Assembly (NCBI GenBank): GCA_002269645.1
Contig: NIVC01002818.1
Location: 1 to 64,000, forward strand
DNA length: 64,000 bases
Reading direction: 5' to 3'
Source: Macrostomum lignano
Taxonomy: Eukaryota
Shown here: piece by piece, positions 1 through 64,000 of the stretch
How positions within the stretch are numbered: position 1 is the first letter of the stretch
Layout: every line of letters starts with the position of its first letter
Notes under the pieces: model-generated
The model's input: only the letters and a program-made list of their open reading frames with translations
The model's database searches: none
Told to the model about the DNA's origin: nothing
Position numbers and translations under genes: made by a program

Positions 1-139
1 AAATAAAAACTTCGCAGAGCGCGCGGCGGAGAGAAAAAAGGCGGAACAGAAAGGTGGAGACTTGTTGTTCGATAGTGCCGATTTTTGAGCTCCCTCAGTT
101 TGATTTGCCAACAGTTTAACTCGGCATTGAGTTAATGAG

Positions 140-636
140 CTGCCGTCTGCTGCCGTCTGCTGCCGTCTGCTGCCGTCTGCTGCCTCTCAGTTCAGACGGA
201 CTGCCTTGCCTCCTGCTGCCCCTCTCTTCTCTCACCTCTCTCTCTCTCTCTTGCCTCTCTCCCTCTCTGCCCTCTCCCCCTCCCCTCTCTCCCTCTCTTC
301 CCGCTCTCCCTCTCTCCCCTCTCTCCCTCTCTTTCCGCTCTCCCCTTTCTCCCTCTCTCCCCTCTCTCCCCTCTCTCCCTCTCTCCCTCTCTCGCCTCTC
401 TCCCTCTCTCCCCTCTCTCCCTCTCTCCCCTCTCTCCCCTCTCTCCCTCTCTTCTTCCTCTCTCCCCTCTCTCCCCTCTCTCCCCTCTCTCCCCTCTCTC
501 GCCTCTCTCCCCTCTCTTCCCTCTCTCCCCTCTCTCCCTCTCTCCCTCTCTTCCCTCTCTCCCCTCTCTTCCCTCTCTCCCCTCTCTTCCCTCTCTCCCC
601 TCTCTTCCCTCTCTCCCCTCTCTTCCCTCTCTCCCA
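140..636. repeat. (CTGCCGTCTG)x4 plus CT-rich microsatellite
   Basis: Visible tandem and low-complexity sequence. Confidence 0.9.
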
Positions 637-1944
637 TCTCTGGTTCCAACTGGTTGCATATTAAAGAAGATATGAGAGCTTCATCATGATATCATACTGA
701 GAGCTGTCATATCGTCTGACCAAATGAATTGTCAAATCCAGTGCTCGCCAATCAAACTGCGCTGTCATGTCATGCTCGCTTAATCAGGCACCTCCCTGTC
801 TTCCTATCTCCTATCTATCCATTATTTCCCAGCTCGAACCCCCAAGCCGTAATGCCTGGGTCATTAGTCAGTTTATCGCAGGTGAATTGTCTGGTTATGA
901 ATATATATAATTGCAAGATGGCATTGATGGGGCCCTTCGAACCCAGCCTTCAGCAGCGAATATCCAGCTCTCGGGTTCGGGAATGCCAAACCTCCCCCCC
1001 CCCACATTGCCGTCATGGCCCGGGGCAGACAAAGCTTTTTTTAACAAAATAATTTGGGGAAAAAGTTACCCGCCACGACTTTATTTATCTCTTCCCTTGA
1101 AAGCGTTGCGTGCCGCCGGCCTTGGGTAGGCGAGGAGCTCTTTGTCACCCCCCCCCCCCAGTGAGTCACCGCACAGCAGCTGCTGCAGAGAGTTGAAACA
1201 GCAAAAACAACAAAAAACTTGTCCCCTCGCTTGTCGCGACGAATTCAATTGACGAAACCTTCCTGTGTTGGCACCTGCAGATGCGGTCTGGACTGGAATC
1301 TAATCCCAAATTTGATCTCCCAGCAAAGCGCCGCATGTTTGACAGGCCGTGAGAAGTCGGCCGCCACATCCGGCGTGGACTGCCGCCCACTTCAGCTCAT
1401 TGTGACACAGCACTAGCAGCAATCACTTCGCAAATATGATGGCATTGCTATGGTGGACACGGCATGCCTGGTCGCACTGGTCTGTCAGTTAGGGCGAGCG
1501 GTCAGGCTGAGTGACATGAGAGGGGGGGGTGGCAGCCCATCATCAGGCAGCGCCAAGCTCCCAGCTCCGAGACGTCCTCTCGATGACAAACGCAAAACCA
1601 CTCTGGCAATCTCCCCGCTGCTGCACAGCTCGATTCTCATTGGCTGGCCTTTGTTGGCCAATCAGGCTTGGCTGAGAGATTTTTAAAACTGTGGTTATGG
1701 ATGGAGACAGACAGACGGACTGAAAGGGACAGGCAGGGCGTTGAAAGGCCAGCAACTGCAGTGCATTCTCAATCCACCTGCTGCGAAATCTCCAAAGCGG
1801 TGAGTGGCTTTTCTTCAATTTTGCTTCTTTCTGTTCCATAAGACGCAAATTTCCCCAAGGCCCTCTGCTGCTGCTGCTGCCAATGCAATTTTAATCAGGC
1901 AGGCAAGGCTCGGGAGTACCAGGTGGGCGAGACCGGTTGCGTGA

Positions 1945-2603
1945 CATCCGGGTAGTGAGCAGTGTACCTGAGCAGTGTGCTATATCCGGGTTATTGAGCA
2001 GTGTACCTGAGCAGTGTGCTATATCCGGGTTATTGAGCAGTGTACCTGAGCAGTGTGCAACATCCGGGTAGTGAGCAGTGTACCTGAGCAGTGTACCTGA
2101 GCAGTGTGCTATATCCGGGTTATTGAGCAGTGTACCTGAGCAGTGTGCCACATCCGGGTAGTGAGCAGTGTACCTGAGCAGTGTGCTACATCCGGGTAGT
2201 GAGCAATGTGCCTGAGCAGTGTGCTACATCCGGGTAGTGAGCAGTGTACCTGAGCAGTGTGCTACATCCGGGTAGTGAGCAGTGTACCTGAGCAGTGTGC
2301 TACATCCGGGTAGTGAGCAGTGTACCTGAGCAGTGTGCTACATCCGGGTAGTGAGCAGTGTACCTGAGCAGTGTGCTACATCCGGGTAGTGAGCAGTGTA
2401 CCTGAGCAGTGTGCTACATCCGGGTAGTGAGCAGTGTACCTGAGCAGTGTGCTACATCCGGGTAGTGAGCAGTGTACCTGAGCAGTGTGCTACATCCGGG
2501 TAGTGAGCAGTGTACCTGAGCAGTGTGCTACATCCGGGTAGTGAGCAGTGGACCTGAGCAGTGTGCTACATCCGGGTAGTGAGCAGTGGACCTGAGCAGT
2601 GTG
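1945..2603. repeat. 38-bp minisatellite (CATCCGGGTAGTGAGCAGTGTACCTGAGCAGTGTGCTA)
   Basis: About 17 tandem units. Confidence 0.95.
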
Positions 2604-2984
2604 TTCATCTAATCACGTGAAGATTTTTCCTAGAAATCATTGGGAACTCGCTAAATTAATTCTGAGGCCACGGTCTGAACCATTCAAAAGTTTAAGGCGG
2701 AGAAATCTAGCGATTGAGAAGTCTAAAATGATGAAGAAGGATTCTACGAATTCCCTTTCAACATGAGAGAAATCGAACTTGAAGGCCAATAATTCTGCCA
2801 TCCATGCCAGCGCCATCGCCCAAACTCCCTGCTCCTTTCTCCGCTCCCGCATCTGGGAAAAGTTCTCATTATTGGGCCTGTCATGTTCCTCACACGCGGC
2901 TTGTGCGAGAGTTGGGGGAGCAAGGGGAGTGGAAAGAGTATGGGCAATAGCAAGATTAAAGAAGGCAAAAGAAGAAGGGAGTGA

Positions 2985-3138
2985 CGGATAGAGATAGGGA
3001 TAGAGACAGAGAGAAAATGGCGAGAGACAGGGAAGATAGGGACAGAGACAGGGAGAGAGACAGGGGAGACAGAGAGAGAGAGACAGGGAGAGACAGGGAG
3101 AGACAGTGAGAGAGACAGGGAGAGACAGTAAGAGGGAC

Positions 3139-3170
<32 letters not shown>

Positions 3171-4017
3171 GGAGAGACAGGGAGAGAGACAGGGAGAGAG
3201 ACAGGGAGAGAGACAGGGAGGGAGAGACAGGGAGGGAGAGACAGGGAGAGAAAGAGAGACAGGGAGAGAGAGAGACAGTGAGAGAGACAGGGAGAGAGAC
3301 AGGGAGAGAGACAGGGAGAGAGACAGGGAGAGAGACAGGGAGAGAGACAGGGAGAGAGACAGAGAGAGAGACAGGGGAGACAGAGAGAGACAGAGAGAGA
3401 CAGAGAGAGACAGGGAGAGACAGAGAGAGAGAGAGACAGGGAGAGAGACAGGGGAGACAGAGAGAGAGAGACAGAGAGAGACAGGGAGAGACAGGGAGAG
3501 ACAGGGAGAGAGAGACAGGGAGAGAGAGAGACAGGGAGAGAGAGACAGGGAGAGAGACAGGGAGAGAGAGACAGGGAGAGAGAGACAGGGAGAGAGAGAC
3601 AGGGAGAGAGAGACAGGGAGAGAGAGACAGGGAGAGAGACAGGGAGAGAGACAGGGAGAGAGGCAGGGAGAGAGACAGAGAGAAAAGCAGGGAGAGTGAG
3701 AACAGTGCCAATAAGAATCAGTTACACAACCTGAAAGAGAACTGAACAGTGCCAATAAGAATCAGTTACACAACCTGAAAGAGAACTGAGTAGTGCCAAT
3801 AAGAATCAGTTACACAACCTGAAAGAGAACTGAGTAGTGCCAATAAGAATCAGTTACACAACCTGAAAGAGAACTGAGCAGTGCCAATAAGAATCAGTTA
3901 CACAACCTGAAAGAGAACTGAGTAGTGCCAATAAGAATCAGTTACACAACCTGAAAGAGAACTGAGTAGTGCCAATAAGAATCAGTTACACAACCTGAAA
4001 GAGAACTGAGCAGTGCC
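2985..4017. repeat. GA-rich (GAGAGACAGG) microsatellite followed by a 44-bp minisatellite (from ~3695)
   Basis: Tandem units visible; the 44-bp unit is GAGAACTGAGTAGTGCCAATAAGAATCAGTTACACAACCTGAAA. Confidence 0.95.
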
Positions 4018-7000
4018 ATAAACCACACGCAGACACACACAGGAATAAATGGCGCAGAGAACACAGCGGGGCTATTCATGAGGAAGTTGTTTCACAGATG
4101 ATGAGGCACCGCAGCGTGCAGTGGCAGGCAGCTCAGTGGGGAAGGAGGAGACTCAGTGAGGCGGAGCGGCAGCCATGAATGCCGGGTGCCATGAGAGCCG
4201 GCAGGGCTGGGGAATCTGTGGCCATCTGTATCTCTCGCTCACACAAGCGCGGTACAAGCAACACAAAAGAAGAAGTGCAGGCCCGGCTGCGGCTACGCAC
4301 GGGCCGCCGCCGCCACTGCCGCCTTCTCGCGGCTTGTTGGGAAGTTTGAGCTGCTGCGGGTGTTGCTGCTCCCAGAGCTCTGGCAACCCCCCCCCGTGCC
4401 AGCTGCAATGAGAGCCGCGCAGCTCTGCCCTTCTGCCCATCTCTCCCTCTTTTGCTCTTTTTTACGGTTGCCGGGCGGCTTTCGCTGCAGCCCCCCCGCC
4501 CCCCGAGGCGGCGCGCCATTGATCTGGCGGTTTTGATCGAAGGCGCAGAAAGTCAGCCAGCAGCCCCGCCATCTCCCTCATCAATTATCGAATATCGATA
4601 AAGGTAGCAGCCGCTACCTGCCGTGCCAATTATAAAAATCCCCAGACTTCTGCTCCCAGGAGAAGAGCTGGATGAGCTGACTCTTATTATCTGCAGACCA
4701 GGGGTGGGGTTATCATTATCCATTGAGAAGGTGCCGGCAGTCCTGGGGTGCGACGTCCGGCTTTTTTCTGGGAAGAGGGAGGGGAGCTGCAGCAGCAGGT
4801 CACGCGAGGCGGGATTCCAAAAAATCTGCCTTAAAAATCCGGGCCAGTCAGAAGAAGAAATGGGTGACAATAGCGGTCTGTGCCCAGCAGTCATTGTGCT
4901 GCTCAAGTTGGTAGCGTGCGGCCCACTGTGGCAGGGGTCGGGGCTTGAAGAGCCTCCTTGAAGCTGCAGTCAGCCAGCCCTGATCCGCAAGAAGTTGACC
5001 GGCGTGTTTGTCGCACCTGTCAGTCATTAGCGCACCCGCAAACAAAAGCTGTCGGTGTGGGGGGTTGCGGGGCACAAAAAACACACAAAGCTGGTGTGTG
5101 GAAATTGCTGAAGAAGCGGGCAGGCAGGCAGGGCAATGAGGCTAATTAGCTTGTCACCTTTGCCCGCGTGAAAGCGCAGGGGGTTGAGGGCTTCATTAGC
5201 AGTTGGAAAAGCAAGGCTTCAATTAAGCAGATTCTTTTGACATCAAAATATTCGGGATATTTTGAGGGCTGTCTTTTGCGCGAAAAAATGCACTACGAAG
5301 AGAGATGGAAAAATAGAAATAATAGATGACAAAAAAATACAAACAAAAAACCAACGAAAATGGCCTTTTATTTGGTTTCTCCTTTCACTGCCTCTTAGTT
5401 CATTCACCAAAACTAGAAAAAACTGTGTGAGTCTCTTGCTTTTGCACACGAAGCTTTACAGAAACTCAGGGCAGCGATAAGACTGGAGGCAGGTTGTACT
5501 AAAAATGAGCTGTCAATCTGCTTCCGGATCCCGATTTCCGCAGCGCATTTTTCTAAGAAAAGAACGAGGTTTCCCGATTTCTGCTTAAGTCGTCCTTGGA
5601 AGAAGGCAAGATTTCTTCCACTGTGTCTACCTGGGCCTTCTCGGCCTTCAAAGCGATGCAAATGAAGGCCTCATCAGTGAGAGTTTTATGGGATCTTGAA
5701 AATGCGGTCGATCAGCCTGCAAGGCGACTGACTCACCGGGCCTATCAATCAGACACGGGTCTGGCTGGCATTACCGGTTGCCAAGGCCGACCGTGCTGGC
5801 CAGGTTACAGATAGATACAGAATATGAAGTCTCAGGCGTATTTGCATTCATCTTTGAGCAGCTTGGATTACGCAACCGCTCCCTTCCCCATCCCCTCCCA
5901 CCTCAGCGCCTGAAAAGGAGAACAGGGGCAAATCTTTAAAATATCCCCACGGCTCCAGCTGGGGAATTTATCCCCAAATCTTCATATTTCTTGACGGAAA
6001 TGTTTCTTTTTAGGCTGGCATGGGAAAATGGGAAAATTCTTTCAGATGTCAATCTGGGGGCGCGAGACGGACAGGCCAGCGAGTTTGAGCAAATCCAATT
6101 CTGCCTGCTCAGGCGGGCCGGCAGGGCGCGAACATTTGATGAGATTCTGCACTGTTTGGGCCGCAAGGATTGTCGCAAAAAATCCCTTTCCGATTCACAA
6201 AACTGCCTGGCTGATGAAGCTGTGCGGAGGCTGGACAATGCGGACCAGAGTGATTCACTTATCCCTCATCAAGTTCAGCCAGAGATTCTTCATGGGGATC
6301 GGGGAAGCGCGTGGGCGAAAAGGTGTTGCCTTGCTGCTCGAGCTCTAATCTGATGCAGGCGGGATGCTGGGCCGTCTGATTGCCATCTCCTGTCTGCACC
6401 CTTTGACCCCTCGGCCATGAAAACTGGGGATTTGGATCCGGGCCGATCTCGAAGGGTCTCCACGGATCCGGGACTCGCGCGCTCATGGACGGAGGCGGAC
6501 CCTCCAGCCCCGCTCACTTAATTAGTTTGCCCCGAGCTGGCTTAGCAACGCGCAGCGGGGGGTCCGAGCCGGGCTGACTTCCCCCCCCCCCCGGCTATTG
6601 CGTAACTCCCGGCCAGCTTTTGAAGCAAATCTGTTTTAATCGGCGCTGGTAAATGTTGCGAGATTGCAGCAGAATTTCTCTGCCTCGATTTTCAATGCGC
6701 AGCAGAGGCGGATGCAGCCCCCCCCCAGCCAGCCTCCGAGTCCCCCAGGTGTCACTCAGCCAGAGCAATGACTTCACAGCTCAGGTGACTTTGCTCTGCT
6801 GTCGCTATCTCTCGGCCAGGTGGTTAATGCCGCTCCGGATTAGAGGCTAATCCTCGCAATCAGGCGGTGTGCAGGTGGTCTCGAGCCGGTCGAACCGCGC
6901 GTGTGCTCTGCTCTGTTTATTGGGATAATTATTGCCACATAATTGAAGCTTTGATGATGACGCGGCTTCTGGCTGGGAGTTCAAGCAGTTCAGTTTTTTG

Positions 7001-7068
7001 TAACAAGGGTTGCGGGCACTCGAAAGGCCTGAGCAGCCCCTGACACTCAAAGGTTCTTCCCTGAAACC

Positions 7069-7360
7069 TAAAGTGTCTTCTGACGCACAAAGTGTCTCCT
7101 CTGACACCCAAAGTGTCTCCCCTGACGCACAAAGTGTCTCCTCTGACGCACAAAGTGTCTCCTCTGACACCCAAAGTGTCTCATCTGACACCCAAAGTGT
7201 CTCCTCTGACACCCAAAGTGTCTCATCTGACACCCAAAGTGTCTCCTCTGACACCCAAAGTGTCTCATCTGACACCCAAAGTGTCTCATCTGACACCCAA
7301 AGTGTCTCCTCTGACACCCAAAGTGTCTCCTCTGACACCCAAAGTGTCTCACCTGACACA
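7069..7360. repeat. 21-bp minisatellite (CTGACACCCAAAGTGTCTCCT)
   Basis: Tandem units just upstream of the Fat exon at 7449. Confidence 0.95.
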
Positions 7361-7448
7361 CAAGTGGCGGCTTGGAGGCCCTGACACCCAACTGCTTATT
7401 AAAAGTACAAGCCGCCCAGCTTCATCGCCAGCCTCCCCGAACCGCTAG

Positions 7449-10400
7449 GCCGCAACCGGCGCATTCGCTACAGCATCGAGCCGCGCACGGCCGAGTCCAG
7501 CTGCTTCCGCCTCGACCCGTCAGCCGGGCTGCTCAGCCTCGAGTTCCAGAAGCTCGACCGGGAGGCCAACCCGCTTCACCGCATCGTCATCGTTGCCAGG
7601 GACTGCGGGGAGCCGCCGCTCAGCGCCAGCGTCACCGCCACCCTCAGCCTCATGGACGTCAACGACAACCCGCCCGAGTTCGAGCAGCCCAGCCCGACGG
7701 TCAACCTGTCCGAGGCCGTCCCGGTTGGTCACGTGATCACCCGGCTGCGAGCCACCAGCCGCGACTCCGGCAGGAACGCCGAGATTCGGTATCGACTGCT
7801 GGACTCCGCCGGGCTTTTCAACCTGTCTGAGCTGACCGGTGAGTGACAGCTGGGGTGGGGGTCAAATTTGAGTTGGAGAGGGGAACTTGAGAGAAGAGTA
7901 GAAGAGAGAGAAGTAGAGATGCTTAGATAGAGGCAGGGGGCTGTGTGCACCACCGGGGAGAGCATTGCTGCCCATTCCGCCGACTCCCCTGAGCAGGCAC
8001 ACAAGCGCACGGGTTACGTACGCAGTCACACAGGAGTGCACAGCGGCCCTAACTTTATTTATATCGTTAGGCATGTACACTACACTGTGCCTTGGGGGTT
8101 GGCCCTTAAGGTTGTTAATTTCATGAGCAGACCCAAGCCGAGATTCAGATTTTGCCCCAAATTAATGTGACTGTACTGGGAATCGAGCCTGGGCCGCTGG
8201 CGCATCACAGAGCGCCGCACTGGACTATTAGGCTACGGCCTGAAGTAGATGTGAGAAGTAGAGATGAGGGAAGTAGAGATGAGAGAAGTAGAGATGAGAA
8301 AAGTAGAGATGAGAGAAGTAGAGATGAGAGAAGTAGAGATGAGAGAAGTAGAGATGAGAGAAGTAGAGATGAGAGAAGTAGAGATGAGAGAAGTAGAGAT
8401 GAGAGAAGTAGAGATGAGAGAAGTAGAGATGAGAGAAGTAGAGATGAGAGAAGTAGAGATGAGAGAAGTAGAGATGAGAGAAGTAGAGATTAGAGAAGTA
8501 GAGATGAGAGAAGTAGAGATGATGGAAGTAGAGATGAGAGAAGTAGAGATGAGAGAAGTAGAGATGAGGGAAGTAGAGATGAGAGAAGTAGAGATGAGAG
8601 AAGTAGAGATGAGGGAAGTAGAGATGAGAGAAGTAGAGATGAGGGAAGTAGAGATGAGAGAAGTAGAGATGAGAGAAGTAGAGATGAGAGAAGTAGAGAT
8701 GAGAGAAGTAGAGATGAGGGAAGTAGAGATGAGGGAAGTAGAGATGAGGGAAGTAGAGATGAGGGAAGTAGAGATGAGGGAAGTAGAGATGAGAGAAGTA
8801 GAGATGAGAGAAGTAGAGATGAGAGAAGTAGAGATAAAGGAAGCAGGGCTGTAGAAATGAGAGCCGGATTGCTTCCATCTTGTTAGCATGAGCCCCAGTC
8901 GATAAAATGGGGTTGGCGCTTCAACCTGCGCCAGACTGACAGCCGAAGACAAAAGACAGCAAAGATTTCCACACACTCAGCCCTGACAAGCCAGCAAGCA
9001 CTTTTATGACAGCTCATGGAGTTGGGATGCGACCTGCGTGATCCGCTGGCTTCTCCCGGTCGCTACTTTCTGATCGATTGTCAGCGCGGGTTTCCCGCTG
9101 CAGTCCTCGCCAGTTGCTTTCGGATTTCCTGTTCGTTTAGAAAAAGAAGAGCCGGACAGAGTTTCAACAAAGTTCCAGGTCAAGAGGGGCTGACTGGCGT
9201 CTCCTTGGGGAGCTCCCGGCCCATCATTCACGGCCTGCGTGGGCCGAGATGTCAATCTCGCAGCATCCGCCCCGTGCGGCGTGCGCAGTTGGTCATCCCG
9301 GAGCTCCGAGTTATCGCAGCTGCGGCGGTTTGTTCAGACCCGCAGGAATTTATTAGCAGTTAAGAGGGGGAAGGGACGGCGAGGTGAGGAAAATGCCATC
9401 GGTTGTTGAACCAATTTTGGGTCATAAAAAATAGGGGAACTACCTGCTTTCACGGCCTGTTGACACCCGGGCGGCTGGGCGGAGGGCCGGTTTCCCCGAA
9501 CAGCTCGCGAGAAAGTGCGTCCCGACCACGGCCGCTGGAAGTTGCCGAGTTTTGCTTGGGCTGGGGGGGGGGTGGCAGTAGCTGGGATAAACAGCCAGAC
9601 GGTCCCAGGGGATTTTCTGGAAAGCAGCGGCACTTCTTGCTGGCGCCTGTGCGGTCCGCTGCCTTTTTGCAACGGTGGATTTTTTATTTATTGGAAGCCT
9701 TTTATTGCCCATTATCTGCACCGCAGTGGGGGGGGGCAACTCAGCCAGAGCAATTTGCGGTTCAGCACTTTGTTGGATTTTGCTCGCTTTTGATTCTATT
9801 CATTGCTTGCCTGCCACGGATTCTGCTTCTGCTTCTACTCTCAGTGTCTACTCTCAGTGTCTACTCTCAGTGTCTACTCTCAGTGTCTACTCTCAGTGTC
9901 TACTCTCAGTGTCTACTCTGAGTGTCTGCTCTCAGTGTCTATATTCTCAGTGTCTACTCTCAGTGTCTACTCTCAGTGTCTACTTTCAGTGTCTACTCTC
10001 AGTGTCTACTTTCAGTGTCTACTCTCAGTGTCTACTGTCAGTGTCTATACTCTCAGTGTCTACTTTCAGTGTCTACTCTCAGTGTCTACTGTCAGTGTCT
10101 ATACTCTGTGTCTACTTTCAGTGTCTATACTCTCAGTGTCTACTCTCAGTGTCTATATTCTCAGTGTCTACTCTCAGTGTCTGCTCTCAGCGCTTACTTC
10201 AGTCTCTACTCATTGTCTACTGTAAGTCTCTGCTTCTACACTTCCCGTGACTACTCTTAATGTTCATTTCAATCTCCCCATGTCAAGCAATTATTTACTT
10301 CTTTACCACCTGCATTTGCTAATTACTTTTCACTCGTCTTCAATCCATCTTAAGGTTCGCGGTTTTTTCTCTCTCGGAAGAGGCATTCGCGAATCAAGGC

Positions 10401-10704
10401 AGTCGGGAGGCGGGAGCGCCAAGAAAGTTTAAGGGATAATTTTCCCCTATCATTTCGATGGAGAGCGGGGGACACCTGCTGTGCTCGCTGGGGCCGACAC
10501 TGCCGTTGCCGGGACGTTGCTGGGGTCCGCGCTCGGCGGGAATTCAGCAGCAAAGCGGCTGAAAGTCGGGCCGCGTGTTGCCTCTGACAACAACTGAAAA
10601 CTGCTGCTGTCTTAGCAGCTTCCCTTGCGGCTCTTGGGGCTGAGAGATTCTGCGATTGGATCTTTCTGGTGGCTGTCTGTCGGGTCCGCCTGTGTGCGTG
10701 TGTG

Positions 10705-10752
<48 letters not shown>

Positions 10753-10753
10753 G

Positions 10754-10827
<74 letters not shown>

Positions 10828-10828
10828 A

Positions 10829-10897
<69 letters not shown>

Positions 10898-13800
10898 GCC
10901 TGTCGCAGCCCTCGCTGCATAAGAAAAAGATAAGCAAACCGACGCCCCTCTTGATTGCCGGCAGAGAAGAGGAGGGCTGCAAAAAGCCTTCACCGTGGGG
11001 TACCAGCTTTTTCCTGAATGGGATTCTCGCCAGGCAGCCCAAATCCCAAATATTATTAAAAACTCGCTCTCCACGCTGCAAGAGTGTCGGGCGAGGCGAG
11101 GCAGCAGCCTCCCTTCCCCAGCATCCCAGACTTCTCCATCATCGCCCAGCTGCCAGCTTCATTTTCTGTCTCCTGCGCCGCTCTGCTTGGCCGAAGCAGC
11201 AAATGCAGCAGCACCTGCCAGCGAGCCGCAGCCACTTTAGCGGCCCATCCGGTGCCGCCTCCCCGCCCCCCCCCTGACCAACTTGAATGACAGATATGAT
11301 CAACTGTGTTTGTCAGGTGGGCCGCGGAACTGGCAGCAGCAGCAGAGCCGGGAAAAGCCATTTCTATTCTGGCCGGATGAAAGAGGCAGAATTCTTTTTT
11401 CTCTACATTTTAGTTGCCATGCGAACTGACCCTCCCGACCCCTGGGCCTCATTGTCTGCCGCGAAACAGACCCTCCCCAGGGGAGGCGGGCGGGCGGCCC
11501 AGCAGATCTGCTAAGATCACCTCCCGCCGGCTGTCCATCTTTCATTCTCGCCGTTTCGGCCTCCCTTTTCACCGTGCAGCTTTCAGGGGCGGCTGATCAT
11601 CGGGTGGGTCATGGGGTGGGTCATGGGGTGGGTCATGGGGTGGGTCATGGGGTGGGTCAACCGGTAAATCATGGGGTGGGTCATCGGGTTGATCATCGGG
11701 TGGGTCATTGGGTGGGTCATGGGGTGGATCATTGGGAGACAGACTGAGAGTCTGGCTTGAGAGACAGGATGGGGGAGAGTCTGGCTGAGAGACTGGATGG
11801 GATAGAGTCTGGCTGAGAGACAGGATGGGGGAGAGTCTGGCTGAGAGACAGGATGGGATAGAGTCTGGCTGAGAGACAGGATGGGGGAGAGTCTGGCTGA
11901 GAGACAGGATGGGGAGAGTCTGGCTGAGAGACAGGATGGGATAGAGTCTGGCTGAGAGACAGGATGGGGGAGAGTCTGGCTGAGAGACAGGATGGGGGAG
12001 AGTCTGGCTGAGAGACAGGATGGGATAGAGTCTGGCTGAGAGACAGGATGGGGGAGAGTCTGGCTGAGAGACAGGATGGGATAGAGTCTGGCTGAGAGAC
12101 TGGATGGGATAGAGTCTGGCTGAGAGACAGGATGGGGGAGAGTCTGGCTGAGAGACAGGATGGGATAGAGTCTGGCTGAGAGACAGGATGGGATAGAGTC
12201 TGGCTGAGAGAAAGGATGGGGAGAGTCTGGCTGAGAGACAGGATGGGATAGAGTCTGGCTGAGAGACAGGATGGGGGAGAGTCTGGCTGAGAGACAGGAT
12301 GGGGAGAGTCTGGCTGAGAGACAGGATGGGATAGAGTCTGGCTGAGAGACAGGATGGGATAGAGTCTGGCTGAGAGACAGGATGGGGAGAGTCTGTCTGA
12401 GAGACAGGATGGGATAGAGTCTGGCTGAGAGACAGGATGGGGGAGAGTCTGGCTGAGAGACAGGATGGGGGAGAGTCTGGCTGAGAGACAGGATGGGATA
12501 GAGTCTGGCTGAGAGACAGGATGGGGGAGAGTCTGGCTGAGAGACAGGATGGGGGAGAGTCTGGCTGAGAGACAGGATGGGATAGAGTCTGGCTGAGAGA
12601 CAGGATGGGGGAGAGTCTGGCTGAGAGACAGGATGGGGGAGAGTCTGGCTGAGAGACAGGATGGGATAGAGTCTGGCTGAGAGACAGGATGGGGGAGAGT
12701 TTGGCTGAGAGACAGGATGGGATAGATTCTGGCTGAGAGACAGGATGGGGGAGAGTCTGGCTGAGAGACAGGATGGGGGAGAGTCTGGCTGAGAGACAGG
12801 ATGGGGGAGAGTCTGGCTGAGAGACAGGATGGGGGAGAGTCTGGCTGAGAGACAGGATGGGGGAGAGTCTGGCTGAGAGACAGGGTGGGGGAGAGTCTGG
12901 CTGAGAGACAGGATGGGATAGAGTCTGGCTGAGAGACAGGATGGGATAGAGTCTGGCTGAGAGACAGGATGGGGGAGAGTCTGGCTGAGAGAAAGGATGG
13001 GGGAGAGTCTGGCTGAGAGAAAGGATGGGGGAGAGTCTGGCTGAGAGACAGGGTGGGGGAGAGTCTGGCTTGAGAGACAGGATGGGGGAGAGTCTGGCTG
13101 AGAGACAGGGTGAGAGTCTGCCTGTGACAGTGAAGTGGAGCCACTGTTTAATAAAATGAACTGACTCTCATTCCCATTAAGCCATAAAACGCAGCCCCCG
13201 CAGCCCAGGCAGAAGCGGGAAATGGGGATCGCGTCCCCGATCCGGGTCATATTTTTCACACGGAGGCGGCGGAGATTGTCGCCAAGGGAGCCGGCATGAA
13301 ATCGTCGTCAACTTCTGTGGAATTTTTGCGTTTCCAATTCGAAGCCCCCCTTGGGGAGGTGGCGAAGGCTGAAGTGCTCGCAGCCTCTCCCGAATCCTCT
13401 GACGTGGGTGCTGTTATTGCGACCCGGGAATTCCGGATCCCCCCAGCCGCTGCCCGCCTTTGTCTCTCTGCGCGCGGCAGCTGGGAACTTTTCATTGCTC
13501 CCGCGGAGGGCGGCTCGAAAGCGGACCTTCTTCCCAACAGGCTTGGCGGCTAAAATCCTCCACAGCCAGCCATGCAGCTTCATCGAGCGGGAAACTCAAC
13601 TTCTTTGAAGCCGCCTCTTCGTGAGCGAGAGAGCTGCGCCTTTGACCGCAGGCGAGTCCGCTGGGGATGAGAGAAGTCGCTGCTCTCAAAGTGTTTTTTG
13701 GCCCGAGCGCGAGATGCTGGCTCGAGAAGGTCGGGCTGGAGAGGTCGCGGGGGTCGCCGCGGCAGACGGGGTCCGAACAAAGGAGACACGGTAGAGAGGC

Positions 13801-16800
13801 CGAGAGAGCAAAAAGGCCAAGTGTGGAACGGACAAAGGAGAGGATTAGCCCATTAGGCCGGCTTAATTAGTGCGCTGGGAAAATCCTGGTCGCGACTCCG
13901 CAGCGAATTCGATTCAGCTACTTTCAGTAGGAGCTGCCGGGTTTTGACTGAGTTTTAGCTGAATGGATGGCAGCTGATCGGGTTTTGACTGAGTTTTAGC
14001 TGAATGGATGGCAGCTGATCGGGTTTTGACTGAGTTTTAGCTGAATGGATGGCAGCTGATCGGGTTTTGACTGAGTTTTAGCTGAATGGATGGCAGCTGA
14101 TCGGGTTTTGACTGAGTTTTAGCTGAATGGATGGCAGCTGATCGGGTTTTGACTGAGTTTTAGCTGAATGGATGGCAGCTGATCGGGTTTTGACTGAGTT
14201 TTAGCTGAATGGATGGCAGCTGATCGGGTTTTGACTGAGTTTTAGCTGAATGGATGGCAGCTGATCGGGTTTTGACTGAGTTTTAGCTGAATGGATGGCA
14301 GCTGATCGGGTTTTGACTGAGTTTTAGCTGAATGGATGGCAGCTGATCGGGTTTTGACTGAGTTTTAGCTGAATGGATGGCAGCTGATCGGGTTTTGACT
14401 GAGCCCCAAATGAAATCCGGCACGGAACTGAACCGGTAGGGGTCGGGCACCGAAAAACCACACTTGAAGTTTCACACAATCCTCTGAAGTCCTGGCAGTG
14501 ACAAAGAGTCACTTTAGTACAAAAATTAAAACCATTTATTTCTCGCTCGTTCGAACTTCGGTCTTTCAATAAACACTTTCTCCAACTGTCCGCACAGGCG
14601 AGCTGGTCCTGGCCGCGCCGCTGGACTTCGAGCGCCAGCAGCGGCACCACGCCACCGTCAGGGCCTTCGACCTCGGCGACTCGCCGCTCAGCTCCACCGC
14701 GGTGGTAACTGTCCGCGTTCTAGACGAGAACGACAACGCGCCGCAATTCCTCAGCGACGTGTACAACGCCAGCCTGCCAGAGAACCGGGAGCCGGGATAC
14801 CGCCTGGACGTCAACCTTACCGCCACCGACGCAGACTCGGGCGACAACGGTCGGCTGGCGTACAGCATCGAGTCGGGCAACTCGCAGCAGCTCTTCTCGC
14901 TGGACATGAGCACCGGCCGGCTGTTCGCCAGGAAGAAGGCCGACCGCGAGGCCAAGGACTTCTACCGGCTGACGGTGCTGGCCACGGACTACGGTAACCC
15001 GCCGATGACTGGTAGGGCCGAGGTTCGAATCCGCGTGCTCGATGAAAATGATTGCGAGCCGAAGTTTGACCAGGAGGAATACCGGTTCGTGATGCAGGTG
15101 AGTGGGCTGGAGCAGTCTCTGTGTAGCACATAGGCAGCATATCCTATGTAACATCCTATGCAACACATCCTATGCAGCACATCCTATGCAACACATCCTA
15201 TGCAACACATCCTATGCAACACATCCTATGCAACACATTCTATGCAACACATCCTATGCAGCACATCCTATGCAACACATCCTATGCAACACATCCTATG
15301 CAACACATCCTATGCAGCACATCCTATGCAACACATCCTATGCAACGCATCTAGTGCAGCACATCCTATTTACATTAGAAATGTACATGTAACACATGTT
15401 CTGCCTCAGTTAGGGAGAAATGGGAAACTCTGGGTTGTCCCGGGCGGCCTCCTCGGCCCCAGTTGACCTCAAGCCCGCCCCCCAATCCAACCCGCAGATC
15501 GATGACAAAGGCAACGTTAGCCAGCAGCCGTACCTGGTGAGTCTGTAATTTACGACTTAGAAAGAGCACGGCTCAGTTTCTTATTCTGAGCCTCATAATT
15601 GGCCAATTATCTGTCCCTGTGCTGGAGAGGCACTGCTCCAGCTGACTCAGTTTGAGAGCATCAGCCACTGGGCAAGAAAAATCATGACTGGCTCAAACTG
15701 TTCTCAACTGAAGTTTGGTTAATGAAATAATTAATCGAGGCTACTGACACAAATTGAAACAGAACTGCAGCTATCCCATCTCATTCCATCTCATCCCATC
15801 TCATCCCATCTCATCCCATCTCACCCCATCTCATCCCATCTCATTCCATCTCACCCCATCTCACCCCATCTCATCTTATCTCATCCCATCTCACCCCATC
15901 TCACCCCATCTCACCCCATCTCATTCCATCTCACCCCATCTCATTCCATCTCATCCCATCTCATCCCATCTCATCCCATCTCATCCCATCTCATCCCATC
16001 TCACCCCACCTCATCCTATCTCATTCCATCTTATCCCATCTCATCCCATCTCATCCCATCTCATCCCATCCCATCTCATCCCATCTCATTCCATCTCATC
16101 CCATCTCATCCCATCTCATCCCATCTCATCCCATCTCATCCCATCTCATCCCATCTCATCCCATTTCATCCCATCTCATCCAATCTCATCCCATCTCATC
16201 CTATCTCATCCCATCCTATCTCATCTCATCCCACCTCATCTCATCCCACCTCATCTCATCTTATCCCATCTCATCCCATTTCATCCTCTCTCATTGCATC
16301 TCATCGCATCTTACCCCATCTCATCTAATCTCATCTCATCCCACTCCATCTCATCTCATCCTACCCCATCTCTTCCCATCTCATCTCAACCAGAATCTTT
16401 ACGCCGATGTCATTCCAGGAAACGGCAGGGTCGGACGGCGGGCCGGCAGCGGACGGCTCGGTCTTGCACGTCAGCGACTGCGACGCACCGCCGAACGGCG
16501 GTCCGTTCTCCTGGTCGCTGGTGGACGGCGGTGGCCACGGAAAGTTTTTGGTGGACCAGCGGGGCCGACTTCGCGTAAACATCAACTTTGGCCACCTGGT
16601 GAAAGCCGAGGAACAGATCATCGTCCAGGTAGAAGCTCGCTGATTTAGTCAGATTTTAGTGAGCCATTCTGGAGCATTAGGGGTTAGGATGAGTCATCAG
16701 GTTGACGCTGGGTCACACTGAGGCACGCTGTCTCTCGCTAGGCCACACTGGGTCACACTGGGTCACGCTGGGACACACTGGGTCACACTGGGTCCCACTG

Positions 16801-19800
16801 GGTCACACTGGGACACACTGGGTCACACTGGGTCATGCTGGGTCATGCTGGGTCACACTGGGTTACACTGGGTCACACTGGGTCACGCTGGGACACACTG
16901 GGTCACACTGGGTCATGCTGGGTCACACTGGGTCACACTGGGTCATGCTGGGTCACACTGGGTCATGCTGGGTCACACTGGGTCACACTGGGTCACACAG
17001 GGACACACTGGGTCACACTGGGTCATGCTGGGTCACACTGGGTCATGCTGGGTCACACTGGGTCACACTGGGTCACACTGGGTCACACTGGGTCACACTG
17101 GGTCACACTGGGTCACACTGGGTCACACTGGGTCACACTGGGTCACACTGGGTCACACTGGGTCACACTGGATCACACTGAGTCACTTTCAACCCCGTCC
17201 ACCCGTCCGCAGGCCTGCGACGGCGGCCAGCGCACTCTCTGCGGCCGGGCGAAACTGTTTGTGCGCACCGTCCGGGCGGACCAGCTGACGCCCAGCCTGC
17301 TGCCCAGCAACCTGACCGCGGTGCTCGCCTACCCGGCAGCCGGCGGGGAGAAGCTCGGCCGCCTGCGACTGCGGCACCCCAGCCCGAAGGACGCCCAACT
17401 GCGGCTGCTCAGCCACTCGAATCTGTTCAGCCTGGCGCCCAGCGGGGAGCTGTCGGTTGCCATGGCGACCACCCCGCCAGACGGGCTGCACCGGGTTCGA
17501 GTGAGCGCCAGCAGCCGGGGCCTGGCCTCCGAGCAGGAGGTCCGGGTTCGAGTCACGCTGCTGACGGAGGCGATGGCGGAGTCGGCGGTGCCGCTGCAGC
17601 TGGGCGGCGGGAGCGCGCACGGCTTCTTCCTGGACAGGCGGGACGCGCAGCTGGCGGAGCAGCTGACGGCGCAGCTGCGGCTCGGCGCGGACGCTCGGGT
17701 GCTCCTGCTGGGTGTGCAGCGCGGCTCCGGGGGCGGCGAGCGGCAACGGCAGCTGATGGCGCTGGTGGCCGTCTACGAGGAGTCTCGGGGAGGCTTCCTG
17801 GACCCGGCGGAGGTGCGCAGCCGCCTGAACTCCTCGGCAGCCGTTCGCTCGCTGCTGCCCGAGGGCGTCGGGGGTTGCGGCTTGGCGGCGGAGGCTCGGC
17901 GGGACCGGCGGCTGCTGGTGGAGACGGCCGGGATCACCTTCACGGCGCCGGAGTTCCGGCTGGCGCCGACATGCGGCACCGCCAAGTTGAAAGGCGCGCC
18001 GCCGTCTGGCGCCGTCTTCGGCTTCTTTCCGGGCGGCTCGGAGGGAGGCGAAGGCGCCGCCTGGGCGCTGGCGGAGCGGCAGCAGCTGCGCGGCCTGGAG
18101 CTGCGGCTGCGCACCCGACAGTCGCGGCCGGGGCGCCTCTTGCGGGTCTCCGGCTGTGGCGGCTGGCGGCTGGCGCTGCGGCTCCACGCTGACGGCGACG
18201 GCCGGCTGGAGGCCACGGCCGCGGTGTCCGGAGGCGGCGGCACCGAAGACCGCGACGGTCCGGAGCTGCTGCGGCTCGTCAGCCCGCGGCCGGTGAACGA
18301 CGGAGCCTGGCACCGCGTGCTGCTGCGGCTGCACGACGGGTGAGCGACGGCTGCCTCTCCAACTGTCTCCTCCCTTCCTGTCTCCTCCCTTCCTGTCTCT
18401 TCCCTTCCTGTCTCCTCCCTTCCTGTCTCCTCCCTTCCTGTCTCCTCCCTTCCTGTCTCCTCCCTTCCTGTCTCCTCCCTTCCTGTCTCCTCCCTTCCTG
18501 TCTCCTCCTTTCCTGTCTCCTCCCTTCCTGTCTCCTCCCTTCCTGTCCCCTCCTTTCCTGTCTCCTCCCTTCCTGTCCCCTCCTTTCCTGTCTCCTCCCT
18601 TCCTGCACCATCCCGTCCCTCTCTTGTTTAGAAGTGTCAGTAGCAGACGAATCAATTTCATCCTGCAGGTCTCCCAACTGGACCCTGGAGCTGCTGACGG
18701 ACTCCATCGAGCCCCAGCTCGGCCAGCTCCCGGCCCTACCAGCCTCCTCCCCTTCATCCTGGGACCGGGCCTCGACTCTGCGAGTCGAACTGGACCGATT
18801 TGTCGGCTGCCTCACCGACCTGCGGTCCTGGCCGGCGGCTACCCAGCTCACGGCAGCGACGGCTGAGGCTGAGGCCGCGGCTCGGCGCGGCTGCCCGGAG
18901 GCCGAGCTGGCGGCGCCCTGCGCGTCGACGCCGTGCCAGCACGAAGGCGTCTGCACGGAAGTCGGCGGTGGCGGCGGCGGCTTCCACTGCAGCTGCGAGC
19001 CGCCCTACGCCGGGCCGCGCTGCGAGCTGAACCTGCGGCCCTGCGACCGCCGGCCCTGCCTGAACGGCGGCGCCTGCCGGGACTTCGGCGACGGGCGCGG
19101 CGGATTCGCCTGCGACTGCCCGGCTGGGGCGGCCGGACCGCGCTGCGAGCTGGTGGACCGCGGCGGCGGCGGAGCGGCGACCGCGACTTGTGGAGGTCGA
19201 GGCGCCTGCCAACACGGCGGCTGGTGCCTGGGCGGCCGCTGCCGCTGCGAGGGCACCGGCTATGCTGGGCCGCTGTGCGACCGCGACGTCGACGAGTGCC
19301 GACAGGCCGTCGGGCTGTGCGATGGCGGGCGCGGCGTCTGCGTCAACCTGCCGGGCGGGTTCAGGTGGGCGGCAGGCGGATTTGGTAGAAGGCGGATTTG
19401 GTAGAGGGCGGATTTGGTAGAGGGCGGATTTGGTAGAGGGCGGATTTGGTAGAGGGCGGATTTGGTAGAGGGCGGATTTGGTAGAGGGCGGATTTGGTAG
19501 AGGTCGGATTTGGTAGAGGGCGGATTTGGTAGAGGGCGGATTTTGTAGAGGGCGGATTTGGTGGAGGGCGGATTTGGTAGAGGGCGGATTTGGTAGAGGG
19601 CGGATTTGGTAGAGGGCGGATTTGGTAGAGGGCGGATTTGGTAGAGGGCGGATTTGGTAGAGGGCGGATTTGGTAGAGGGCGGATTTGGTAGAGGGCGGA
19701 ATTGGTAGAGGGCGGATTTGATAGAGGGCGGATTTGGTAGAGGGCGGATTTGGTAGAGGGCGGATTTGGTGGAGGGCGGATTTGGTAGAGGGCGGATTTG

Positions 19801-22280
19801 GTAGAGGGCGGATTTGGTAGAGGGCGGATTTGGTAGAGGGCGGAATTGGTAGAGGGCGGATTTGATAGAGGGCGGATTTGGTAGAGGGCGGATTTGGTAG
19901 AGGGCGGATTTGGTGGAGTTATTAGCAACTTCTAGCAACCCGGCCCCCAGGTGCGAGTGTCCATCGGGTTTCACCGGACCGGCCTGCGAGCGGCTGCCCG
20001 GCCAACCCGGAGCTGCCATCGACGGCGGCGCCTCGGCCTCTGAGCAGCCGCTGCTGCTGGGGCTGCGCTTCCACGAGCTGGCAGCGGTGCTGGGCTGCGT
20101 CTCCAGCCTGCTGCTGCTCGCGCTGGCCGTCTTCTGCCTCGTCTCCTGCTACGGCAAGCGCAGGCGCGGGCGGCGCAGGCGCGGTAACCATGGCAACGGG
20201 CGCGTCGCCAAGCAGCACTCGCCGGCCTCCATGTCGCCCACCAACGGTGGTGGCGGTGGCGGCGGCGGCGACTGCCTGGACGACCCTGGCGAGGAGGCGA
20301 TGGCGCTGATGCCGATGATGGCGCCGCCGATGATCAACGGCAGCTGCGGCGGCCACGCGGCCTCGCTGACGTACGCCGGCTTTGAGACGCCACTGCCGCC
20401 GCCGCTGACGCTGTTGTCAACGCCGACAGGCAGCTGCGCGGGCTGCGGGCCCTGCCGGTCCTGCTCAGGCTGCTCGGGCTGGGGCGGCGTCGGCCCCATG
20501 AGTCCGCAGAAGCCACCGCCGCTGCTCAGCTTCCCGCGCTCCTGCGGCGTCGGCGGTCTGGGCGGCCGCGGGTTCAGCGGCGAGCTGGTGGATGATCAGG
20601 GTGAGCTGGTGGATGATCAGGGTGAGCTGGTGGATGATCAGGGTGAGCTGGTGGATGATCAGGGTGAGCTGGTGGATGATCAGGGTGAGCTGGTGGATGA
20701 TCAGGGTGAGCTGGTGGATGATCAGGGTGAGGTGGTGGGTGATCAGGGTGAGCTGGTTGGTGATGATCTCGTATGCACAAACACACAGTGACACACAGTG
20801 ACACACAGTGACACACAGTGACACACAGTGACACACAGTGACACACAGTGACACACAGTGACACACAGTGACACACAGTGACACACAGTGACACACAGTG
20901 ACACACAGTGACACACAGTGACACACAGTGACACACAGTGACACACAGTGACACACAGTGACACACAGTGACACACAGTGACACACAGTGACACACAGTG
21001 ACACACAGTGACACACAGTGACACACAGTGACACACAGTGACACACAGTGACACACAGTGACACACAGTGACACACAGTGACACACAGTGACACACAGTG
21101 ACACACAGTGACACACAGTGACACACAGTGACACACAGTGACACACAGTGACACACAGTGACACACAGTGACACACAGTGACACACAGTGGCCTGACTGG
21201 TGCATTGTAAAGCGAACTTGATGGAGAACTTCCTGCGGGCAGCTGTGAAAGAGTTATTGTCAAAATTTCCTAATTCCAGGGAGCAGCTGCACCAACAGAG
21301 GATCAGTTTATAATTTCCCAACTGGGAGATCAGGTTTGTGCTGATCGAGTTGAGAGTCTGTTTGCTGTGGCTCATTAGCACTGCTTTTGCTGCCTAATTG
21401 AAAGTTAAGCAGACTTGGCCGCGGTTAGTACGCAGCTTGGGCTCCACCAGTTCATCCAGCTGCCGTAGAAATTCAGGCCTGAGAGTTGCGGCTTCCAAAA
21501 CTCAAGCAGCGTAGAAGCCTACTGATGAGTAGCAAGAGAGGAATTTGAGGCCAATATGTTTACAGTTGCATCTCAGGCTGAGTGGTTCAGACCAACTGAT
21601 GAAGAGTGCAGAGTCAGAAACTGGTCCTGGTCTCGAGTTCGAATCTCAAAAGTGCTCAAAAGTGCAGCGACTGTGCATTTGGTGTCAGGCCTACTTTGAC
21701 TCAAAATATTGTCTCTTTCATAATAGCCTTGCTTTTGTCTGCTTTTAGTTTACTGCTTGTAGAATCCGCCTAGAGTTGGAGTTTCTGCTTCTGAGCCCGC
21801 CCTGTTGTTCCTTGCCCAAGCTCTGATGAGTAGCCAGGGACCTGAGCAGTCCTGAGCAGTCCTGAGCAGCAGTCTCTGAACTCAACAAAACCCGCAGGCT
21901 ACCACTGGGACCTGAGCAGTCCTGAGCAGCAGTCCCTAAACTCAACAAAACCCGCAGGCTACCACTGGGACACGTCCGACTGGCGCGGCGCGGCGGCGAC
22001 CCTGGGCGGCCTTGGCGCATCCAGGGGCCCCGGCAACCCGCCGGACCTCATCATGGACGGCGGCCCGTTCAGCGTCAGCTACTTCGGCGGCGCCGGCTGT
22101 CGGCAAACGTCGGCAGCGTCGGCATCGTCGCCTTCGAACGCGTCGACGTCAACATCGGCGGCCGCCTCGGCGCCTCCGCTGGTCGTCATCGGCTGCGGCG
22201 GCGGTGGCGGCGGCTTCGGCGGCTTCGGCGGCCTGGCGGAGGAGAGCGAGGAGATGCGGGTGAACGAAACGGTGGCTTGA
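7449..22280 (+). CDS. FAT1: Fat-like atypical cadherin (FAT1/2/3 / kugelei group), 3' part; exons 7449-7838, 14598-15097, 16419-16628, 17213-18339, 18669-19364, 19951-20600, 21958-22280; upstream exons lie outside the window
   Basis: All junctions are GT-AG and phase-compatible (1,1,0,0,2,2,1). The product has cadherin repeats ([33 protein letters not shown]), one laminin-G domain (LRLRTR...VNDGAWHRV...FVGCL), EGF repeats ([17 protein letters not shown]), a TM helix ([22 protein letters not shown]) and the cytoplasmic GYHWDTSDW motif known from FAT1/FAT3. The symbol denotes the family, not strict orthology. Confidence 0.92.
8168..8239 (-). mobile_element. Degenerate tRNA-His-like sequence, probably a SINE head or tRNA pseudogene, inside a Fat intron
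   Basis: Minus strand GCCGTAGCCTAATAGT (A-box-like), GGCGC/GCGCC stem around GTG, GGCTCGATTCC (B-box-like); the acceptor stem does not pair well. Confidence 0.45.
8243..8835. repeat. 15-bp minisatellite (GAGAAGTAGAGATGA)
   Basis: About 39 units. Confidence 0.95.
9833..10900. repeat. 13-bp minisatellite (CTCAGTGTCTACT, 9833-10205) and (TCTG)n (10706-10900)
   Basis: Tandem units visible. Confidence 0.9.
11597..13115. repeat. 12-bp (GGGTGGGTCATG) array followed by a 28-bp minisatellite (AGTCTGGCTGAGAGACAGGATGGGGGAG)
   Basis: About 48 units of 28 bp; these explain the 558-aa and 471-aa spurious ORFs. Confidence 0.95.
13940..14402. repeat. 41-bp minisatellite, near-identical units
   Basis: GGGTTTTGACTGAGTTTTAGCTGAATGGATGGCAGCTGATC, about 11 copies. 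Confidence 0.95.
15135..16390. repeat. 14-bp (CATCCTATGCAACA, 15135-15370) and 5/10-bp (CCCATCTCAT, 15775-16390) arrays
   Basis: Intronic tandem units. Confidence 0.9.
16700..17185. repeat. 10-bp minisatellite (GGGTCACACT)
   Basis: Fills the Fat intron 16629-17212. Confidence 0.95.
18360..18605. repeat. 15-bp minisatellite (CTCCCTTCCTGTCTC)
   Basis: Fills the Fat intron 18340-18668. Confidence 0.95.
19372..19917. repeat. 16-bp minisatellite (TTTGGTAGAGGGCGGA)
   Basis: Fills the Fat intron 19365-19950. Confidence 0.95.
20582..21190. repeat. 21-bp donor-spanning repeat (20582-20768) and 10-bp (GACACACAGT)n (20782-21190)
   Basis: Tandem units visible. Confidence 0.95.
21570..21650 (+). mobile_element. 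Possible tRNA-derived SINE head (Pol III A/B boxes)
   Basis: GGCTGAGTGGTT followed about 50 nt later by GAGTTCGAATCT; no intact cloverleaf. Confidence 0.3.
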
Positions 22281-22957
22281 ACGGCAGCTGAGCGTTGATG
22301 ACGACAGGACGAAGCGCGGAGAAGATGTACACGCACAGGTGCACATTCTGAGTACTTTTTGAGTTCCCCCAGAGTCCTTTCAAGAGATTAATTTCTGCCT
22401 TGAGCTGAATTTAAAAAAATTTCTCAATGTTAAACAGCGCGCTTGCACATTTTTGTCATTTCTGTTTTTTCGTGTTTATTTTTCATATCTGCTACACTTA
22501 ATTGGTGCTTTCTACTTGCAGTAGTGTATCTGCAGTAAGTAGTTGTAATAGTGTAAATTCGAATGCCGTGTGTCCCAGCTGCATCAGTGCTGCTGGGTAT
22601 TGTGGCTAATCTCATTTTCGCAATAATATTCGCTGTAGGAATCTAATTTTCGCTAAGCAATAAGAGTAATCAATACAAATCATACACAGTAACATTGTAA
22701 GAATAATGCACGGCGGCAGTGTTCGACGCAATGCTATTCCTTTAGTAGCGAAACACGAATGCACTATAAGTTTACATTGCTATGCAAATTCTACGAGCGT
22801 ACTTTGAATTGCATCAATATTAATACATTAAAATCGAGTGACTATGGACGTCTGCACTACGCCAATTCATTTGCAAGTTTGACAAAACAGGTTTTCATTA
22901 CCTTGCTGTACTCTACTATCTAATGTAATTATTGAAGAGCCTTGCCAACTTCGAAGT

Positions 22958-22992
22958 TAGTTAGTTAGTTAGTTAGTTAGTCAGTCAGTTAT

Positions 22993-23057
<65 letters not shown>

Positions 23058-23068
23058 CAGTCAGTTAT

Positions 23069-23148
<80 letters not shown>

Positions 23149-23162
23149 CTAGTTAGTCAGTC

Positions 23163-23229
<67 letters not shown>

Positions 23230-23240
23230 CAGTCAGTTAT

Positions 23241-23324
<84 letters not shown>

Positions 23325-23338
23325 CTAGTTAGTCAGTC

Positions 23339-23417
<79 letters not shown>

Positions 23418-23428
23418 CAGTCAGTTAT

Positions 23429-23500
<72 letters not shown>

Positions 23501-23514
23501 CTAGTTAGTCAGTC

Positions 23515-23579
<65 letters not shown>

Positions 23580-23588
23580 CTTACTTAC

Positions 23589-23639
<51 letters not shown>

Positions 23640-23682
23640 CTTACTTAGTTAGTTAGTTAGTTAGCTAGCTAGTTAGTCAGTC

Positions 23683-23749
<67 letters not shown>

Positions 23750-23814
23750 CAGTCAGTTAGTTAGTTAGTTAGTTAGTAAGTTAGTCAGTTAGTTAGTTAG
23801 TTAGTTAGTTAGTA

Positions 23815-23876
<62 letters not shown>
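22958..23876. repeat. (TTAG)n microsatellite
   Basis: About 920 bp with periodic interruptions. Confidence 0.97.
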
Positions 23877-23877
<1 letters not shown>

Positions 23878-23890
23878 GAGGCTGCGACCC

Positions 23891-25346
23891 TTACTGAGGG
23901 TCGCAGCCCGCATTCCGGCAAATCCCGCTGGCATCGTCAAAGCTGAGTCTCTGCACACTGATCGGGAAGTCCTTGGTGACTTGTTGAATCTGGCGAATCC
24001 TGTTGCTGGGATACCAGGCCTTGCACAGGCCGCTGATGTCTCTCAGCAGCAGGTGCTGAGCGTGCCGTAGGCGGGCCAGCCCGATGTACCGAGCCTTCAA
24101 AAACGCGATGCCGAACTTGCCCGACACGAATCGCAGGCTGCGAAGGCAGCGCAGGTTGTCGGCGCCCAGCCGGTCGGTCCGCATGATGAAGAGGCGGCCG
24201 TAGAAAACCTGCAGCGATTCCAGAGCCTGCAGGCTGGCCTGGCTTGCCAGAATCGGAGCCTCCACGGTCAGAGCCGAGCTTGACTCCCAAATCACGCAGC
24301 CGCGGTTTCTCAGCGACATCGCCGATGCATCGTTGAGCAGCGGAGATTCCACTGAGCACGCTTTGCAGAGCGCAGGCGCAGAGCACAACTGACAGGCACT
24401 GGCAGCTGGGATCTCATTTGGCGGGCACTTGGCTGAGCAGTGGCGACTGTCAGAGCTGGTTGGGAAATTCCTGTCGCACTGCTTCACGCAAATGCAGCTC
24501 CAGTTGCTTCAGGCCGGACGCTCCAGCTTCAAGGCGCGAACAGCCGCTCCTGCAGACGCCTCGGGCCTGCCGGAGCAGCCGCCCACGCACTGGCTGCCGC
24601 AGCACTCCTCCCTACCCGAGTCCGGATCGCGGTAGCAACGGCCGCACTGCAGCCGCTCAATGCAGCCGTGAAAGCGCTGGCAGCCATTGGGCCCGCCTGA
24701 CCAGCACAGCCGCCTTCCCGAGGCCTGCGAGTTGCAGCTGGCGTGACAGCTGGCCACTGACAAGCAAGCAACGGTTACCATGGAGGTCTGATCGATAAAA
24801 TGATGCTTCGATTCGCTGTGGAGCAAGTTGGACCAGTCAATGGAGCGCGACAGATGGCAGTACAGACTGGCGTGCAGGTTGCCGATGATGCTGGCGTCTC
24901 CCTGGATGGCGCTGAGGCTGGGCAGATCCAGCCGAGTGGGGTACATTGACTGCATCACCTCCAGGGCGTGGAAGTGGCTCCTCCAGGTTTTTGCCGCGAA
25001 TGATGCGCCGACGGCGCAGGCTGATGCGCTCCAAGTTGGCCCGCTTGATCACCAGCCGGCCGCTGATCTCCTCGATGGAGTCCAGGAAGTCGGTGCTCAT
25101 CCTGCTGATGAAGCTGTCCAGCGGCGCTTCGGAGATCGGATTGACGCCGAAGTTCTCGATGACGAGGTCGCCGAGCACGTGCTGGCAGCCGGCCACGGTG
25201 CTCGCCAGCTGGGCGTGCAGCCTGCTGACGTTTCAGTGAGAGGCGTAGCCGCCATGGCTGACCCGAATGGTTTTGCACACGCGGCCGTCCTGCGGCACCA
25301 ACGAGGCCAGCAGAGGGAGAAACAGGAGCCCGACAATGCTCGGCAT
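23891..25346 (-). pseudogene. Intronless receptor-L domain / furin-like Cys-rich / L-domain gene (insulin/EGF-receptor ectodomain-like), disrupted and 3'-truncated
   Basis: ATG at 25346 with signal peptide MPSIVGLLFLPLLASLV. L-domain motifs GCQHVLGDLVI, IEEISGRLVI, RIIRGKNL; Cys-rich CHASC...CWSGGPNGCQ...CCGSQCVGGC; second L domain. In-frame TGA at 25233-25235 and 24509-24511, a 1-nt frameshift near 24980, and the reading ends at GCDPQ*. Confidence 0.75.
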
Positions 25347-25679
25347 GGCCAGTTGGAGTGGCAGTTTTCCTTTCAGACTTGAGAAATTGCAAAATTGCTT
25401 ATTATACAGCTCAGATCGACTTCAGTGATTTCTGATCCAGGAATGCCGCTTTTTTGCCAAAATATCGCATTCAGTAAAACAAGTTCTAAATAAAATTCTG
25501 TATCCAAATATTGTGAAAAATATTTTTCTGCTATTTCTGCTAGTAACGGATTTTTGTTGCTTGAGGAAATTTTGCTGCTCACTCAAGCATAACAAGACTC
25601 GAACCCGAACTATCACAAACCCGAAAAATCGAAATCCCGAAAATCATAAACCCGAAATATCACATGAGCTAGAGTAGAT

Positions 25680-26300
25680 CTAGCTAGAGCTAGACTGGGT
25701 CATGAGCTAGACTGGGTCATGAGCTAGACTGGGGTCATGAGCTAGACTGGGGTCATGAGCTAGAGTAGGGTCATGAGCTAGACTGGGGTCAGGAGCTAGA
25801 CTGGGGTCATGAGCTAAACTGGGGTCATGAGCTAGACTGGGGTCATGAGCTAGACTAGGGTCAGGAGCTAGACTGGGGTCATGAGCTAGACTGGGGTCAG
25901 GAGCTAGACTGGGGTCATGAGCTAGACTGGGGTCATGAGCCAGAGTAGGGTCATGAGCTAGACTGGGGTCATGAGCTAGACTGGGGTCATGAGCTAGACT
26001 GGGGTCATGAGCTAGACTGGGGTCAGGAGCTAGACTGAGGTCATGAGCTAGACTGGGGTCATGAGCTAGAGTAGGGTCATGAGCTAGACTGGGGTCATGA
26101 GCTAGAGTAGGGTCATGAGCTAGAGTAGGGTCATGAGCTAGACTGGGGTCATGAGCTAGACTGGGGTCATGAGCTAGAGTAGGGTCATGAGCTAGAGTAG
26201 GGTCATGAGCTAGACTGGGGTCATGAGCTAGACTGGGGTCAGGAGCTAGACTGGGGTCATAAGCTAGACTGGGGTCAGGAGCTAGACTGGGGTCATGAGC
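25680..26300. repeat. 18-bp minisatellite (GAGCTAGACTGGGGTCAT)
   Basis: Tandem units visible. Confidence 0.95.
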
Positions 26301-26550
26301 TACATTAGCTGGAACAGTGAGGCGCGGCTATTCATAGCCAAAGGCCAGCCACAGGGAAGCAAAGATGCTTGTTGCACTTCAGTTTACGCGCTGAGTCACC
26401 GCCTAAGCCGAGATGTCTATGGCCCAGGCTCCCCGATCCTGACAGGATTTCGCCTACAAGAGGGACTCAAACGCGCCCTCAGCTCAGCTGACTCACCACG
26501 AGTTCCTTCAAGCGCAACCATTTTTCAGGCAAACGCAAAACAGAACGGCG

Positions 26551-27510
26551 ATGACAGCGGCGAAAGCAGTAAGCAACCGGCAGCAGAAGCAACAGGAAAC
26601 AAGAAGATCGGTGCAGCAGGCCAGACAGCAAGCAAAAGCAGGTGTAGATCAGGTGAGGCGGGAAGCAAAAGCAGGTGTAGATCAGGTGAGGCGGGAAGCA
26701 AAAGCAGGTGTAGATCAGGTGAGGCGGGAAGCAAAAGCAGGTGTAGATCAGGTGAGGCGGGAAGCAAAAGCAGCTGTAGATCAATTGAAGTTGGAAAGTA
26801 GGGAGGCTGTGAAGCAAAAGCAGCAAGAAGGTAGGGAGGCTGTGAAGCGAAAGCAGCAAGAAGGTAGGGAGGCTGTGAAGCGAAAGCAGCAAGAAGGTAG
26901 AAAGGCTGTGAAGCGAAAGCAGCAAGAAGGTAGAAAGGCTGTGAAGCGAAAGCAGCAAGAAATTAGGGAGGCTGTGAAGCGAAAGCAGCAAGAAGGTAGG
27001 GAGGCTGTGAAGCGAAAGCAGCAAGAAGGTAGGGAGGCTGTGAAGCGAAAGCAGCAAGAAATTAGGGAGGCTGTGAAGCGAAAGCAGAGAGAATGTCGAG
27101 AAGAAGATGTGAAGCATCAAGCTGTTGAACTGACGAAGCAGCAAGCTGTGAAGCGGAAGCAGCAAGCTGTGAAGCGGAAGCAGCAAGCTGTGAAGCGGAA
27201 GCAGCAAGCTGTGGAGCGGAAGCAGCAAGCTGTGACACGGAAGCAGCAAGCTGTGAAGCGGAAGCAGCAAGCTGTGACACGGAAGCAGCAAGCTGTGAAG
27301 CGGAAGCAGCAAGCTGTGAAGCGGAAGCAGCAAGCTGTGACACGGAAGCAGCAACCTGCAAAGCAGAGGCAACGATCAAGAAGAAGAGTCAAGTGGAAGC
27401 TGCCAGCAAGAGGGGCTACGCAGCAGGGAGCAAGCAAGAGAAAGAAGCAGAGAAGCAGAGTCTGCAGGCAGCCAGAAGGTCTGTCTTCCCGGCTGAGGCG
27501 GCGCCGGTGA
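26551..27510 (+). CDS. Hypothetical K/Q/E/R-rich repeat protein (11-mer and 7-mer helical repeats); coding status uncertain
   Basis: 319-codon ORF built from 33-bp, 33-bp and 21-bp arrays, all in frame. A TTTTTCAG acceptor-like site lies at 26521-26528. Codon usage differs from the GC3-rich real exons. Confidence 0.3.
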   Translation: MTAAKAVSNRQQKQQETRRSVQQARQQAKAGVDQVRREAKAGVDQVRREAKAGVDQVRREAKAGVDQVRREAKAAVDQLKLESREAVKQKQQEGREAVKRKQQEGREAVKRKQQEGRKAVKRKQQEGRKAVKRKQQEIREAVKRKQQEGREAVKRKQQEGREAVKRKQQEIREAVKRKQRECREEDVKHQAVELTKQQAVKRKQQAVKRKQQAVKRKQQAVERKQQAVTRKQQAVKRKQQAVTRKQQAVKRKQQAVKRKQQAVTRKQQPAKQRQRSRRRVKWKLPARGATQQGASKRKKQRSRVCRQPEGLSSRLRRRR

Positions 27511-29224
27511 GACTTGGTCCGCCACATTTGTTTTATTATTTTACTTTTGTTTTAATTGCAAAAACTCAACAAAAAAACAAAAAAACAAAAACAACAAAAA
27601 ACCAAAAAAATATAAACCTAATGTTTACCAATTATATTAGATTACAGATAAAATTCATATCTAAATTTCAAATTGCATTCATTGATTTCTAGAGTAATCA
27701 TACCTTTATTTTATATTCTTACCAGTAAAAAAACTTGAATATATTACAATGCTCTGAAAACCATCTTGATTCCCATCTCGATTGCACACCTATCGCACTT
27801 TTATCTTTACTTACTAATACAGTGTAATTCACTTACAATCATAAATTTAATAGTCCAAAATTTCGTATTGTATGACTGTATTAGAAATTAACTGAAATTT
27901 CAGAATTTTTTTCAAATTCAGCACCTTACCTTTCTTTGTCTGCAATCCCCCACTCCCAGCACCCAGCCGGCTCTGCCAAGCCGCCTCAAATAATTTGTCC
28001 TTACTAAACTCTCCCTCACTTTCTCCGCCTCTCGTCATGGAGGGAAGCGGGGATCGCAGGGAAGAGCAGGCGATGCTTGATGGGGCAGAAAGCAGCCTAG
28101 CCACCTGCTGTCCGCTCCATCACGCATCCCTGAATCCCCCAGACTCCTCCTAATTGGAGAGCCCGCCCACCAGTCTACTTACCTACCTATCTACCTAAAT
28201 ACCTACCAATTTATCTACCTGCCTAAATATTTATCTACCTATTTATCTACCTTACCCTACCTGTCTGCTTTTATTTATACCGCACTTACACCAATATAAA
28301 TACAGGGCCGCAACAACTGAGCTGTTTCATCAAAGCTTTACTCTACTTAAAGTTAAGATGGCTGCTTGCAACCTTCCTCGTGTTTGGGGTTCACGAGTAA
28401 CCAACGTCCCCCACTATTGTAAAGTCTGTGATGAAATGCTTAGTTGCTGTAGTCCCGCTAAAACTACATTTTATTTGAAAATAAACAAACTATTATCAGT
28501 CCAACAGCCTCACATTCTACCACAGAAACTAATACAGTACCCACAAGTTTTTATTTTCCGGTACACACCTGGCCGAGAAACCTAGTAGACTACAACCCGG
28601 CAGCACACCCGGCGGCACACCCGGCGGCACACCCGGCGGCACACTCGGCAACACAACCAGCAGCACACGTAGAAGCGAGCTAACTAATCCAGGTATTTAC
28701 ATTCTTTCCTTCTACTAAAATACTTATCCTTTCCCACATCCCTCTACAACTAACCCATCCAACAACCAAAGCCACCTCTTCCACTTCCCTGACTTTAGTC
28801 ACTCCGAAAACTGCATAACTTCCTTATTTCCTTTCCCAGTAAAAGCCAAGCAAGCAAACTCCTGTTTCTTTTTTATCCTTACTAAAGTCTCCCTCACTAT
28901 CTCCGCCTCTCGCCATGAAGGGAAGCGGGGATCGCAGGGAAGAGCAGGCGATGCTTGATGGGGCAGAAAGCAGCCTAGCCACCTGCTGTCCGCTCCATCA
29001 CGCATCCCTGAATCCCCCAGACTCCTCCTAATTGGAGAGCCCGCCCACTAGTCTACTTACCTACCTATCTACCTAAATACCTACCAATTTATCTACCCAA
29101 CTATCTACTTTGCAAATAAACAAACTATTCTCAGTCCAACAGCCTCACATTCTACCACAGAAACTAATACAGTACCCACAAGTTTTTATTTTCCGGTACA
29201 CACCTGGCCGAGAAACCTAGTAGA

Positions 29225-29680
29225 CAACCCGGCAGCACACCCGGCGGCACACCCGGCGGCACACCAGGCGGCACACCCGGCGGCACACCCGGCGGCACAC
29301 CCGGCGGCACACCCGGCGGCACACCCGGCGGCACACCCGGCAGCACACCCTGCAGCAACACCCGGCAGCAACACCCGGCAGCACACCCGGCAGCAACACC
29401 CGGCAGCACACCCGGCAGCAACACCCGACAGCACACCCGGCAGCACACCCGGCAGCACACCCGGCAGCAACACCCGGCAGCAACACCCGGCAGCAACACC
29501 CGGCAGCAACACCCGGCAGCGCACCCGGCAGCACACCCGGCAGCAACACCCGGCAGCACACCCGGCAGCAACACCCGACAGCACACCCGGCAGCACACCC
29601 GGCAGCACACCCGGCAGCACACCCGGCAGCAACACTGGTAGCGCACTCTTCAGTACGCCTGGCAGCACACCCGGCAGCGA
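29225..29680. repeat. 12-bp minisatellite (CACCCGGCAGCA)
   Basis: Tandem units visible. Confidence 0.9.
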
Positions 29681-31074
29681 GCTAACCGAGGCTTTCCTCT
29701 CGTTCAACAGACTGAACGTTCGGTTCAGCCGAATAATTGAAACGTACCACAAACTTGAATTAATCGAGCTTCCTTTTTGGAACACCTCCCATATTTTACG
29801 ACGGTTTCTTTTTAAGAAAACTTGTGAAGATCAAACACAACGGTCAAATACAACATTGCAAACTGACTAAAATCTGGTTTAAGGAAACGATTACCTATAT
29901 TGCAATCTAGAGTGTCTCAGCTGTCTATACATATTTTAAATGAATCATAAGTGCTTGCCTTGTAATAATATAGGTACGAGCTAATTCAACACTTATACTT
30001 CAGGGTTCGGGTTAGGGTTAGAGTTAGGGTTAAGTATTTTTGTAGTATAATTCCAATGGTCTTTAATACATTGTAAAAGTGTAGAACTTTATGTATAGTG
30101 TAATAGTTTATGAGACAAAGTACAGTCAAAAACTTCAAAGTGAATGAATGGTTGAAATCAAATTGCACCTGTGCATTCTAGCTAGACCCTATCTATAAGG
30201 GGTAGTGAATTCAACAATGCCCAACAGCTTGAAGTCCCATGAACAGTGCCAGCAGAGTGGATGTCTACGAGCTACTTTATCTGTGAAAGGCTGAGCAACT
30301 ATTGAGCAATACATCCTTCCGAACTATTGGTCTGTGCGCCATCTTCCGCCTGTTTGGAGTCTGCGAGAGCCGCTGTCGAATTGTTTCTTCGCTTGGAGGC
30401 CCATCACCCGTCCTTTGCCGTCCAGACTCAACAACGAGCAAATGCTAGCAGACCTGAGCAGCATTCGTGGAAGTCGTTTAGTCGAAGATCTCAACCAAAC
30501 TGCCCATGCCAGCAACCTGCACAAAAATGCAGATCCACGCAGCCTATGCAACTGGTACACTTAACTAGACCAGAGGCTGACCTTCCACTACGAGTGCAGA
30601 GATGCAGCCCGGGCTCCTGTGCGGCAGCTGGATAAAGTGATAAATAAAGTGACAGCTAGCAGCTGTGCCAGGCGTGAGCAAGTGCTACGACAACATTAAA
30701 GTTCTCTTTCAGCATCAGAGCCTCGGAGGAGGAACAGTGACTTACGCACAATTGTCACTGACTGTCATTGAGCACTGACTCAAGCATAACTGTCTCTTCC
30801 ACTGAGTCTGGTTTTTTGGCTGGACCCACCACCTCCGAAATACCGAATATACTCGTAAAAACGAACAAATCGAAAAAATAGAACACACAAAATTACTTTG
30901 CACAAATTATAATGACTTTTATTCGATGCCCTATTGTCAGTAGAAATACAAGGAAAATACGCTAAGAAAAAAGTCTATAAAAATATGTCCAATACGAGCC
31001 ATGGTACGTGTACTGTTAAGCTAAACAAATGGTTTTTATTTGCTACACAAAACCTCTGAGGGCTGGTAGATTGA

Positions 31075-31815
31075 CATATCAGTGTGTTATCAGTGTGCCA
31101 GTCTGTGTCTTATCAGTGTGCCAGTCCGTGTCTTATCAGTGTGCCAGTTCGGGTCTTATCAGTGTGCCAGTTCGGGTCTTATCAGTGTGCCAGTCCGGGT
31201 CTTATCAGTGTGCCAGTCCGGGTCTTATCAGTGTGCCAGTCCGGGTCTTATCAGTGTGCCAGTCCAGGTCTTATCAGTGTGCCAGTCCGGGTCTTATCAG
31301 TGTGCCAGTTCGGGTCTTATCAGTGTGCCAGTCCGGGTCTTATCAGTGTGCCAGTCCGGGTCTTATCAGTGTGCCAGTTCGGGTCTTATCAGTGTGCCAG
31401 TCCGGGTCTTATCAGTGTGCCAGTCCGGGTCATCAGTGTGCCAGTCCGGGTCTTATCAGTGTGCCAGTCCGGGTCTTATCAGTGTGCCAGTCCGGGTCTT
31501 ATCAGTGTGCCAGTCCGGGTCTTATCATTGTGCCAGTCCAGGTCTTATCAGTGTGCCAGTCCGGGTCTTATCAGTGTGCCAGTCCGGGTCTTATCAGTGT
31601 GCCAGTCCAGGTCTTATCAGTGTGCCAGTCCGGGTCTTATCAGTGTGCCAGTCCGGGTCTTATCAGTGTGCCAGTTTGGGTCTTATCAGTGTGCCAGTTC
31701 GGGTCTTATCAGTGTGCCAGTTCGGGTCTTATCAGTGTGCCAGTCCGGGTCTTATCAGTGTGCCAGTTCGGGTCTTATCAGTGTGCTAGTTCGTGCCTTA
31801 TCAGTGCGCCAGTCC
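31075..31815. repeat. 23-bp minisatellite (TCTTATCAGTGTGCCAGTCCGGG)
   Basis: Abuts the stop codon of the PAN/LamG gene. Confidence 0.95.
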
Positions 31816-31823
31816 AGTGGTTT

Positions 31824-33630
31824 TCAGTCAGTCTCGGAGTTGCACAGGTTGCGAAGGCTGTCGAACTGGGACTTGCTGAGCGAGGCGTTCGCGAATCCCC
31901 AGCACTGCAGCCAGCCGCTGTAGTAGGGAGGGCTCGAGCCGAAGCAGTTGCCGATGCGGAGGCAGTCGTAGTACTGGCCGGAGACAGGAATTGCGCCAGT
32001 TCTGTACGGCGCGTCAGTGTTGTACAGGCTTCCGTTCATGTACCACTTGTTCACGTAGTTCAGGGCGGCTCCATCAAAGCTCACTCCCACCGAGTTGCGT
32101 CTCTGGGTGCCATCAATCGGAATGACACTATCCGAGTTGACGTAAGCATATGCGCTGGAGCCGTCCACAAAGTAGTTGATGGAGTAAATACCGCCATTGT
32201 TGTTGGCGCTCCAGTAGCTGACTCTCAGGCTCGAGCTGCAGCTGCTGAACGAGCTCAAGCAGCTCCCCCTGCATTGGGAGATGCGAATTTGGTTGAAACG
32301 AGTGCTCAAACTCGAACGACAAAAACAGCTGGCAATTCTTACGTGCCGTTGACAGCAAAAGTTCCTTGAAAGAAGAGACTGAAACTTTTTCCGGCTTTGA
32401 AATTCTCAAAATAGTTGGATGTGTTAATCTTGATGTAGGAGCCGGAAGTGCCGCTGAGACGAGCTCCGTTGACTGAGTTCTGCTCCGCCATACCGAATGG
32501 AGTCGCTGGGAAGCTCGTTGGGTCAGCCAGGTTTGTGTAGCCCTTCTTGAAGTCGTACCAGAGCAGCAGGCTTGAAGAGAAGCTCAGAGCCGCAATGCCA
32601 GATGGAGTTGCAGGCGTGGAGACGGAATCGGTGGTAGGAGGTTCAGTGCCGGCAGCTGGCGTTGGAGCAGCTGAGAAATGGCAAAGAGTTGGCTTTTGTC
32701 AACTCCAGCATCCAAAATTCGAAGTTCTAAGGACTATGCTACCAGTATCCGATATCTGAAGTCTAAGTAATAAGCTACCAGTATCTAATATCCGAAGGTC
32801 CAAGGACTAAGCTACCAGCTAGTATCCAATATCCGAAGGTCTAAGGACAAAGCTACCAGTATCCAACATCCGAAGGTCTAAGGACTAAGCTATTGATACT
32901 AGTATCCAATATCCGAAGGTCTAAGGACTAAGCTACCAGTATCTAACATCCGAAGGTCTAAGGACTAAGCTATTGATACTAGTATCCAATATCCGAAGGT
33001 CTAAGGACTAAGCTACCAGTATCCAACATCCGAAGGTCTAAGGACTAAGCTACCAGTATCCAACATCCGAAGGTCTAAGGACTAAGCTATTGATACTAGT
33101 ATCCAATATCCGAAGGTCTAAGGACTTAGCTACCAGTATCCAATATCCGAAGGTCTAAGGACTTAGCTACCAGTATCCAATATCCGAAGGTCTAAGGACT
33201 TAGCTACCAGTATCCAATATCCGAAGGTCTAAGGACTTAGCTACCAGTATCCAATATCCGAAGGTCTAAGGACAAAGCTACCAGTTTCCAACATCTGAAG
33301 CTCTCAGTTCTCACTGGGTGCAGCCGAAATCTTCCGTCGTGCGATCATTCCGGGCTCGCAATGTCCCGCTGATGGCGTTTCTTCAGGCAGGCTGTAGCAG
33401 GCCCTGCTTTCCGTCAGGTACACAGACAGCTGGCAAGTGGGGTTCAGGGTGCAGCGGAGCAAGCACTCGGTCTCCACGGCAGCAGTCGCAGATGCCAGCT
33501 CAGGCAGCGCAGAGGGGCAGCTGCCGTCAGCCAGCTCATACACTGCAGAACACTGTTGGCAAGCCGACGCTGCATGACACAGAGGCAAAATTATGCCAAT
33601 TATTGTAGCAGAAAATTTTATAATCATCAT
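31824..33630 (-). CDS. Secreted PAN/apple domain + Pro/Thr linker + LamG/pentraxin-like (ConA-fold) protein; exons 33630-33315, 32670-32343, 32268-31824
   Basis: Hydrophobic N-terminus; PAN-like ECLLRCTLNPTC...RACY; phase-compatible GT-AG introns (phase 1, phase 2; the second is 74 bp). C-terminal LLWYDF, SGSYIKI, SVGVSFDG, WYMNGSL, LRIG, YSGWLQ pattern resembles LamG_3/pentraxin. Confidence 0.75.
32750..33300. repeat. ~37-bp minisatellite (CCAGTATCCAATATCCGAAGGTCTAAGGACTAAGCTA)
   Basis: Fills intron 1 of the PAN/LamG gene. Confidence 0.9.
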
Positions 33631-34449
33631 TAAGGCTTTGGTTGTTGAGTTTCTCGCGGAGTTGCTGCAGTTTCTTACGGCGGATGCTGCCAGAGACTGC
33701 CTTATATCCTGATTCTAGCAGCCAATGAGAGCTAAGGCGGCGGAAGAACAGAGCAATGTCGAGCTTATCAAGTTTCATGTCATGTCTTCGATGATAAGAA
33801 ATCAAGCTTGTGAAAGCCACCCCGCTGTACACCCTGAGTGAGCGTGTGCCTGCGCATTTGTCTGTGTGTGCTTAACTGCCTCCTCGCTGGCTGCATTTTC
33901 TGCAGTTTACAAAAGCAGCAAGCTGACTGCGGCTCTGTAGCTTGCTTTTTTTCACTAAATGTATTTAAATATTCCTGTGTGAACAACTGAACAGCCTCGC
34001 TGAGTGCGGTCAGAATCGGTCACAATGGTCTCAGTATGCACAACTTAAGCAGAAGGAAGCTGCACTCGATTTTCTGAGAAATGAGCCGGACACAGATTTG
34101 TCGTATCTCGAGCGCAGTCCGTATGTCCTGGCCTGGGCTGCGGACCCTCCGCAGCAGGCCCAGTATGCGTTCTCCCACTGACTAAGCAGCACCGATTGCT
34201 CCCCTCACTGACTCACCCGAGTCACCCCCACTGCACGCTCCCCATTGCTTCATGCTACATATCTCCTGTACGTTTGTGTTCGTGCCACAGCACGCCTATA
34301 CGGTTCGGGCCCCAGAGCCCAGAAATATAACGGTAAACACGACCCCCTCAGTCTCTCCACTTTTGTACTGACTGCCTGCCTGCTCACGGGATCCGCTCCC
34401 AGGCAGAGCCTTGAACTAAACTCCAAGACTCACTCTCAAGTCATTACAC

Positions 34450-35420
34450 CGAATCTCTCGGATTCGTCTGTGGCAAAACCCCATACAGTGCAATCCGTTC
34501 TCTCGAGAGTCACTGGGAAGACATTTATAATTTCGTATGAGGTGTAGTTCAGCCATCACACCTTTGCATCACACCGGGCCGGACCTGCATGCCAGACAGA
34601 CTGCTCCGGTGAGTCTCCCATCCGGGATATGGAGAGCAGACTCAATGGCAGCTGCAGACAAGCAAGCGTGGCAGACAGGCTGCTGTAAAATTGTTTTACT
34701 GCAAATTTACCGTGACGATTTTGAGCCCAAAGCCAATATTTGGCTCTGTGTATCTTGTAACTAAGGGTGTAACTAAGGGCGCTGTTGAGGAGCTGCGACG
34801 GGAGAAAAAAATTGCTCAACTGAAACGTAGCCCGCCTCAGCGCTTCTATAGCAAGCAGAAGCTCAGTGGGGAATGGAAATGTTTCGTGTAAGATGTTAAG
34901 CAGTTTTTTTGAGAAGCCGACTTGAATCACCTGCCTTCTCCACTTGGGAGCACCCACAGTCTCAGGAGTTCTCAAGTATACTCTTGATGACTGAGACAGC
35001 GAGCGATAAGATAGGGTTATAAGCTAGACTAGAGTCAAGACAAGAAATGAGATAATGCTATACTCGGCAACATCAAAAAGTTGCCATCACAGAAAATTCC
35101 GTCTGTGGTCGCCACTTTTGAGAGCGCAGGTATAAAGTCTCTCAATCTTTTCCAGCGACGCAACTCAGCTACGCCGTGGCAGACAGGAGTTGAGGAATGA
35201 AGTGGGGGAGCGATATGCGAAGATTGGACGGATTAAAGCTACAGCGATCAGTTTTCTTACATATTTTATTTTAGAATAGTCCAAGACAAATTGCTCACTG
35301 GCGCATATAAAGTGGCGACTGTCCGATGTCGCTGAGTATATTAGCTGAGGCAGTAGTGCTGAATTGTAGAAGTGAGAAGAAAGGTGCTCCTTGAGAGCTT
35401 GGCTGACTCTATTCATTAGT
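34450..35420 (-). mobile_element. Decayed non-LTR retrotransposon (LINE) ORF2 C-terminal fragment
   Basis: LIRPIFAYRSP...LEKIERLYTCALK resembles the post-RT LIRPILEYASPVW...LERVQRRATK motif of CR1/L2-like LINEs; contains stops and frameshifts. Confidence 0.4.
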
Positions 35421-35599
35421 TTGCAAAGAGATGGTGGATGCAGAAAAAGCGCGCATGGGGTGGTGGGGTTGAATTCAAGTTCAATTCAAGTGCTGCGGTA
35501 GGCCATCAGCAGTCGGTGGAGTTGCTCATTGGAGTGGCCCGCGCTTACTCAGATGCCGCTTCAGCACCTGGGCAAAGCGCTCCGCCTGGGGTCTACGAC

Positions 35600-37745
35600 A
35601 ATTGACTGCCACAATTTGACTGCGGTCAATTTGACTGCCGAGCAATTTGACTGCCGACAAAATGACTGCGAACAAAATGACTGCGGACAAAATGACTGCC
35701 GACAAAATGACTGCGAACAAAATGACTGCGGACAAAATGACTGCGGACAAAATGACTGCCGACAATTTGACTGCGGACAAAATGACTGCCGACAAAATGA
35801 CTGCGAACAAAATGACTGCGGACAAAATGACTGCGGACAAAATGACTGCCGACAATTTGACTGCGGACAAAATGACTGCCGACAAAATGACTGCGAACAA
35901 AATGACTGCGGACAAAATGACTGCGGACAAAATGACTGCGGACAAAATGACTGCCGACAATTTGACTGCGGACAAAATGACTGCCGACAAAATGACTGCC
36001 AACAAAATGACTGCCGACAAAATGACTGCGGCAATTTGACTGCCGAGCAATTTGACTGCCACCGAAATGACTGCCGGAAAAATGATGCTCCTAAAGTTTA
36101 GCACTCTGTCAACCCTTTTAAGTCTATGCATGTAGTGAAATATTGTATTTACGAGCTAGAATGATGCAGAACAGAACATAACCTTTATACAACAAGCTGT
36201 AACAGCTGTTGAAACCCGCGGATTTTGAACAGTGGGAAATGGGAACTCCAATCTTAGGAACTATTTTGCATATATTCTAAAATCTGAAGTTAAACTCAAG
36301 CAAAAACTTTTATTATTAGAGTTAAACATAACATAGATTACATTCGTGTAAAATTAGGATTGGAGGCAAACTATTGATATTGTTGGCTGGGGTGCGGCGC
36401 AGAATGTCAGAAAAACTCTGGCCTCTACTTCTGCCTCTCGATCCCTATGTTCCTTGCATCCTTTGAACCTTCTATCTTCTCTTCTGTTTTCTCACTTCTC
36501 TCTCGTCTCTTCTCTCTCGTCTCCCCTCTCTCATCTGTCATCTTTACTCTCTTATACTGGTATGTTCTCTCACCTCTCTCCTCTGTACTCTTCTCTTTCC
36601 CCTCTTTTGACTCCTCTCTTTCCTTTCTCCTTTCTTGCCTTTTCTTTTCTTCTCTTCTTTCTTCTATACTCTCTCCCTCTCTTGTCTTTTCTCTTCTCTC
36701 TCTGCGCTCTCCTCTCTCCTCTCATATATCGTGTTCACTCTCTGACTCTCATCTTTGCTCTCTCATCCCCCTCTCATCTTTACTCTTCACTCCTGTGTAC
36801 CTGTCACTTCACTCTTTCCCCTCTTCTGACTCCTCTCTTTCCTTAGTCCTCTTCTTTTCCCTCTTCTATACTCTCTCCCCTTTATTCACTTCTCTCGTCT
36901 CTCTGCACTCTGCTCTCTCCGCCTTCATCTCTCATCTCTCATCTCTCCTTTCATCTCTCTTATCTCTACAATCTCTCCTTTCCCCTGTCTTCTTTTTCAA
37001 CTTCTCTCTCATCTCTCTCTCTTCTTTTTTTATAATTTTTTAAATTTATGCATCATGTTGGCAAGGCGAGTTTTTCACATCAGCCGATAATTTTTATCAA
37101 TAAACGCAGATCAAAGCCGAAACTGGGGAGGGGTAGAGAGAATCGGGGAGGGGATGAGGGAATCTGGGAAGGGAAGGGGGAATCGGAGAGGGGAAGAGGG
37201 AATCGGGGAAAAGAAGAGGGAATTGGGAAGGGGAAAAGGGAATTGGGGAGGAGAAAGGGAATTGGGGAGGAGAAAGGGAATTGGGGAGGGGAAAAGGGAA
37301 TTGGGGAGGAGAAAGGGAATTGGGGAGGAGAAAGGGAATTGGGGAGGGGAAAGGGAATTGGGGAGGGGAAAGGGAATTGGGGAGGGGAAAGGGAATCGGG
37401 GAAGGGAAGGGGGAATCGGGGAGGGGAAGGGGGAATTAGGGAAAAGAATAGGGAATTGGGAAGGGAAAAGGGAATCGGGGAGGGGATGAGGGAATTGGGG
37501 AAAAGAAGAGGGAATTGGGAAGGGGAAAAGGGAATTGGGGAGGAGAAAGGGAATTGGGGAGGGGAAAGGGAATCGGGGAAGGGAAGGGGGAATCGGGGAG
37601 GGGAAGGGGGAATTAGGGAAAAGAATAGGGAATTGGGAAGGGAAAAGGGAATCGGGGAGGGGATGAGGGAATTGGGGAAAAGAAGAGGGAATTGGGGAGG
37701 GGAAAAGGGAATCGGGGAGGGGAAGAGGGAATCGGGAGGGGAGAG
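35600..37745. repeat. 15-bp array (GACTGCCGACAAAAT, 35600-36075), CT-rich low complexity (36440-37030) and GA-rich ~20-bp array (37125-37745)
   Basis: Tandem and low-complexity sequence visible. Confidence 0.85.
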
Positions 37746-38054
37746 AAATAATCGCGAAGAGAATAAAAGCCGTCGTTTCTAAAACGCAAGCAGTGACTCA
37801 GTTTACAGATAAAGTATTTTATCGGCAAATTTTAATTGCTGGGAGTCCTCAAGCCTTCGTCAGTTAAGAATTTGTTATTCGAAGAACAAGCCAACAAAGT
37901 GAAAGCAGATTTACAGGTGCTGCAGATTTTTAGCACAGTTTACAAAGCGCAATACAAGCAAAATCAGTTTGCTTCCTATGAAAATGCGAAAGACAGGAAC
38001 TCCAAAACACCGATTGAGTCTGGCAAACCCGATTGATGAAGAATGAAGCTGTGA

Positions 38055-41000
38055 TCACAGCAGCATGTCGGCAAAGTACTGATCGAACTCCTCCTCTCTG
38101 AAAGCGGATTTGAAAGGCGAAGAAACTGCAGTGAGAAACCTCGGTTTCCATGGCAGAGACCAGCTAGGCTGCAGGCATTTCCACCGCCCCCCCCCCTCAG
38201 AGACCAGCTAAGCTGCAGGCATTTCCACCGCCCCCCCCTCAGAGACCAGCTAAGCTGCAGGCATTTCCACCTGCCCCACCTCAGAGACCAGCTAAATTGC
38301 AGGCATTCCCACCTGCCCCCCCCAGAGACCAGCTAAGCTGCAGGCATTTCCACCTGCCCCCCCTCAGAGACCAGCTAAGCTGCAGGCATTTCCACCTGCC
38401 CCCCCTCAGAGACCAGCTAAGCTGCAGGCATTTCCACCTGCCCCCCCTCAGAGACCAGCTAAGCTGCAGGCATTTCCACCTGCCCCACCTCAGAGACCAG
38501 CTAAGCTGCAGGCATTTCCACCTGCCCCCCCTTAGAGACCAGCTAAGCTGCAGGCATTTCCACCTGCCCCCCCTCAGAGACCAGCTAAGCTGCAGGCATT
38601 TCCACCTGCCCCCCCCCTCAGAGACCAGCTAAGCTGCACAAAATCCACACCTGGACGCGCCCTCATCTTCCACAGCCGGAGCTGGTTGTCGCCAAATTTC
38701 ACTCGCGTCAGCCGCTACCGCGTCTCCGGGCGGCTCCGCTGCTGCCTGCTGCTGCTCTGCTGCCTGCCGGATGGCGCGGATCCCCGCCAGGACTTCGTCC
38801 TCAGCCTCCGTATCGGCGGCTGCGTCAGCTTCGGCTTTGGGTTGCAGCGGCTGCGTTGCCGACTCGGAAAGACGCTGCCGCTTGGCCTCGCGTCTGCGGT
38901 GCCTTCGGGTTCGGCATGCGGCGGGTGCGATGGGTTAGGGTGCCGAGGTGATGATGGCGAGGTGATGATGCTGAGGTGATGATGCTGAGGTGATGACACT
39001 AAGGTGATGATGCTGAGGAAGGGATGCTGAGGTGAGGATGCTGAGGTGATGACACTGAGGTGATGATGCTGAGGTGATGATGCCGAGGCTGAGGTGATGA
39101 TGCCGAGGTGATAATGGCGAGGTGATGATGCTGAGGTGATGATGCCGAGGTGATAATGGCGAGGTGATGATGCTGAGGTGATGATGCTGAGGTGAGGATG
39201 CTGAGGTGAGGATGCTGAGGTGATGATGCTGAGGTGATGATGCTGAGGTGATGATGCTGAGGTGAGGATGCTGAGGTGATGACACTGAGGTGATGATGCT
39301 GAGGTGATGATGCCGAGGCTGAGGTGATGATGCCGAGGTGATAATGGCGAGGTGATGATGCTGAGGTGATGATGCCGAGGTGATAATGGCGAGGTGATGA
39401 TGCTGAGGTGATGATGCTGAGGTGAGGATGCTGAGGTGAGGATGCTGAGGTGATGATGCTGAGGTGATGATGCTGAGGTGATGATGCTGAGGTGTTGATG
39501 CTGAGGTGATGATGATGAGGTGATGAGTTAATTAATTTAAGGTGATGCTAACCAAAGGTAAAGATTTGAGCAGACTAGTTAATGACGCTGAGCAGCTGCA
39601 CCTGTCAATCACTCACTTTTTCTTATAGTTGAGCCGTGCCGAGCAGTCCGGGCAGAGGCGCAGCTTCACCAGCGCATTTTTTGTTTCTCCGCCCTCGGTG
39701 TAGCGAAAGTTCACCTCCCAGCTGACCAGGCCGTCAGCCTGCGGACGGTGAAAATTAGTTCCAATGATTACAGCTAGCTTCCATGGTGATGAAGAAACAA
39801 GAAGGCTGGGATGGGGGGGTCGATTTCACAAGCCCGAAACTTCCTATCGTGGAATTCGAGTTGAGTTAACAAAAAATGACAGCAGTACACATGACCAGAG
39901 GTGAGGATGCTGAGGTGAGGATGCTGAGGTGAAGATGCTGAGGTGAAGATGCTGAGGTGAGGATGCTGAGATGAGGATGCTGAGGTGAGGATATTGAGGT
40001 GAAGATGCCCTAGTGAGGATGTTGAGGTGAAGATGCCCTAGTGAGGATGTTGAGGTGAAGATGCTGAGGTGAGGATTCCCTAGTGATGATGCTGGGAGGG
40101 TGCTAAGTTAGAGATTCTGAGGTGGTCTTAACCACAGCTGTGAGCAGCCTCATAGCGAGGCACTCACCTGCTCGCAGCGCTTCCCGCCGCAGGCGAACTG
40201 CCCCCTGCCGGACAGAACCTCAGCCTCTGTGCGCCATCGCAGGCCGACCCGGCCCTCCTTGTAGCCCCTCAGGTCGGCAATGCAGTACTCCTTGTACAGC
40301 TTGTCCCAGTAGCGCTTGGCGAGCCGCTGCTCCCAGCTACCGGCCTCTTCGGAGCCGCCGTCCCACACGAACCGGTGGTGCTCCCTGATGATGTCGATGT
40401 CTCGCTTGTCGCGCGAGGCGTCCCTTTTGAAGTCAGCGTAGCTGCCGCCGAAGTACCTGGAAATTGGATGGCGCAGATGGGGCCTTTGATCTAAGCTCCG
40501 TGCATGGACCTGTGCTCACCGGAGCCGCGCCTGCGACACCAGCCGAAACCCGAATCCCGATTGGACGATTGGCTTTGATTTTGAGGATAAGGGAGGGTGC
40601 TGACACCCGACTTGAAGACAAGGGAGGCAAAGCTGCTGATTACTGCGAGCTTAGTCAATTAACAGTGGGCTATGCAAGTTAAGCAGAGATGGCTATGGTT
40701 AGTACGCAGCTGAATAGGCTGCTTGTTTACCAGCATGCGGACGGCTACCTGATGTAGTTGTTCACCAGCATCTTGTGCCTCGAATAGGCGTCCATCGCCA
40801 GCAGCTGCTGCCTCCGAGCGCCGGCCTCTTCTCGACAGGCACCGTCGGCGACTGCCACGCCGCCGCTCCGCCGCGGTGCACCAAAGCCGGATGTTGACGA
40901 GGCAGCAGCTGCCCTTGCCTCATCGCGGGGACGCGAGCGCTTCCGGTTGGACACCGAAGCGAGCCGCACGGAGGCGGCGTCCTCCGAGGCTGCCTGGCTG

Positions 41001-41074
41001 ACGGAGTCCTCGAAACCGAAGTCCGACTGCCAGTCATCGGGCCCGACGTCGTTCGCCGTTGGCAACGGCTCGGC
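38055..41074 (-). CDS. FRA10AC1: FRA10AC1 homologue (splicing-associated); exons 41074-40749, 40456-40168, 39738-39617, 38902-38651, 38097-38055; no genomic ATG found
   Basis: Recognised motifs LLAMDAYSRH, DIIREHHRFVW, WEQRLAKRYWDKLYKEYCIADL, LRWRTEAEVLSGRGQFACG, WEVNFRY.E.GETKNALVKLRLCPDC and C-terminal EEEFDQYFADMLL*. Splice phases are consistent. The exon 4 acceptor could alternatively be 9 nt downstream, still in frame. Confidence 0.93.
38155..40090. repeat. FRA10AC1 intronic minisatellites: 42-bp (38155-38635) and GATGCTGAGGTGA-type arrays (38945-39525, 39897-40090)
   Basis: Tandem units visible between the exons. Confidence 0.9.
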
Positions 41075-41406
41075 CTGCGAAGTGGGTTGGGGAGGGGCGG
41101 AACCTGTGGCTGAGGAGGAGCGCAACGACTGGGGACGAGCGGAACCTGTGGCTGGGAGGGGCAGAACCTGACTGGGGAGGGGCGGAACCTATGGCTGGGG
41201 AGGGGGGCGGAACCTGTGGCTGGGGGCGGAACCTGTGGCTCGGGGTGGAACCTGTGGCTGGGGAGGGGTGGGCAAGAAAAACAAGTGGCTATATTTTCAT
41301 ATAAAGGGCCATCAAAGCAACATATAAAATGAGCAGAGCCAACAGAAATCACAAAGCCAAACATGCCAATTCGGGTCAGATTCAGACTCAGATGAGTGCA
41401 TCAGTT

Positions 41407-41412
41407 TTTATT
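41407..41412 (-). promoter_or_regulatory. Candidate polyadenylation signal (AATAAA) of the zinc-finger gene
   Basis: TTTATT on the plus strand, ~410 nt after the stop, followed on the minus strand by a U-rich tract and the FRA10AC1 acceptor. Confidence 0.5.
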
Positions 41413-41820
41413 ATTTTTTTTAACAAATACAGACAGCAAAATGCAATCCAAATATGGTTCAAAGCACACAGAGCGGAGAGTCAGAAAAAGCTACGAGCTG
41501 CTCATTGATTGCTTCGTAGAAACCGTGCATGCGATGAAACTGACGGGCGAATGACTGAGTGGTGCCGGGGCGAATGACTGAGTGGTGCCGGGGCGAATGA
41601 CTGAGTGGTGCCGGGGCGAATGACTGAGTGGTGACGGGGCGAACGACTGAGGGGTGCCGGGAGAACTGGAGCAGAGTGCAAAAGTACAGGACTGACAGGC
41701 TAATAACAGAGCATTCCTTGGCCTCGGCTGTTAGATAATCGAAAACAAAGAGAAGCGCAATACAAATAAGTTATAAATTAAATGTTAATTTTATGATTGG
41801 ATGAGCTGCTTTGCTAACTG

Positions 41821-44674
41821 TCACTGATCCGTGAGAGCAGTCCCAGTCCCAGTCCCAGTTGCTGCAGCCGATGACTCCACGGGAGGCGCATCGGCAGGCG
41901 GCTCCGACATCGTCGTCGCTGCCGCCTCCGAGGCAGTCGACAAGGCCGCCACCGATGTCGGCACTCGCCGCTTCGTCCGCAGCTGCTGCTGCAGCGAGTC
42001 GCTGTCCTCGCTGTCCGCGTCCTGGCTGAAGCAGAGCCCCGGCTGCTCCGCCTCCTCCTGAGCCGCCGCCGGCTTCTGCCGCTTCTGCTGCTGACGGCGG
42101 GCCACCGCGTGCAGCTCGTCGTCGTCCGCTAGCGCGGCGTTCTTCGCCGCTGTCGCCGAGTCCTCGTCGGAGCTGCAGGTTGTCGCAGCGGCAGCGGCGG
42201 CCACAGCGGCGGAGGTCCTGGCGCGCCGCTTCCGCAGCACTTTGCCGCGCTGGCGCTGTCGCTTCGCGTCCTGCACCGGCGACTCCGAAGCGCCACCGAC
42301 CGCGGCGTCCTCGGCGTCGGCAGCGGCGGCCCCGAGTTCGACTTCATCGTCCGCTCGCCGATCCGAGGCGGTCGAGTCCAGCGAGGACGAAATCGAGCGG
42401 CGCTGCGGCTGGCGCGACTTCCGCTTGAGACTCGCCGACGACCCCTGCTGGGCCTGGGCGGCCTCGGCCGGCTGCTGGGGATGCCGGGGCTGCTGAAGCT
42501 GCGGCATGCCGGCCGCGTCGGACTTCTGGCGTCGCCGGGCTGTCCGCTTGGTGCGCCGGTTGCTGACGACAGCGGCGCCGCTGCCACCAGCTGGTCCAGC
42601 GGCGGGGTCGGCGTCGGCAACCGGCAGCGGGGCCTTGAAGCCCGGTGGCTGCGCCTGCGTGCTGCCCGGACCGCCGCCGCTGATGCCGCCTTCGCCTGTT
42701 GTTGAAGCCGCGGCTGCTGCGGCTGCCGCTGCGGCCGCCTTCCTCTTGCGCTTCCTCTCGCCGTCAGCGCCGCCGCCACCGGAGGCGGAGCAGATCAGCA
42801 GGTGCTCATCGGCAGCCTCGCTACTATCGAAGATTCTGCCGCAGTTGTGGCAGGTGAGCTGCGGGTGGCTGGCCCTGCGGTGCTGCAGCAGCAGGTGCTG
42901 CATGCGGAAGGACAGGGTGCACACGCCGCACTGGTAGGCGTCGCTGGCAGGGTCGTGGCAGTCCACCTTCAAATCCTTCAGACGAACCTGCGGGTCAAGG
43001 AGGGAAAAGCAGATTCAATCAACTAATACCGGTAAATCGATTAATCAACCAACTAATCAATCAATTAATACATGTAAATCAATCAGCTAATCAGTCAATC
43101 AATAAACTAATCAGTCAATCAATAAACTAATCAATCGATTAATCAATTAACTAATCAATCGATTAATCAATTAACTAATCAACCAATCTATCTATCTATC
43201 AATCATCCAATCAATCATTAAATCAATCAATCAATCATCTAAGTAGTCGAATAATCCATCAATCAATCAACTAATAAGTTAATCAACTAATCAGTCAATC
43301 AATCAATCAATCAGTCATCTAAGTAGTCAAATAATCCATCAATCAATCAATCAAGCCCAGTACTCACAGAACACCCAAGAAACAAAGACTAATTGCCTCA
43401 CCTTGTGTTGAGAGATCACGTGATCGGACAGGTTGCGCACCTGCTTCTGGCACACAGGGCACTCTTTAGTCACCCGGGGCGACTCGTGGATCTGCTTGAT
43501 GTGGCTGACCAGGTTTTGCTTGCCCTTCAGGCTGGCCTGGCAGTGCGGGCAGGGGAAGCAGCGGCTCTCGGAGGTCTGGCCGTGCACCCGCTGCCTGTGC
43601 ACCGCCAGGAGCCGCTCGCTGCTGAACACCTTCTTGCACACTTCGCAGGAAATCTCGTCCCAGACCTCGGCTGCGACCGATTTGGAGGCTGAGGCGGGGA
43701 CAGCGGACGCCGGCAGCGGCTCCTTGTGCACCGCGGCCATGTGGTTGCGCAGCAGGTAGAGGCGCTTGAAGTGGTGGCCGCAGAGGCCGCACTGGTGCGA
43801 TTCGACTGGGTGTACATTGTGAAGGTGGACCCGCAGCCGGTACTCCGAGTTGAACTCCTTGCCGCAGGCCTGCGGTGCGACGGTTCGGGGGTCCGTTTGG
43901 GATTATCAGGCAGCCCAGCAACTGAGGATCTGGGAGGCTGGAACAGCAACTGAGGATCTGGGAGGCTGGCCCAGCAACTGAGGATCTGGAAGGTTGGCCC
44001 AGCAACTAAGGATCTGGGAGGCTGGCCCAGCAACTGAGGATCTAGGAGGCTGGCACAGCATCTGAGGATCTGGGAGGCTGGCACAGCATCTGAGGATCTG
44101 GGAGGCTGGCAAAGCAACTGAGGATTTGGGAGGCTGGCCCAGCAACTGAGGATCTGGGAGGCTGGCCCAGCAACTGAGGATCTAGGAGGCTGGCCCAGCA
44201 ACTGAGTAAATCAAAGCAGGCAGGCGATTTAACCTCGCAGGGATGCGTGCCGGTATCAGAGAAGCCGTGCAGGTAGTGCATGTGCTGGATCAGTTTGATG
44301 TGGTGGTTGAACAGGTTGACGCCGTCGCACAGATGGCAGCGCAGCAGCTTAGTGTGTTTGGCCATGACGTGGGCTGTCAGCTCGCGCAGGATGCCGTCGC
44401 TCTCGGCTACTTTGATGCGTCGCCGTCTGCTGCCACCGCCACCGCAGTTGAAATCGTCAGCGCCACTCCGAGTGTCAGAGTCGGAGCAGAACGGGCAGCT
44501 GACGGGGTTTTGAGCAGGTTGAAAATCAGTAACTCGAAATTTACAAATCTGCAAACAGACAGAGGCAGGCAGACAGACAGGCAGATAGACAGACAGACAG
44601 ACAGACAGACAGGCAGACAGGCAGATAGACAGACAGACAGACAGGCAGACAGACAGACAGACAGGAAGGCAGGC

Positions 44675-44705
<31 letters not shown>

Positions 44706-47700
44706 GACAGACAGACAGGCAGACAGACAGGCAGACAGACAGGCAGATAGACAGACAGACAGACAGACAGGCAGATACAGACAGGCAGACAGGCAGACAG
44801 ACAGACAGACAGACAGACAGGCAGACAGACAGACAGAGAGACAGACAGGCAGACAGGCAGGCAGGCAGGCAGGCAGACAGAAAAACACTCAGTGTCACAA
44901 ACCCGGCGGCGGGCTGCACGCTGGCACAGCAGAGCACCACGAAGGCCACGCAGCGGGTCAGATCGTAGGGCAGCAGCCGCCAGCGCAGCAGGTCCGGGCA
45001 GCCGAGGCCCCGCTCGTGCAGCTGGTCGAAGTCCAGCAGGCCGGGGCGCAGCGGCTCCGTGGTTGGCGGCAGCCGCAGGTCCGGGGCGGCCCGCTTCAGC
45101 AGGGCGTGCACCCGGCGCACCCGCTTGTCGCAGAACTGTGCGTAGCCGAGCAGCAGGAACAGGTCCACCCGGCGGCCGCGCTGCCGCCGCTGCTCCGGCA
45201 AGTCCTCGTCCTCCGCCTTCTCTTCCGCGGCTGAGGTTGGCGGCTCCACAACCAGCAGCAGGCGGAGGTTCGGCCACGGCCGGGCCAGCCAGAGGCCTTC
45301 GAACTGGCGGTCGGAGGTGCTGGCCAGCAGGCCGGAGACCAGCTCGTTCAGGCGGTAGTCGGCCAGGGCCCGCTGGGAGCTGCGAAATGGAAACATATGC
45401 ACATGGGGTCACTGAGCTGCTGATCAAGGAGGGCAGTCGAAAAGGTGCAAGACGATGAAATTGATGGAGTTGATGAGCGAGGTGCAGAGATGATGAAGAT
45501 CGGTGCGGATGTTCCTTGCCAGTCTGGCGAGTTGAGAGGTGGCATGGCACGGATGTTTGGGGATGGGAACCAAATTCAGGCCACGTGATTTCGTCGTGAT
45601 TCCACCCATCTCCGGATGGTCAAGCGCCTGGAACTTCCTCAAGGAAGGCTCGTTATCATTGCATGGCGGCTGGCGCAGCGTTTTGCGTTACCTGCTGCAG
45701 TAGGGGGGGAGGACTCACGACTAAAAGGTCGGGGGTTCGATTCTCGACCCACTCAGAACAATTTGTGTCCTTGAGCAAGACACTTAACTCTGCATTGCTC
45801 TACTCAAGATCTGCTGTTTTACACTTGATGAGATTTGATGAGATCCGGCATTGATAGAAGACTAACCCTTACCTGAACTCCTCCACGCTCAGTGGCGCGG
45901 CCGGCTCCTCGTCACCTGAGGAGCCGCCGACTTCCTCGCCGTCGCCCTCTTCATCCTCGTCGTCGTTGTCATCTTCGTCCGCCGCGCCGCCGTGTCTGTC
46001 GCGACGTCCACCGAAGCCAAGGCCGAAGTCGAGGCCTTCAAAGCTGCCAGCAGCTCCTCCGCCAGCAGCCTCGACGCCGCCTTCGGATTCGTGCCGCCGG
46101 CGCTGCTGCAGCCTCAGCAGCTGCTTCTCGTCATCGAATCCGTAGCTTGCCGCCGAGCCCGCAGCGGCGTCGGGATTGTCGAAGCAGTCGAAGCCGGCAT
46201 CAAATTCGTCCCACTGCTCGGGAGTGGCTGAGGAGGCCTTCACGTTCAGCATGGCGAGCAGCTTGCCGAACACCGAGGCTCCGCCGGTGCCCACGATAGC
46301 GTCGGCGTCGGAAGCGGCAGAGACAGCGGCGGTGTCGGCAGTTTCTACTGCTGCTGCAGCGGCGGTGTCGGCAGTTGCTGCTGCTGCAGCGCCGCAGTAG
46401 TCGGTGTCGACGAGGTCGGGCTGCTCCTTGACGAGCTGATCGACAGCCGCAGGCGAAGGTTTCGACGGCTGCTGCTCTGGCTGTAGAACTGCATCAAAGG
46501 ATCAGAGAGCAGTACTGCTTGGATTGATGCGGAGAACTGGGGGGGGGGGTTGAGAAAGCAAAATGGGAATTAGGACAGACTATGAGGAATTAGAGAATAC
46601 AAAAAGGGATCTGAAGAAACTACTAGGGGATTTCTGTGACTATAAATGGGGATCAGTGGCTTTAGATGGGGATCAGTGGCTACAGATGGGGATCAGTGGC
46701 TACAGATGGGGATCAGTGGCTATAGATGGGGATCAGTGGCTATAGATCAGTGGCTATAGATGGGGATCAGTGGCTATATATGGGGATCAGTGGCTATAGA
46801 TGGGGATCAGTGGCTACAGATGGGGATCAGTGGCTAAGCGGGCAAGTGAGCAGGGAGATCTCCGGCCACTCACTCGGCTCCTCAACTGTCAGCACCTCGT
46901 GCCGCTCGGCACGGACATCGACCAGCTCCACGGGCCGGAAGCCGGGCGGCGGCCTGCCGAAGCGCATGCCCAGCAGGCGCCTGTAGGGCTGCTGCATGAG
47001 GAAGGCGCGGCCTTCAAGGAGGCCACCGGATTCGTCCATCAGGCTGTCCAGCTGCCGCATGTAGGCGTCAGAGACTACGCAGAGGCCGCGAACGGGCCAC
47101 CTGGCCTGGTCCATGGTGGCGAAGGTGGCCGGGTCATCCGCCAGGTACTTGCCCCAGGTGGTGGCGCCGCGGGGCAGCGTCATGGCCGAGCCCACCTGCG
47201 GCAGGCGGTCGCAGCCGGAGGCCGGCTCGAACAGCTCGCGGCAGAACTCGAACGAGCAGGTGAGCATGGACAGGTAGACGGAGCTCGGGTCAGACGACTC
47301 GGCAGCGGCCAGCCCGGCCAGAAGGCGGCGGTCCCTGTCCGACGGGCGCTGCCTGGCGAACCTGGCCAGGAAGCCGGGCTTCGGGCGCACCAGGCCGCGC
47401 CGATGCAGCAGCAGGCTGGTGAGGTTCAGCGGCGCCCCGGCCGAGGACGGCGCCGTTGACGGCTCGGACAGTCGGCGCCGGATGTCCGAGTCGTCCGGAC
47501 AGCAGGTGAGGGAGCCGAGACTGCGCCGGATGTAGCAGTCGGGGGGCACCGGCTGCACTGCGTTGGGGCCGCGCTGCTGCGATGACGGCGAGCGGCGGCG
47601 GCGTCGGCGGCGAGGCTGCGGCATCTCCTGAGAGGATGAAGCGTCGCCTGCGGGGGCAGCTGCGGGCTCGGGGGGCGGCTCAGCTGGCTGCTCTTCGTCC

Positions 47701-47714
47701 TGGTCTGACGACAT
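41821..47714 (-). CDS. Large multi-C2H2 zinc-finger protein (~1290 aa); exons 47714-46874, 46488-45873, 45379-~44903, ~44498-44234, 43869-43402, 42987-41821
   Basis: C2H2 fingers CHLCDG...HMHYLH, CEACGKEF...HLHNVH, CGLCGHHF...HMAAVH, CEVCKKVF...HRQRVH, CPHCQ...HIKQIH, CGVCTLSF...HRRASH. Phase-compatible junctions. The exon 3/4 boundary is ambiguous (44903/44498 or 44899/44548). Confidence 0.82.
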
Positions 47715-47985
47715 TGCGCTGCGGGAAGGAGGAGGCGGCTAATGACGATTGCAGATAGGCTAATGGTGATTCCAGATAGGCTAATGGTGATTCCAGATAG
47801 GCTAATGGTGATTTCAGATAGGCTAATGGTGATTTCAGATAGGCTAATGGTGATTCCAGATAGGCTAATGGTGATTCCAGATAGGCTAATGGTGATTCCA
47901 GATAGGCTAATGGTGATTCCAGATAGGCTAATGGTGATTCCAGATAGGCTAATGGCGATTGCAAATTGGCTAATGGCGATATTGA
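43015..47985. repeat. Zinc-finger-gene repeats: (AATC)n 43015-43352, 28-bp 43912-44205, (AGAC)n 44556-44880, 20-bp 46650-46836, 21-bp 47738-47985
   Basis: Tandem units visible; one array per intron or spacer. Confidence 0.9.
45661..45830 (+). mobile_element. tRNA-derived SINE with CORE/V-like central domain, in a zinc-finger gene intron
   Basis: A-box TGGCGCAGCG (45671), B-box GGTTCGATTCT (45734), then TGTGTCCTTGAGCAAGACACTTAAC, which resembles the conserved CORE/V-SINE motif. Confidence 0.6.
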
Positions 47986-48179
47986 ACGGGCTAACACAGA
48001 TTTTACAAGCATATTTAGCTAATTTGAATTCTATTGAAAGCTACTGAATCTGCTAGACTGGCCATAAAAGCTGGAATTGAACATCCTGAATGAGTAACAA
48101 GACTAAATAGAACAAAGACAGCACGGTGGTAGGCAAGGAGCCTAATGAAGAATCCTATTTGTATTAATAATTATATATA

Positions 48180-48185
48180 TTTATT
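48180..48185 (-). promoter_or_regulatory. Candidate polyadenylation signal (AATAAA) of NDUFB9
   Basis: TTTATT on the plus strand, ~225 nt downstream of the NDUFB9 stop. Confidence 0.5.
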
Positions 48186-48408
48186 TAGTATGGTTTCCAC
48201 CGCGTACAATCGAATACGCAGTCGTTAATAGCTAAGATGGTAAAGAATTTCCTGTTTTTCTTAAATCTACATTTTTAAGCTACTAGAAGTAGTCAGGTGG
48301 ATTATTAGACACTCTTAGCCTACATAAAAGAAACTAAGCGATCTGATACGTTGGAGGGGAACTGTTGGTATCCAGCGCAGTCATCCGCACACACTGGGAG
48401 CTGGCCAG

Positions 48409-48885
48409 TCAGCCCATCGGCCCCGTCCACTCGCCGGTGTCCCTGGCGTCTTGGCCGTATTTCTGGTGCCAGCGCTCGATGTACTCCTTCTTGCGCTGCT
48501 CCCGCCTGGCAAAGTAGTCCGGGTACTGCGCCTTCTCCAGCGGGTGCCACAGGTCCAGAAGCGCGTCCGGGTAGTACTGCCAGCGGCCGAAGGCCACGCC
48601 GCCGGGGTCGTTGGGCCAGCGGAAGGGGAAGTAAGACTTCTTGGCCTGCAGCTCCGAGTAGGCGGACTCCAGCAGAGCCTTGGCCTTGATCGGGTCCTCA
48701 ACTTCGCGGTTCTCGTCGAAGCGCTGGCGCAGCAGCACGGCGTGGTAGCGGTAGTCCAGGCGCTCGTGGTGCTTGGCCCGCACCTCGTATAGGGCGGCCT
48801 TGTACAGCCGGCACACCTTCTGCGCATGCGACAGGTAGCTGGTGCGCAGGTAGGCTGGGAGCGGCGGACCGGGGAGGGTCGGCAT
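48409..48885 (-). CDS. NDUFB9: NADH dehydrogenase (ubiquinone) 1 beta subcomplex subunit 9 (LYR family), single coding exon, 158 aa
   Basis: SHAQKVCRLYKAAL LYR motif, YRYHAVLLRQRFDEN, PGGVAFGR, LDLWHPLEKAQYPDYFARREQRKKE; GC3-rich codons. Confidence 0.95.
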   Translation of the reverse strand: MPTLPGPPLPAYLRTSYLSHAQKVCRLYKAALYEVRAKHHERLDYRYHAVLLRQRFDENREVEDPIKAKALLESAYSELQAKKSYFPFRWPNDPGGVAFGRWQYYPDALLDLWHPLEKAQYPDYFARREQRKKEYIERWHQKYGQDARDTGEWTGPMG

Positions 48886-49009
48886 GGCTGCTCAGCTGAG
48901 TCTACTGCCGATTGCTCTTTCAGCTTGGATAACTGCTAGGGCTGGGATCCGAGTGCGGCAGCCGCTGCTGCTGCTGCAGGTGGAGAGATGTGGTTGATCT
49001 ATCAGGTGT

Positions 49010-52000
49010 GGTATGGGGTCTATCAGATTGCAATACGGGATCTATCAGATTGAGGTATGGGATCTTCAGATTGGGGTATGGGATCTATAAGATTGCGGTA
49101 TGGGATCTTCAGATGGGGTATGGGATCTTATGATTGGGGTATGGGATCTTATGATTGGGGTATGGGATATTATGATTGGGGTATGGGATCTTATGATTAG
49201 GGTATGGGATTTTCAGATTGGGGTATGAGATCTATCAGATTGGGGTATGGGATCTTCAGATTGTGGTATGGGATCTTCAGATTGGGGTATGGGATCTTCA
49301 GATTGAGGTATGGGATCTTCAGATTGGGGTATGGGATCTTCAGATTGGAGTATGGGATCTTCAGATTGAGGTATGGGATCTTCAGATTGGGGTATGGGAT
49401 CTTCAGATTGGAGTATGGATCTTCAGATTGGGGTATGGGATCTTAAGATTGGGGTATGGGATCTTCAGATTGAGGTATGGGATCTTCAGATTGGGGTATG
49501 GGATCTTCAGATTGGAGTATGGGATCTTCAGATTGGGGTGTGGGATCTTCAGATTGGGGTATGGGGTCTTCAGATTGGGGTATGTGATCTTCAGATTGGG
49601 GTATGGGATCTTCAGATTGGGGTATGTGATCTACAGATTGGGGTATGAGATCTATCAGATTGGAGTATGGGATCTTCAGATTGGGGTGTGGGATCTTCAG
49701 ATTGGGGTATGGGGTCTTCAGATTGGGGTATGGGATCTTCAGATTGAGGTATGGGATCTATCAGATTGGGGTATGGGATCTATCAGATTGAGGTATGGGA
49801 TCTATCAGATTGGGGCATGGTATTTATCAGATGGGGTATGGGATCTATTAGATGGGGTATGAGATCTTCAGATTGGGGTATGGGATCTTCAGATTGGGGT
49901 ATGGGATTTTCAGATTGGGGTATGGGATCTTCAGATTGGAGTATGGGATCTTCAGATTGGGGTATGGGATCTATCAGATTGAGGTATGGGATCTATCAGA
50001 TTGGGGTATGGTATTTATCAGATGGGGTATGGGATCTATTAGATGGGGTATGGGATTTATCAGATGGGGTATGGGATCTATTAGATGGGGTATGGGATCT
50101 ATTAAATGGGGTATGGGATCTTAAGATTGGGGTATGGTATCTGTCAGATTGGATAAAACAACTGAAGCAATTAGGTAAATAATAAAAGTGAGCTCAAGCA
50201 GTAGGACGAAGCACTGTTAGAATCGACCTATTATTAAATCTATGCATATCAGTGCTAAAATGTACGAGCTAATGTAATCAGTAGTCTGGCTGGACAAAAA
50301 TTGAATAAAATTCGCATAGACGTCAGCCAGAAGGCGGACAAGACTGTACAATGCCGGGATAGCGCCACAAACTGCCTATGGTAGAAAACGAGTCGCAGTA
50401 TCATTATAATAAAAGACACGGGTTGGCTGTAAAGGCGAAACGCCGCAATGAAGCATGGCTGCAGTGGACTAATGGCAGCCGCACATGCTACTCACAGTAA
50501 TATTAGCAGCATATATGCATAAAACGAGAAATAACAGCGTATAGCAGTTTAACAACAGGATACAATGTTACAGCTCGGCAGGGCGAACAGGGTAAAACTG
50601 ATAATAGGTCAATATTGAAGCTCCATCAACTAAAACGTTTTGTGTGGATTCAGCATTCTGGGATCTGGGAGATTTAAATCCCAAACTGAGGATCTGGGAG
50701 ATTTATATCCCAAGCTGAGGATCGGGGAGATCTATATTCCAAGCTGAGGATCTGGGAGATTTATATCCCAAGCTGAGGATCTGGGAGATTTATATCCCAA
50801 GCTGAGGATCGGGGAGATCTATATCCCAAGCTGAGGATCTGGGAGATTTATATCCCAAGTTGAGGATCTGGGAGATCTATATCCCAAGCTGAGGATCGGG
50901 GAGATCTATATTCCAAGCTGAGGATCTGGGAGATTTATATCCCAAGCTGAGGATCTGGGAGATTTATATCCCAAGCTGAGGATCTGGGAGATTTATATCC
51001 CAAGTTGAGGATCTGGGAGATCTATATCCCAAGCTGAGGATCGGGGAGATCTATATTCCAAGCTGAGGATCTGGGAGATTTATATCCCAAGCTGAGGATC
51101 TGGGAGATTTATATCCCAAGCTGAGGATCTGGGAGATCTATATCCCAAGCTGAGGATCTGGGAGATCTATATCCCAAGCTGAGGATCGGAGAGATCTATA
51201 TCCCAAGCTGAGGATCTGGGAGATCTATATCCCAAGCTGAGGATGCGGAAGATCGATATCCCAAGCTGAGGATGGGGAAGATCTATATCCTAAGCTGAGG
51301 ATCCAAAAAATAATATTTCCAAATGGGATCTCGGATATCTGGTGTCGCCACATCACATTTCTGTTCGACTCAGATCAGCCGTCGTCGGGCCTCTCCCCGC
51401 CGGCCGAGGCCTCGCCGTCCTCGTCCTCATCGGACTGCATCCTGGCCCTGAGCACGGCCTCGAACTCGTTGTAGTGCATCTTCCGCTTCAGCCGGAACTG
51501 CCGCCGGCGCTCTCGCTCAGCGGCGTCCAGCAGCTCGTCCTCGGCGTCCAGGTCGTGCAGGTCGGCCGGGCCGCCGAAGCCGCGTCGATTCGGCGAGGCA
51601 GACTCGCCGCCGCCAGCAGCAGCCACGGCACCGGCATCGCCGTCCTCAGCAGCCGCGGCCTCCTCGAGACGCTCCATCAAAGCGTCTGGCGACACGGCGT
51701 CGGTGAAGCTGGTCCGGCGCTGCTGCGGCTGCTTCGCCGGCTGCTCGGAGGCCGCCGGGCAGCTCCTCGAGTCGGCGTCGCCTTCGTCGCCGCTGGCAGT
51801 CGAAGCCGCGTCGCTGGACAGCGCCGGCTCGTAAGGGGTCGGCGCTTCGTCCACCTGCCGGGGCGGTGATGCACAGATTCATCTAGATCCCAGATTTACC
51901 TAGATCCCATACAGATTCACCTAGATCCCATACAGATTCACCTAGATCCCATACAGATTCACCTAGATCCCATACAGATTCACCTAGATCCCATACAGAT

Positions 52001-52105
52001 TCACCTAGATCCCATACAGATTCACCTAGATCCCGTACAGATTCACCTAGATCCCATACTGATTCATTTAGATCCCATACAGATTCACCAAGATCCCATA
52101 CAGAT
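49010..52105. repeat. 21-bp (GGGGTATGGGATCTTCAGATT, 49010-50150), 29-bp (CTGAGGATCTGGGAGATTTATATCCCAAG, 50655-51305) and 21-bp (CCTAGATCCCATACAGATTCA, 51875-52105) minisatellites
   Basis: Tandem units visible. Confidence 0.93.
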
Positions 52106-52616
52106 TCATCTAGTTCCTATAGACCCTCTCAGATCATAATACAGATTCCACCGATTCCTATACCCTCTCCCAAATCCCGTAAGAATCCCTCAGATCCGAT
52201 ACAGATTTCCCGGATCCTATAGATTTCCCAGAATCTTAGAACTTCTCAGGCCCTAAAGATTGCTCAGATCTCAGACTACACTGATCTTATAGATTCCCCA
52301 GATCCCATTTTACCTTTATCTTATAGACTGCTCAGACCCTATGGAATCTTGTGAATTCCCAGGCACTACACACGTGACATAAGCCGACGCCCACCTTCAT
52401 GTGCCCATAGTCCTTATCCGCAGGATGGTAAGTCTTCAAGATGTTCATTTCGTCCCACTGGAACTCTTTCCTGGCGTCGGTGTCATCAGAGTTGCCGATA
52501 GCGGCAGCAGAACTGGCAGCTTCCTGACTGTCCTCGTGCTCATCAGTGCTGATGGATTTGCACTTGAGGATGCCCTTCTTTGGCCGGGCATTCAGCGGCG
52601 GCGGGCTGTTTGACAT
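51375..52616 (-). CDS. PPP1R2: Protein phosphatase 1 inhibitor 2; exons 52616-52395 and 51854-51375 (233 aa)
   Basis: PKKGILK (SILK-type) motif, [23 protein letters not shown]|[19 protein letters not shown]; phase-0 GT-AG intron. Confidence 0.95.
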
Positions 52617-54032
52617 CTGACTGATTGACAATGACAGGGGAATGACAGCTGGAATGCCAGTCAGCAGGGTGACACTGCAGCAATTAGTAAGGAGGATGAA
52701 ATCAACATCAACTTGCGTAGAGGTAAAAACAAGCGTGAGCTTACACTGCTACTCGTATATAATTTCATAATGCTTCACTACCATGAAAACCTGTTTATAT
52801 ACTAAGAATATGATTAATATGCTGTGCTTAATTTCTAATTTTACTTTTAACCTAACCAAATTAATCAATCACGAAATGCATATTTATGCTAGCCATGTGA
52901 TATTAAAGAGCAAGATTGAGAATAAAAGTGGAATTGTATTGAAATTATCACAATATAATCCAAAAGTACAATGTCAGCTCAAATAATCTCTTATACATTG
53001 TTGATGCACTTAAATCCTAATTTGCTTTTTGGTGCCCTAGAGTGATTTTTGCCTTTATGGCTAACTTTTTATATACAAGTAAAATATTAATACTTTATTT
53101 AAATACAAAACTGATAGGTCTATATTATTTTATTAAACATGCCTATTAGTAACAGCAATTTTTTAATTCCAAACTTTCTACCAAATGTTAAATTTGTAGA
53201 CCCCAAAATGTTATAAGGCCAAGAAAATGACTGACATTAAATTGGGCAAGATCAAACCAAAAATAAACAAAAAACCAAGAGTAGGCTAAGGTTGATACTT
53301 AACAACTAAGATTATTATAATTTATACTTAAAAATAACTATAAATGCCATGGTTTTCAAATATCAAAGTCACTAAAATATTAGTAATGTTAATTACAATT
53401 GGCTAATTTACCAGGTAAAATGATTGCTAGAAAATTATAAAATTGAAAATCTATATGATAGCTGAGTAGCATTACATTAGCCTAGCTAAAGATGGGAAGA
53501 AACTGAAATTTTTTAACCAATTCAATTTGATTTAAATATCTGACAATCAATTCAAATATCAGATAATACTAAATATGGTTATATCAGTGAATAACATCTC
53601 TTTGGTGGCCTTTAACCAATAGGCCATCATCTTTACTTCTTGTTCAATGAAAATGCATTTACCCCTCTAAGTTTATGGGAATTAGCACCTCCAAATCCAT
53701 GCTCAACTTGATTCCTAATCTTTCACTTTTCCTTAAAGCTTCAAATCTAAATACAATTTACATGCAACTGCTTTTAAATCACCCCTGCCTTTCCTTAAGA
53801 CATGCTATGTATTATCATTTCCTTAATTTTCTCTCCATATTTATGAGCCACAAGCTGTCCAAAACCCCTAGCACTTCACTTTGGTCTTTTACTCTTCAAA
53901 ATCAAACTTCTCAGCCCTCTACTCTTTCTAAAGCCTTTTTAAATCTTAACACAAAATGATTTATTGTTATATCTCTAATCAAAAATGCGACTTACATGTA
54001 AAAAAACCCAAAAGCAAAATCAACGCAACCTT

Positions 54033-54096
54033 GGGTAAACGGCAGGAGTAACTATAACTGTCTTAATAAGCCAAAATGTCTCGTCAGCTACTTAGT
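54033..54096 (+). other. Diverged 28S rRNA fragment (helix 69-71 region, R2/I-PpoI target), copy 1
   Basis: GGGTAAACGGCAGGAGTAACTATAACTGTCTTAATAAGCCAAAATGTCTCGTCAGCTACTTAGT versus the conserved 28S GGGTAAACGGCGGGAGTAACTATGACTCTCTTAAGGTAGCCAAATGCCTCGTCATCTAATTAGT. Confidence 0.85.
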
Positions 54097-54961
54097 ACTA
54101 CTACTTGGGTGTTTTTTCGGGTGGGCATTTTTGCGACTTCCTTGGTTGGCCGCCAAATCGGTCGGCCAGATCGGCCGACTCGGCCGACTGTTGCGCATGT
54201 ATGTCTCTAATCCTTTTGCCTTTCCTCATAGCACAACTATCCCTAATTCTTTTCCTTCATTTATAAGCCACAACATCAATACTTTACTCTTAATTTGTTT
54301 CAAATAATCTTTCCACATCAAAGCAATTATTTGGCATTTTCTTGTAGATTGTCAACTTTTTCATTCCAATTTGAACCAAATATTCTAAATATTCATCCTA
54401 TCTCTAAACCTAGCATAGGCCTACCTATTTATTGATAAAACAATATCTAAAATTGTTTTTTATTTCTAGAATATAAAAACCATATAACACTTTTAGAAAG
54501 AAGAAAGAGAAAGAAAAGAAAAGAAAAAAAAGCAAAAAATCATATACAAAGTGAAAATTAAGTTGCAATTGGAAGAACTAAGTTGCAATCAAGAGGAACT
54601 AAGTCACAATCAGGAGGAACTATATCACAATTTGGAGGAACTAAGTCACAATCAGGAGGAACTACGTCACAATTTGGATGAACTAAGTTGCAAATCTGAA
54701 CAAAACTAAGTTGCACCAGACGGGTGAAATTTTAAGGTTGGGCATGTAAGTATATTCCCACATTTACACAATATTGATTCAAAGTTGGAGCCAAAATACA
54801 CGTAAACTTCTATTTAAAATAGAAAAATTATGCAATTTTTTAAAATATATACCAATGGTGTTTTTCTCTTTGTTGTATTATCCAAAATGGCATAAAAACA
54901 GGACAAAACAATGATCTCATTTCCAGCTCTTCCTACAACTCCAGTAATGGCACTGATTTTT

Positions 54962-55025
54962 GGGTAAATGGCAGGAGTAACTATTACCACTGTTTTGTAA
55001 GAAAGTGATTTGTCATCTAATTAGT
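54962..55025 (+). other. Diverged 28S rRNA fragment, copy 2
   Basis: GGGTAAATGGCAGGAGTAACTAT...TTGTCATCTAATTAGT; the middle part is more decayed. Confidence 0.7.
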
Positions 55026-55182
55026 CAAGTTGATTTTAATTTTACCATCAAGTTTCATTGCATTGGGCATTATGTGTTTATAAGCATGTATGTACATGAA
55101 TACACTTGGCTATATGGCTTATTTTTTATCGTAAAAGCAACTTAACTATGAAAGAAGAATAAGCAAAGTTAATGTAATGTTT

Positions 55183-55245
55183 GGGTAAATGGTAGGAATA
55201 ACTATAACTGTATTATAAGGGCTAAATGCCTTATCAGCTAATTAG
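55183..55245 (+). other. Diverged 28S rRNA fragment, copy 3
   Basis: GGGTAAATGGTAGGAATAACTATAACTGTATTATAAGGGCTAAATGCCTTATCAGCTAATTAG. Confidence 0.7.
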
Positions 55246-55705
55246 GCCCTAATACTACTTTTAGAATTTTTTGAATGGGCATTTTTGCAGCTTACCTTGG
55301 CTGGGCCCCTTGCCAGCCAGCTAGATTGGCTTGGTATTGCATCTAGATGATCTATATAAGGACAAAAGTGGCATAATCCTGTATTAATCCATATATTAAA
55401 AATGGTCTATCAGTAGGTAGGTATGTGTGTGATTGATTCTAGAAAAAATGGCTGAACTGATTTTCTTCACACTTGCACTATTCAATCAGAATTATAGTCT
55501 AAGGATTAAAATTCCAATATATAGCATATTACTTTTTGAGAATAAAAAGAAAAACTATTAGTTGTATTTTGCAAAGCACTAATGCAAAAACATCTACTAA
55601 AAATGCTAAAAATGACATATTAGGAATGAAAATCCACCGAATAGTTCAATAGTTATATCATCATATGTCATGTAACTGGCCTATAAGGATTAGGTTGGTT
55701 AGGCT

Positions 55706-58275
55706 ATGTATTGGTTTCCCGACAGACATTTAGACAGACATTCAGAAATCATTCAGTAAATGTTTAACAAAATTGTCTATTTAGTACACAAGACAATGTA
55801 ATTTTTTAGATGTTTTTATGCATGTCTCTGCTTTAAAAAGACACATCAGACACACACAAAGACGCTTCACAAGCTGAGATATTCCCTAGCAAATGTTGTT
55901 ACGACGTTTCCCAATATACCGAATACCATATATGGTTGTTTTTTGAGGAGCCGCTACATCGTTGCACTTTGCTCTTTCTGAATAAAAATTGCACAACTGC
56001 TTGACGCATGTCTCTACTTTAAAAATACATCTTAGACACATACAAAGACACTTCACAAGCTGAGATATTCCCTAGCAATGGTTGTTAAAACATTTTCTAG
56101 ATATACCAAATGCTATTTGAATCATATAACCATTTTTTCAGAAGCTGCACATGCTCTTTCTGCATGAAAATTGCACTGCTGCTTTACACATGCCTCACTA
56201 TAAAAAGACACATTAAAGACAAACAAAGATGCTTCACAAGCTGAAGTATTCTTTAGCAACAGTTGTTCCAATGTTTTCTAAATACTTAGTATACCGAATG
56301 CCTGTCTTTGGCATTTGCATGTTTTCTAGTTGTTCGGTGGGCGATTTTGCTTACCTTTGTCGGAGCTGTCAATTGCAAATCACTTCGAGACTGATTTGCT
56401 TCTGCAGTAAGCAGATTGATTTCTTAAAGTGATACCTGATACTCTCCAGTCATAATTGTTTCTTTTTGGAAGACTCAGCAGAGTTGCAAATTTTATTTTC
56501 CATTTTGAGAGTTAGGTCTTACTTTTTTCTAGTAGTTGTTTGACAACTTTGCTATCTCAATGACTTGTGACAATCAGGTATAGTTGACACTCTAGACAGG
56601 CATGCGGAATCTCAAAAAGTTACATTTACTTGCAATTCTTTCAGGGCTGTTTTTGTTGCTTCCTTTGCTTCCTTGTGTTGCTTTTTTGCAATGTTTAAAT
56701 ACTACCTAGCATTTTTACATTTGCTCTCAATAATCTTAACTTAATAATAATAATAGTAGTACAGTATATTGCTGTAGCAATGTTCCTATATGATACAAAA
56801 TCCCACCACTTCCACCAAAGTTGACGTAGGGGTTACTTCTGTCCTTATAAATAATTTCACAATGCCACCAAAGTTGTGATAGGGGTGAGCTTCCCTTTAT
56901 TGATTAATGTACTTTTGTATTAATGTACTTATGCTTATTGGTAGCATGCCTATTTCTCTATCTACTTCTATATTAGTAGCATATACTTATCTTATTGGTA
57001 GTGTCTATACATGTACTGTACTCTTTGGCCTAAGCAGTTTAATGACACTGTCTACTTATTTACTCTTATAAGTTTTTTCTCAGTCCTGGGCATTCCCTAG
57101 ATCAGAGGGTCACAACCTTATGAATTTTCCTTGCCTTGAAGCGATTTTTCTGCTCTGATGCACTTTCTTGCTAATTAGCCGGCTTTTTAATACTACTCCT
57201 AATTTGGGGATTTACTCTAGGAAATGAATAAGTCTTTACAAGTTTTGCAAATAAGTTTTTTAGAACTAGATTGGCTATTATTCTCGCTATTTGGGGTGAA
57301 CGAGGAAGTTCCATGTTAACTTCTCCTGGCCCATTCTGGGCTCCTATTTATACTACCTATACAGTGTATTTAAAACAAAAAGTTATTTGGTAAAATATTA
57401 TTTGATTTTACAACATTTAAACAAATGTAAAAATAATTTCTTTTTTTGCATAAATTCAAATATGGTACTTTCTAGGAAATGTTTTGTGAATGTATTTAAT
57501 ACTTATACTAGAAGGCCTTATACTATAAAATGAAGCACACTACATCAATATAATCATGGTAATATTAGTAATAATAACAGTACAGTAACATTAATAGTAA
57601 TAGCATTAATATTAATAATATTTTGATTTAAATAAATAATACCTATCTATTAAAAAATAATAATATTAATAAAAATAGCTTTTGGTGTACTAAGTATTTA
57701 GAAAACATCGTAACAACCATTGCTAAAGAATATCTCAGTCTATGAAGTGTCTTTGTTAGTCTTTAATGTGTCTTTTTATAGCAAGAAATGCATAAAGCGG
57801 CAGTGCAATTTTCATGCAGAAAGAGCATAACTTCTGAAAAAATGGTTATATGATTCAAACAGCAACATCAAACAGCATTTGGTATATCTAGAAAATGTTG
57901 TAATAACTATTGCTAGGGAATATCTCAGCTTGTAAAGCATCTTTGTGTGTGTCTAATGTGTCTTTTTAAAGTATACATGCCTAAAACAGCTGTACAATTT
58001 TCATTCAAAAAGAGCAAAGTGTGACAATGTAGTGGCTCTTTAAAAAGCAACCATATACATATTTGGTATATTGGGAAATGTCGTAACAACCATTGCTGGG
58101 GAATATCTCAGCTTGTGAAGTGTCTTTGTGTGTGTCTAGGATGTATTTTTAAAGTAGAGACATGCATAAAAAAGTCTAAAAATTTACATTGTCTTGCATA
58201 CTAATTAGACAATTTTGTTAAACATTTACTGATCAATTTCTGAATGTCAAAATGTCTATCAGGAAACCAATACAT
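55706..58275. mobile_element. Foldback-type non-autonomous DNA transposon with ~590-bp inverted arms built of ~180-bp subrepeats
   Basis: 55706-~56295 is the diverged reverse complement of ~57681-58275 (both ends read ATGTATTGGTTTCC). Subrepeat ACAAAGAC.CTTCACAAGCTGA at ~55856, 56042, 56223. Flanks GGTTAGGCT / GGTTAGGAC resemble an imperfect 9-bp TSD. Confidence 0.75.
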
Positions 58276-58758
58276 GGTTAGGACTATGCTATTTAAGACA
58301 AGTGCATAATTTGGTTATTATTTAATTTAGTTCAAGCCTACTAAAATATATAAAAATTGATATTATAAAATTGATATAGATTTTAACTGTGAACCTTTAC
58401 ACTAGCAATTGAACTATCTATGGTCATAATTCTTAAAGACCCAGACAGTTACTAAAGAGCTGGGCACACTAGAGAAAATGGAATTAACTAAGAACAAGCA
58501 GAGCGAGACAAGGGCTCCTACAATAATGAATTATTTTTGCTCCTTTTTGTTGACACAAATATACAATTAGACAGAACAAACCATCTTACGAATACACATC
58601 AAAAATATACATAGCTTATTAGCTTTTGTAAGATTAGGATTATCGATTTTCTTATTTTTTTAATTTGAAAAATGTTTAGACATAAGTGATAAGTAGTAAA
58701 GTAGTACATACATATATATAAATATATGTTCATATATATATAGTTAATATATTATATA

Positions 58759-59833
58759 CGAGGGATGATCAAAAAGTTCTGCAAGTGACCTCACAACTCT
58801 GTGCTGCAGCAGCCGAGGCGTCTAATCAGTGTCACATTCCCTTAAAGTACTTTCCACCACTATCTATGCACCGTCGCATCCGTGTGCACCATGTCTGAAA
58901 GCAGTCATGGTACTCCAAAGTTGGTATACCCTGTAGAGCTGAATGTACCGCTTGGGCAAGGTCTTGCATGCGTGAAAACGGCCTCCCAGAAACAACGGAT
59001 TTGATCCTCGGGAACAGCCAAAAGTCGGAAGGTGCTAGGTCTAGAGAGTAGGGTGGATGGGGCAGCAGCCGGACCCCCTGCTGCTCCAGGTACGCCATGG
59101 TTGATGCCGCTCTGTGCGGTGCCGCATTGTCATGGTGCAGCAGGAGTCGAGGTCCATGCCTGGTTCGCGCACGTTCCTGCCGCTCCTGCAGCATGCCTGG
59201 CAGAACAGTGTCTGTGTAGTACCTGGCAGTCACTGTGGCACCCGCTGGAAGGATGTTCACCGATACAACACCCTGAGAGTTGAAAAAAATGGTGAACATC
59301 CGCTTCCGACTGCGGAATCCGGTCTTCAGCACCTCAGGCCTTGGCTCATCTTCTGCCAGCTAGACCATGTTGGACTGCTTATCCCTCATGGTAAATCCTC
59401 ATGAATTATTGCATTGGCATGGGCCACGACATCTTCGGTCACGGATGTCCGGGGTCGGCCAGACCTTGGTTCATCGTTGAAGCTGTCCCAGCCTTCCAAG
59501 AAATGGCGCAGCCAGCAGGCAACTGTGTCAAATGATGGAGCAAAGTCAGCTAAAACATTCACAAAACATGGTGTGAATCTCTGTCACTTTGCAACCAAGT
59601 TGCATGCACATAAAGATATAGAAGCGAACACTGTCTTTTGATGTTTCCATCAGCTACTGAAAACACATGGAAAATATATGGCTGTGAAATTTTACTGGAG
59701 CACATTTGGAAGCCAAAAATGCATATAAATATAGCAAACAGATATAGCCGCATATGTGTAAGTTTTTGGCTTTTGCTGATTCTATAACTAAAAGCTATAA
59801 CAAAAGGTTGCAGAACTTTTTGATCACCCCTCG
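58759..59833 (-). mobile_element. Mariner (D,D34D) transposon, internally deleted (1075 bp); transposase C-terminus at 58832-59332
   Basis: 26-bp TIRs CGAGGG(A/G)TGATCAAAAAGTTCTGCAA with TA on both sides. HDNAAPH...PHPPYSLDLAPSDFWLF motif and N-terminal RSGRP are present; the WVPHEL/TGDETW region is missing. Confidence 0.95.
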
Positions 59834-59937
59834 TATGTTCCTAGCATAACTCTTTAATTTTTTTTCATTTGTAGTTAAACATTATCACAAGCACTTATAG
59901 CAAATTTGTATTATGAGACTAGCAAAAGAATGCATCC

Positions 59938-60540
59938 AGGACTATTTGTCTTCCAGACTATTTGTCTGCCCTAAGCAAATGGCCAGTGGACTATTTGTCT
60001 TCCAGACTATTTGTCTGCCCTAAGCAAATGGCCAGTGGACTATTTGTCTTCCAGACTATTTGTCTGCCCTAAGCAAATGGCCAGTGGACTATTTGTCTTC
60101 CAGACTATTTGTCTGCCCTAAGCAAATGGCCAGTGGACTATTTGTCTTCCAGACTATTTGTCTGCCCTAAGCAAATGGCCAGTGGACTATTTGTCTTCCA
60201 GACTATTTGTCTGCCCTAAGCAAATGGCCAGTGGACTATTTGTCTTCCAGACTATTTGTCTGCCCTAAGCAAATGGCCAGTGGACTATTTGTCTTCCAGA
60301 CTATTTGTCTGCCCTAAGCAAATGGCCAGTGGACTATTTGTCTTCCAGACTATTTGTCTGCCCTAAGCAAATGGCCAGTGGACTATTTGTCTTCCAGACT
60401 ATTTGTCTGCCCTAAGCAAATGGCCAGTGGACTATTTGTCTTCCAGACTATTTGTCTGCCCTAAGCAAATGGCCAGTGGACTATTTGTCTTCCAGACTAT
60501 TTGTCTGCCCTAAGCAAATGGCCAGTGGACTATTCGTCTA
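59938..60540. repeat. 49-bp minisatellite (GACTATTTGTCTTCCAGACTATTTGTCTGCCCTAAGCAAATGGCCAGTG)
   Basis: About 12 identical units. Confidence 0.95.
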
Positions 60541-62156
60541 TTGGTGCTAAATAATGGATATGGTATTAACCGACATAGGTTTCTGGACACTTAGGTAACA
60601 AGATGCTTTGGCAACAAATGTTTTAGCAACAAGTCATATTGGCAATAAATAGTTGTGGTAACTTATAGCATAGCAAGTGCAAGCTTGAGTTCCTAAATTT
60701 ATTATAGTCATTTTATTGCGTCACTACACAATTGATATAGACAAAGACAATAATGCTATTGTATCTACTTTTCTAAACCATGCCACAATAAAAAAATGAA
60801 AGCCATTGTATTATAATCTACACAAATAAAAGTTATCCTGCTATCAAAAATGAATTTTAGATACTATGCCAATGCAATGTTGCAATGAAATCATGATACA
60901 CTAGTGGCACGCGCCACCACCATAAAAATTCTTAGAAATTATAAACTTTTAGCAAAGCCAACATTTTCTTCATTTTTTAAAATTCTAGAATATAATTTTT
61001 TGAAAAACATAGGTAAAAACATTTTAGAATCTTCTTGCTTATTAGTGCTGGTGCAGCACCTCTTAAAGAGTTTTAAAACTTTTCAATTTGGACTGTTTGT
61101 CTGCCTGTAGATAAATAGCCAGCAGACGAAGTCTGGTAGGCCTACCCAAAAGTCAAAGAATGCACTAGGCCCTAAGTTGTATTTTTATCAATAATATAAC
61201 CTTATTTTATAAGTGAGCCAATGAGGTGTCTTGTCTTTATACTCATACAATAATAAAGCTTCACTATTTTAATATATGATATTATAGTTTTTGAACACTA
61301 TGACTATACATCATACTGCCATTGGAATTACTAGATTATAACTATTAGGAGTAGCTTAGGTTAGGTGGTCGGTTTGGGCCTGGCCTGGCGCAACTTGCTA
61401 GGCCTAGGCCTAGATATTTTTGCTTTGCAATTTCTCTCCATATATACTTGCTGTCGAGGATCTTAGATCTGTCTGCCGATATTTTATACACTAGGGATTT
61501 AACGCTTATTAGATAGATTTTACATTATACATACTAGATGTACTGTAATTAATGCGTGCCGTTGTGCACATCAAATCATCTATAGTGGTCGTTCTTGTCG
61601 CCCCGTCGCAAAATATAGTAGTATATAGTAAGTTTGGCTCAGGCAAGAAGCCTGTTTGGCCAATATATTTCAATGTTTTGACAATAATTCAAGAAGAGTA
61701 GAAGGAAATATTTATGCATAGCAGCATAGGTAGTGAGGTGGGGGCGGAGAAAGAAAAAAATAAAATGAATGAACTGGGCCTTTGAATTGGGGTTTTCTTC
61801 GAAAACCGATCGGCTTTGCGTTCGCACGAATAAAGCCGGAAATCGCGCAGAAGAATCACAACGAAATCTTTCTCCTGTTTTACTCCGACAGCTGGGTTCT
61901 CAAGTCCGGGGGAGTGTAGTCGTAATCGTAGCAGAGCGGTCTTGTAGCGGCGCGGCCGTTCAATTGATGAAACACCGGAGATTCTGACACTGTAGCTTAA
62001 TGTGTAGATTTGCTGAGCTGGTTACTTTCAGTAGGGTAGTTGCTGCCACCACTGTAATTTACGTATTACAGAACGATTCAGTCTCGGAGCTTTCTTTGAG
62101 CTGAGAACTTTGGTCATTTTACGCCCCACGGGCAAATGACACGAGAAATACTATGG

Positions 62157-63527
62157 TGTGGCGGAAGGCCTTTTAGTTTTAATAGATGGAATGGCAGCGA
62201 AGATTCTGCACTGCGTTGCGCGTGTATTTATATTATATGATTATAACAAACAGTGCGAGATTGAGGGGCCAAAGGAGGTGCGAAAAGGTGGCGTGGCGCG
62301 ATTGGCTACGCCAACCCCCCGGCTTAGCGAGCCGGCTAGCTTGGCGCGCACCCACCCCACCTCAGCTAGACAGAGGCGGGTGGGGGTTTCCAGTGCGGCT
62401 GCACTGGTGCTGCCGGTCGCGTAGTCTGGCCGCCACACAGCTCCCCCCAGCACCGAGCTAAGCCCCGAACGTCGGGTGGTAGCCGAGGCCGCGAGAGTGC
62501 CGAGGAGCGGGCGCCGAAAGCTAAGCGCCGAAGACCGCGGAGCTGCCGAGGAGCGGGCGCCGAAAGCTAAGCGCCGAAGACCGCGGAGCTGCTGAGGAGC
62601 GGGCGCCGAAGACCGCAGGGGCGCGAGGCGGGCGCCGAAGGCGGCAGGGGCGCGAGGCGGGCGCCGAAGGTGGCAGGGGCGCGAGGCGGGCGCCGATGGC
62701 AGCAGGGCGCCGAGCGGGCTCCAGGCGGGCGCCGATGGCAGCAGGTCGCCGAGCATGCGCCGACGGCAGCAGGGCGCCAGGCGGGCGCCAAAAGCAGCAG
62801 GTCGCTGAGCGGGCGCCGAAGGCAGCAGGGCGCCAGGCGGGCGCCGAAGGCAGCAGCAGGGCGCCAGGCGGGCGCCAAAGGCAGCAGCAGGGGCGCGCGC
62901 ACGGACCACACCAGAGGCAATCGACAGTCAGTTGCCGCCGTGAGCCGGGTCGATGCTCCTGCACAGAGGCTGGGGACGTTAGGCTAGCAGCAGCGGTGCT
63001 AACCTAGAATGAGCTGCAGCGTGTGGCGCTGGTTGGTCCAACGCGGGGGCCGAAAGGCGAGACCCCAGGAGCTACCGGGGGGCGGGCTGACTGGGCCGAT
63101 TCGTGCTGCGGGGTACTGCTGTGGCTGCTGTGCTGCTGTGCTGCGGAGCTGTTGTGCTACTGTTGCGGTCGGCCAAGGCGGTTGGCTGCCAGGACCGCAC
63201 AGGGCCGACAAGGCAGGCCCAGCGTTCCGCGCTGGGAGTCGGGCTCACCAATGTGGCGGAAGGCCTTTTAGTTTTAATAGATGGAATGGCAGCGAAGATT
63301 CTGCATTGCGTTGCGCGTGTATTTATATGATTATAACAAACAGTGCGAGATTGAGGGGCCAAGGGAGGTGCGAAAAGGTGGCGTGGCGCGATTGGCTACG
63401 CCAACCCCCCGGCTTAGCGAGCCGGCTAGCTTGGCGCGAACCCACCCCACCTCAGCTAGACAGAGGCGGGGGGGGGGTTCCAGTGCGGCTGCACTGGTGC
63501 TGCCGGTCGCGTAGTCTGGCCGCCACA
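62157..63527 (-). mobile_element. Complete non-autonomous LTR element (TRIM-like); LTRs 62157-62437 and 63252-63527, ATGG target-site duplication
   Basis: LTRs begin TGTGGCGG and end CCGCCACA and differ by about 5 substitutions plus a 5-nt indel. ATGG at 62153-62156 and 63528-63531. PBS TGGTGAGCCCGAC on the minus strand (63250 down); PPT GGGGGGAG at 62441-62448. No gag/pol ORF. Confidence 0.92.
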
Positions 63528-64000
63528 ATGGCTTTGGTTCAACGGATAAATATTAGAAGTTCAAGTTTATTGAGTTGCGTTATTATTTAGCAGGCTGGAT
63601 AAATTGAAAAATTACTTAATCGACTCGACACTATGAGGATGAGACGGGGGAGAGGAAGGGTAAGCCAGCGGTAGCAGAAAATCATGTTGCATCGCGTTTA
63701 AATATACAAAAGGAATAACGGTTCACAAATTGGAGCATCGGCTGGACATAAACATGGAAGCAAATTCACGCAAAGGGGCATATCGCGGGGCGGCAATAAA
63801 CACAAAGAAAAAAACAAAAACTACGGCTCTCGTCCAGCGTCGTGTAAGCAAAAAATTCAAAATCGATCATTAAGTATTGGATCGCCGGGTCCGAGAGGAA
63901 ACAATAGCAGCGTGTTTCCTCGACTATTTGATTCAATCAGATCGCGGAAACTCTTGCCCGATGAATCAGTGCAGCGTGGTGAACTGTAACCGCGGTCAAA

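Follow-up and report, generated by a model that had tools for sequence, protein, structure and literature searches.

The genes for PPP1R2, NDUFB9, a C2H2 zinc-finger protein and FRA10AC1, which follow one another in this order on the minus strand, quite probably form a four-gene spliced-leader (SL) operon of Macrostomum lignano. They lie in the window, by which we mean the whole analysed stretch of 64,000 nucleotides from scaffold NIVC01002818.1 of the assembly Mlig_3_7 (NIVC00000000; GCA_002269645.1). Co-transcription of the four genes, deduced from coding sequence (CDS) starts and locus tags, is supported by the published annotation. SL operons with repeat-swollen spacers have been published, and in the public genome annotation the locus is already handled as an operon; we found no paper on M. 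lignano operons that discusses the four-gene locus itself.

M. lignano has a single SL of 35 nt that ends in ATG (...TTGCATG). About 30 % of the genes are trans-spliced and about 15 % are in operons, which hold two to nine genes (PMC5730564; PMC8629364). About 60 % of the trans-spliced genes are found outside operons, and the inflation of operon spacers by repeats is already documented (PMC8629364).

Gene order and coding content

The features of the cluster are as follows, in the direction of transcription.

55296..55342, minus strand: 'exon 0', a candidate exon upstream of PPP1R2; the exon and its GTAAGC donor (55295) are kept in all three paralogous copies
52617..52656, minus strand: PPP1R2 acceptor cluster, TTCCAG (G 52649), AATCAG (G 52621) and GTCAG (G 52617)
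51375..52616, minus strand: PPP1R2 (protein phosphatase inhibitor 2) CDS, exons 52616-52395 and 51854-51375, ATG at 52616, stop at 51377-51375
48974..51374, minus strand: spacer 1 (PPP1R2-NDUFB9), 2401 nt, 74 % tandem repeat, ends in CCTGCAG at 48974
48973-48886, minus strand: presumed 5' UTR of NDUFB9, between acceptor and CDS
48409..48885, minus strand: NDUFB9 (complex I LYR subunit B22), single-exon CDS, Pfam Complex1_LYR, 58 % identical to flatworm NDUFB9
47719..48408, minus strand: spacer 2 (NDUFB9-zinc finger), about 690 nt, 37 % tandem repeat, ends in CCCGCAG at 47719
41821..47718, minus strand: C2H2 zinc-finger gene, six exons, 47718 or 47699-46874, 46488-45873, 45379-44903, 44498-44234, 43869-43402 and 42987-41821
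41075..41820, minus strand: spacer 3 (zinc finger-FRA10AC1), 746 nt, 40 % tandem repeat, ends in TTCGCAG at 41075
38055..41074, minus strand: FRA10AC1 gene, five exons, 41074-40749, 40456-40168, 39738-39617, about 38902-38651 and 38097-38055
37831..37836, minus strand: candidate poly(A) signal ATTAAA of the last gene, about 220 nt past the FRA10AC1 stop

The four functionally unrelated head-to-tail genes described by the first-pass annotation were thus all recovered, with no opposite-strand interruption, which is one of the criteria for an operon. The PPP1R2 ORF encodes 233 aa with a Pfam IPP-2 match (E=8e-30), and its sole intron carries a 21-bp minisatellite. The NDUFB9 protein (158 aa) is identical across three contigs of GCA_002269645.1, and on NIVC01002818.1 its coordinates are the same as in the window. 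The zinc-finger gene has zf-C2H2 (E=7e-12) and zf-Di19 domains in Pfam, and FRA10AC1 matches Pfam Fra10Ac1 (E=3e-50). GenBank holds no gene calls besides the cluster genes in 28055-58885 (10 kb downstream and 6 kb upstream of the cluster), and no SL gene was found within the 64-kb window.

By chance alone, four genes would share a strand in 1 of 8 cases, and an AG found close to an ATG says little. Only evidence from outside the pattern, namely the annotation, the paralogs and the biology of the organism, lifts it above chance.

Spacers, splice acceptors and locus tags

The window copy (A) was compared with two paralogs (B and C). In M. lignano, operons are delimited by a repeat-adjusted intergenic distance of <1 kb (Ustyantsev & Berezikov 2021, PMC8629364). 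We computed this distance as stop-to-acceptor minus the bases covered by TRF; the values are upper bounds that include the 3' UTRs. For the window the adjusted distances are 615, 431 and 448 nt, all below 1 kb. The total length of spacer 1 is 2401, 2401 and 1258 nt in A, B and C, with 615 nt of non-repeat sequence in the window compared to 615 and 639 nt in the paralogs. The corresponding totals are 689, 878 and 1445 nt for spacer 2 (non-repeat 431-445 nt) and 746, 1927 and 1944 nt for spacer 3 (non-repeat 448-475 nt). Raw spacers therefore vary up to 2.6-fold across the three copies while the non-repeat cores are steady at 431-639 bp. In a test of low power, divergence of the unique spacer parts between paralogs was intron-like (96-98 %), and no extra constraint was seen.

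The gaps of ~2.4, ~0.7 and ~0.75 kb estimated earlier agree with these measurements, but the description of the spacers as largely minisatellite holds for the first one only and fails for the second and third. TRF resolves spacer 1 into two minisatellites, one of 29 bp (51303-50661) and one of 21 bp (50152-49010), on either side of 508 nt of unique sequence. Spacer 2 contains a 21-bp minisatellite at 47980-47737, and spacer 3 a 23-bp repeat at 41661-41545 and an about 22-bp repeat at roughly 41270-41090. As previously noted, AATAAA occurs in two spacers (48185-48180 in spacer 2 and 41412-41407 in spacer 3); the 2.4 kb of spacer 1, after PPP1R2, contain neither AATAAA nor ATTAAA. Also in agreement with the first-pass annotation, the last two spacers lack a canonical donor (GT[AG]AG).

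The AG acceptors originally proposed, with G's at 52617, 48974, 47719 and 41075, are all present. Their use can be judged from GenBank, where the annotation pipeline cut transcripts at peaks of SL reads. Two CDSs flagged 'partial' open directly past an AG, at 41074 (FRA10AC1) and at 47699 (zinc finger). Judging from these CDS starts in an SL-cut annotation, the 5' ends of both genes appear to be SL trans-spliced. For FRA10AC1 the deposited CDS begins exactly at the proposed acceptor (41075/41074). For the zinc finger the proposed acceptor is the GenBank start in a paralogous copy (47719/47718; the CDS of paralog B opens 1 nt past CCCGCAG), but the window-copy model uses a second acceptor, GACCAG with G at 47700, 19 nt downstream (47700/47699). 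The gene has a genomic ATG at 47714, and our model from 47699 is identical to PAA55040.1 ('BOX15_Mlig005215g2, partial').

The CTGCAG that is the candidate acceptor of NDUFB9 lies 88 nt upstream of the CDS, fits the published trans-acceptor motif of M. lignano, [T/C]TNCAG (PMC8629364), and is present in three copies, with TGCAG/CAGCAG retained in all of them; this CDS is complete and its start is thus uninformative on the transcript 5' end. The TTCCAG before PPP1R2 matches the motif as well. The CDS of PPP1R2 in paralog B is 5'-partial and opens 2 nt past this TTCCAG. The annotated trans-splice site in this paralog is at 52649, 32 nt upstream of the ATG, and not at 52617 as first proposed. All three copies share the same 100 nt before the ATG. 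Model PAA84187.1 of paralog C (250 aa) has the upstream exon 55342-55296 cis-spliced to another acceptor of the cluster (AATCAG/TCAGATG). PPP1R2 is thus probably not purely trans-spliced and can also take this cis-spliced exon, around which the unit as a whole probably has its capped start.

Locus tags are named by transcriptional unit (rule from Suppl. Fig. 5a). In the window, the zinc finger (Mlig005215g2) and FRA10AC1 (Mlig005215g3) have the common prefix Mlig005215, and the prefix Mlig025187 is common to PPP1R2 of copy C (g1) and the zinc finger of copy B (g5). PPP1R2 has no GenBank call in the window copy and is called in both paralogs. Unrelated neighbours with common unit prefixes therefore imply that assembled precursor transcripts bridge the junctions. 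One precursor spanning the genes is thus suggested by the tags, the bridging being pieced together across paralogs and not seen as a single unit that covers the four genes within one copy. The SL operon originally suggested gains support from the biology of M. lignano, from the SL-cut CDS starts and from these shared prefixes. Units assembled with StringTie/TACO may merge close same-strand genes artefactually.

FRA10AC1 and a probable start codon from the SL

The FRA10AC1 ORF is open from the first base past the acceptor (41074) and has no ATG for 93 codons; no genomic start codon was found for this gene. The deposited protein, PAA55039.1 ('BOX15_Mlig005215g3, partial'), begins AEPLPT... and the 93 N-terminal codons align to the N-termini of orthologues from other animals. 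In the FRA10AC1 transcript of a related species, 25 codons of the conserved N-terminal stretch differ by synonymous changes only, and the in-frame codon upstream is the TAG of the acceptor. The only related RNA contig (L004) has unspliced sequence from upstream at the place where the SL would be. Since a genomic start codon is lacking, the SL AUG would have to supply the start, and by sequence criteria FRA10AC1 would qualify as an SL-AUG-initiated ORF (slORF).

Alternative explanations and comparison with known operons

One alternative is that each gene is SL trans-spliced but has its own promoter in the preceding spacer (a monocistronic outron), with orientation and proximity incidental or due to shared chromatin. 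The large share of trans-spliced M. lignano genes that are not assigned to operons would favour it (PMC8629364), and each spacer keeps 431-639 nt of non-repeat DNA, room for a compact internal promoter; the 2.4 kb of spacer 1 are devoid of a canonical poly(A) signal, and the assembled units may be merge artefacts. Yet unrelated neighbours carry common unit prefixes in the deposited annotation, the repeat-adjusted distances fall within the published operon mode and the unique spacer segments diverge like introns with no extra constraint, an argument of little power. We consider independent promoters unlikely. Conventional genes devoid of SL, with the AGs serving as cis-acceptors of unannotated 5'-UTR exons in or beyond the spacers, are highly improbable. 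The two donor-like sequences that the first-pass annotation gave as a caveat do exist (GTGAGT at 50495 and GTAAGC at 52744), and the paralog C model shows a true upstream exon (GTAAGC donor at 55295) cis-spliced to PPP1R2. However, GTGAGT at 50495 reads ATGAGT in paralog C and GTAAGC at 52744 reads GTAAAC/GTAAAT in paralogs B/C, which weakens the case for both as cis-donors. Moreover, the last two spacers offer no GT[AG]AG, the SL-cut GenBank models begin at the acceptors as 5'-partial CDSs, and the conserved N-terminus of FRA10AC1 from the acceptor onwards, devoid of a genomic start codon, fits an SL ending in AUG.

It is conceivable, but quite unlikely, that the unit is larger than four genes, extending into flanking genes, or smaller (NDUFB9 > zinc finger > FRA10AC1, with PPP1R2 separate). 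The window copy has calls for the latter three genes only, the tags g2 and g3 suggest a three-gene unit there, and PPP1R2 of paralog B has a separate prefix, Mlig015312. Against this, PPP1R2 of paralog C is g1 of a unit cluster that also contains the zinc finger, and the splitting of units follows minisatellite length, as the authors warn (PMC8629364), spacer 1 being 1258 nt in C compared to 2401 nt in A and B. The flanks, with no genes called 10 kb downstream or 6 kb upstream, also speak against a larger unit.

For the four-gene operon we propose that RNA polymerase II would start upstream of PPP1R2, likeliest near exon 55342-55296, about 2.7 kb upstream, and transcribe all four genes as a single precursor that reads through the spacer minisatellites, presumably neutral filler. 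Upstream messages would be cleaved and polyadenylated, with AATAAA at 48185 and 41412 and ATTAAA at 37836 as candidate signals. The 35-nt capped SL would be added to the downstream messages at the AGs at 48974 (NDUFB9), 47719 or 47700 (zinc finger) and 41075 (FRA10AC1), while the PPP1R2 message would receive either the SL at 52649 or, by cis-splicing at 52621, the upstream exon. The SL AUG would be the only start codon available to FRA10AC1. At 47700 it would substitute in frame for the genomic ATG of the zinc finger; at the acceptors 52649, 48974 and 47719 it would be out of frame and open an upstream ORF of 13-19 codons.

In the SL2-type operons of C. elegans, a Pol II polycistronic precursor is resolved by 3' cleavage and polyadenylation coupled to downstream SL trans-splicing. 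The genes of these operons are co-transcribed, functionally unrelated housekeeping genes, spaced by about 100 nt, and the leader is SL2. In contrast, M. lignano uses one SL, with none specialised in the manner of SL2 (PMC8629364, PMC12582326), the terminal AUG of this SL can initiate translation, and the raw spacers of the locus measure 0.7-2.4 kb. With a single unspecialised SL and such spacers, the four-gene locus would be like an SL2 operon in its working and not of the SL2 type.

The closest relatives are the SL operons of M. lignano itself (Wudarski et al. 2017, PMC5730564; Ustyantsev & Berezikov 2021, PMC8629364), from the same species and assembly, whose authors' own unit locus tags lie on the locus. 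They are alike in same-strand genes, trans-spliced downstream members and repeat-swollen spacers that fall below 1 kb after subtraction; there is no substantive difference, the window copy merely being devoid of a GenBank PPP1R2 call. By the operon threshold used for parasitic flatworms, a raw intergenic distance of <=300 bp (PMC12582326), the locus would not qualify; it passes only the 1-kb rule after repeat subtraction.

Use of the 3'-terminal AUG of a flatworm SL as initiator is experimental for Schistosoma mansoni cDNAs, according to the accounts of Cheng et al. 2006 (J Biol Chem 281:733) given in PMC9851317 and PMC12582326. As far as these accounts describe the slORF, FRA10AC1 is alike (an ORF from the acceptor onwards, no ATG for 93 codons), here as judged from sequence and annotation, and the second acceptor of the zinc finger (47700) would also set the SL AUG in frame. 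Acceptors shared between cis- and trans-splicing are described in parasitic flatworms (PMC12582326), and the PPP1R2 acceptor cluster likewise appears to take the SL (paralog B model) or a cis exon (paralog C model).

The PPP1R2-FRA10AC1 cluster and its copies

In every feature tested, the cluster fits the published class of spliced-leader (SL) operons of Macrostomum lignano. The first-pass annotation had proposed a four-gene SL operon from raw sequence alone; that reading is real and well made, and both the deposited annotation and the paralogs agree with it. Papers of 2017 and 2021 had described the biology (SL trans-splicing, spacers inflated by simple repeats, operons of two to nine genes), and the operon is already encoded in the deposited annotation of the locus, which by name is not discussed in the searchable literature. 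The value of the case is that an SL operon can be recognized from raw sequence; otherwise there is little beyond confirmation. The four minus-strand genes claimed are all real by Pfam, GenBank or orthologue matches.

Genes of the cluster, in order of transcription
PPP1R2, 51375-52616, minus strand: two exons, 233 aa; Pfam IPP-2, E=8e-30
NDUFB9, 48885-48409, minus strand: single exon, 158 aa; Complex1_LYR; 58% identity to flatworm NDUFB9
C2H2 zinc finger (ZnF), minus strand: six exons; 1272-aa model identical to GenBank PAA55040.1
FRA10AC1, minus strand: five exons; Pfam Fra10Ac1, E=3e-50

PDB matches of the ZnF protein are generic C2H2 arrays, e.g. CTCF and ZNF568, and the protein matched no particular orthologue. 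The 233-aa PPP1R2 frame (51375-52616, minus strand) is intact and has no GenBank call in the window, while its paralogs are called (PAA79374.1, PAA84187.1); the window call was probably lost to a submission filter against repeat-overlapping transcripts. Over 6 kb on the upstream side of the cluster and 10 kb on its downstream side no other gene is called, and a Pfam search of ten long flanking ORFs for an extension of the operon gave a mariner transposase fragment as the sole match.

The contig belongs to NIVC00000000 (Mlig_3_7), the annotated genome of this free-living flatworm (Wudarski et al. 2017, PMC5730564). The NDUFB9 protein (48885-48409, minus strand) matches exactly three contigs of GCA_002269645.1, NIVC01002818.1 (copy A, the window) included, and the whole four-gene locus is also present as paralogs on NIVC01000639.1 (copy B) and NIVC01000386.1 (copy C). 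On NIVC01002818.1 the record and window positions coincide, and the deposited sequence equals the reverse complement of window 38409-58885 at every base. Three copies fit the hidden polyploidy and duplicated large chromosome known for M. lignano.

The single SL of M. lignano is 35 nt long, CGGTCTCTTACTGCGAAGACTCAATTTATTGCATG. Trans-splicing affects about 30% of the genes, operons (two to nine genes each) contain about 15%, and [T/C]TNCAG is the favoured trans-acceptor motif (Ustyantsev & Berezikov 2021, PMC8629364). In its workings the locus resembles a C. elegans operon; with a single SL in the species, it does not belong to the SL2 type. The SL sequence was not found in the window with up to 3 mismatches allowed; the SL RNA genes are located elsewhere. 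The annotation comes from the TBONE pipeline, in which genes were cut at peaks of SL reads and poly(A) tags and then deposited in GenBank.

Acceptors, spacers and transcriptional units

The four AG acceptors proposed earlier, named here by the position of the final G (52617, 48974, 47719 and 41075), are present, and the acceptor regions are kept in all three copies. The FRA10AC1 acceptor matches the deposited CDS start to the base: the CDS (BOX15_Mlig005215g3, partial) opens at 41074, the first base past TTCGCAG, and reads AEPLPT... without a methionine. The window ZnF CDS (BOX15_Mlig005215g2, partial) opens at 47699, past GACCAG, and that of copy B one base past the CCCGCAG at 47719; both ZnF acceptors (47719 and 47700) therefore appear to be in use. 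M. lignano transcript contigs for NDUFB9, FRA10AC1 and PPP1R2 are not on record in the public run assemblies.

For PPP1R2, the copy B CDS is 5'-partial and opens two bases past a TTCCAG; the matching window position is 52649, which precedes the ATG by 32 nt. The copy C model (PAA84187.1, 250 aa) begins in an upstream exon, ATGCAATACC...CCAAG/GTAAGC, cis-spliced to AATCAG/TCAGATG of PPP1R2. All three copies keep this exon (exon 0) together with its donor; in the window it lies at 55342-55296, some 2.65-2.68 kb ahead of the acceptors. Given the SL-type start in copy B and the cis exon in copy C, the PPP1R2 acceptor cluster seems to take either; dual cis/trans acceptor use is common in flatworms (PMC12582326). 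The precursor would probably start near 55.3-55.5 kb.

Spacers of about 2.4, 0.7 and 0.75 kb had been estimated, in good agreement with the 2401, 689 and 746 nt measured in the window.

Spacers, measured from stop to acceptor, so that 3' UTRs are counted in the non-repeat lengths (raw length in copies A/B/C; non-repeat part)
PPP1R2 to NDUFB9: 2401 / 2401 / 1258 nt; 615-639 nt
NDUFB9 to ZnF: 689 / 878 / 1445 nt; 431-445 nt
ZnF to FRA10AC1: 746 / 1927 / 1944 nt; 448-475 nt

In the 2401-, 689- and 746-nt window spacers the share of tandem repeats is 74%, 37% and 40%, and raw length differs up to 2.6-fold among the three copies. Intercistronic minisatellites thus grow and shrink freely across the homeologous copies, and the non-repeat core is constant. 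Within M. lignano operons, intergenic distances are known to be swollen by simple repeats; once the repeats are subtracted the distances have their peak near 100 bp, and the operon cut-off was set at 1 kb (PMC8629364). All non-repeat lengths here are below that limit, 3' UTRs included.

Under the deposited unit-naming rule, unrelated genes with a common prefix were cut from the same, or at least 95% identical, transcriptional units. The window ZnF and FRA10AC1 share the prefix Mlig005215, and PPP1R2 of copy C (Mlig025187g1) shares Mlig025187 with ZnF of copy B (Mlig025187g5). From the numbering of the ZnF, FRA10AC1 and PPP1R2 tags we infer that the window has one unit, NDUFB9-ZnF-FRA10AC1, and copy C another, exon 0-PPP1R2-NDUFB9-ZnF. 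The splits fall exactly at the longest minisatellites, and unit splitting at such repeats is a caveat raised by the annotation's own authors (PMC8629364).

Same orientation (a 1-in-8 chance) and ubiquitous AGs are by themselves weak evidence. The main alternative to an operon, possible but less probable, is a separate promoter in each spacer, with each gene's outron trans-spliced on its own. Unique DNA does make up 430-640 nt of each spacer, a canonical poly(A) signal is missing from the first, and the assembled units behind the shared prefixes may be merge artefacts; AATAAA is found in two spacers (48185 and 41412), as first noted. Spacers and introns are both 96-98% identical between paralogs, a divergence too small to show or exclude internal promoters.

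Purely cis-spliced genes are another explanation. Two donors had been put forward as a caveat in this direction, GTGAGT at 50495 and GTAAGC at 52744. Both exist in the window but neither is conserved in the paralogs: the former is ATGAGT in copy C, the latter GTAAAC in copy B and GTAAAT in copy C. The last two spacers had been described as having no canonical upstream donor, and the count of GT[AG]AG is 0 in both. We consider cis-splicing alone very unlikely because the deposited CDSs are partial at the 5' end, donors are missing and FRA10AC1 has no ATG of its own.

The FRA10AC1 start codon

The FRA10AC1 frame is open for 93 codons from the acceptor without an ATG, up to a conserved MDAYSRHK motif. 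In seven other animals FRA10AC1 begins about 85-95 residues ahead of this motif, with initiator methionines that line up with the opening residues of the M. lignano ORF. Joined at 41075, an SL with its terminal AUG would give an in-frame M-AEPLPT... with the predicted N-terminus (M)AEPLPTANDVGPDDWQ. Use of the terminal AUG of a flatworm SL as initiator is established in Schistosoma (Cheng et al. 2006, as cited in PMC9851317 and PMC12582326). An SL AUG would also be in frame with ZnF at 47700, while the acceptors at 52649, 48974 and 47719 would place it out of frame, at the head of upstream ORFs of 13-19 codons.

The same FRA10AC1 arrangement is seen in a related species, in an RNA contig (L004, Logan SRR28338165; 76% identical): an acceptor, ttttag/GCGGAG, whose TAG is an in-frame upstream stop, and then 90 codons that lack an ATG, of which 25 differ from M. 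lignano only synonymously. This supports the reading-frame argument, not trans-splicing directly. In L004 all introns are removed and positions 1-57 are 57 nt of AT-rich unspliced sequence upstream of the acceptor in place of an SL; the contig may be a precursor that is cis-spliced and not yet trans-spliced, or an assembly join.

Only two aspects of the locus are mildly notable: the apparently obligate start that the SL donates to FRA10AC1, and the intercistronic minisatellites that expand freely among homeologs. We lean slightly towards the view that FRA10AC1 has lost its own start and depends wholly on the SL AUG, and that two Macrostomum species at least have this arrangement conserved. FRA10AC1 would be a clear, checkable gene whose initiator codon is encoded away from its own locus. 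Since such CDSs are deposited as 'partial', flatworm annotators must handle SL-donated starts. Separately, the homeologous spacers, up to 2.6-fold different in minisatellite length (e.g. 746 versus 1944 nt before FRA10AC1), offer a natural experiment on the spacer length that a flatworm operon can tolerate and on whether this length tunes downstream output between subgenomes.

Repeats, transposons and composition of the locus

Minisatellites are extremely dense in the window (54 TRF rows at score >=200), and almost all introns and spacers contain arrays of 9-183-bp units. ZnF intron 3 (44499-44902, minus strand) consists almost wholly of a (CTGT)n microsatellite and has a non-consensus donor, GTTTGT; the model with this intron still gives the deposited protein exactly. 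Rfam and tRNA scans of the window gave no match, and no small-RNA gene lies in the spacers.

Upstream of the cluster, the AT-rich region contains a mariner-type transposase fragment (58832-59332, minus strand; Pfam Transposase_1, E=3e-4). A ZnF intron of copy B holds a 251-aa mariner transposase gene (L002 16229-16984, minus strand) that is absent from the window. About 1.4 kb at 55524-56960 in the window is missing from copy C and ends about 180 bp upstream of exon 0, the candidate first exon; a portion has an inverted match in the sequence close by, and the segment may be a transposon insertion adjoining the likely promoter.

Exons have about 60% GC, against 33-40% in a block at 52.7-62 kb. 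A GC-rich stretch at 16000-21000 (63-67% GC) carries ORFs of 400-520 codons on both strands, with no Pfam match. Over 38055-55500 identity among the copies is a mosaic, which could reflect gene conversion: in some segments (NDUFB9 to ZnF spacer, FRA10AC1 intron 1) the window is nearer to copy C than to copy B, and elsewhere it is about 99% identical to copy B.

What the first reader, a model, noticed from the sequence alone, without database searches (positions are those of the whole stretch)
41060..41412. FRA10AC1 lacks a genomic start codon; a spliced-leader AUG would supply it exactly in frame
Seen: the first exon starts at CTTCGCAG|GCC GAG CCG (41074) on a codon boundary. The first in-frame ATG lies inside the conserved AMDAY motif, about 95 codons downstream. 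Upstream there is only a minisatellite, a U-rich tract and the previous gene's AATAAA, with no GTAAG/GTGAG donor. Established: the flatworm spliced leader ends in AUG, which can act as the initiator Met. Inference: the protein begins M-AEPLPTANDVG with the Met donated in trans, making translation dependent on trans-splicing.
Basis: partly seen in the sequence, partly recalled or inferred. Interest (0 to 1): 0.8.

Follow-up and report, generated by a model that had tools for sequence, protein, structure and literature searches.

The report
Start codon donated by spliced leader
The flatworm Macrostomum lignano's FRA10AC1 gene has no usable start codon in the genome and almost certainly gets its ATG from the trans-spliced leader RNA, a mechanism known in flatworms since 2006, so this is a clean but ordinary example.

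Summary
On the minus strand, FRA10AC1 exon 1 begins at TCGCAG|GCC GAG CCG (first base 41074). Upstream there is an in-frame TAG 39 codons away and no ATG in the last 226 nt. The first in-frame genomic ATG is codon 94, inside AMDAY, and two out-of-frame ATGs precede it.

The window is Macrostomum lignano contig NIVC01002818.1. GenBank annotates this gene and two homeologous copies as 5'-partial, each starting exactly at AEPLPTANDVG.

The 93 ATG-less codons are coding:
- They carry the metazoan-wide D-[YW]-x-S-[DE]-F motif.
- They line up one residue short of other animals' "MAxx" N-termini.
- The four differences between homeologs are all third-position.
- They keep their frame against a related species' transcript, whose similarity starts exactly at a homologous acceptor (ttTAG|GCG GAG CCG).

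The published M. lignano leader ends ...TTGCATG, so SL-ATG|GCC is in frame.

I found no read that spans the SL junction, so use of the acceptor and initiation at the SL AUG are inferred.

Use of the SL AUG as initiator Met is established in flatworms (Cheng et al. 2006; Echinococcus and Schistosoma surveys). The neighbouring zinc-finger gene in this window shows the same pattern. I class this as a new member of a known kind, of low interest.

The parts
41075..41080 (-). 3' splice acceptor TCGCAG, the proposed SL trans-splice site. The 40 nt upstream are 67% pyrimidine.
   Evidence: GenBank CDSs of three homeologs begin at the next base. The homologous acceptor ttttag|GCGGAGCCG is present in the related-species transcript L001.
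40749..41074 (-). FRA10AC1 exon 1 (AEPLPTANDVG...NNYI-R). It holds 93 codons with no in-frame ATG before the AMDAY Met.
   Evidence: It is coding: 57 of 87 aligned residues are identical to L001 and the frame is kept. All 4 homeolog differences lie at third codon positions. The D-[YW]-x-S-[DE]-F motif is conserved across Metazoa.
40793..40795 (-). First in-frame genomic ATG (Met of AMDAY, codon 94).
41035..41037 (-). First genomic ATG in exon 1. It is out of frame (+1) and opens a 91-codon ORF that overlaps the AMDAY ATG. A second +1 ATG lies at 40923-40921.
41189..41191 (-). In-frame TAG that closes the CDS frame 39 codons upstream of the acceptor.
41088..41268 (-). Outron minisatellite (~19-23-nt unit, CCAGCCACAGGTTCCGCCCC-like). 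About 180 nt here and about 1 kb in two homeologs. It contains no ATG and many CAG| decoy acceptors.
41273..41284 (-). U-rich tract TTGTTTTTCTTG.
41347..41364 (-). Rival candidate micro-exon ATGTTTGGCTTT (MFGF) plus a weak donor GTGATT.
   Evidence: It lies only about 45 nt downstream of the upstream gene's AATAAA.
41407..41412 (-). AATAAA poly(A) signal of the upstream zinc-finger gene, whose CDS stop is at 41821-41823. It is the only one in the intergenic interval.
40168..40456 (-). FRA10AC1 exon 2.
   Evidence: Colinear with the spliced transcript L001. Pfam PF09725, E = 2.7e-50.
39617..39738 (-). FRA10AC1 exon 3.
38651..38902 (-). FRA10AC1 exon 4. The acceptor at 38902 is used in GenBank and in L001. 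An alternative acceptor 9 nt downstream, at 38893, is used in the UniProt model.
38055..38097 (-). FRA10AC1 exon 5 with the stop codon (…EEEFDQYFADMLL*).

Best explanation
This is the M. lignano FRA10AC1 gene, the last gene of a same-strand cluster: LYR-motif protein, then C2H2 zinc-finger protein, then FRA10AC1. The cluster looks like an operon.

Proposed mechanism, step by step:
1. The zinc-finger mRNA is cleaved after the AATAAA at 41412.
2. The downstream RNA has no cap and no cis donor upstream of the acceptor at 41075-41080.
3. The SL snRNP donates its capped 35-nt leader (…UUGCAUG) to that acceptor. The outron, including a length-variable minisatellite, is discarded.
4. The mature mRNA begins SL…UUGC-AUG|GCC-GAG-CCG. 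The leader's terminal AUG is the first AUG and is in frame.
5. That AUG starts a 344-aa protein, M-AEPLPTANDVG…. Its Met is probably then removed because Ala follows it.

Without the leader, a scanning ribosome would first meet an out-of-frame AUG at 41037. So full-length FRA10AC1 depends on trans-splicing.

Shown here: the gene structure, the missing genomic ATG, the coding status of the N-terminal region, the conserved acceptor position, and the leader sequence (from the literature).

Inferred: SL addition at this exact site, initiation at the SL AUG, and polycistronic transcription.
For: 1. Gene model and frame.
2. Organism and leader: searches show the window equals NIVC01002818.1. The SL ends ATG|GTAAG (PMC8629364).
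3. GenBank CDSs PAA55039, PAA84184 and PAA79370 are all 5'-partial and begin at AEPL, immediately after the CAG. The annotation pipeline cuts transcripts at SL-read peaks where such evidence exists and then runs TransDecoder. A neighbouring gene confirms that these partial CDSs start at the transcript's 5' end.
4. The N-terminal region is translated. In alignment A1, AEP falls in columns 2-4 under MAxx of other animals, and the DY.S.F motif is conserved. Against the L001 relative, 57 of 87 residues are identical, differences are biased to the third position (24/21/39), and net indels keep the frame. Four of four homeolog SNPs in exon 1 are at third positions.
5. L001 reads ttTAG|GCG GAG CCG, an in-frame stop made by the acceptor itself. 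It has no ATG in the 57 nt upstream and none in frame before AMDAY. Identity is 49% upstream of the acceptor against 73% downstream.
6. No GTRAG donor and no ATG lie close upstream.
7. Operon-like spacing: 338 nt from the AATAAA to the first exon base, about 180 nt of it minisatellite. This matches the published repeat-adjusted mode of about 100 bp, and the three-gene synteny holds in all three homeologous contigs.
8. Precedent: the SL AUG is used as initiator Met in Schistosoma and Echinococcus.
Against: - No SL-junction read or SL-bearing contig for this gene could be retrieved. No literature table lists it.
- The last six nucleotides, TCGCAG, only partly fit the enriched trans-acceptor motif [T/C]TNCAG.
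- A '5'-partial' annotation does not always mean SL. One paralogous IPP-2 model is partial without any AG in front of it.
- The SL AUG has a U at position -3, which is a weak Kozak context by vertebrate rules, so some leaky scanning is possible.
- A Paragonimus orthologue has a genomic ATG, so dependence on the SL is not general for flatworm FRA10AC1.
Confidence: 0.8

Rival explanations
1. Translation starts at the genomic AMDAY Met (40795). This would give a 250-aa protein, and the 93 upstream codons would be 5' UTR.
For: It is the first in-frame genomic ATG and has a good context (gcgATGg). An automatic gene caller chose this Met in the related transcript (P0002).
Against: The upstream 93 codons behave as coding sequence. 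The metazoan DY.S.F motif is conserved, the frame is preserved against L001, and all homeolog differences are at third positions. Two out-of-frame ATGs whose ORFs overlap 40795 come first. An SL AUG, if present, would be met first and is in frame.
Confidence: 0.06
2. A cis-spliced upstream micro-exon supplies the Met. The candidate is ATGTTTGGCTTT|GTGATT at 41364-41347, joined to 41074, giving MFGF-AEPL….
For: It is the only phase-0 ATG-plus-donor pair with a 5/6 match to GTRAGT in the intergenic region. It is conserved in the homeologs, but so is all the flanking unique sequence.
Against: The donor lacks the +5 G and the exonic AG. The ATG lies only about 45 nt downstream of the upstream gene's AATAAA, which leaves no room for a promoter. 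The RNA-seq-based GenBank models at three loci show no such exon. The related transcript runs straight into outron-like sequence ending in ttttag and shows no upstream exon. Metazoan N-termini align without four extra residues.
Confidence: 0.05
3. The mRNA is trans-spliced or capped at or near 41074 but starts translation at a near-cognate codon, for example TTG at codon 4 or ACG at codon 6. Alternatively the SL joins another acceptor such as 41128, which adds 18 residues.
For: Near-cognate codons are present in GCC GAG CCG TTG CCA ACG. Acceptor 41128 also leaves the SL ATG in an open frame.
Against: An in-frame AUG at the very 5' end would be used first. AEP is conserved in the relative and similarity stops exactly at the acceptor. 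The annotation places the 5' end at 41074 in all three copies.
Confidence: 0.05

Closest known systems
Flatworm SL 3'-terminal AUG used as initiator methionine. Source: Cheng, Cohen, Ndegwa & Davis 2006, J Biol Chem 281:733, as cited in PMC12582326, PMC5832876 and PMC3512318. Echinococcus granulosus survey: PMC3510090.
   Same: The leader ends in AUG. The acceptor lies on a codon boundary. There is no nearby genomic AUG. The conserved N-terminus is complete only if the SL Met is counted. This is the same argument used for 4 of 8 E. granulosus cDNAs and for 35 S. japonicum genes.
   Different: Here the host is a free-living macrostomorph rather than a neodermatan. The gene (FRA10AC1) is not named in the papers read here. 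In vivo use of the SL AUG is not shown for this gene.
M. lignano SL trans-splicing and operons (Wudarski et al. 2017, PMC5730564; Ustyantsev & Berezikov 2021, PMC8629364).
   Same: The 35-nt SL is the same. The gene is conserved between worm and human, as are about 70% of SL-spliced genes. It sits less than 1 kb (repeat-adjusted) downstream of a same-strand gene, with simple repeats inflating the intergenic distance.
   Different: Those papers, as read here, do not discuss the SL ATG as a start codon. The GenBank models simply leave such CDSs marked 'partial'.
slORFs: ORFs created by SL-borne start codons (Song et al. 2023, PMC9851317).
   Same: It is the same concept: an ORF whose start codon sits in the leader.
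   Different: That survey covered nematodes, ascidians and euglena with Ribo-seq. No flatworm Ribo-seq was used.
FRA10AC1 / Pfam PF09725. From my own knowledge, not tested here: a nuclear protein associated with the spliceosome in humans.
   Same: Full-length Pfam match, E = 2.7e-50. Identity to animal orthologues is 42-50%. The C-terminal EEEFDxYFxDMxL motif is conserved.
   Different: There is no genomic initiator codon. The Paragonimus orthologue has one.

Membership tests
SL-AUG-initiated flatworm mRNA (Cheng et al. 2006 class) | The organism's spliced leader exon ends in AUG, immediately before its GU donor. | tested here: met
   The published M. lignano SL is …TTGCATG followed by GTAAG. 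The window is M. lignano. No SL RNA gene lies in the window itself.
SL-AUG-initiated flatworm mRNA (Cheng et al. 2006 class) | The first exon begins at a 3' splice acceptor with no cis donor upstream (an outron). | tested here: met
   TCGCAG|G at 41075-41080. No GT[AG]AG in the 745 nt upstream. The acceptor position is conserved in L001.
SL-AUG-initiated flatworm mRNA (Cheng et al. 2006 class) | SL-containing reads or cDNAs are joined at that acceptor. | not testable with these tools
   Support is indirect only: three GenBank models start at this base. Searches for junction-bearing sequences found nothing.
SL-AUG-initiated flatworm mRNA (Cheng et al. 2006 class) | The SL AUG is in frame with the main ORF, with no stop in between. 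| tested here: met
   The acceptor is in phase 0 and the ORF is open from 41074 through a 343-codon CDS.
SL-AUG-initiated flatworm mRNA (Cheng et al. 2006 class) | There is no alternative in-frame AUG near the 5' end, and the conserved N-terminus needs the SL Met. | tested here: met
   The next in-frame ATG is codon 94 and two out-of-frame ATGs precede it. The N-terminus aligns one residue short of MAxx orthologues.
SL-AUG-initiated flatworm mRNA (Cheng et al. 2006 class) | Initiation at the SL AUG in vivo. | not testable with these tools
   This needs Ribo-seq, N-terminal proteomics or a reporter assay.
FRA10AC1 (Pfam PF09725) | A match to the Fra10Ac1 domain above the gathering score. | tested here: met
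   169.9 bits against a cut-off of 27. Residues 128-243 cover profile positions 2-118 of 118.
M. lignano operon, downstream gene (criteria of Ustyantsev & Berezikov 2021) | A same-strand upstream neighbour, a repeat-adjusted intergenic distance below 1 kb, and an SL-trans-spliced downstream gene. | tested here: inconclusive
   Orientation and distance are met: 338 nt from the AATAAA to the first exon base, about 180 nt of it minisatellite. The synteny is conserved in three homeologs. The SL status of the gene is inferred, and no polycistronic RNA was seen.

The most novel reading that the evidence does not exclude
Dependence on the SL AUG is an old, conserved feature of Macrostomum FRA10AC1, with the same acceptor codon in two species. 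The copy-number-variable outron minisatellite (about 9 units here, about 50 in the homeologs) would then not be inert. Its roughly dozen CAG| decoy acceptors nearly all put the SL AUG out of frame or before a stop. Acceptor choice within the array would therefore set how much translatable mRNA is made for a spliceosome-associated protein, coupling the cell's trans-splicing fidelity to production of a splicing factor.
Probability: 0.05. Interest if true: 0.5.

Novelty: new member of a known kind. Interest (0 to 1): 0.2.

Why it matters
This matters mainly for annotation. GenBank and UniProt list M. lignano FRA10AC1 as a 5'-partial protein. It is most likely complete once the leader's Met is added, giving 344 aa. 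The neighbouring zinc-finger gene is left partial in the same way, so this may be a wider issue in the annotation. A pipeline that prepends the SL ATG at mapped trans-splice sites would probably turn many "partial" models in this model organism into complete ones.

For biology, it is one more case where a conserved gene cannot make its full-length protein without trans-splicing. It extends a pattern documented in parasitic flatworms to a free-living, early-branching flatworm. It does not reveal a new mechanism.

Tried and rejected
- Two homology searches aimed at 5' fragments, one with the N-terminus alone and one with the first 143 aa, were meant to find Logan transcript pieces carrying the leader. 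The first returned nothing and the second returned only P0002. Neither even returned the identical GenBank protein, so the word index evidently does not cover this low-complexity region.
- An exact-pattern scan of JGI metagenome contigs for the predicted junction TTATTGCATGGCCGAGCCGTTGCC found no matches. That collection is unlikely to hold Macrostomum cDNA.
- Searches of text and supplements for Mlig005215, FRA10AC1 and SRR28338165 in the M. lignano papers found nothing. The Wasik 2015 PNAS paper is not held.
- There is no SL RNA gene and no Rfam family in the window.
- I considered a functional role for the outron minisatellite. I set it aside because similar minisatellites fill this gene's introns, the neighbour's 3' UTR and the neighbouring intergenic region, and because published work attributes such repeats to neutral accumulation.
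- The species behind L001 could not be identified. I call it a relative only on the basis of 76-78% protein identity.

Full report
**What is there**

The feature lies on the minus strand. Reading 41900→39800 in reverse complement shows ...cccacttcgcag|GCC GAG CCG TTG CCA ACG.... The first exon base is 41074.

I assembled a five-exon model:
- E1 41074-40749
- E2 40456-40168
- E3 39738-39617
- E4 38902-38651
- E5 38097-38055

All introns are GT...AG. The model encodes 343 residues. It matches Pfam Fra10Ac1 (PF09725) at E = 2.7e-50 over the whole profile.

**Checking the observation**

- In the CDS frame the nearest upstream stop is TAG at 41191-41189, 39 codons up, with no ATG in between.
- No ATG in any frame occurs in the 226 nt before the acceptor.
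- The first in-frame genomic ATG is 40795, codon 94, the Met of LLAMDAY.
- That ATG is not the first ATG of the exon. Two +1-frame ATGs (41037 and 40923) open ORFs of 91 and 53 codons that run past it.
- The interval back to the upstream gene's stop (41821) contains one AATAAA (41412-41407), no ATTAAA and no GT[AG]AG.
- It also contains a U-rich tract (41273-41284) and a minisatellite (41088-41268).
It is the best of ten phase-compatible ATG-plus-GT combinations.

**Organism and existing annotation**

The spliced protein is 99% identical to PAA55039.1, [quoted passage not shown]. The fetched locus is an exact substring of the window, so the window is NIVC01002818.1 in its own coordinates.

That GenBank protein and two homeologous copies (g4 and g5, on other contigs) all start AEPLPTANDVG, the codon directly after the CAG. 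An older UniProt model starts two codons earlier, SQAEPL, and so reads through the acceptor.

According to Wudarski et al. 2017, gene boundaries in this annotation were set where possible from peaks of SL-containing reads and from poly(A) reads. ORFs were then called with TransDecoder.

A neighbouring gene shows that these 5'-partial CDSs begin at the transcript's 5' end. In one homeolog the zinc-finger CDS starts one base after cccgcag|.

The annotation therefore places the FRA10AC1 mRNA 5' end at 41074-41076, right at an acceptor, in three loci. This evidence is indirect. One partial model nearby (IPP-2, L008) is not preceded by an AG.

**Is the ATG-less N-terminal region really translated?**

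Three independent lines say yes.

1. Alignment with eleven animal orthologues puts AEP under columns 2-4 of N-termini that read MAER, MAAN, MAHE and MAVN. The acidic D-[YW]-x-S-[DE]-F motif falls in the same place, about 15-20 residues in. The protein is therefore one residue short, and that residue is the Met.
2. A spliced Logan transcript contig from a related species (L001, SRR28338165, about 76-78% protein identity) aligns across codons 1-93. Of 87 aligned residues, 57 are identical. Nucleotide differences at codon positions 1, 2 and 3 number 24, 21 and 39. Net indels preserve the frame.
3. The homeologs differ from the window copy at four exon-1 sites (positions 84, 165, 189 and 246). All four are third codon positions, and the proteins are identical there.

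**The acceptor is conserved and marks the edge of conservation**

L001 reads ...ccgccggttttag|GCG GAG CCG CCG.... It has an acceptor at the homologous codon, and its own TAG is an in-frame stop. There is no ATG in the 57 nt upstream and none in frame before AMDAY.

Identity between the two species is 27/55 upstream of the acceptor and 224/308 downstream. The contig keeps outron sequence and also runs past its AATAAA, so it probably includes precursor reads. It shows no cis-spliced 5' exon.

**The leader**

Ustyantsev & Berezikov 2021 give the single M. lignano SL as CGGTCTCTTACTGCGAAGACTCAATTTATTGCATG. In the SL RNA gene it is followed by GTAAG. Wiberg et al. [quoted passage not shown]

Joined to 41074, this gives ...TTGC ATG GCC GAG CCG. 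That is in frame and is the first AUG of the mRNA.

**Context**

FRA10AC1 is the third gene of a same-strand cluster:
- a Complex1_LYR gene (48885-48409, with a genomic ATG)
- a 1272-aa C2H2 zinc-finger gene (47699-41821)
- FRA10AC1 (41074-38055)

This order is conserved on all three homeologous contigs.

The distance from the zinc-finger AATAAA to the first FRA10AC1 exon base is 338 nt here and about 1155 nt in the homeologs. The difference is mostly minisatellite copy number. Without the repeat, roughly 150 nt remain.

This fits the published picture of M. lignano operons, with a repeat-adjusted mode of about 100 bp and a threshold of 1 kb. It leaves little room for a separate promoter.

**Most likely mechanism (confidence about 0.8)**

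1. A polycistronic or read-through transcript is made.
2. The zinc-finger mRNA undergoes 3' cleavage.
3. The SL is trans-spliced at 41075/41074 and the outron is discarded.
4. Scanning ribosomes initiate at the SL AUG.
5. The product is M-AEPLPTANDVG…, 344 aa.

Removal of the Met before Ala is an inference from general N-terminal processing rules.

The rivals are each rated at or below about 0.06, for the reasons given in their entries:
- initiation at Met94 only
- the MFGF micro-exon
- near-cognate initiation or use of a different acceptor

**Comparison with what is known**

Use of the flatworm SL's 3'-terminal AUG as initiator Met was established by Cheng et al. 2006. It is restated in several papers read here.

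In E. granulosus, 143 of 187 SL-bearing clusters were full-length only when the SL ATG was counted. Some of them strictly needed it to match conserved N-termini, and the trait was reported as conserved across Neodermata. "slORFs" are a named concept.

Within this very window, the zinc-finger gene's annotated CDS also starts directly after a CAG (47699). There the SL ATG would replace a genomic ATG that lies 15 nt upstream.

The FRA10AC1 case is therefore a well-supported new instance of a known kind. It is not universal for the gene, because the Paragonimus kellicotti orthologue has a genomic ATG.

**Verdict**

Novelty is low. The practical value is in fixing "partial" annotations.

Noticed in passing
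window 47699-47718 (- strand); L008 11358: The upstream zinc-finger gene has two acceptors 19 nt apart: cccgcag|CGCAATGTCGTCAGACCAG|GACGAAG. The window copy's GenBank CDS starts at 47699, after the second CAG. That cuts off the in-frame genomic ATG at 47714-47712, so an SL ATG would replace it in frame. A homeolog's CDS starts at the first acceptor. There the genomic ATG is kept and the SL ATG would be out of frame, opening a ~13-codon upstream ORF. This looks like alternative trans-splice sites that switch between genomic and SL-donated start codons.
   Followed up: partly
window 38055-48885 (- strand): Three same-strand genes lie close together: Complex1_LYR (48885-48409), C2H2 zinc finger (47699-41821) and FRA10AC1 (41074-38055). 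The gaps between coding sequences are about 710 and 747 nt. The order is conserved on three homeologous contigs. This is a probable operon.
   Followed up: partly
window 41088-41268 and 41545-41661; L002/L003 2200-4000: Both the outron minisatellite and the 23-nt minisatellite in the zinc-finger 3' UTR are several-fold longer in the two other homeologs (about 1 kb against 180 nt, and about 500 nt against 117 nt). The unique flanks are nearly identical. Repeat copy number has therefore changed quickly since the genome duplication.
   Followed up: partly
window 38154-38638, 38941-39526, 39898-40076; also about 47730-47960: FRA10AC1 introns 2, 3 and 4 each consist largely of a minisatellite (14-nt units in introns 2 and 3, a 42-nt unit in intron 4). 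The LYR-to-zinc-finger intergenic region carries another one (~23-nt unit) directly upstream of the zinc-finger acceptor.
   Followed up: no
window 38893-38902 (- strand): Exon 4 has tandem acceptors 9 nt apart: ccgaag|GCACCGCAG|ACG. GenBank and the related transcript use the upstream one (…KKKHRRREAK…). The UniProt model uses the downstream one (…KKKREAK…).
   Followed up: partly
L003 about 4860 (homeolog g5, NIVC01000639.1): This copy has GGGG where the other two have GGGGG in exon 2. The result is a frameshift and the truncated 213-aa GenBank protein PAA79370. It is either a homopolymer assembly error or a decaying homeolog.
   Followed up: partly
window about 52000-62000: This block is AT-rich (32-40% GC, against 50-65% elsewhere). 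No gene is annotated in the part whose annotation was listed (48886-58885). The two homeologous contigs carry an IPP-2 (phosphatase inhibitor 2) gene upstream of the LYR gene in the corresponding region. This could be an insertion or a loss.
   Followed up: no
L001 1-57 and 1200-1260: The related-species transcript contig has its introns removed, yet it keeps outron sequence at the 5' end and about 57 nt beyond its AATAAA at the 3' end. That suggests cis-splicing can come before trans-splicing and 3' cleavage, or that the contig mixes precursor and mature reads.
   Followed up: no
L005 1501-1570 (Paragonimus kellicotti): The trematode orthologue starts at a genomic ATG in a 24-nt first coding exon (MAANRPEE), followed by a ~46-nt micro-intron. 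Dependence on the SL AUG for this gene is therefore specific to certain lineages.
   Followed up: partly
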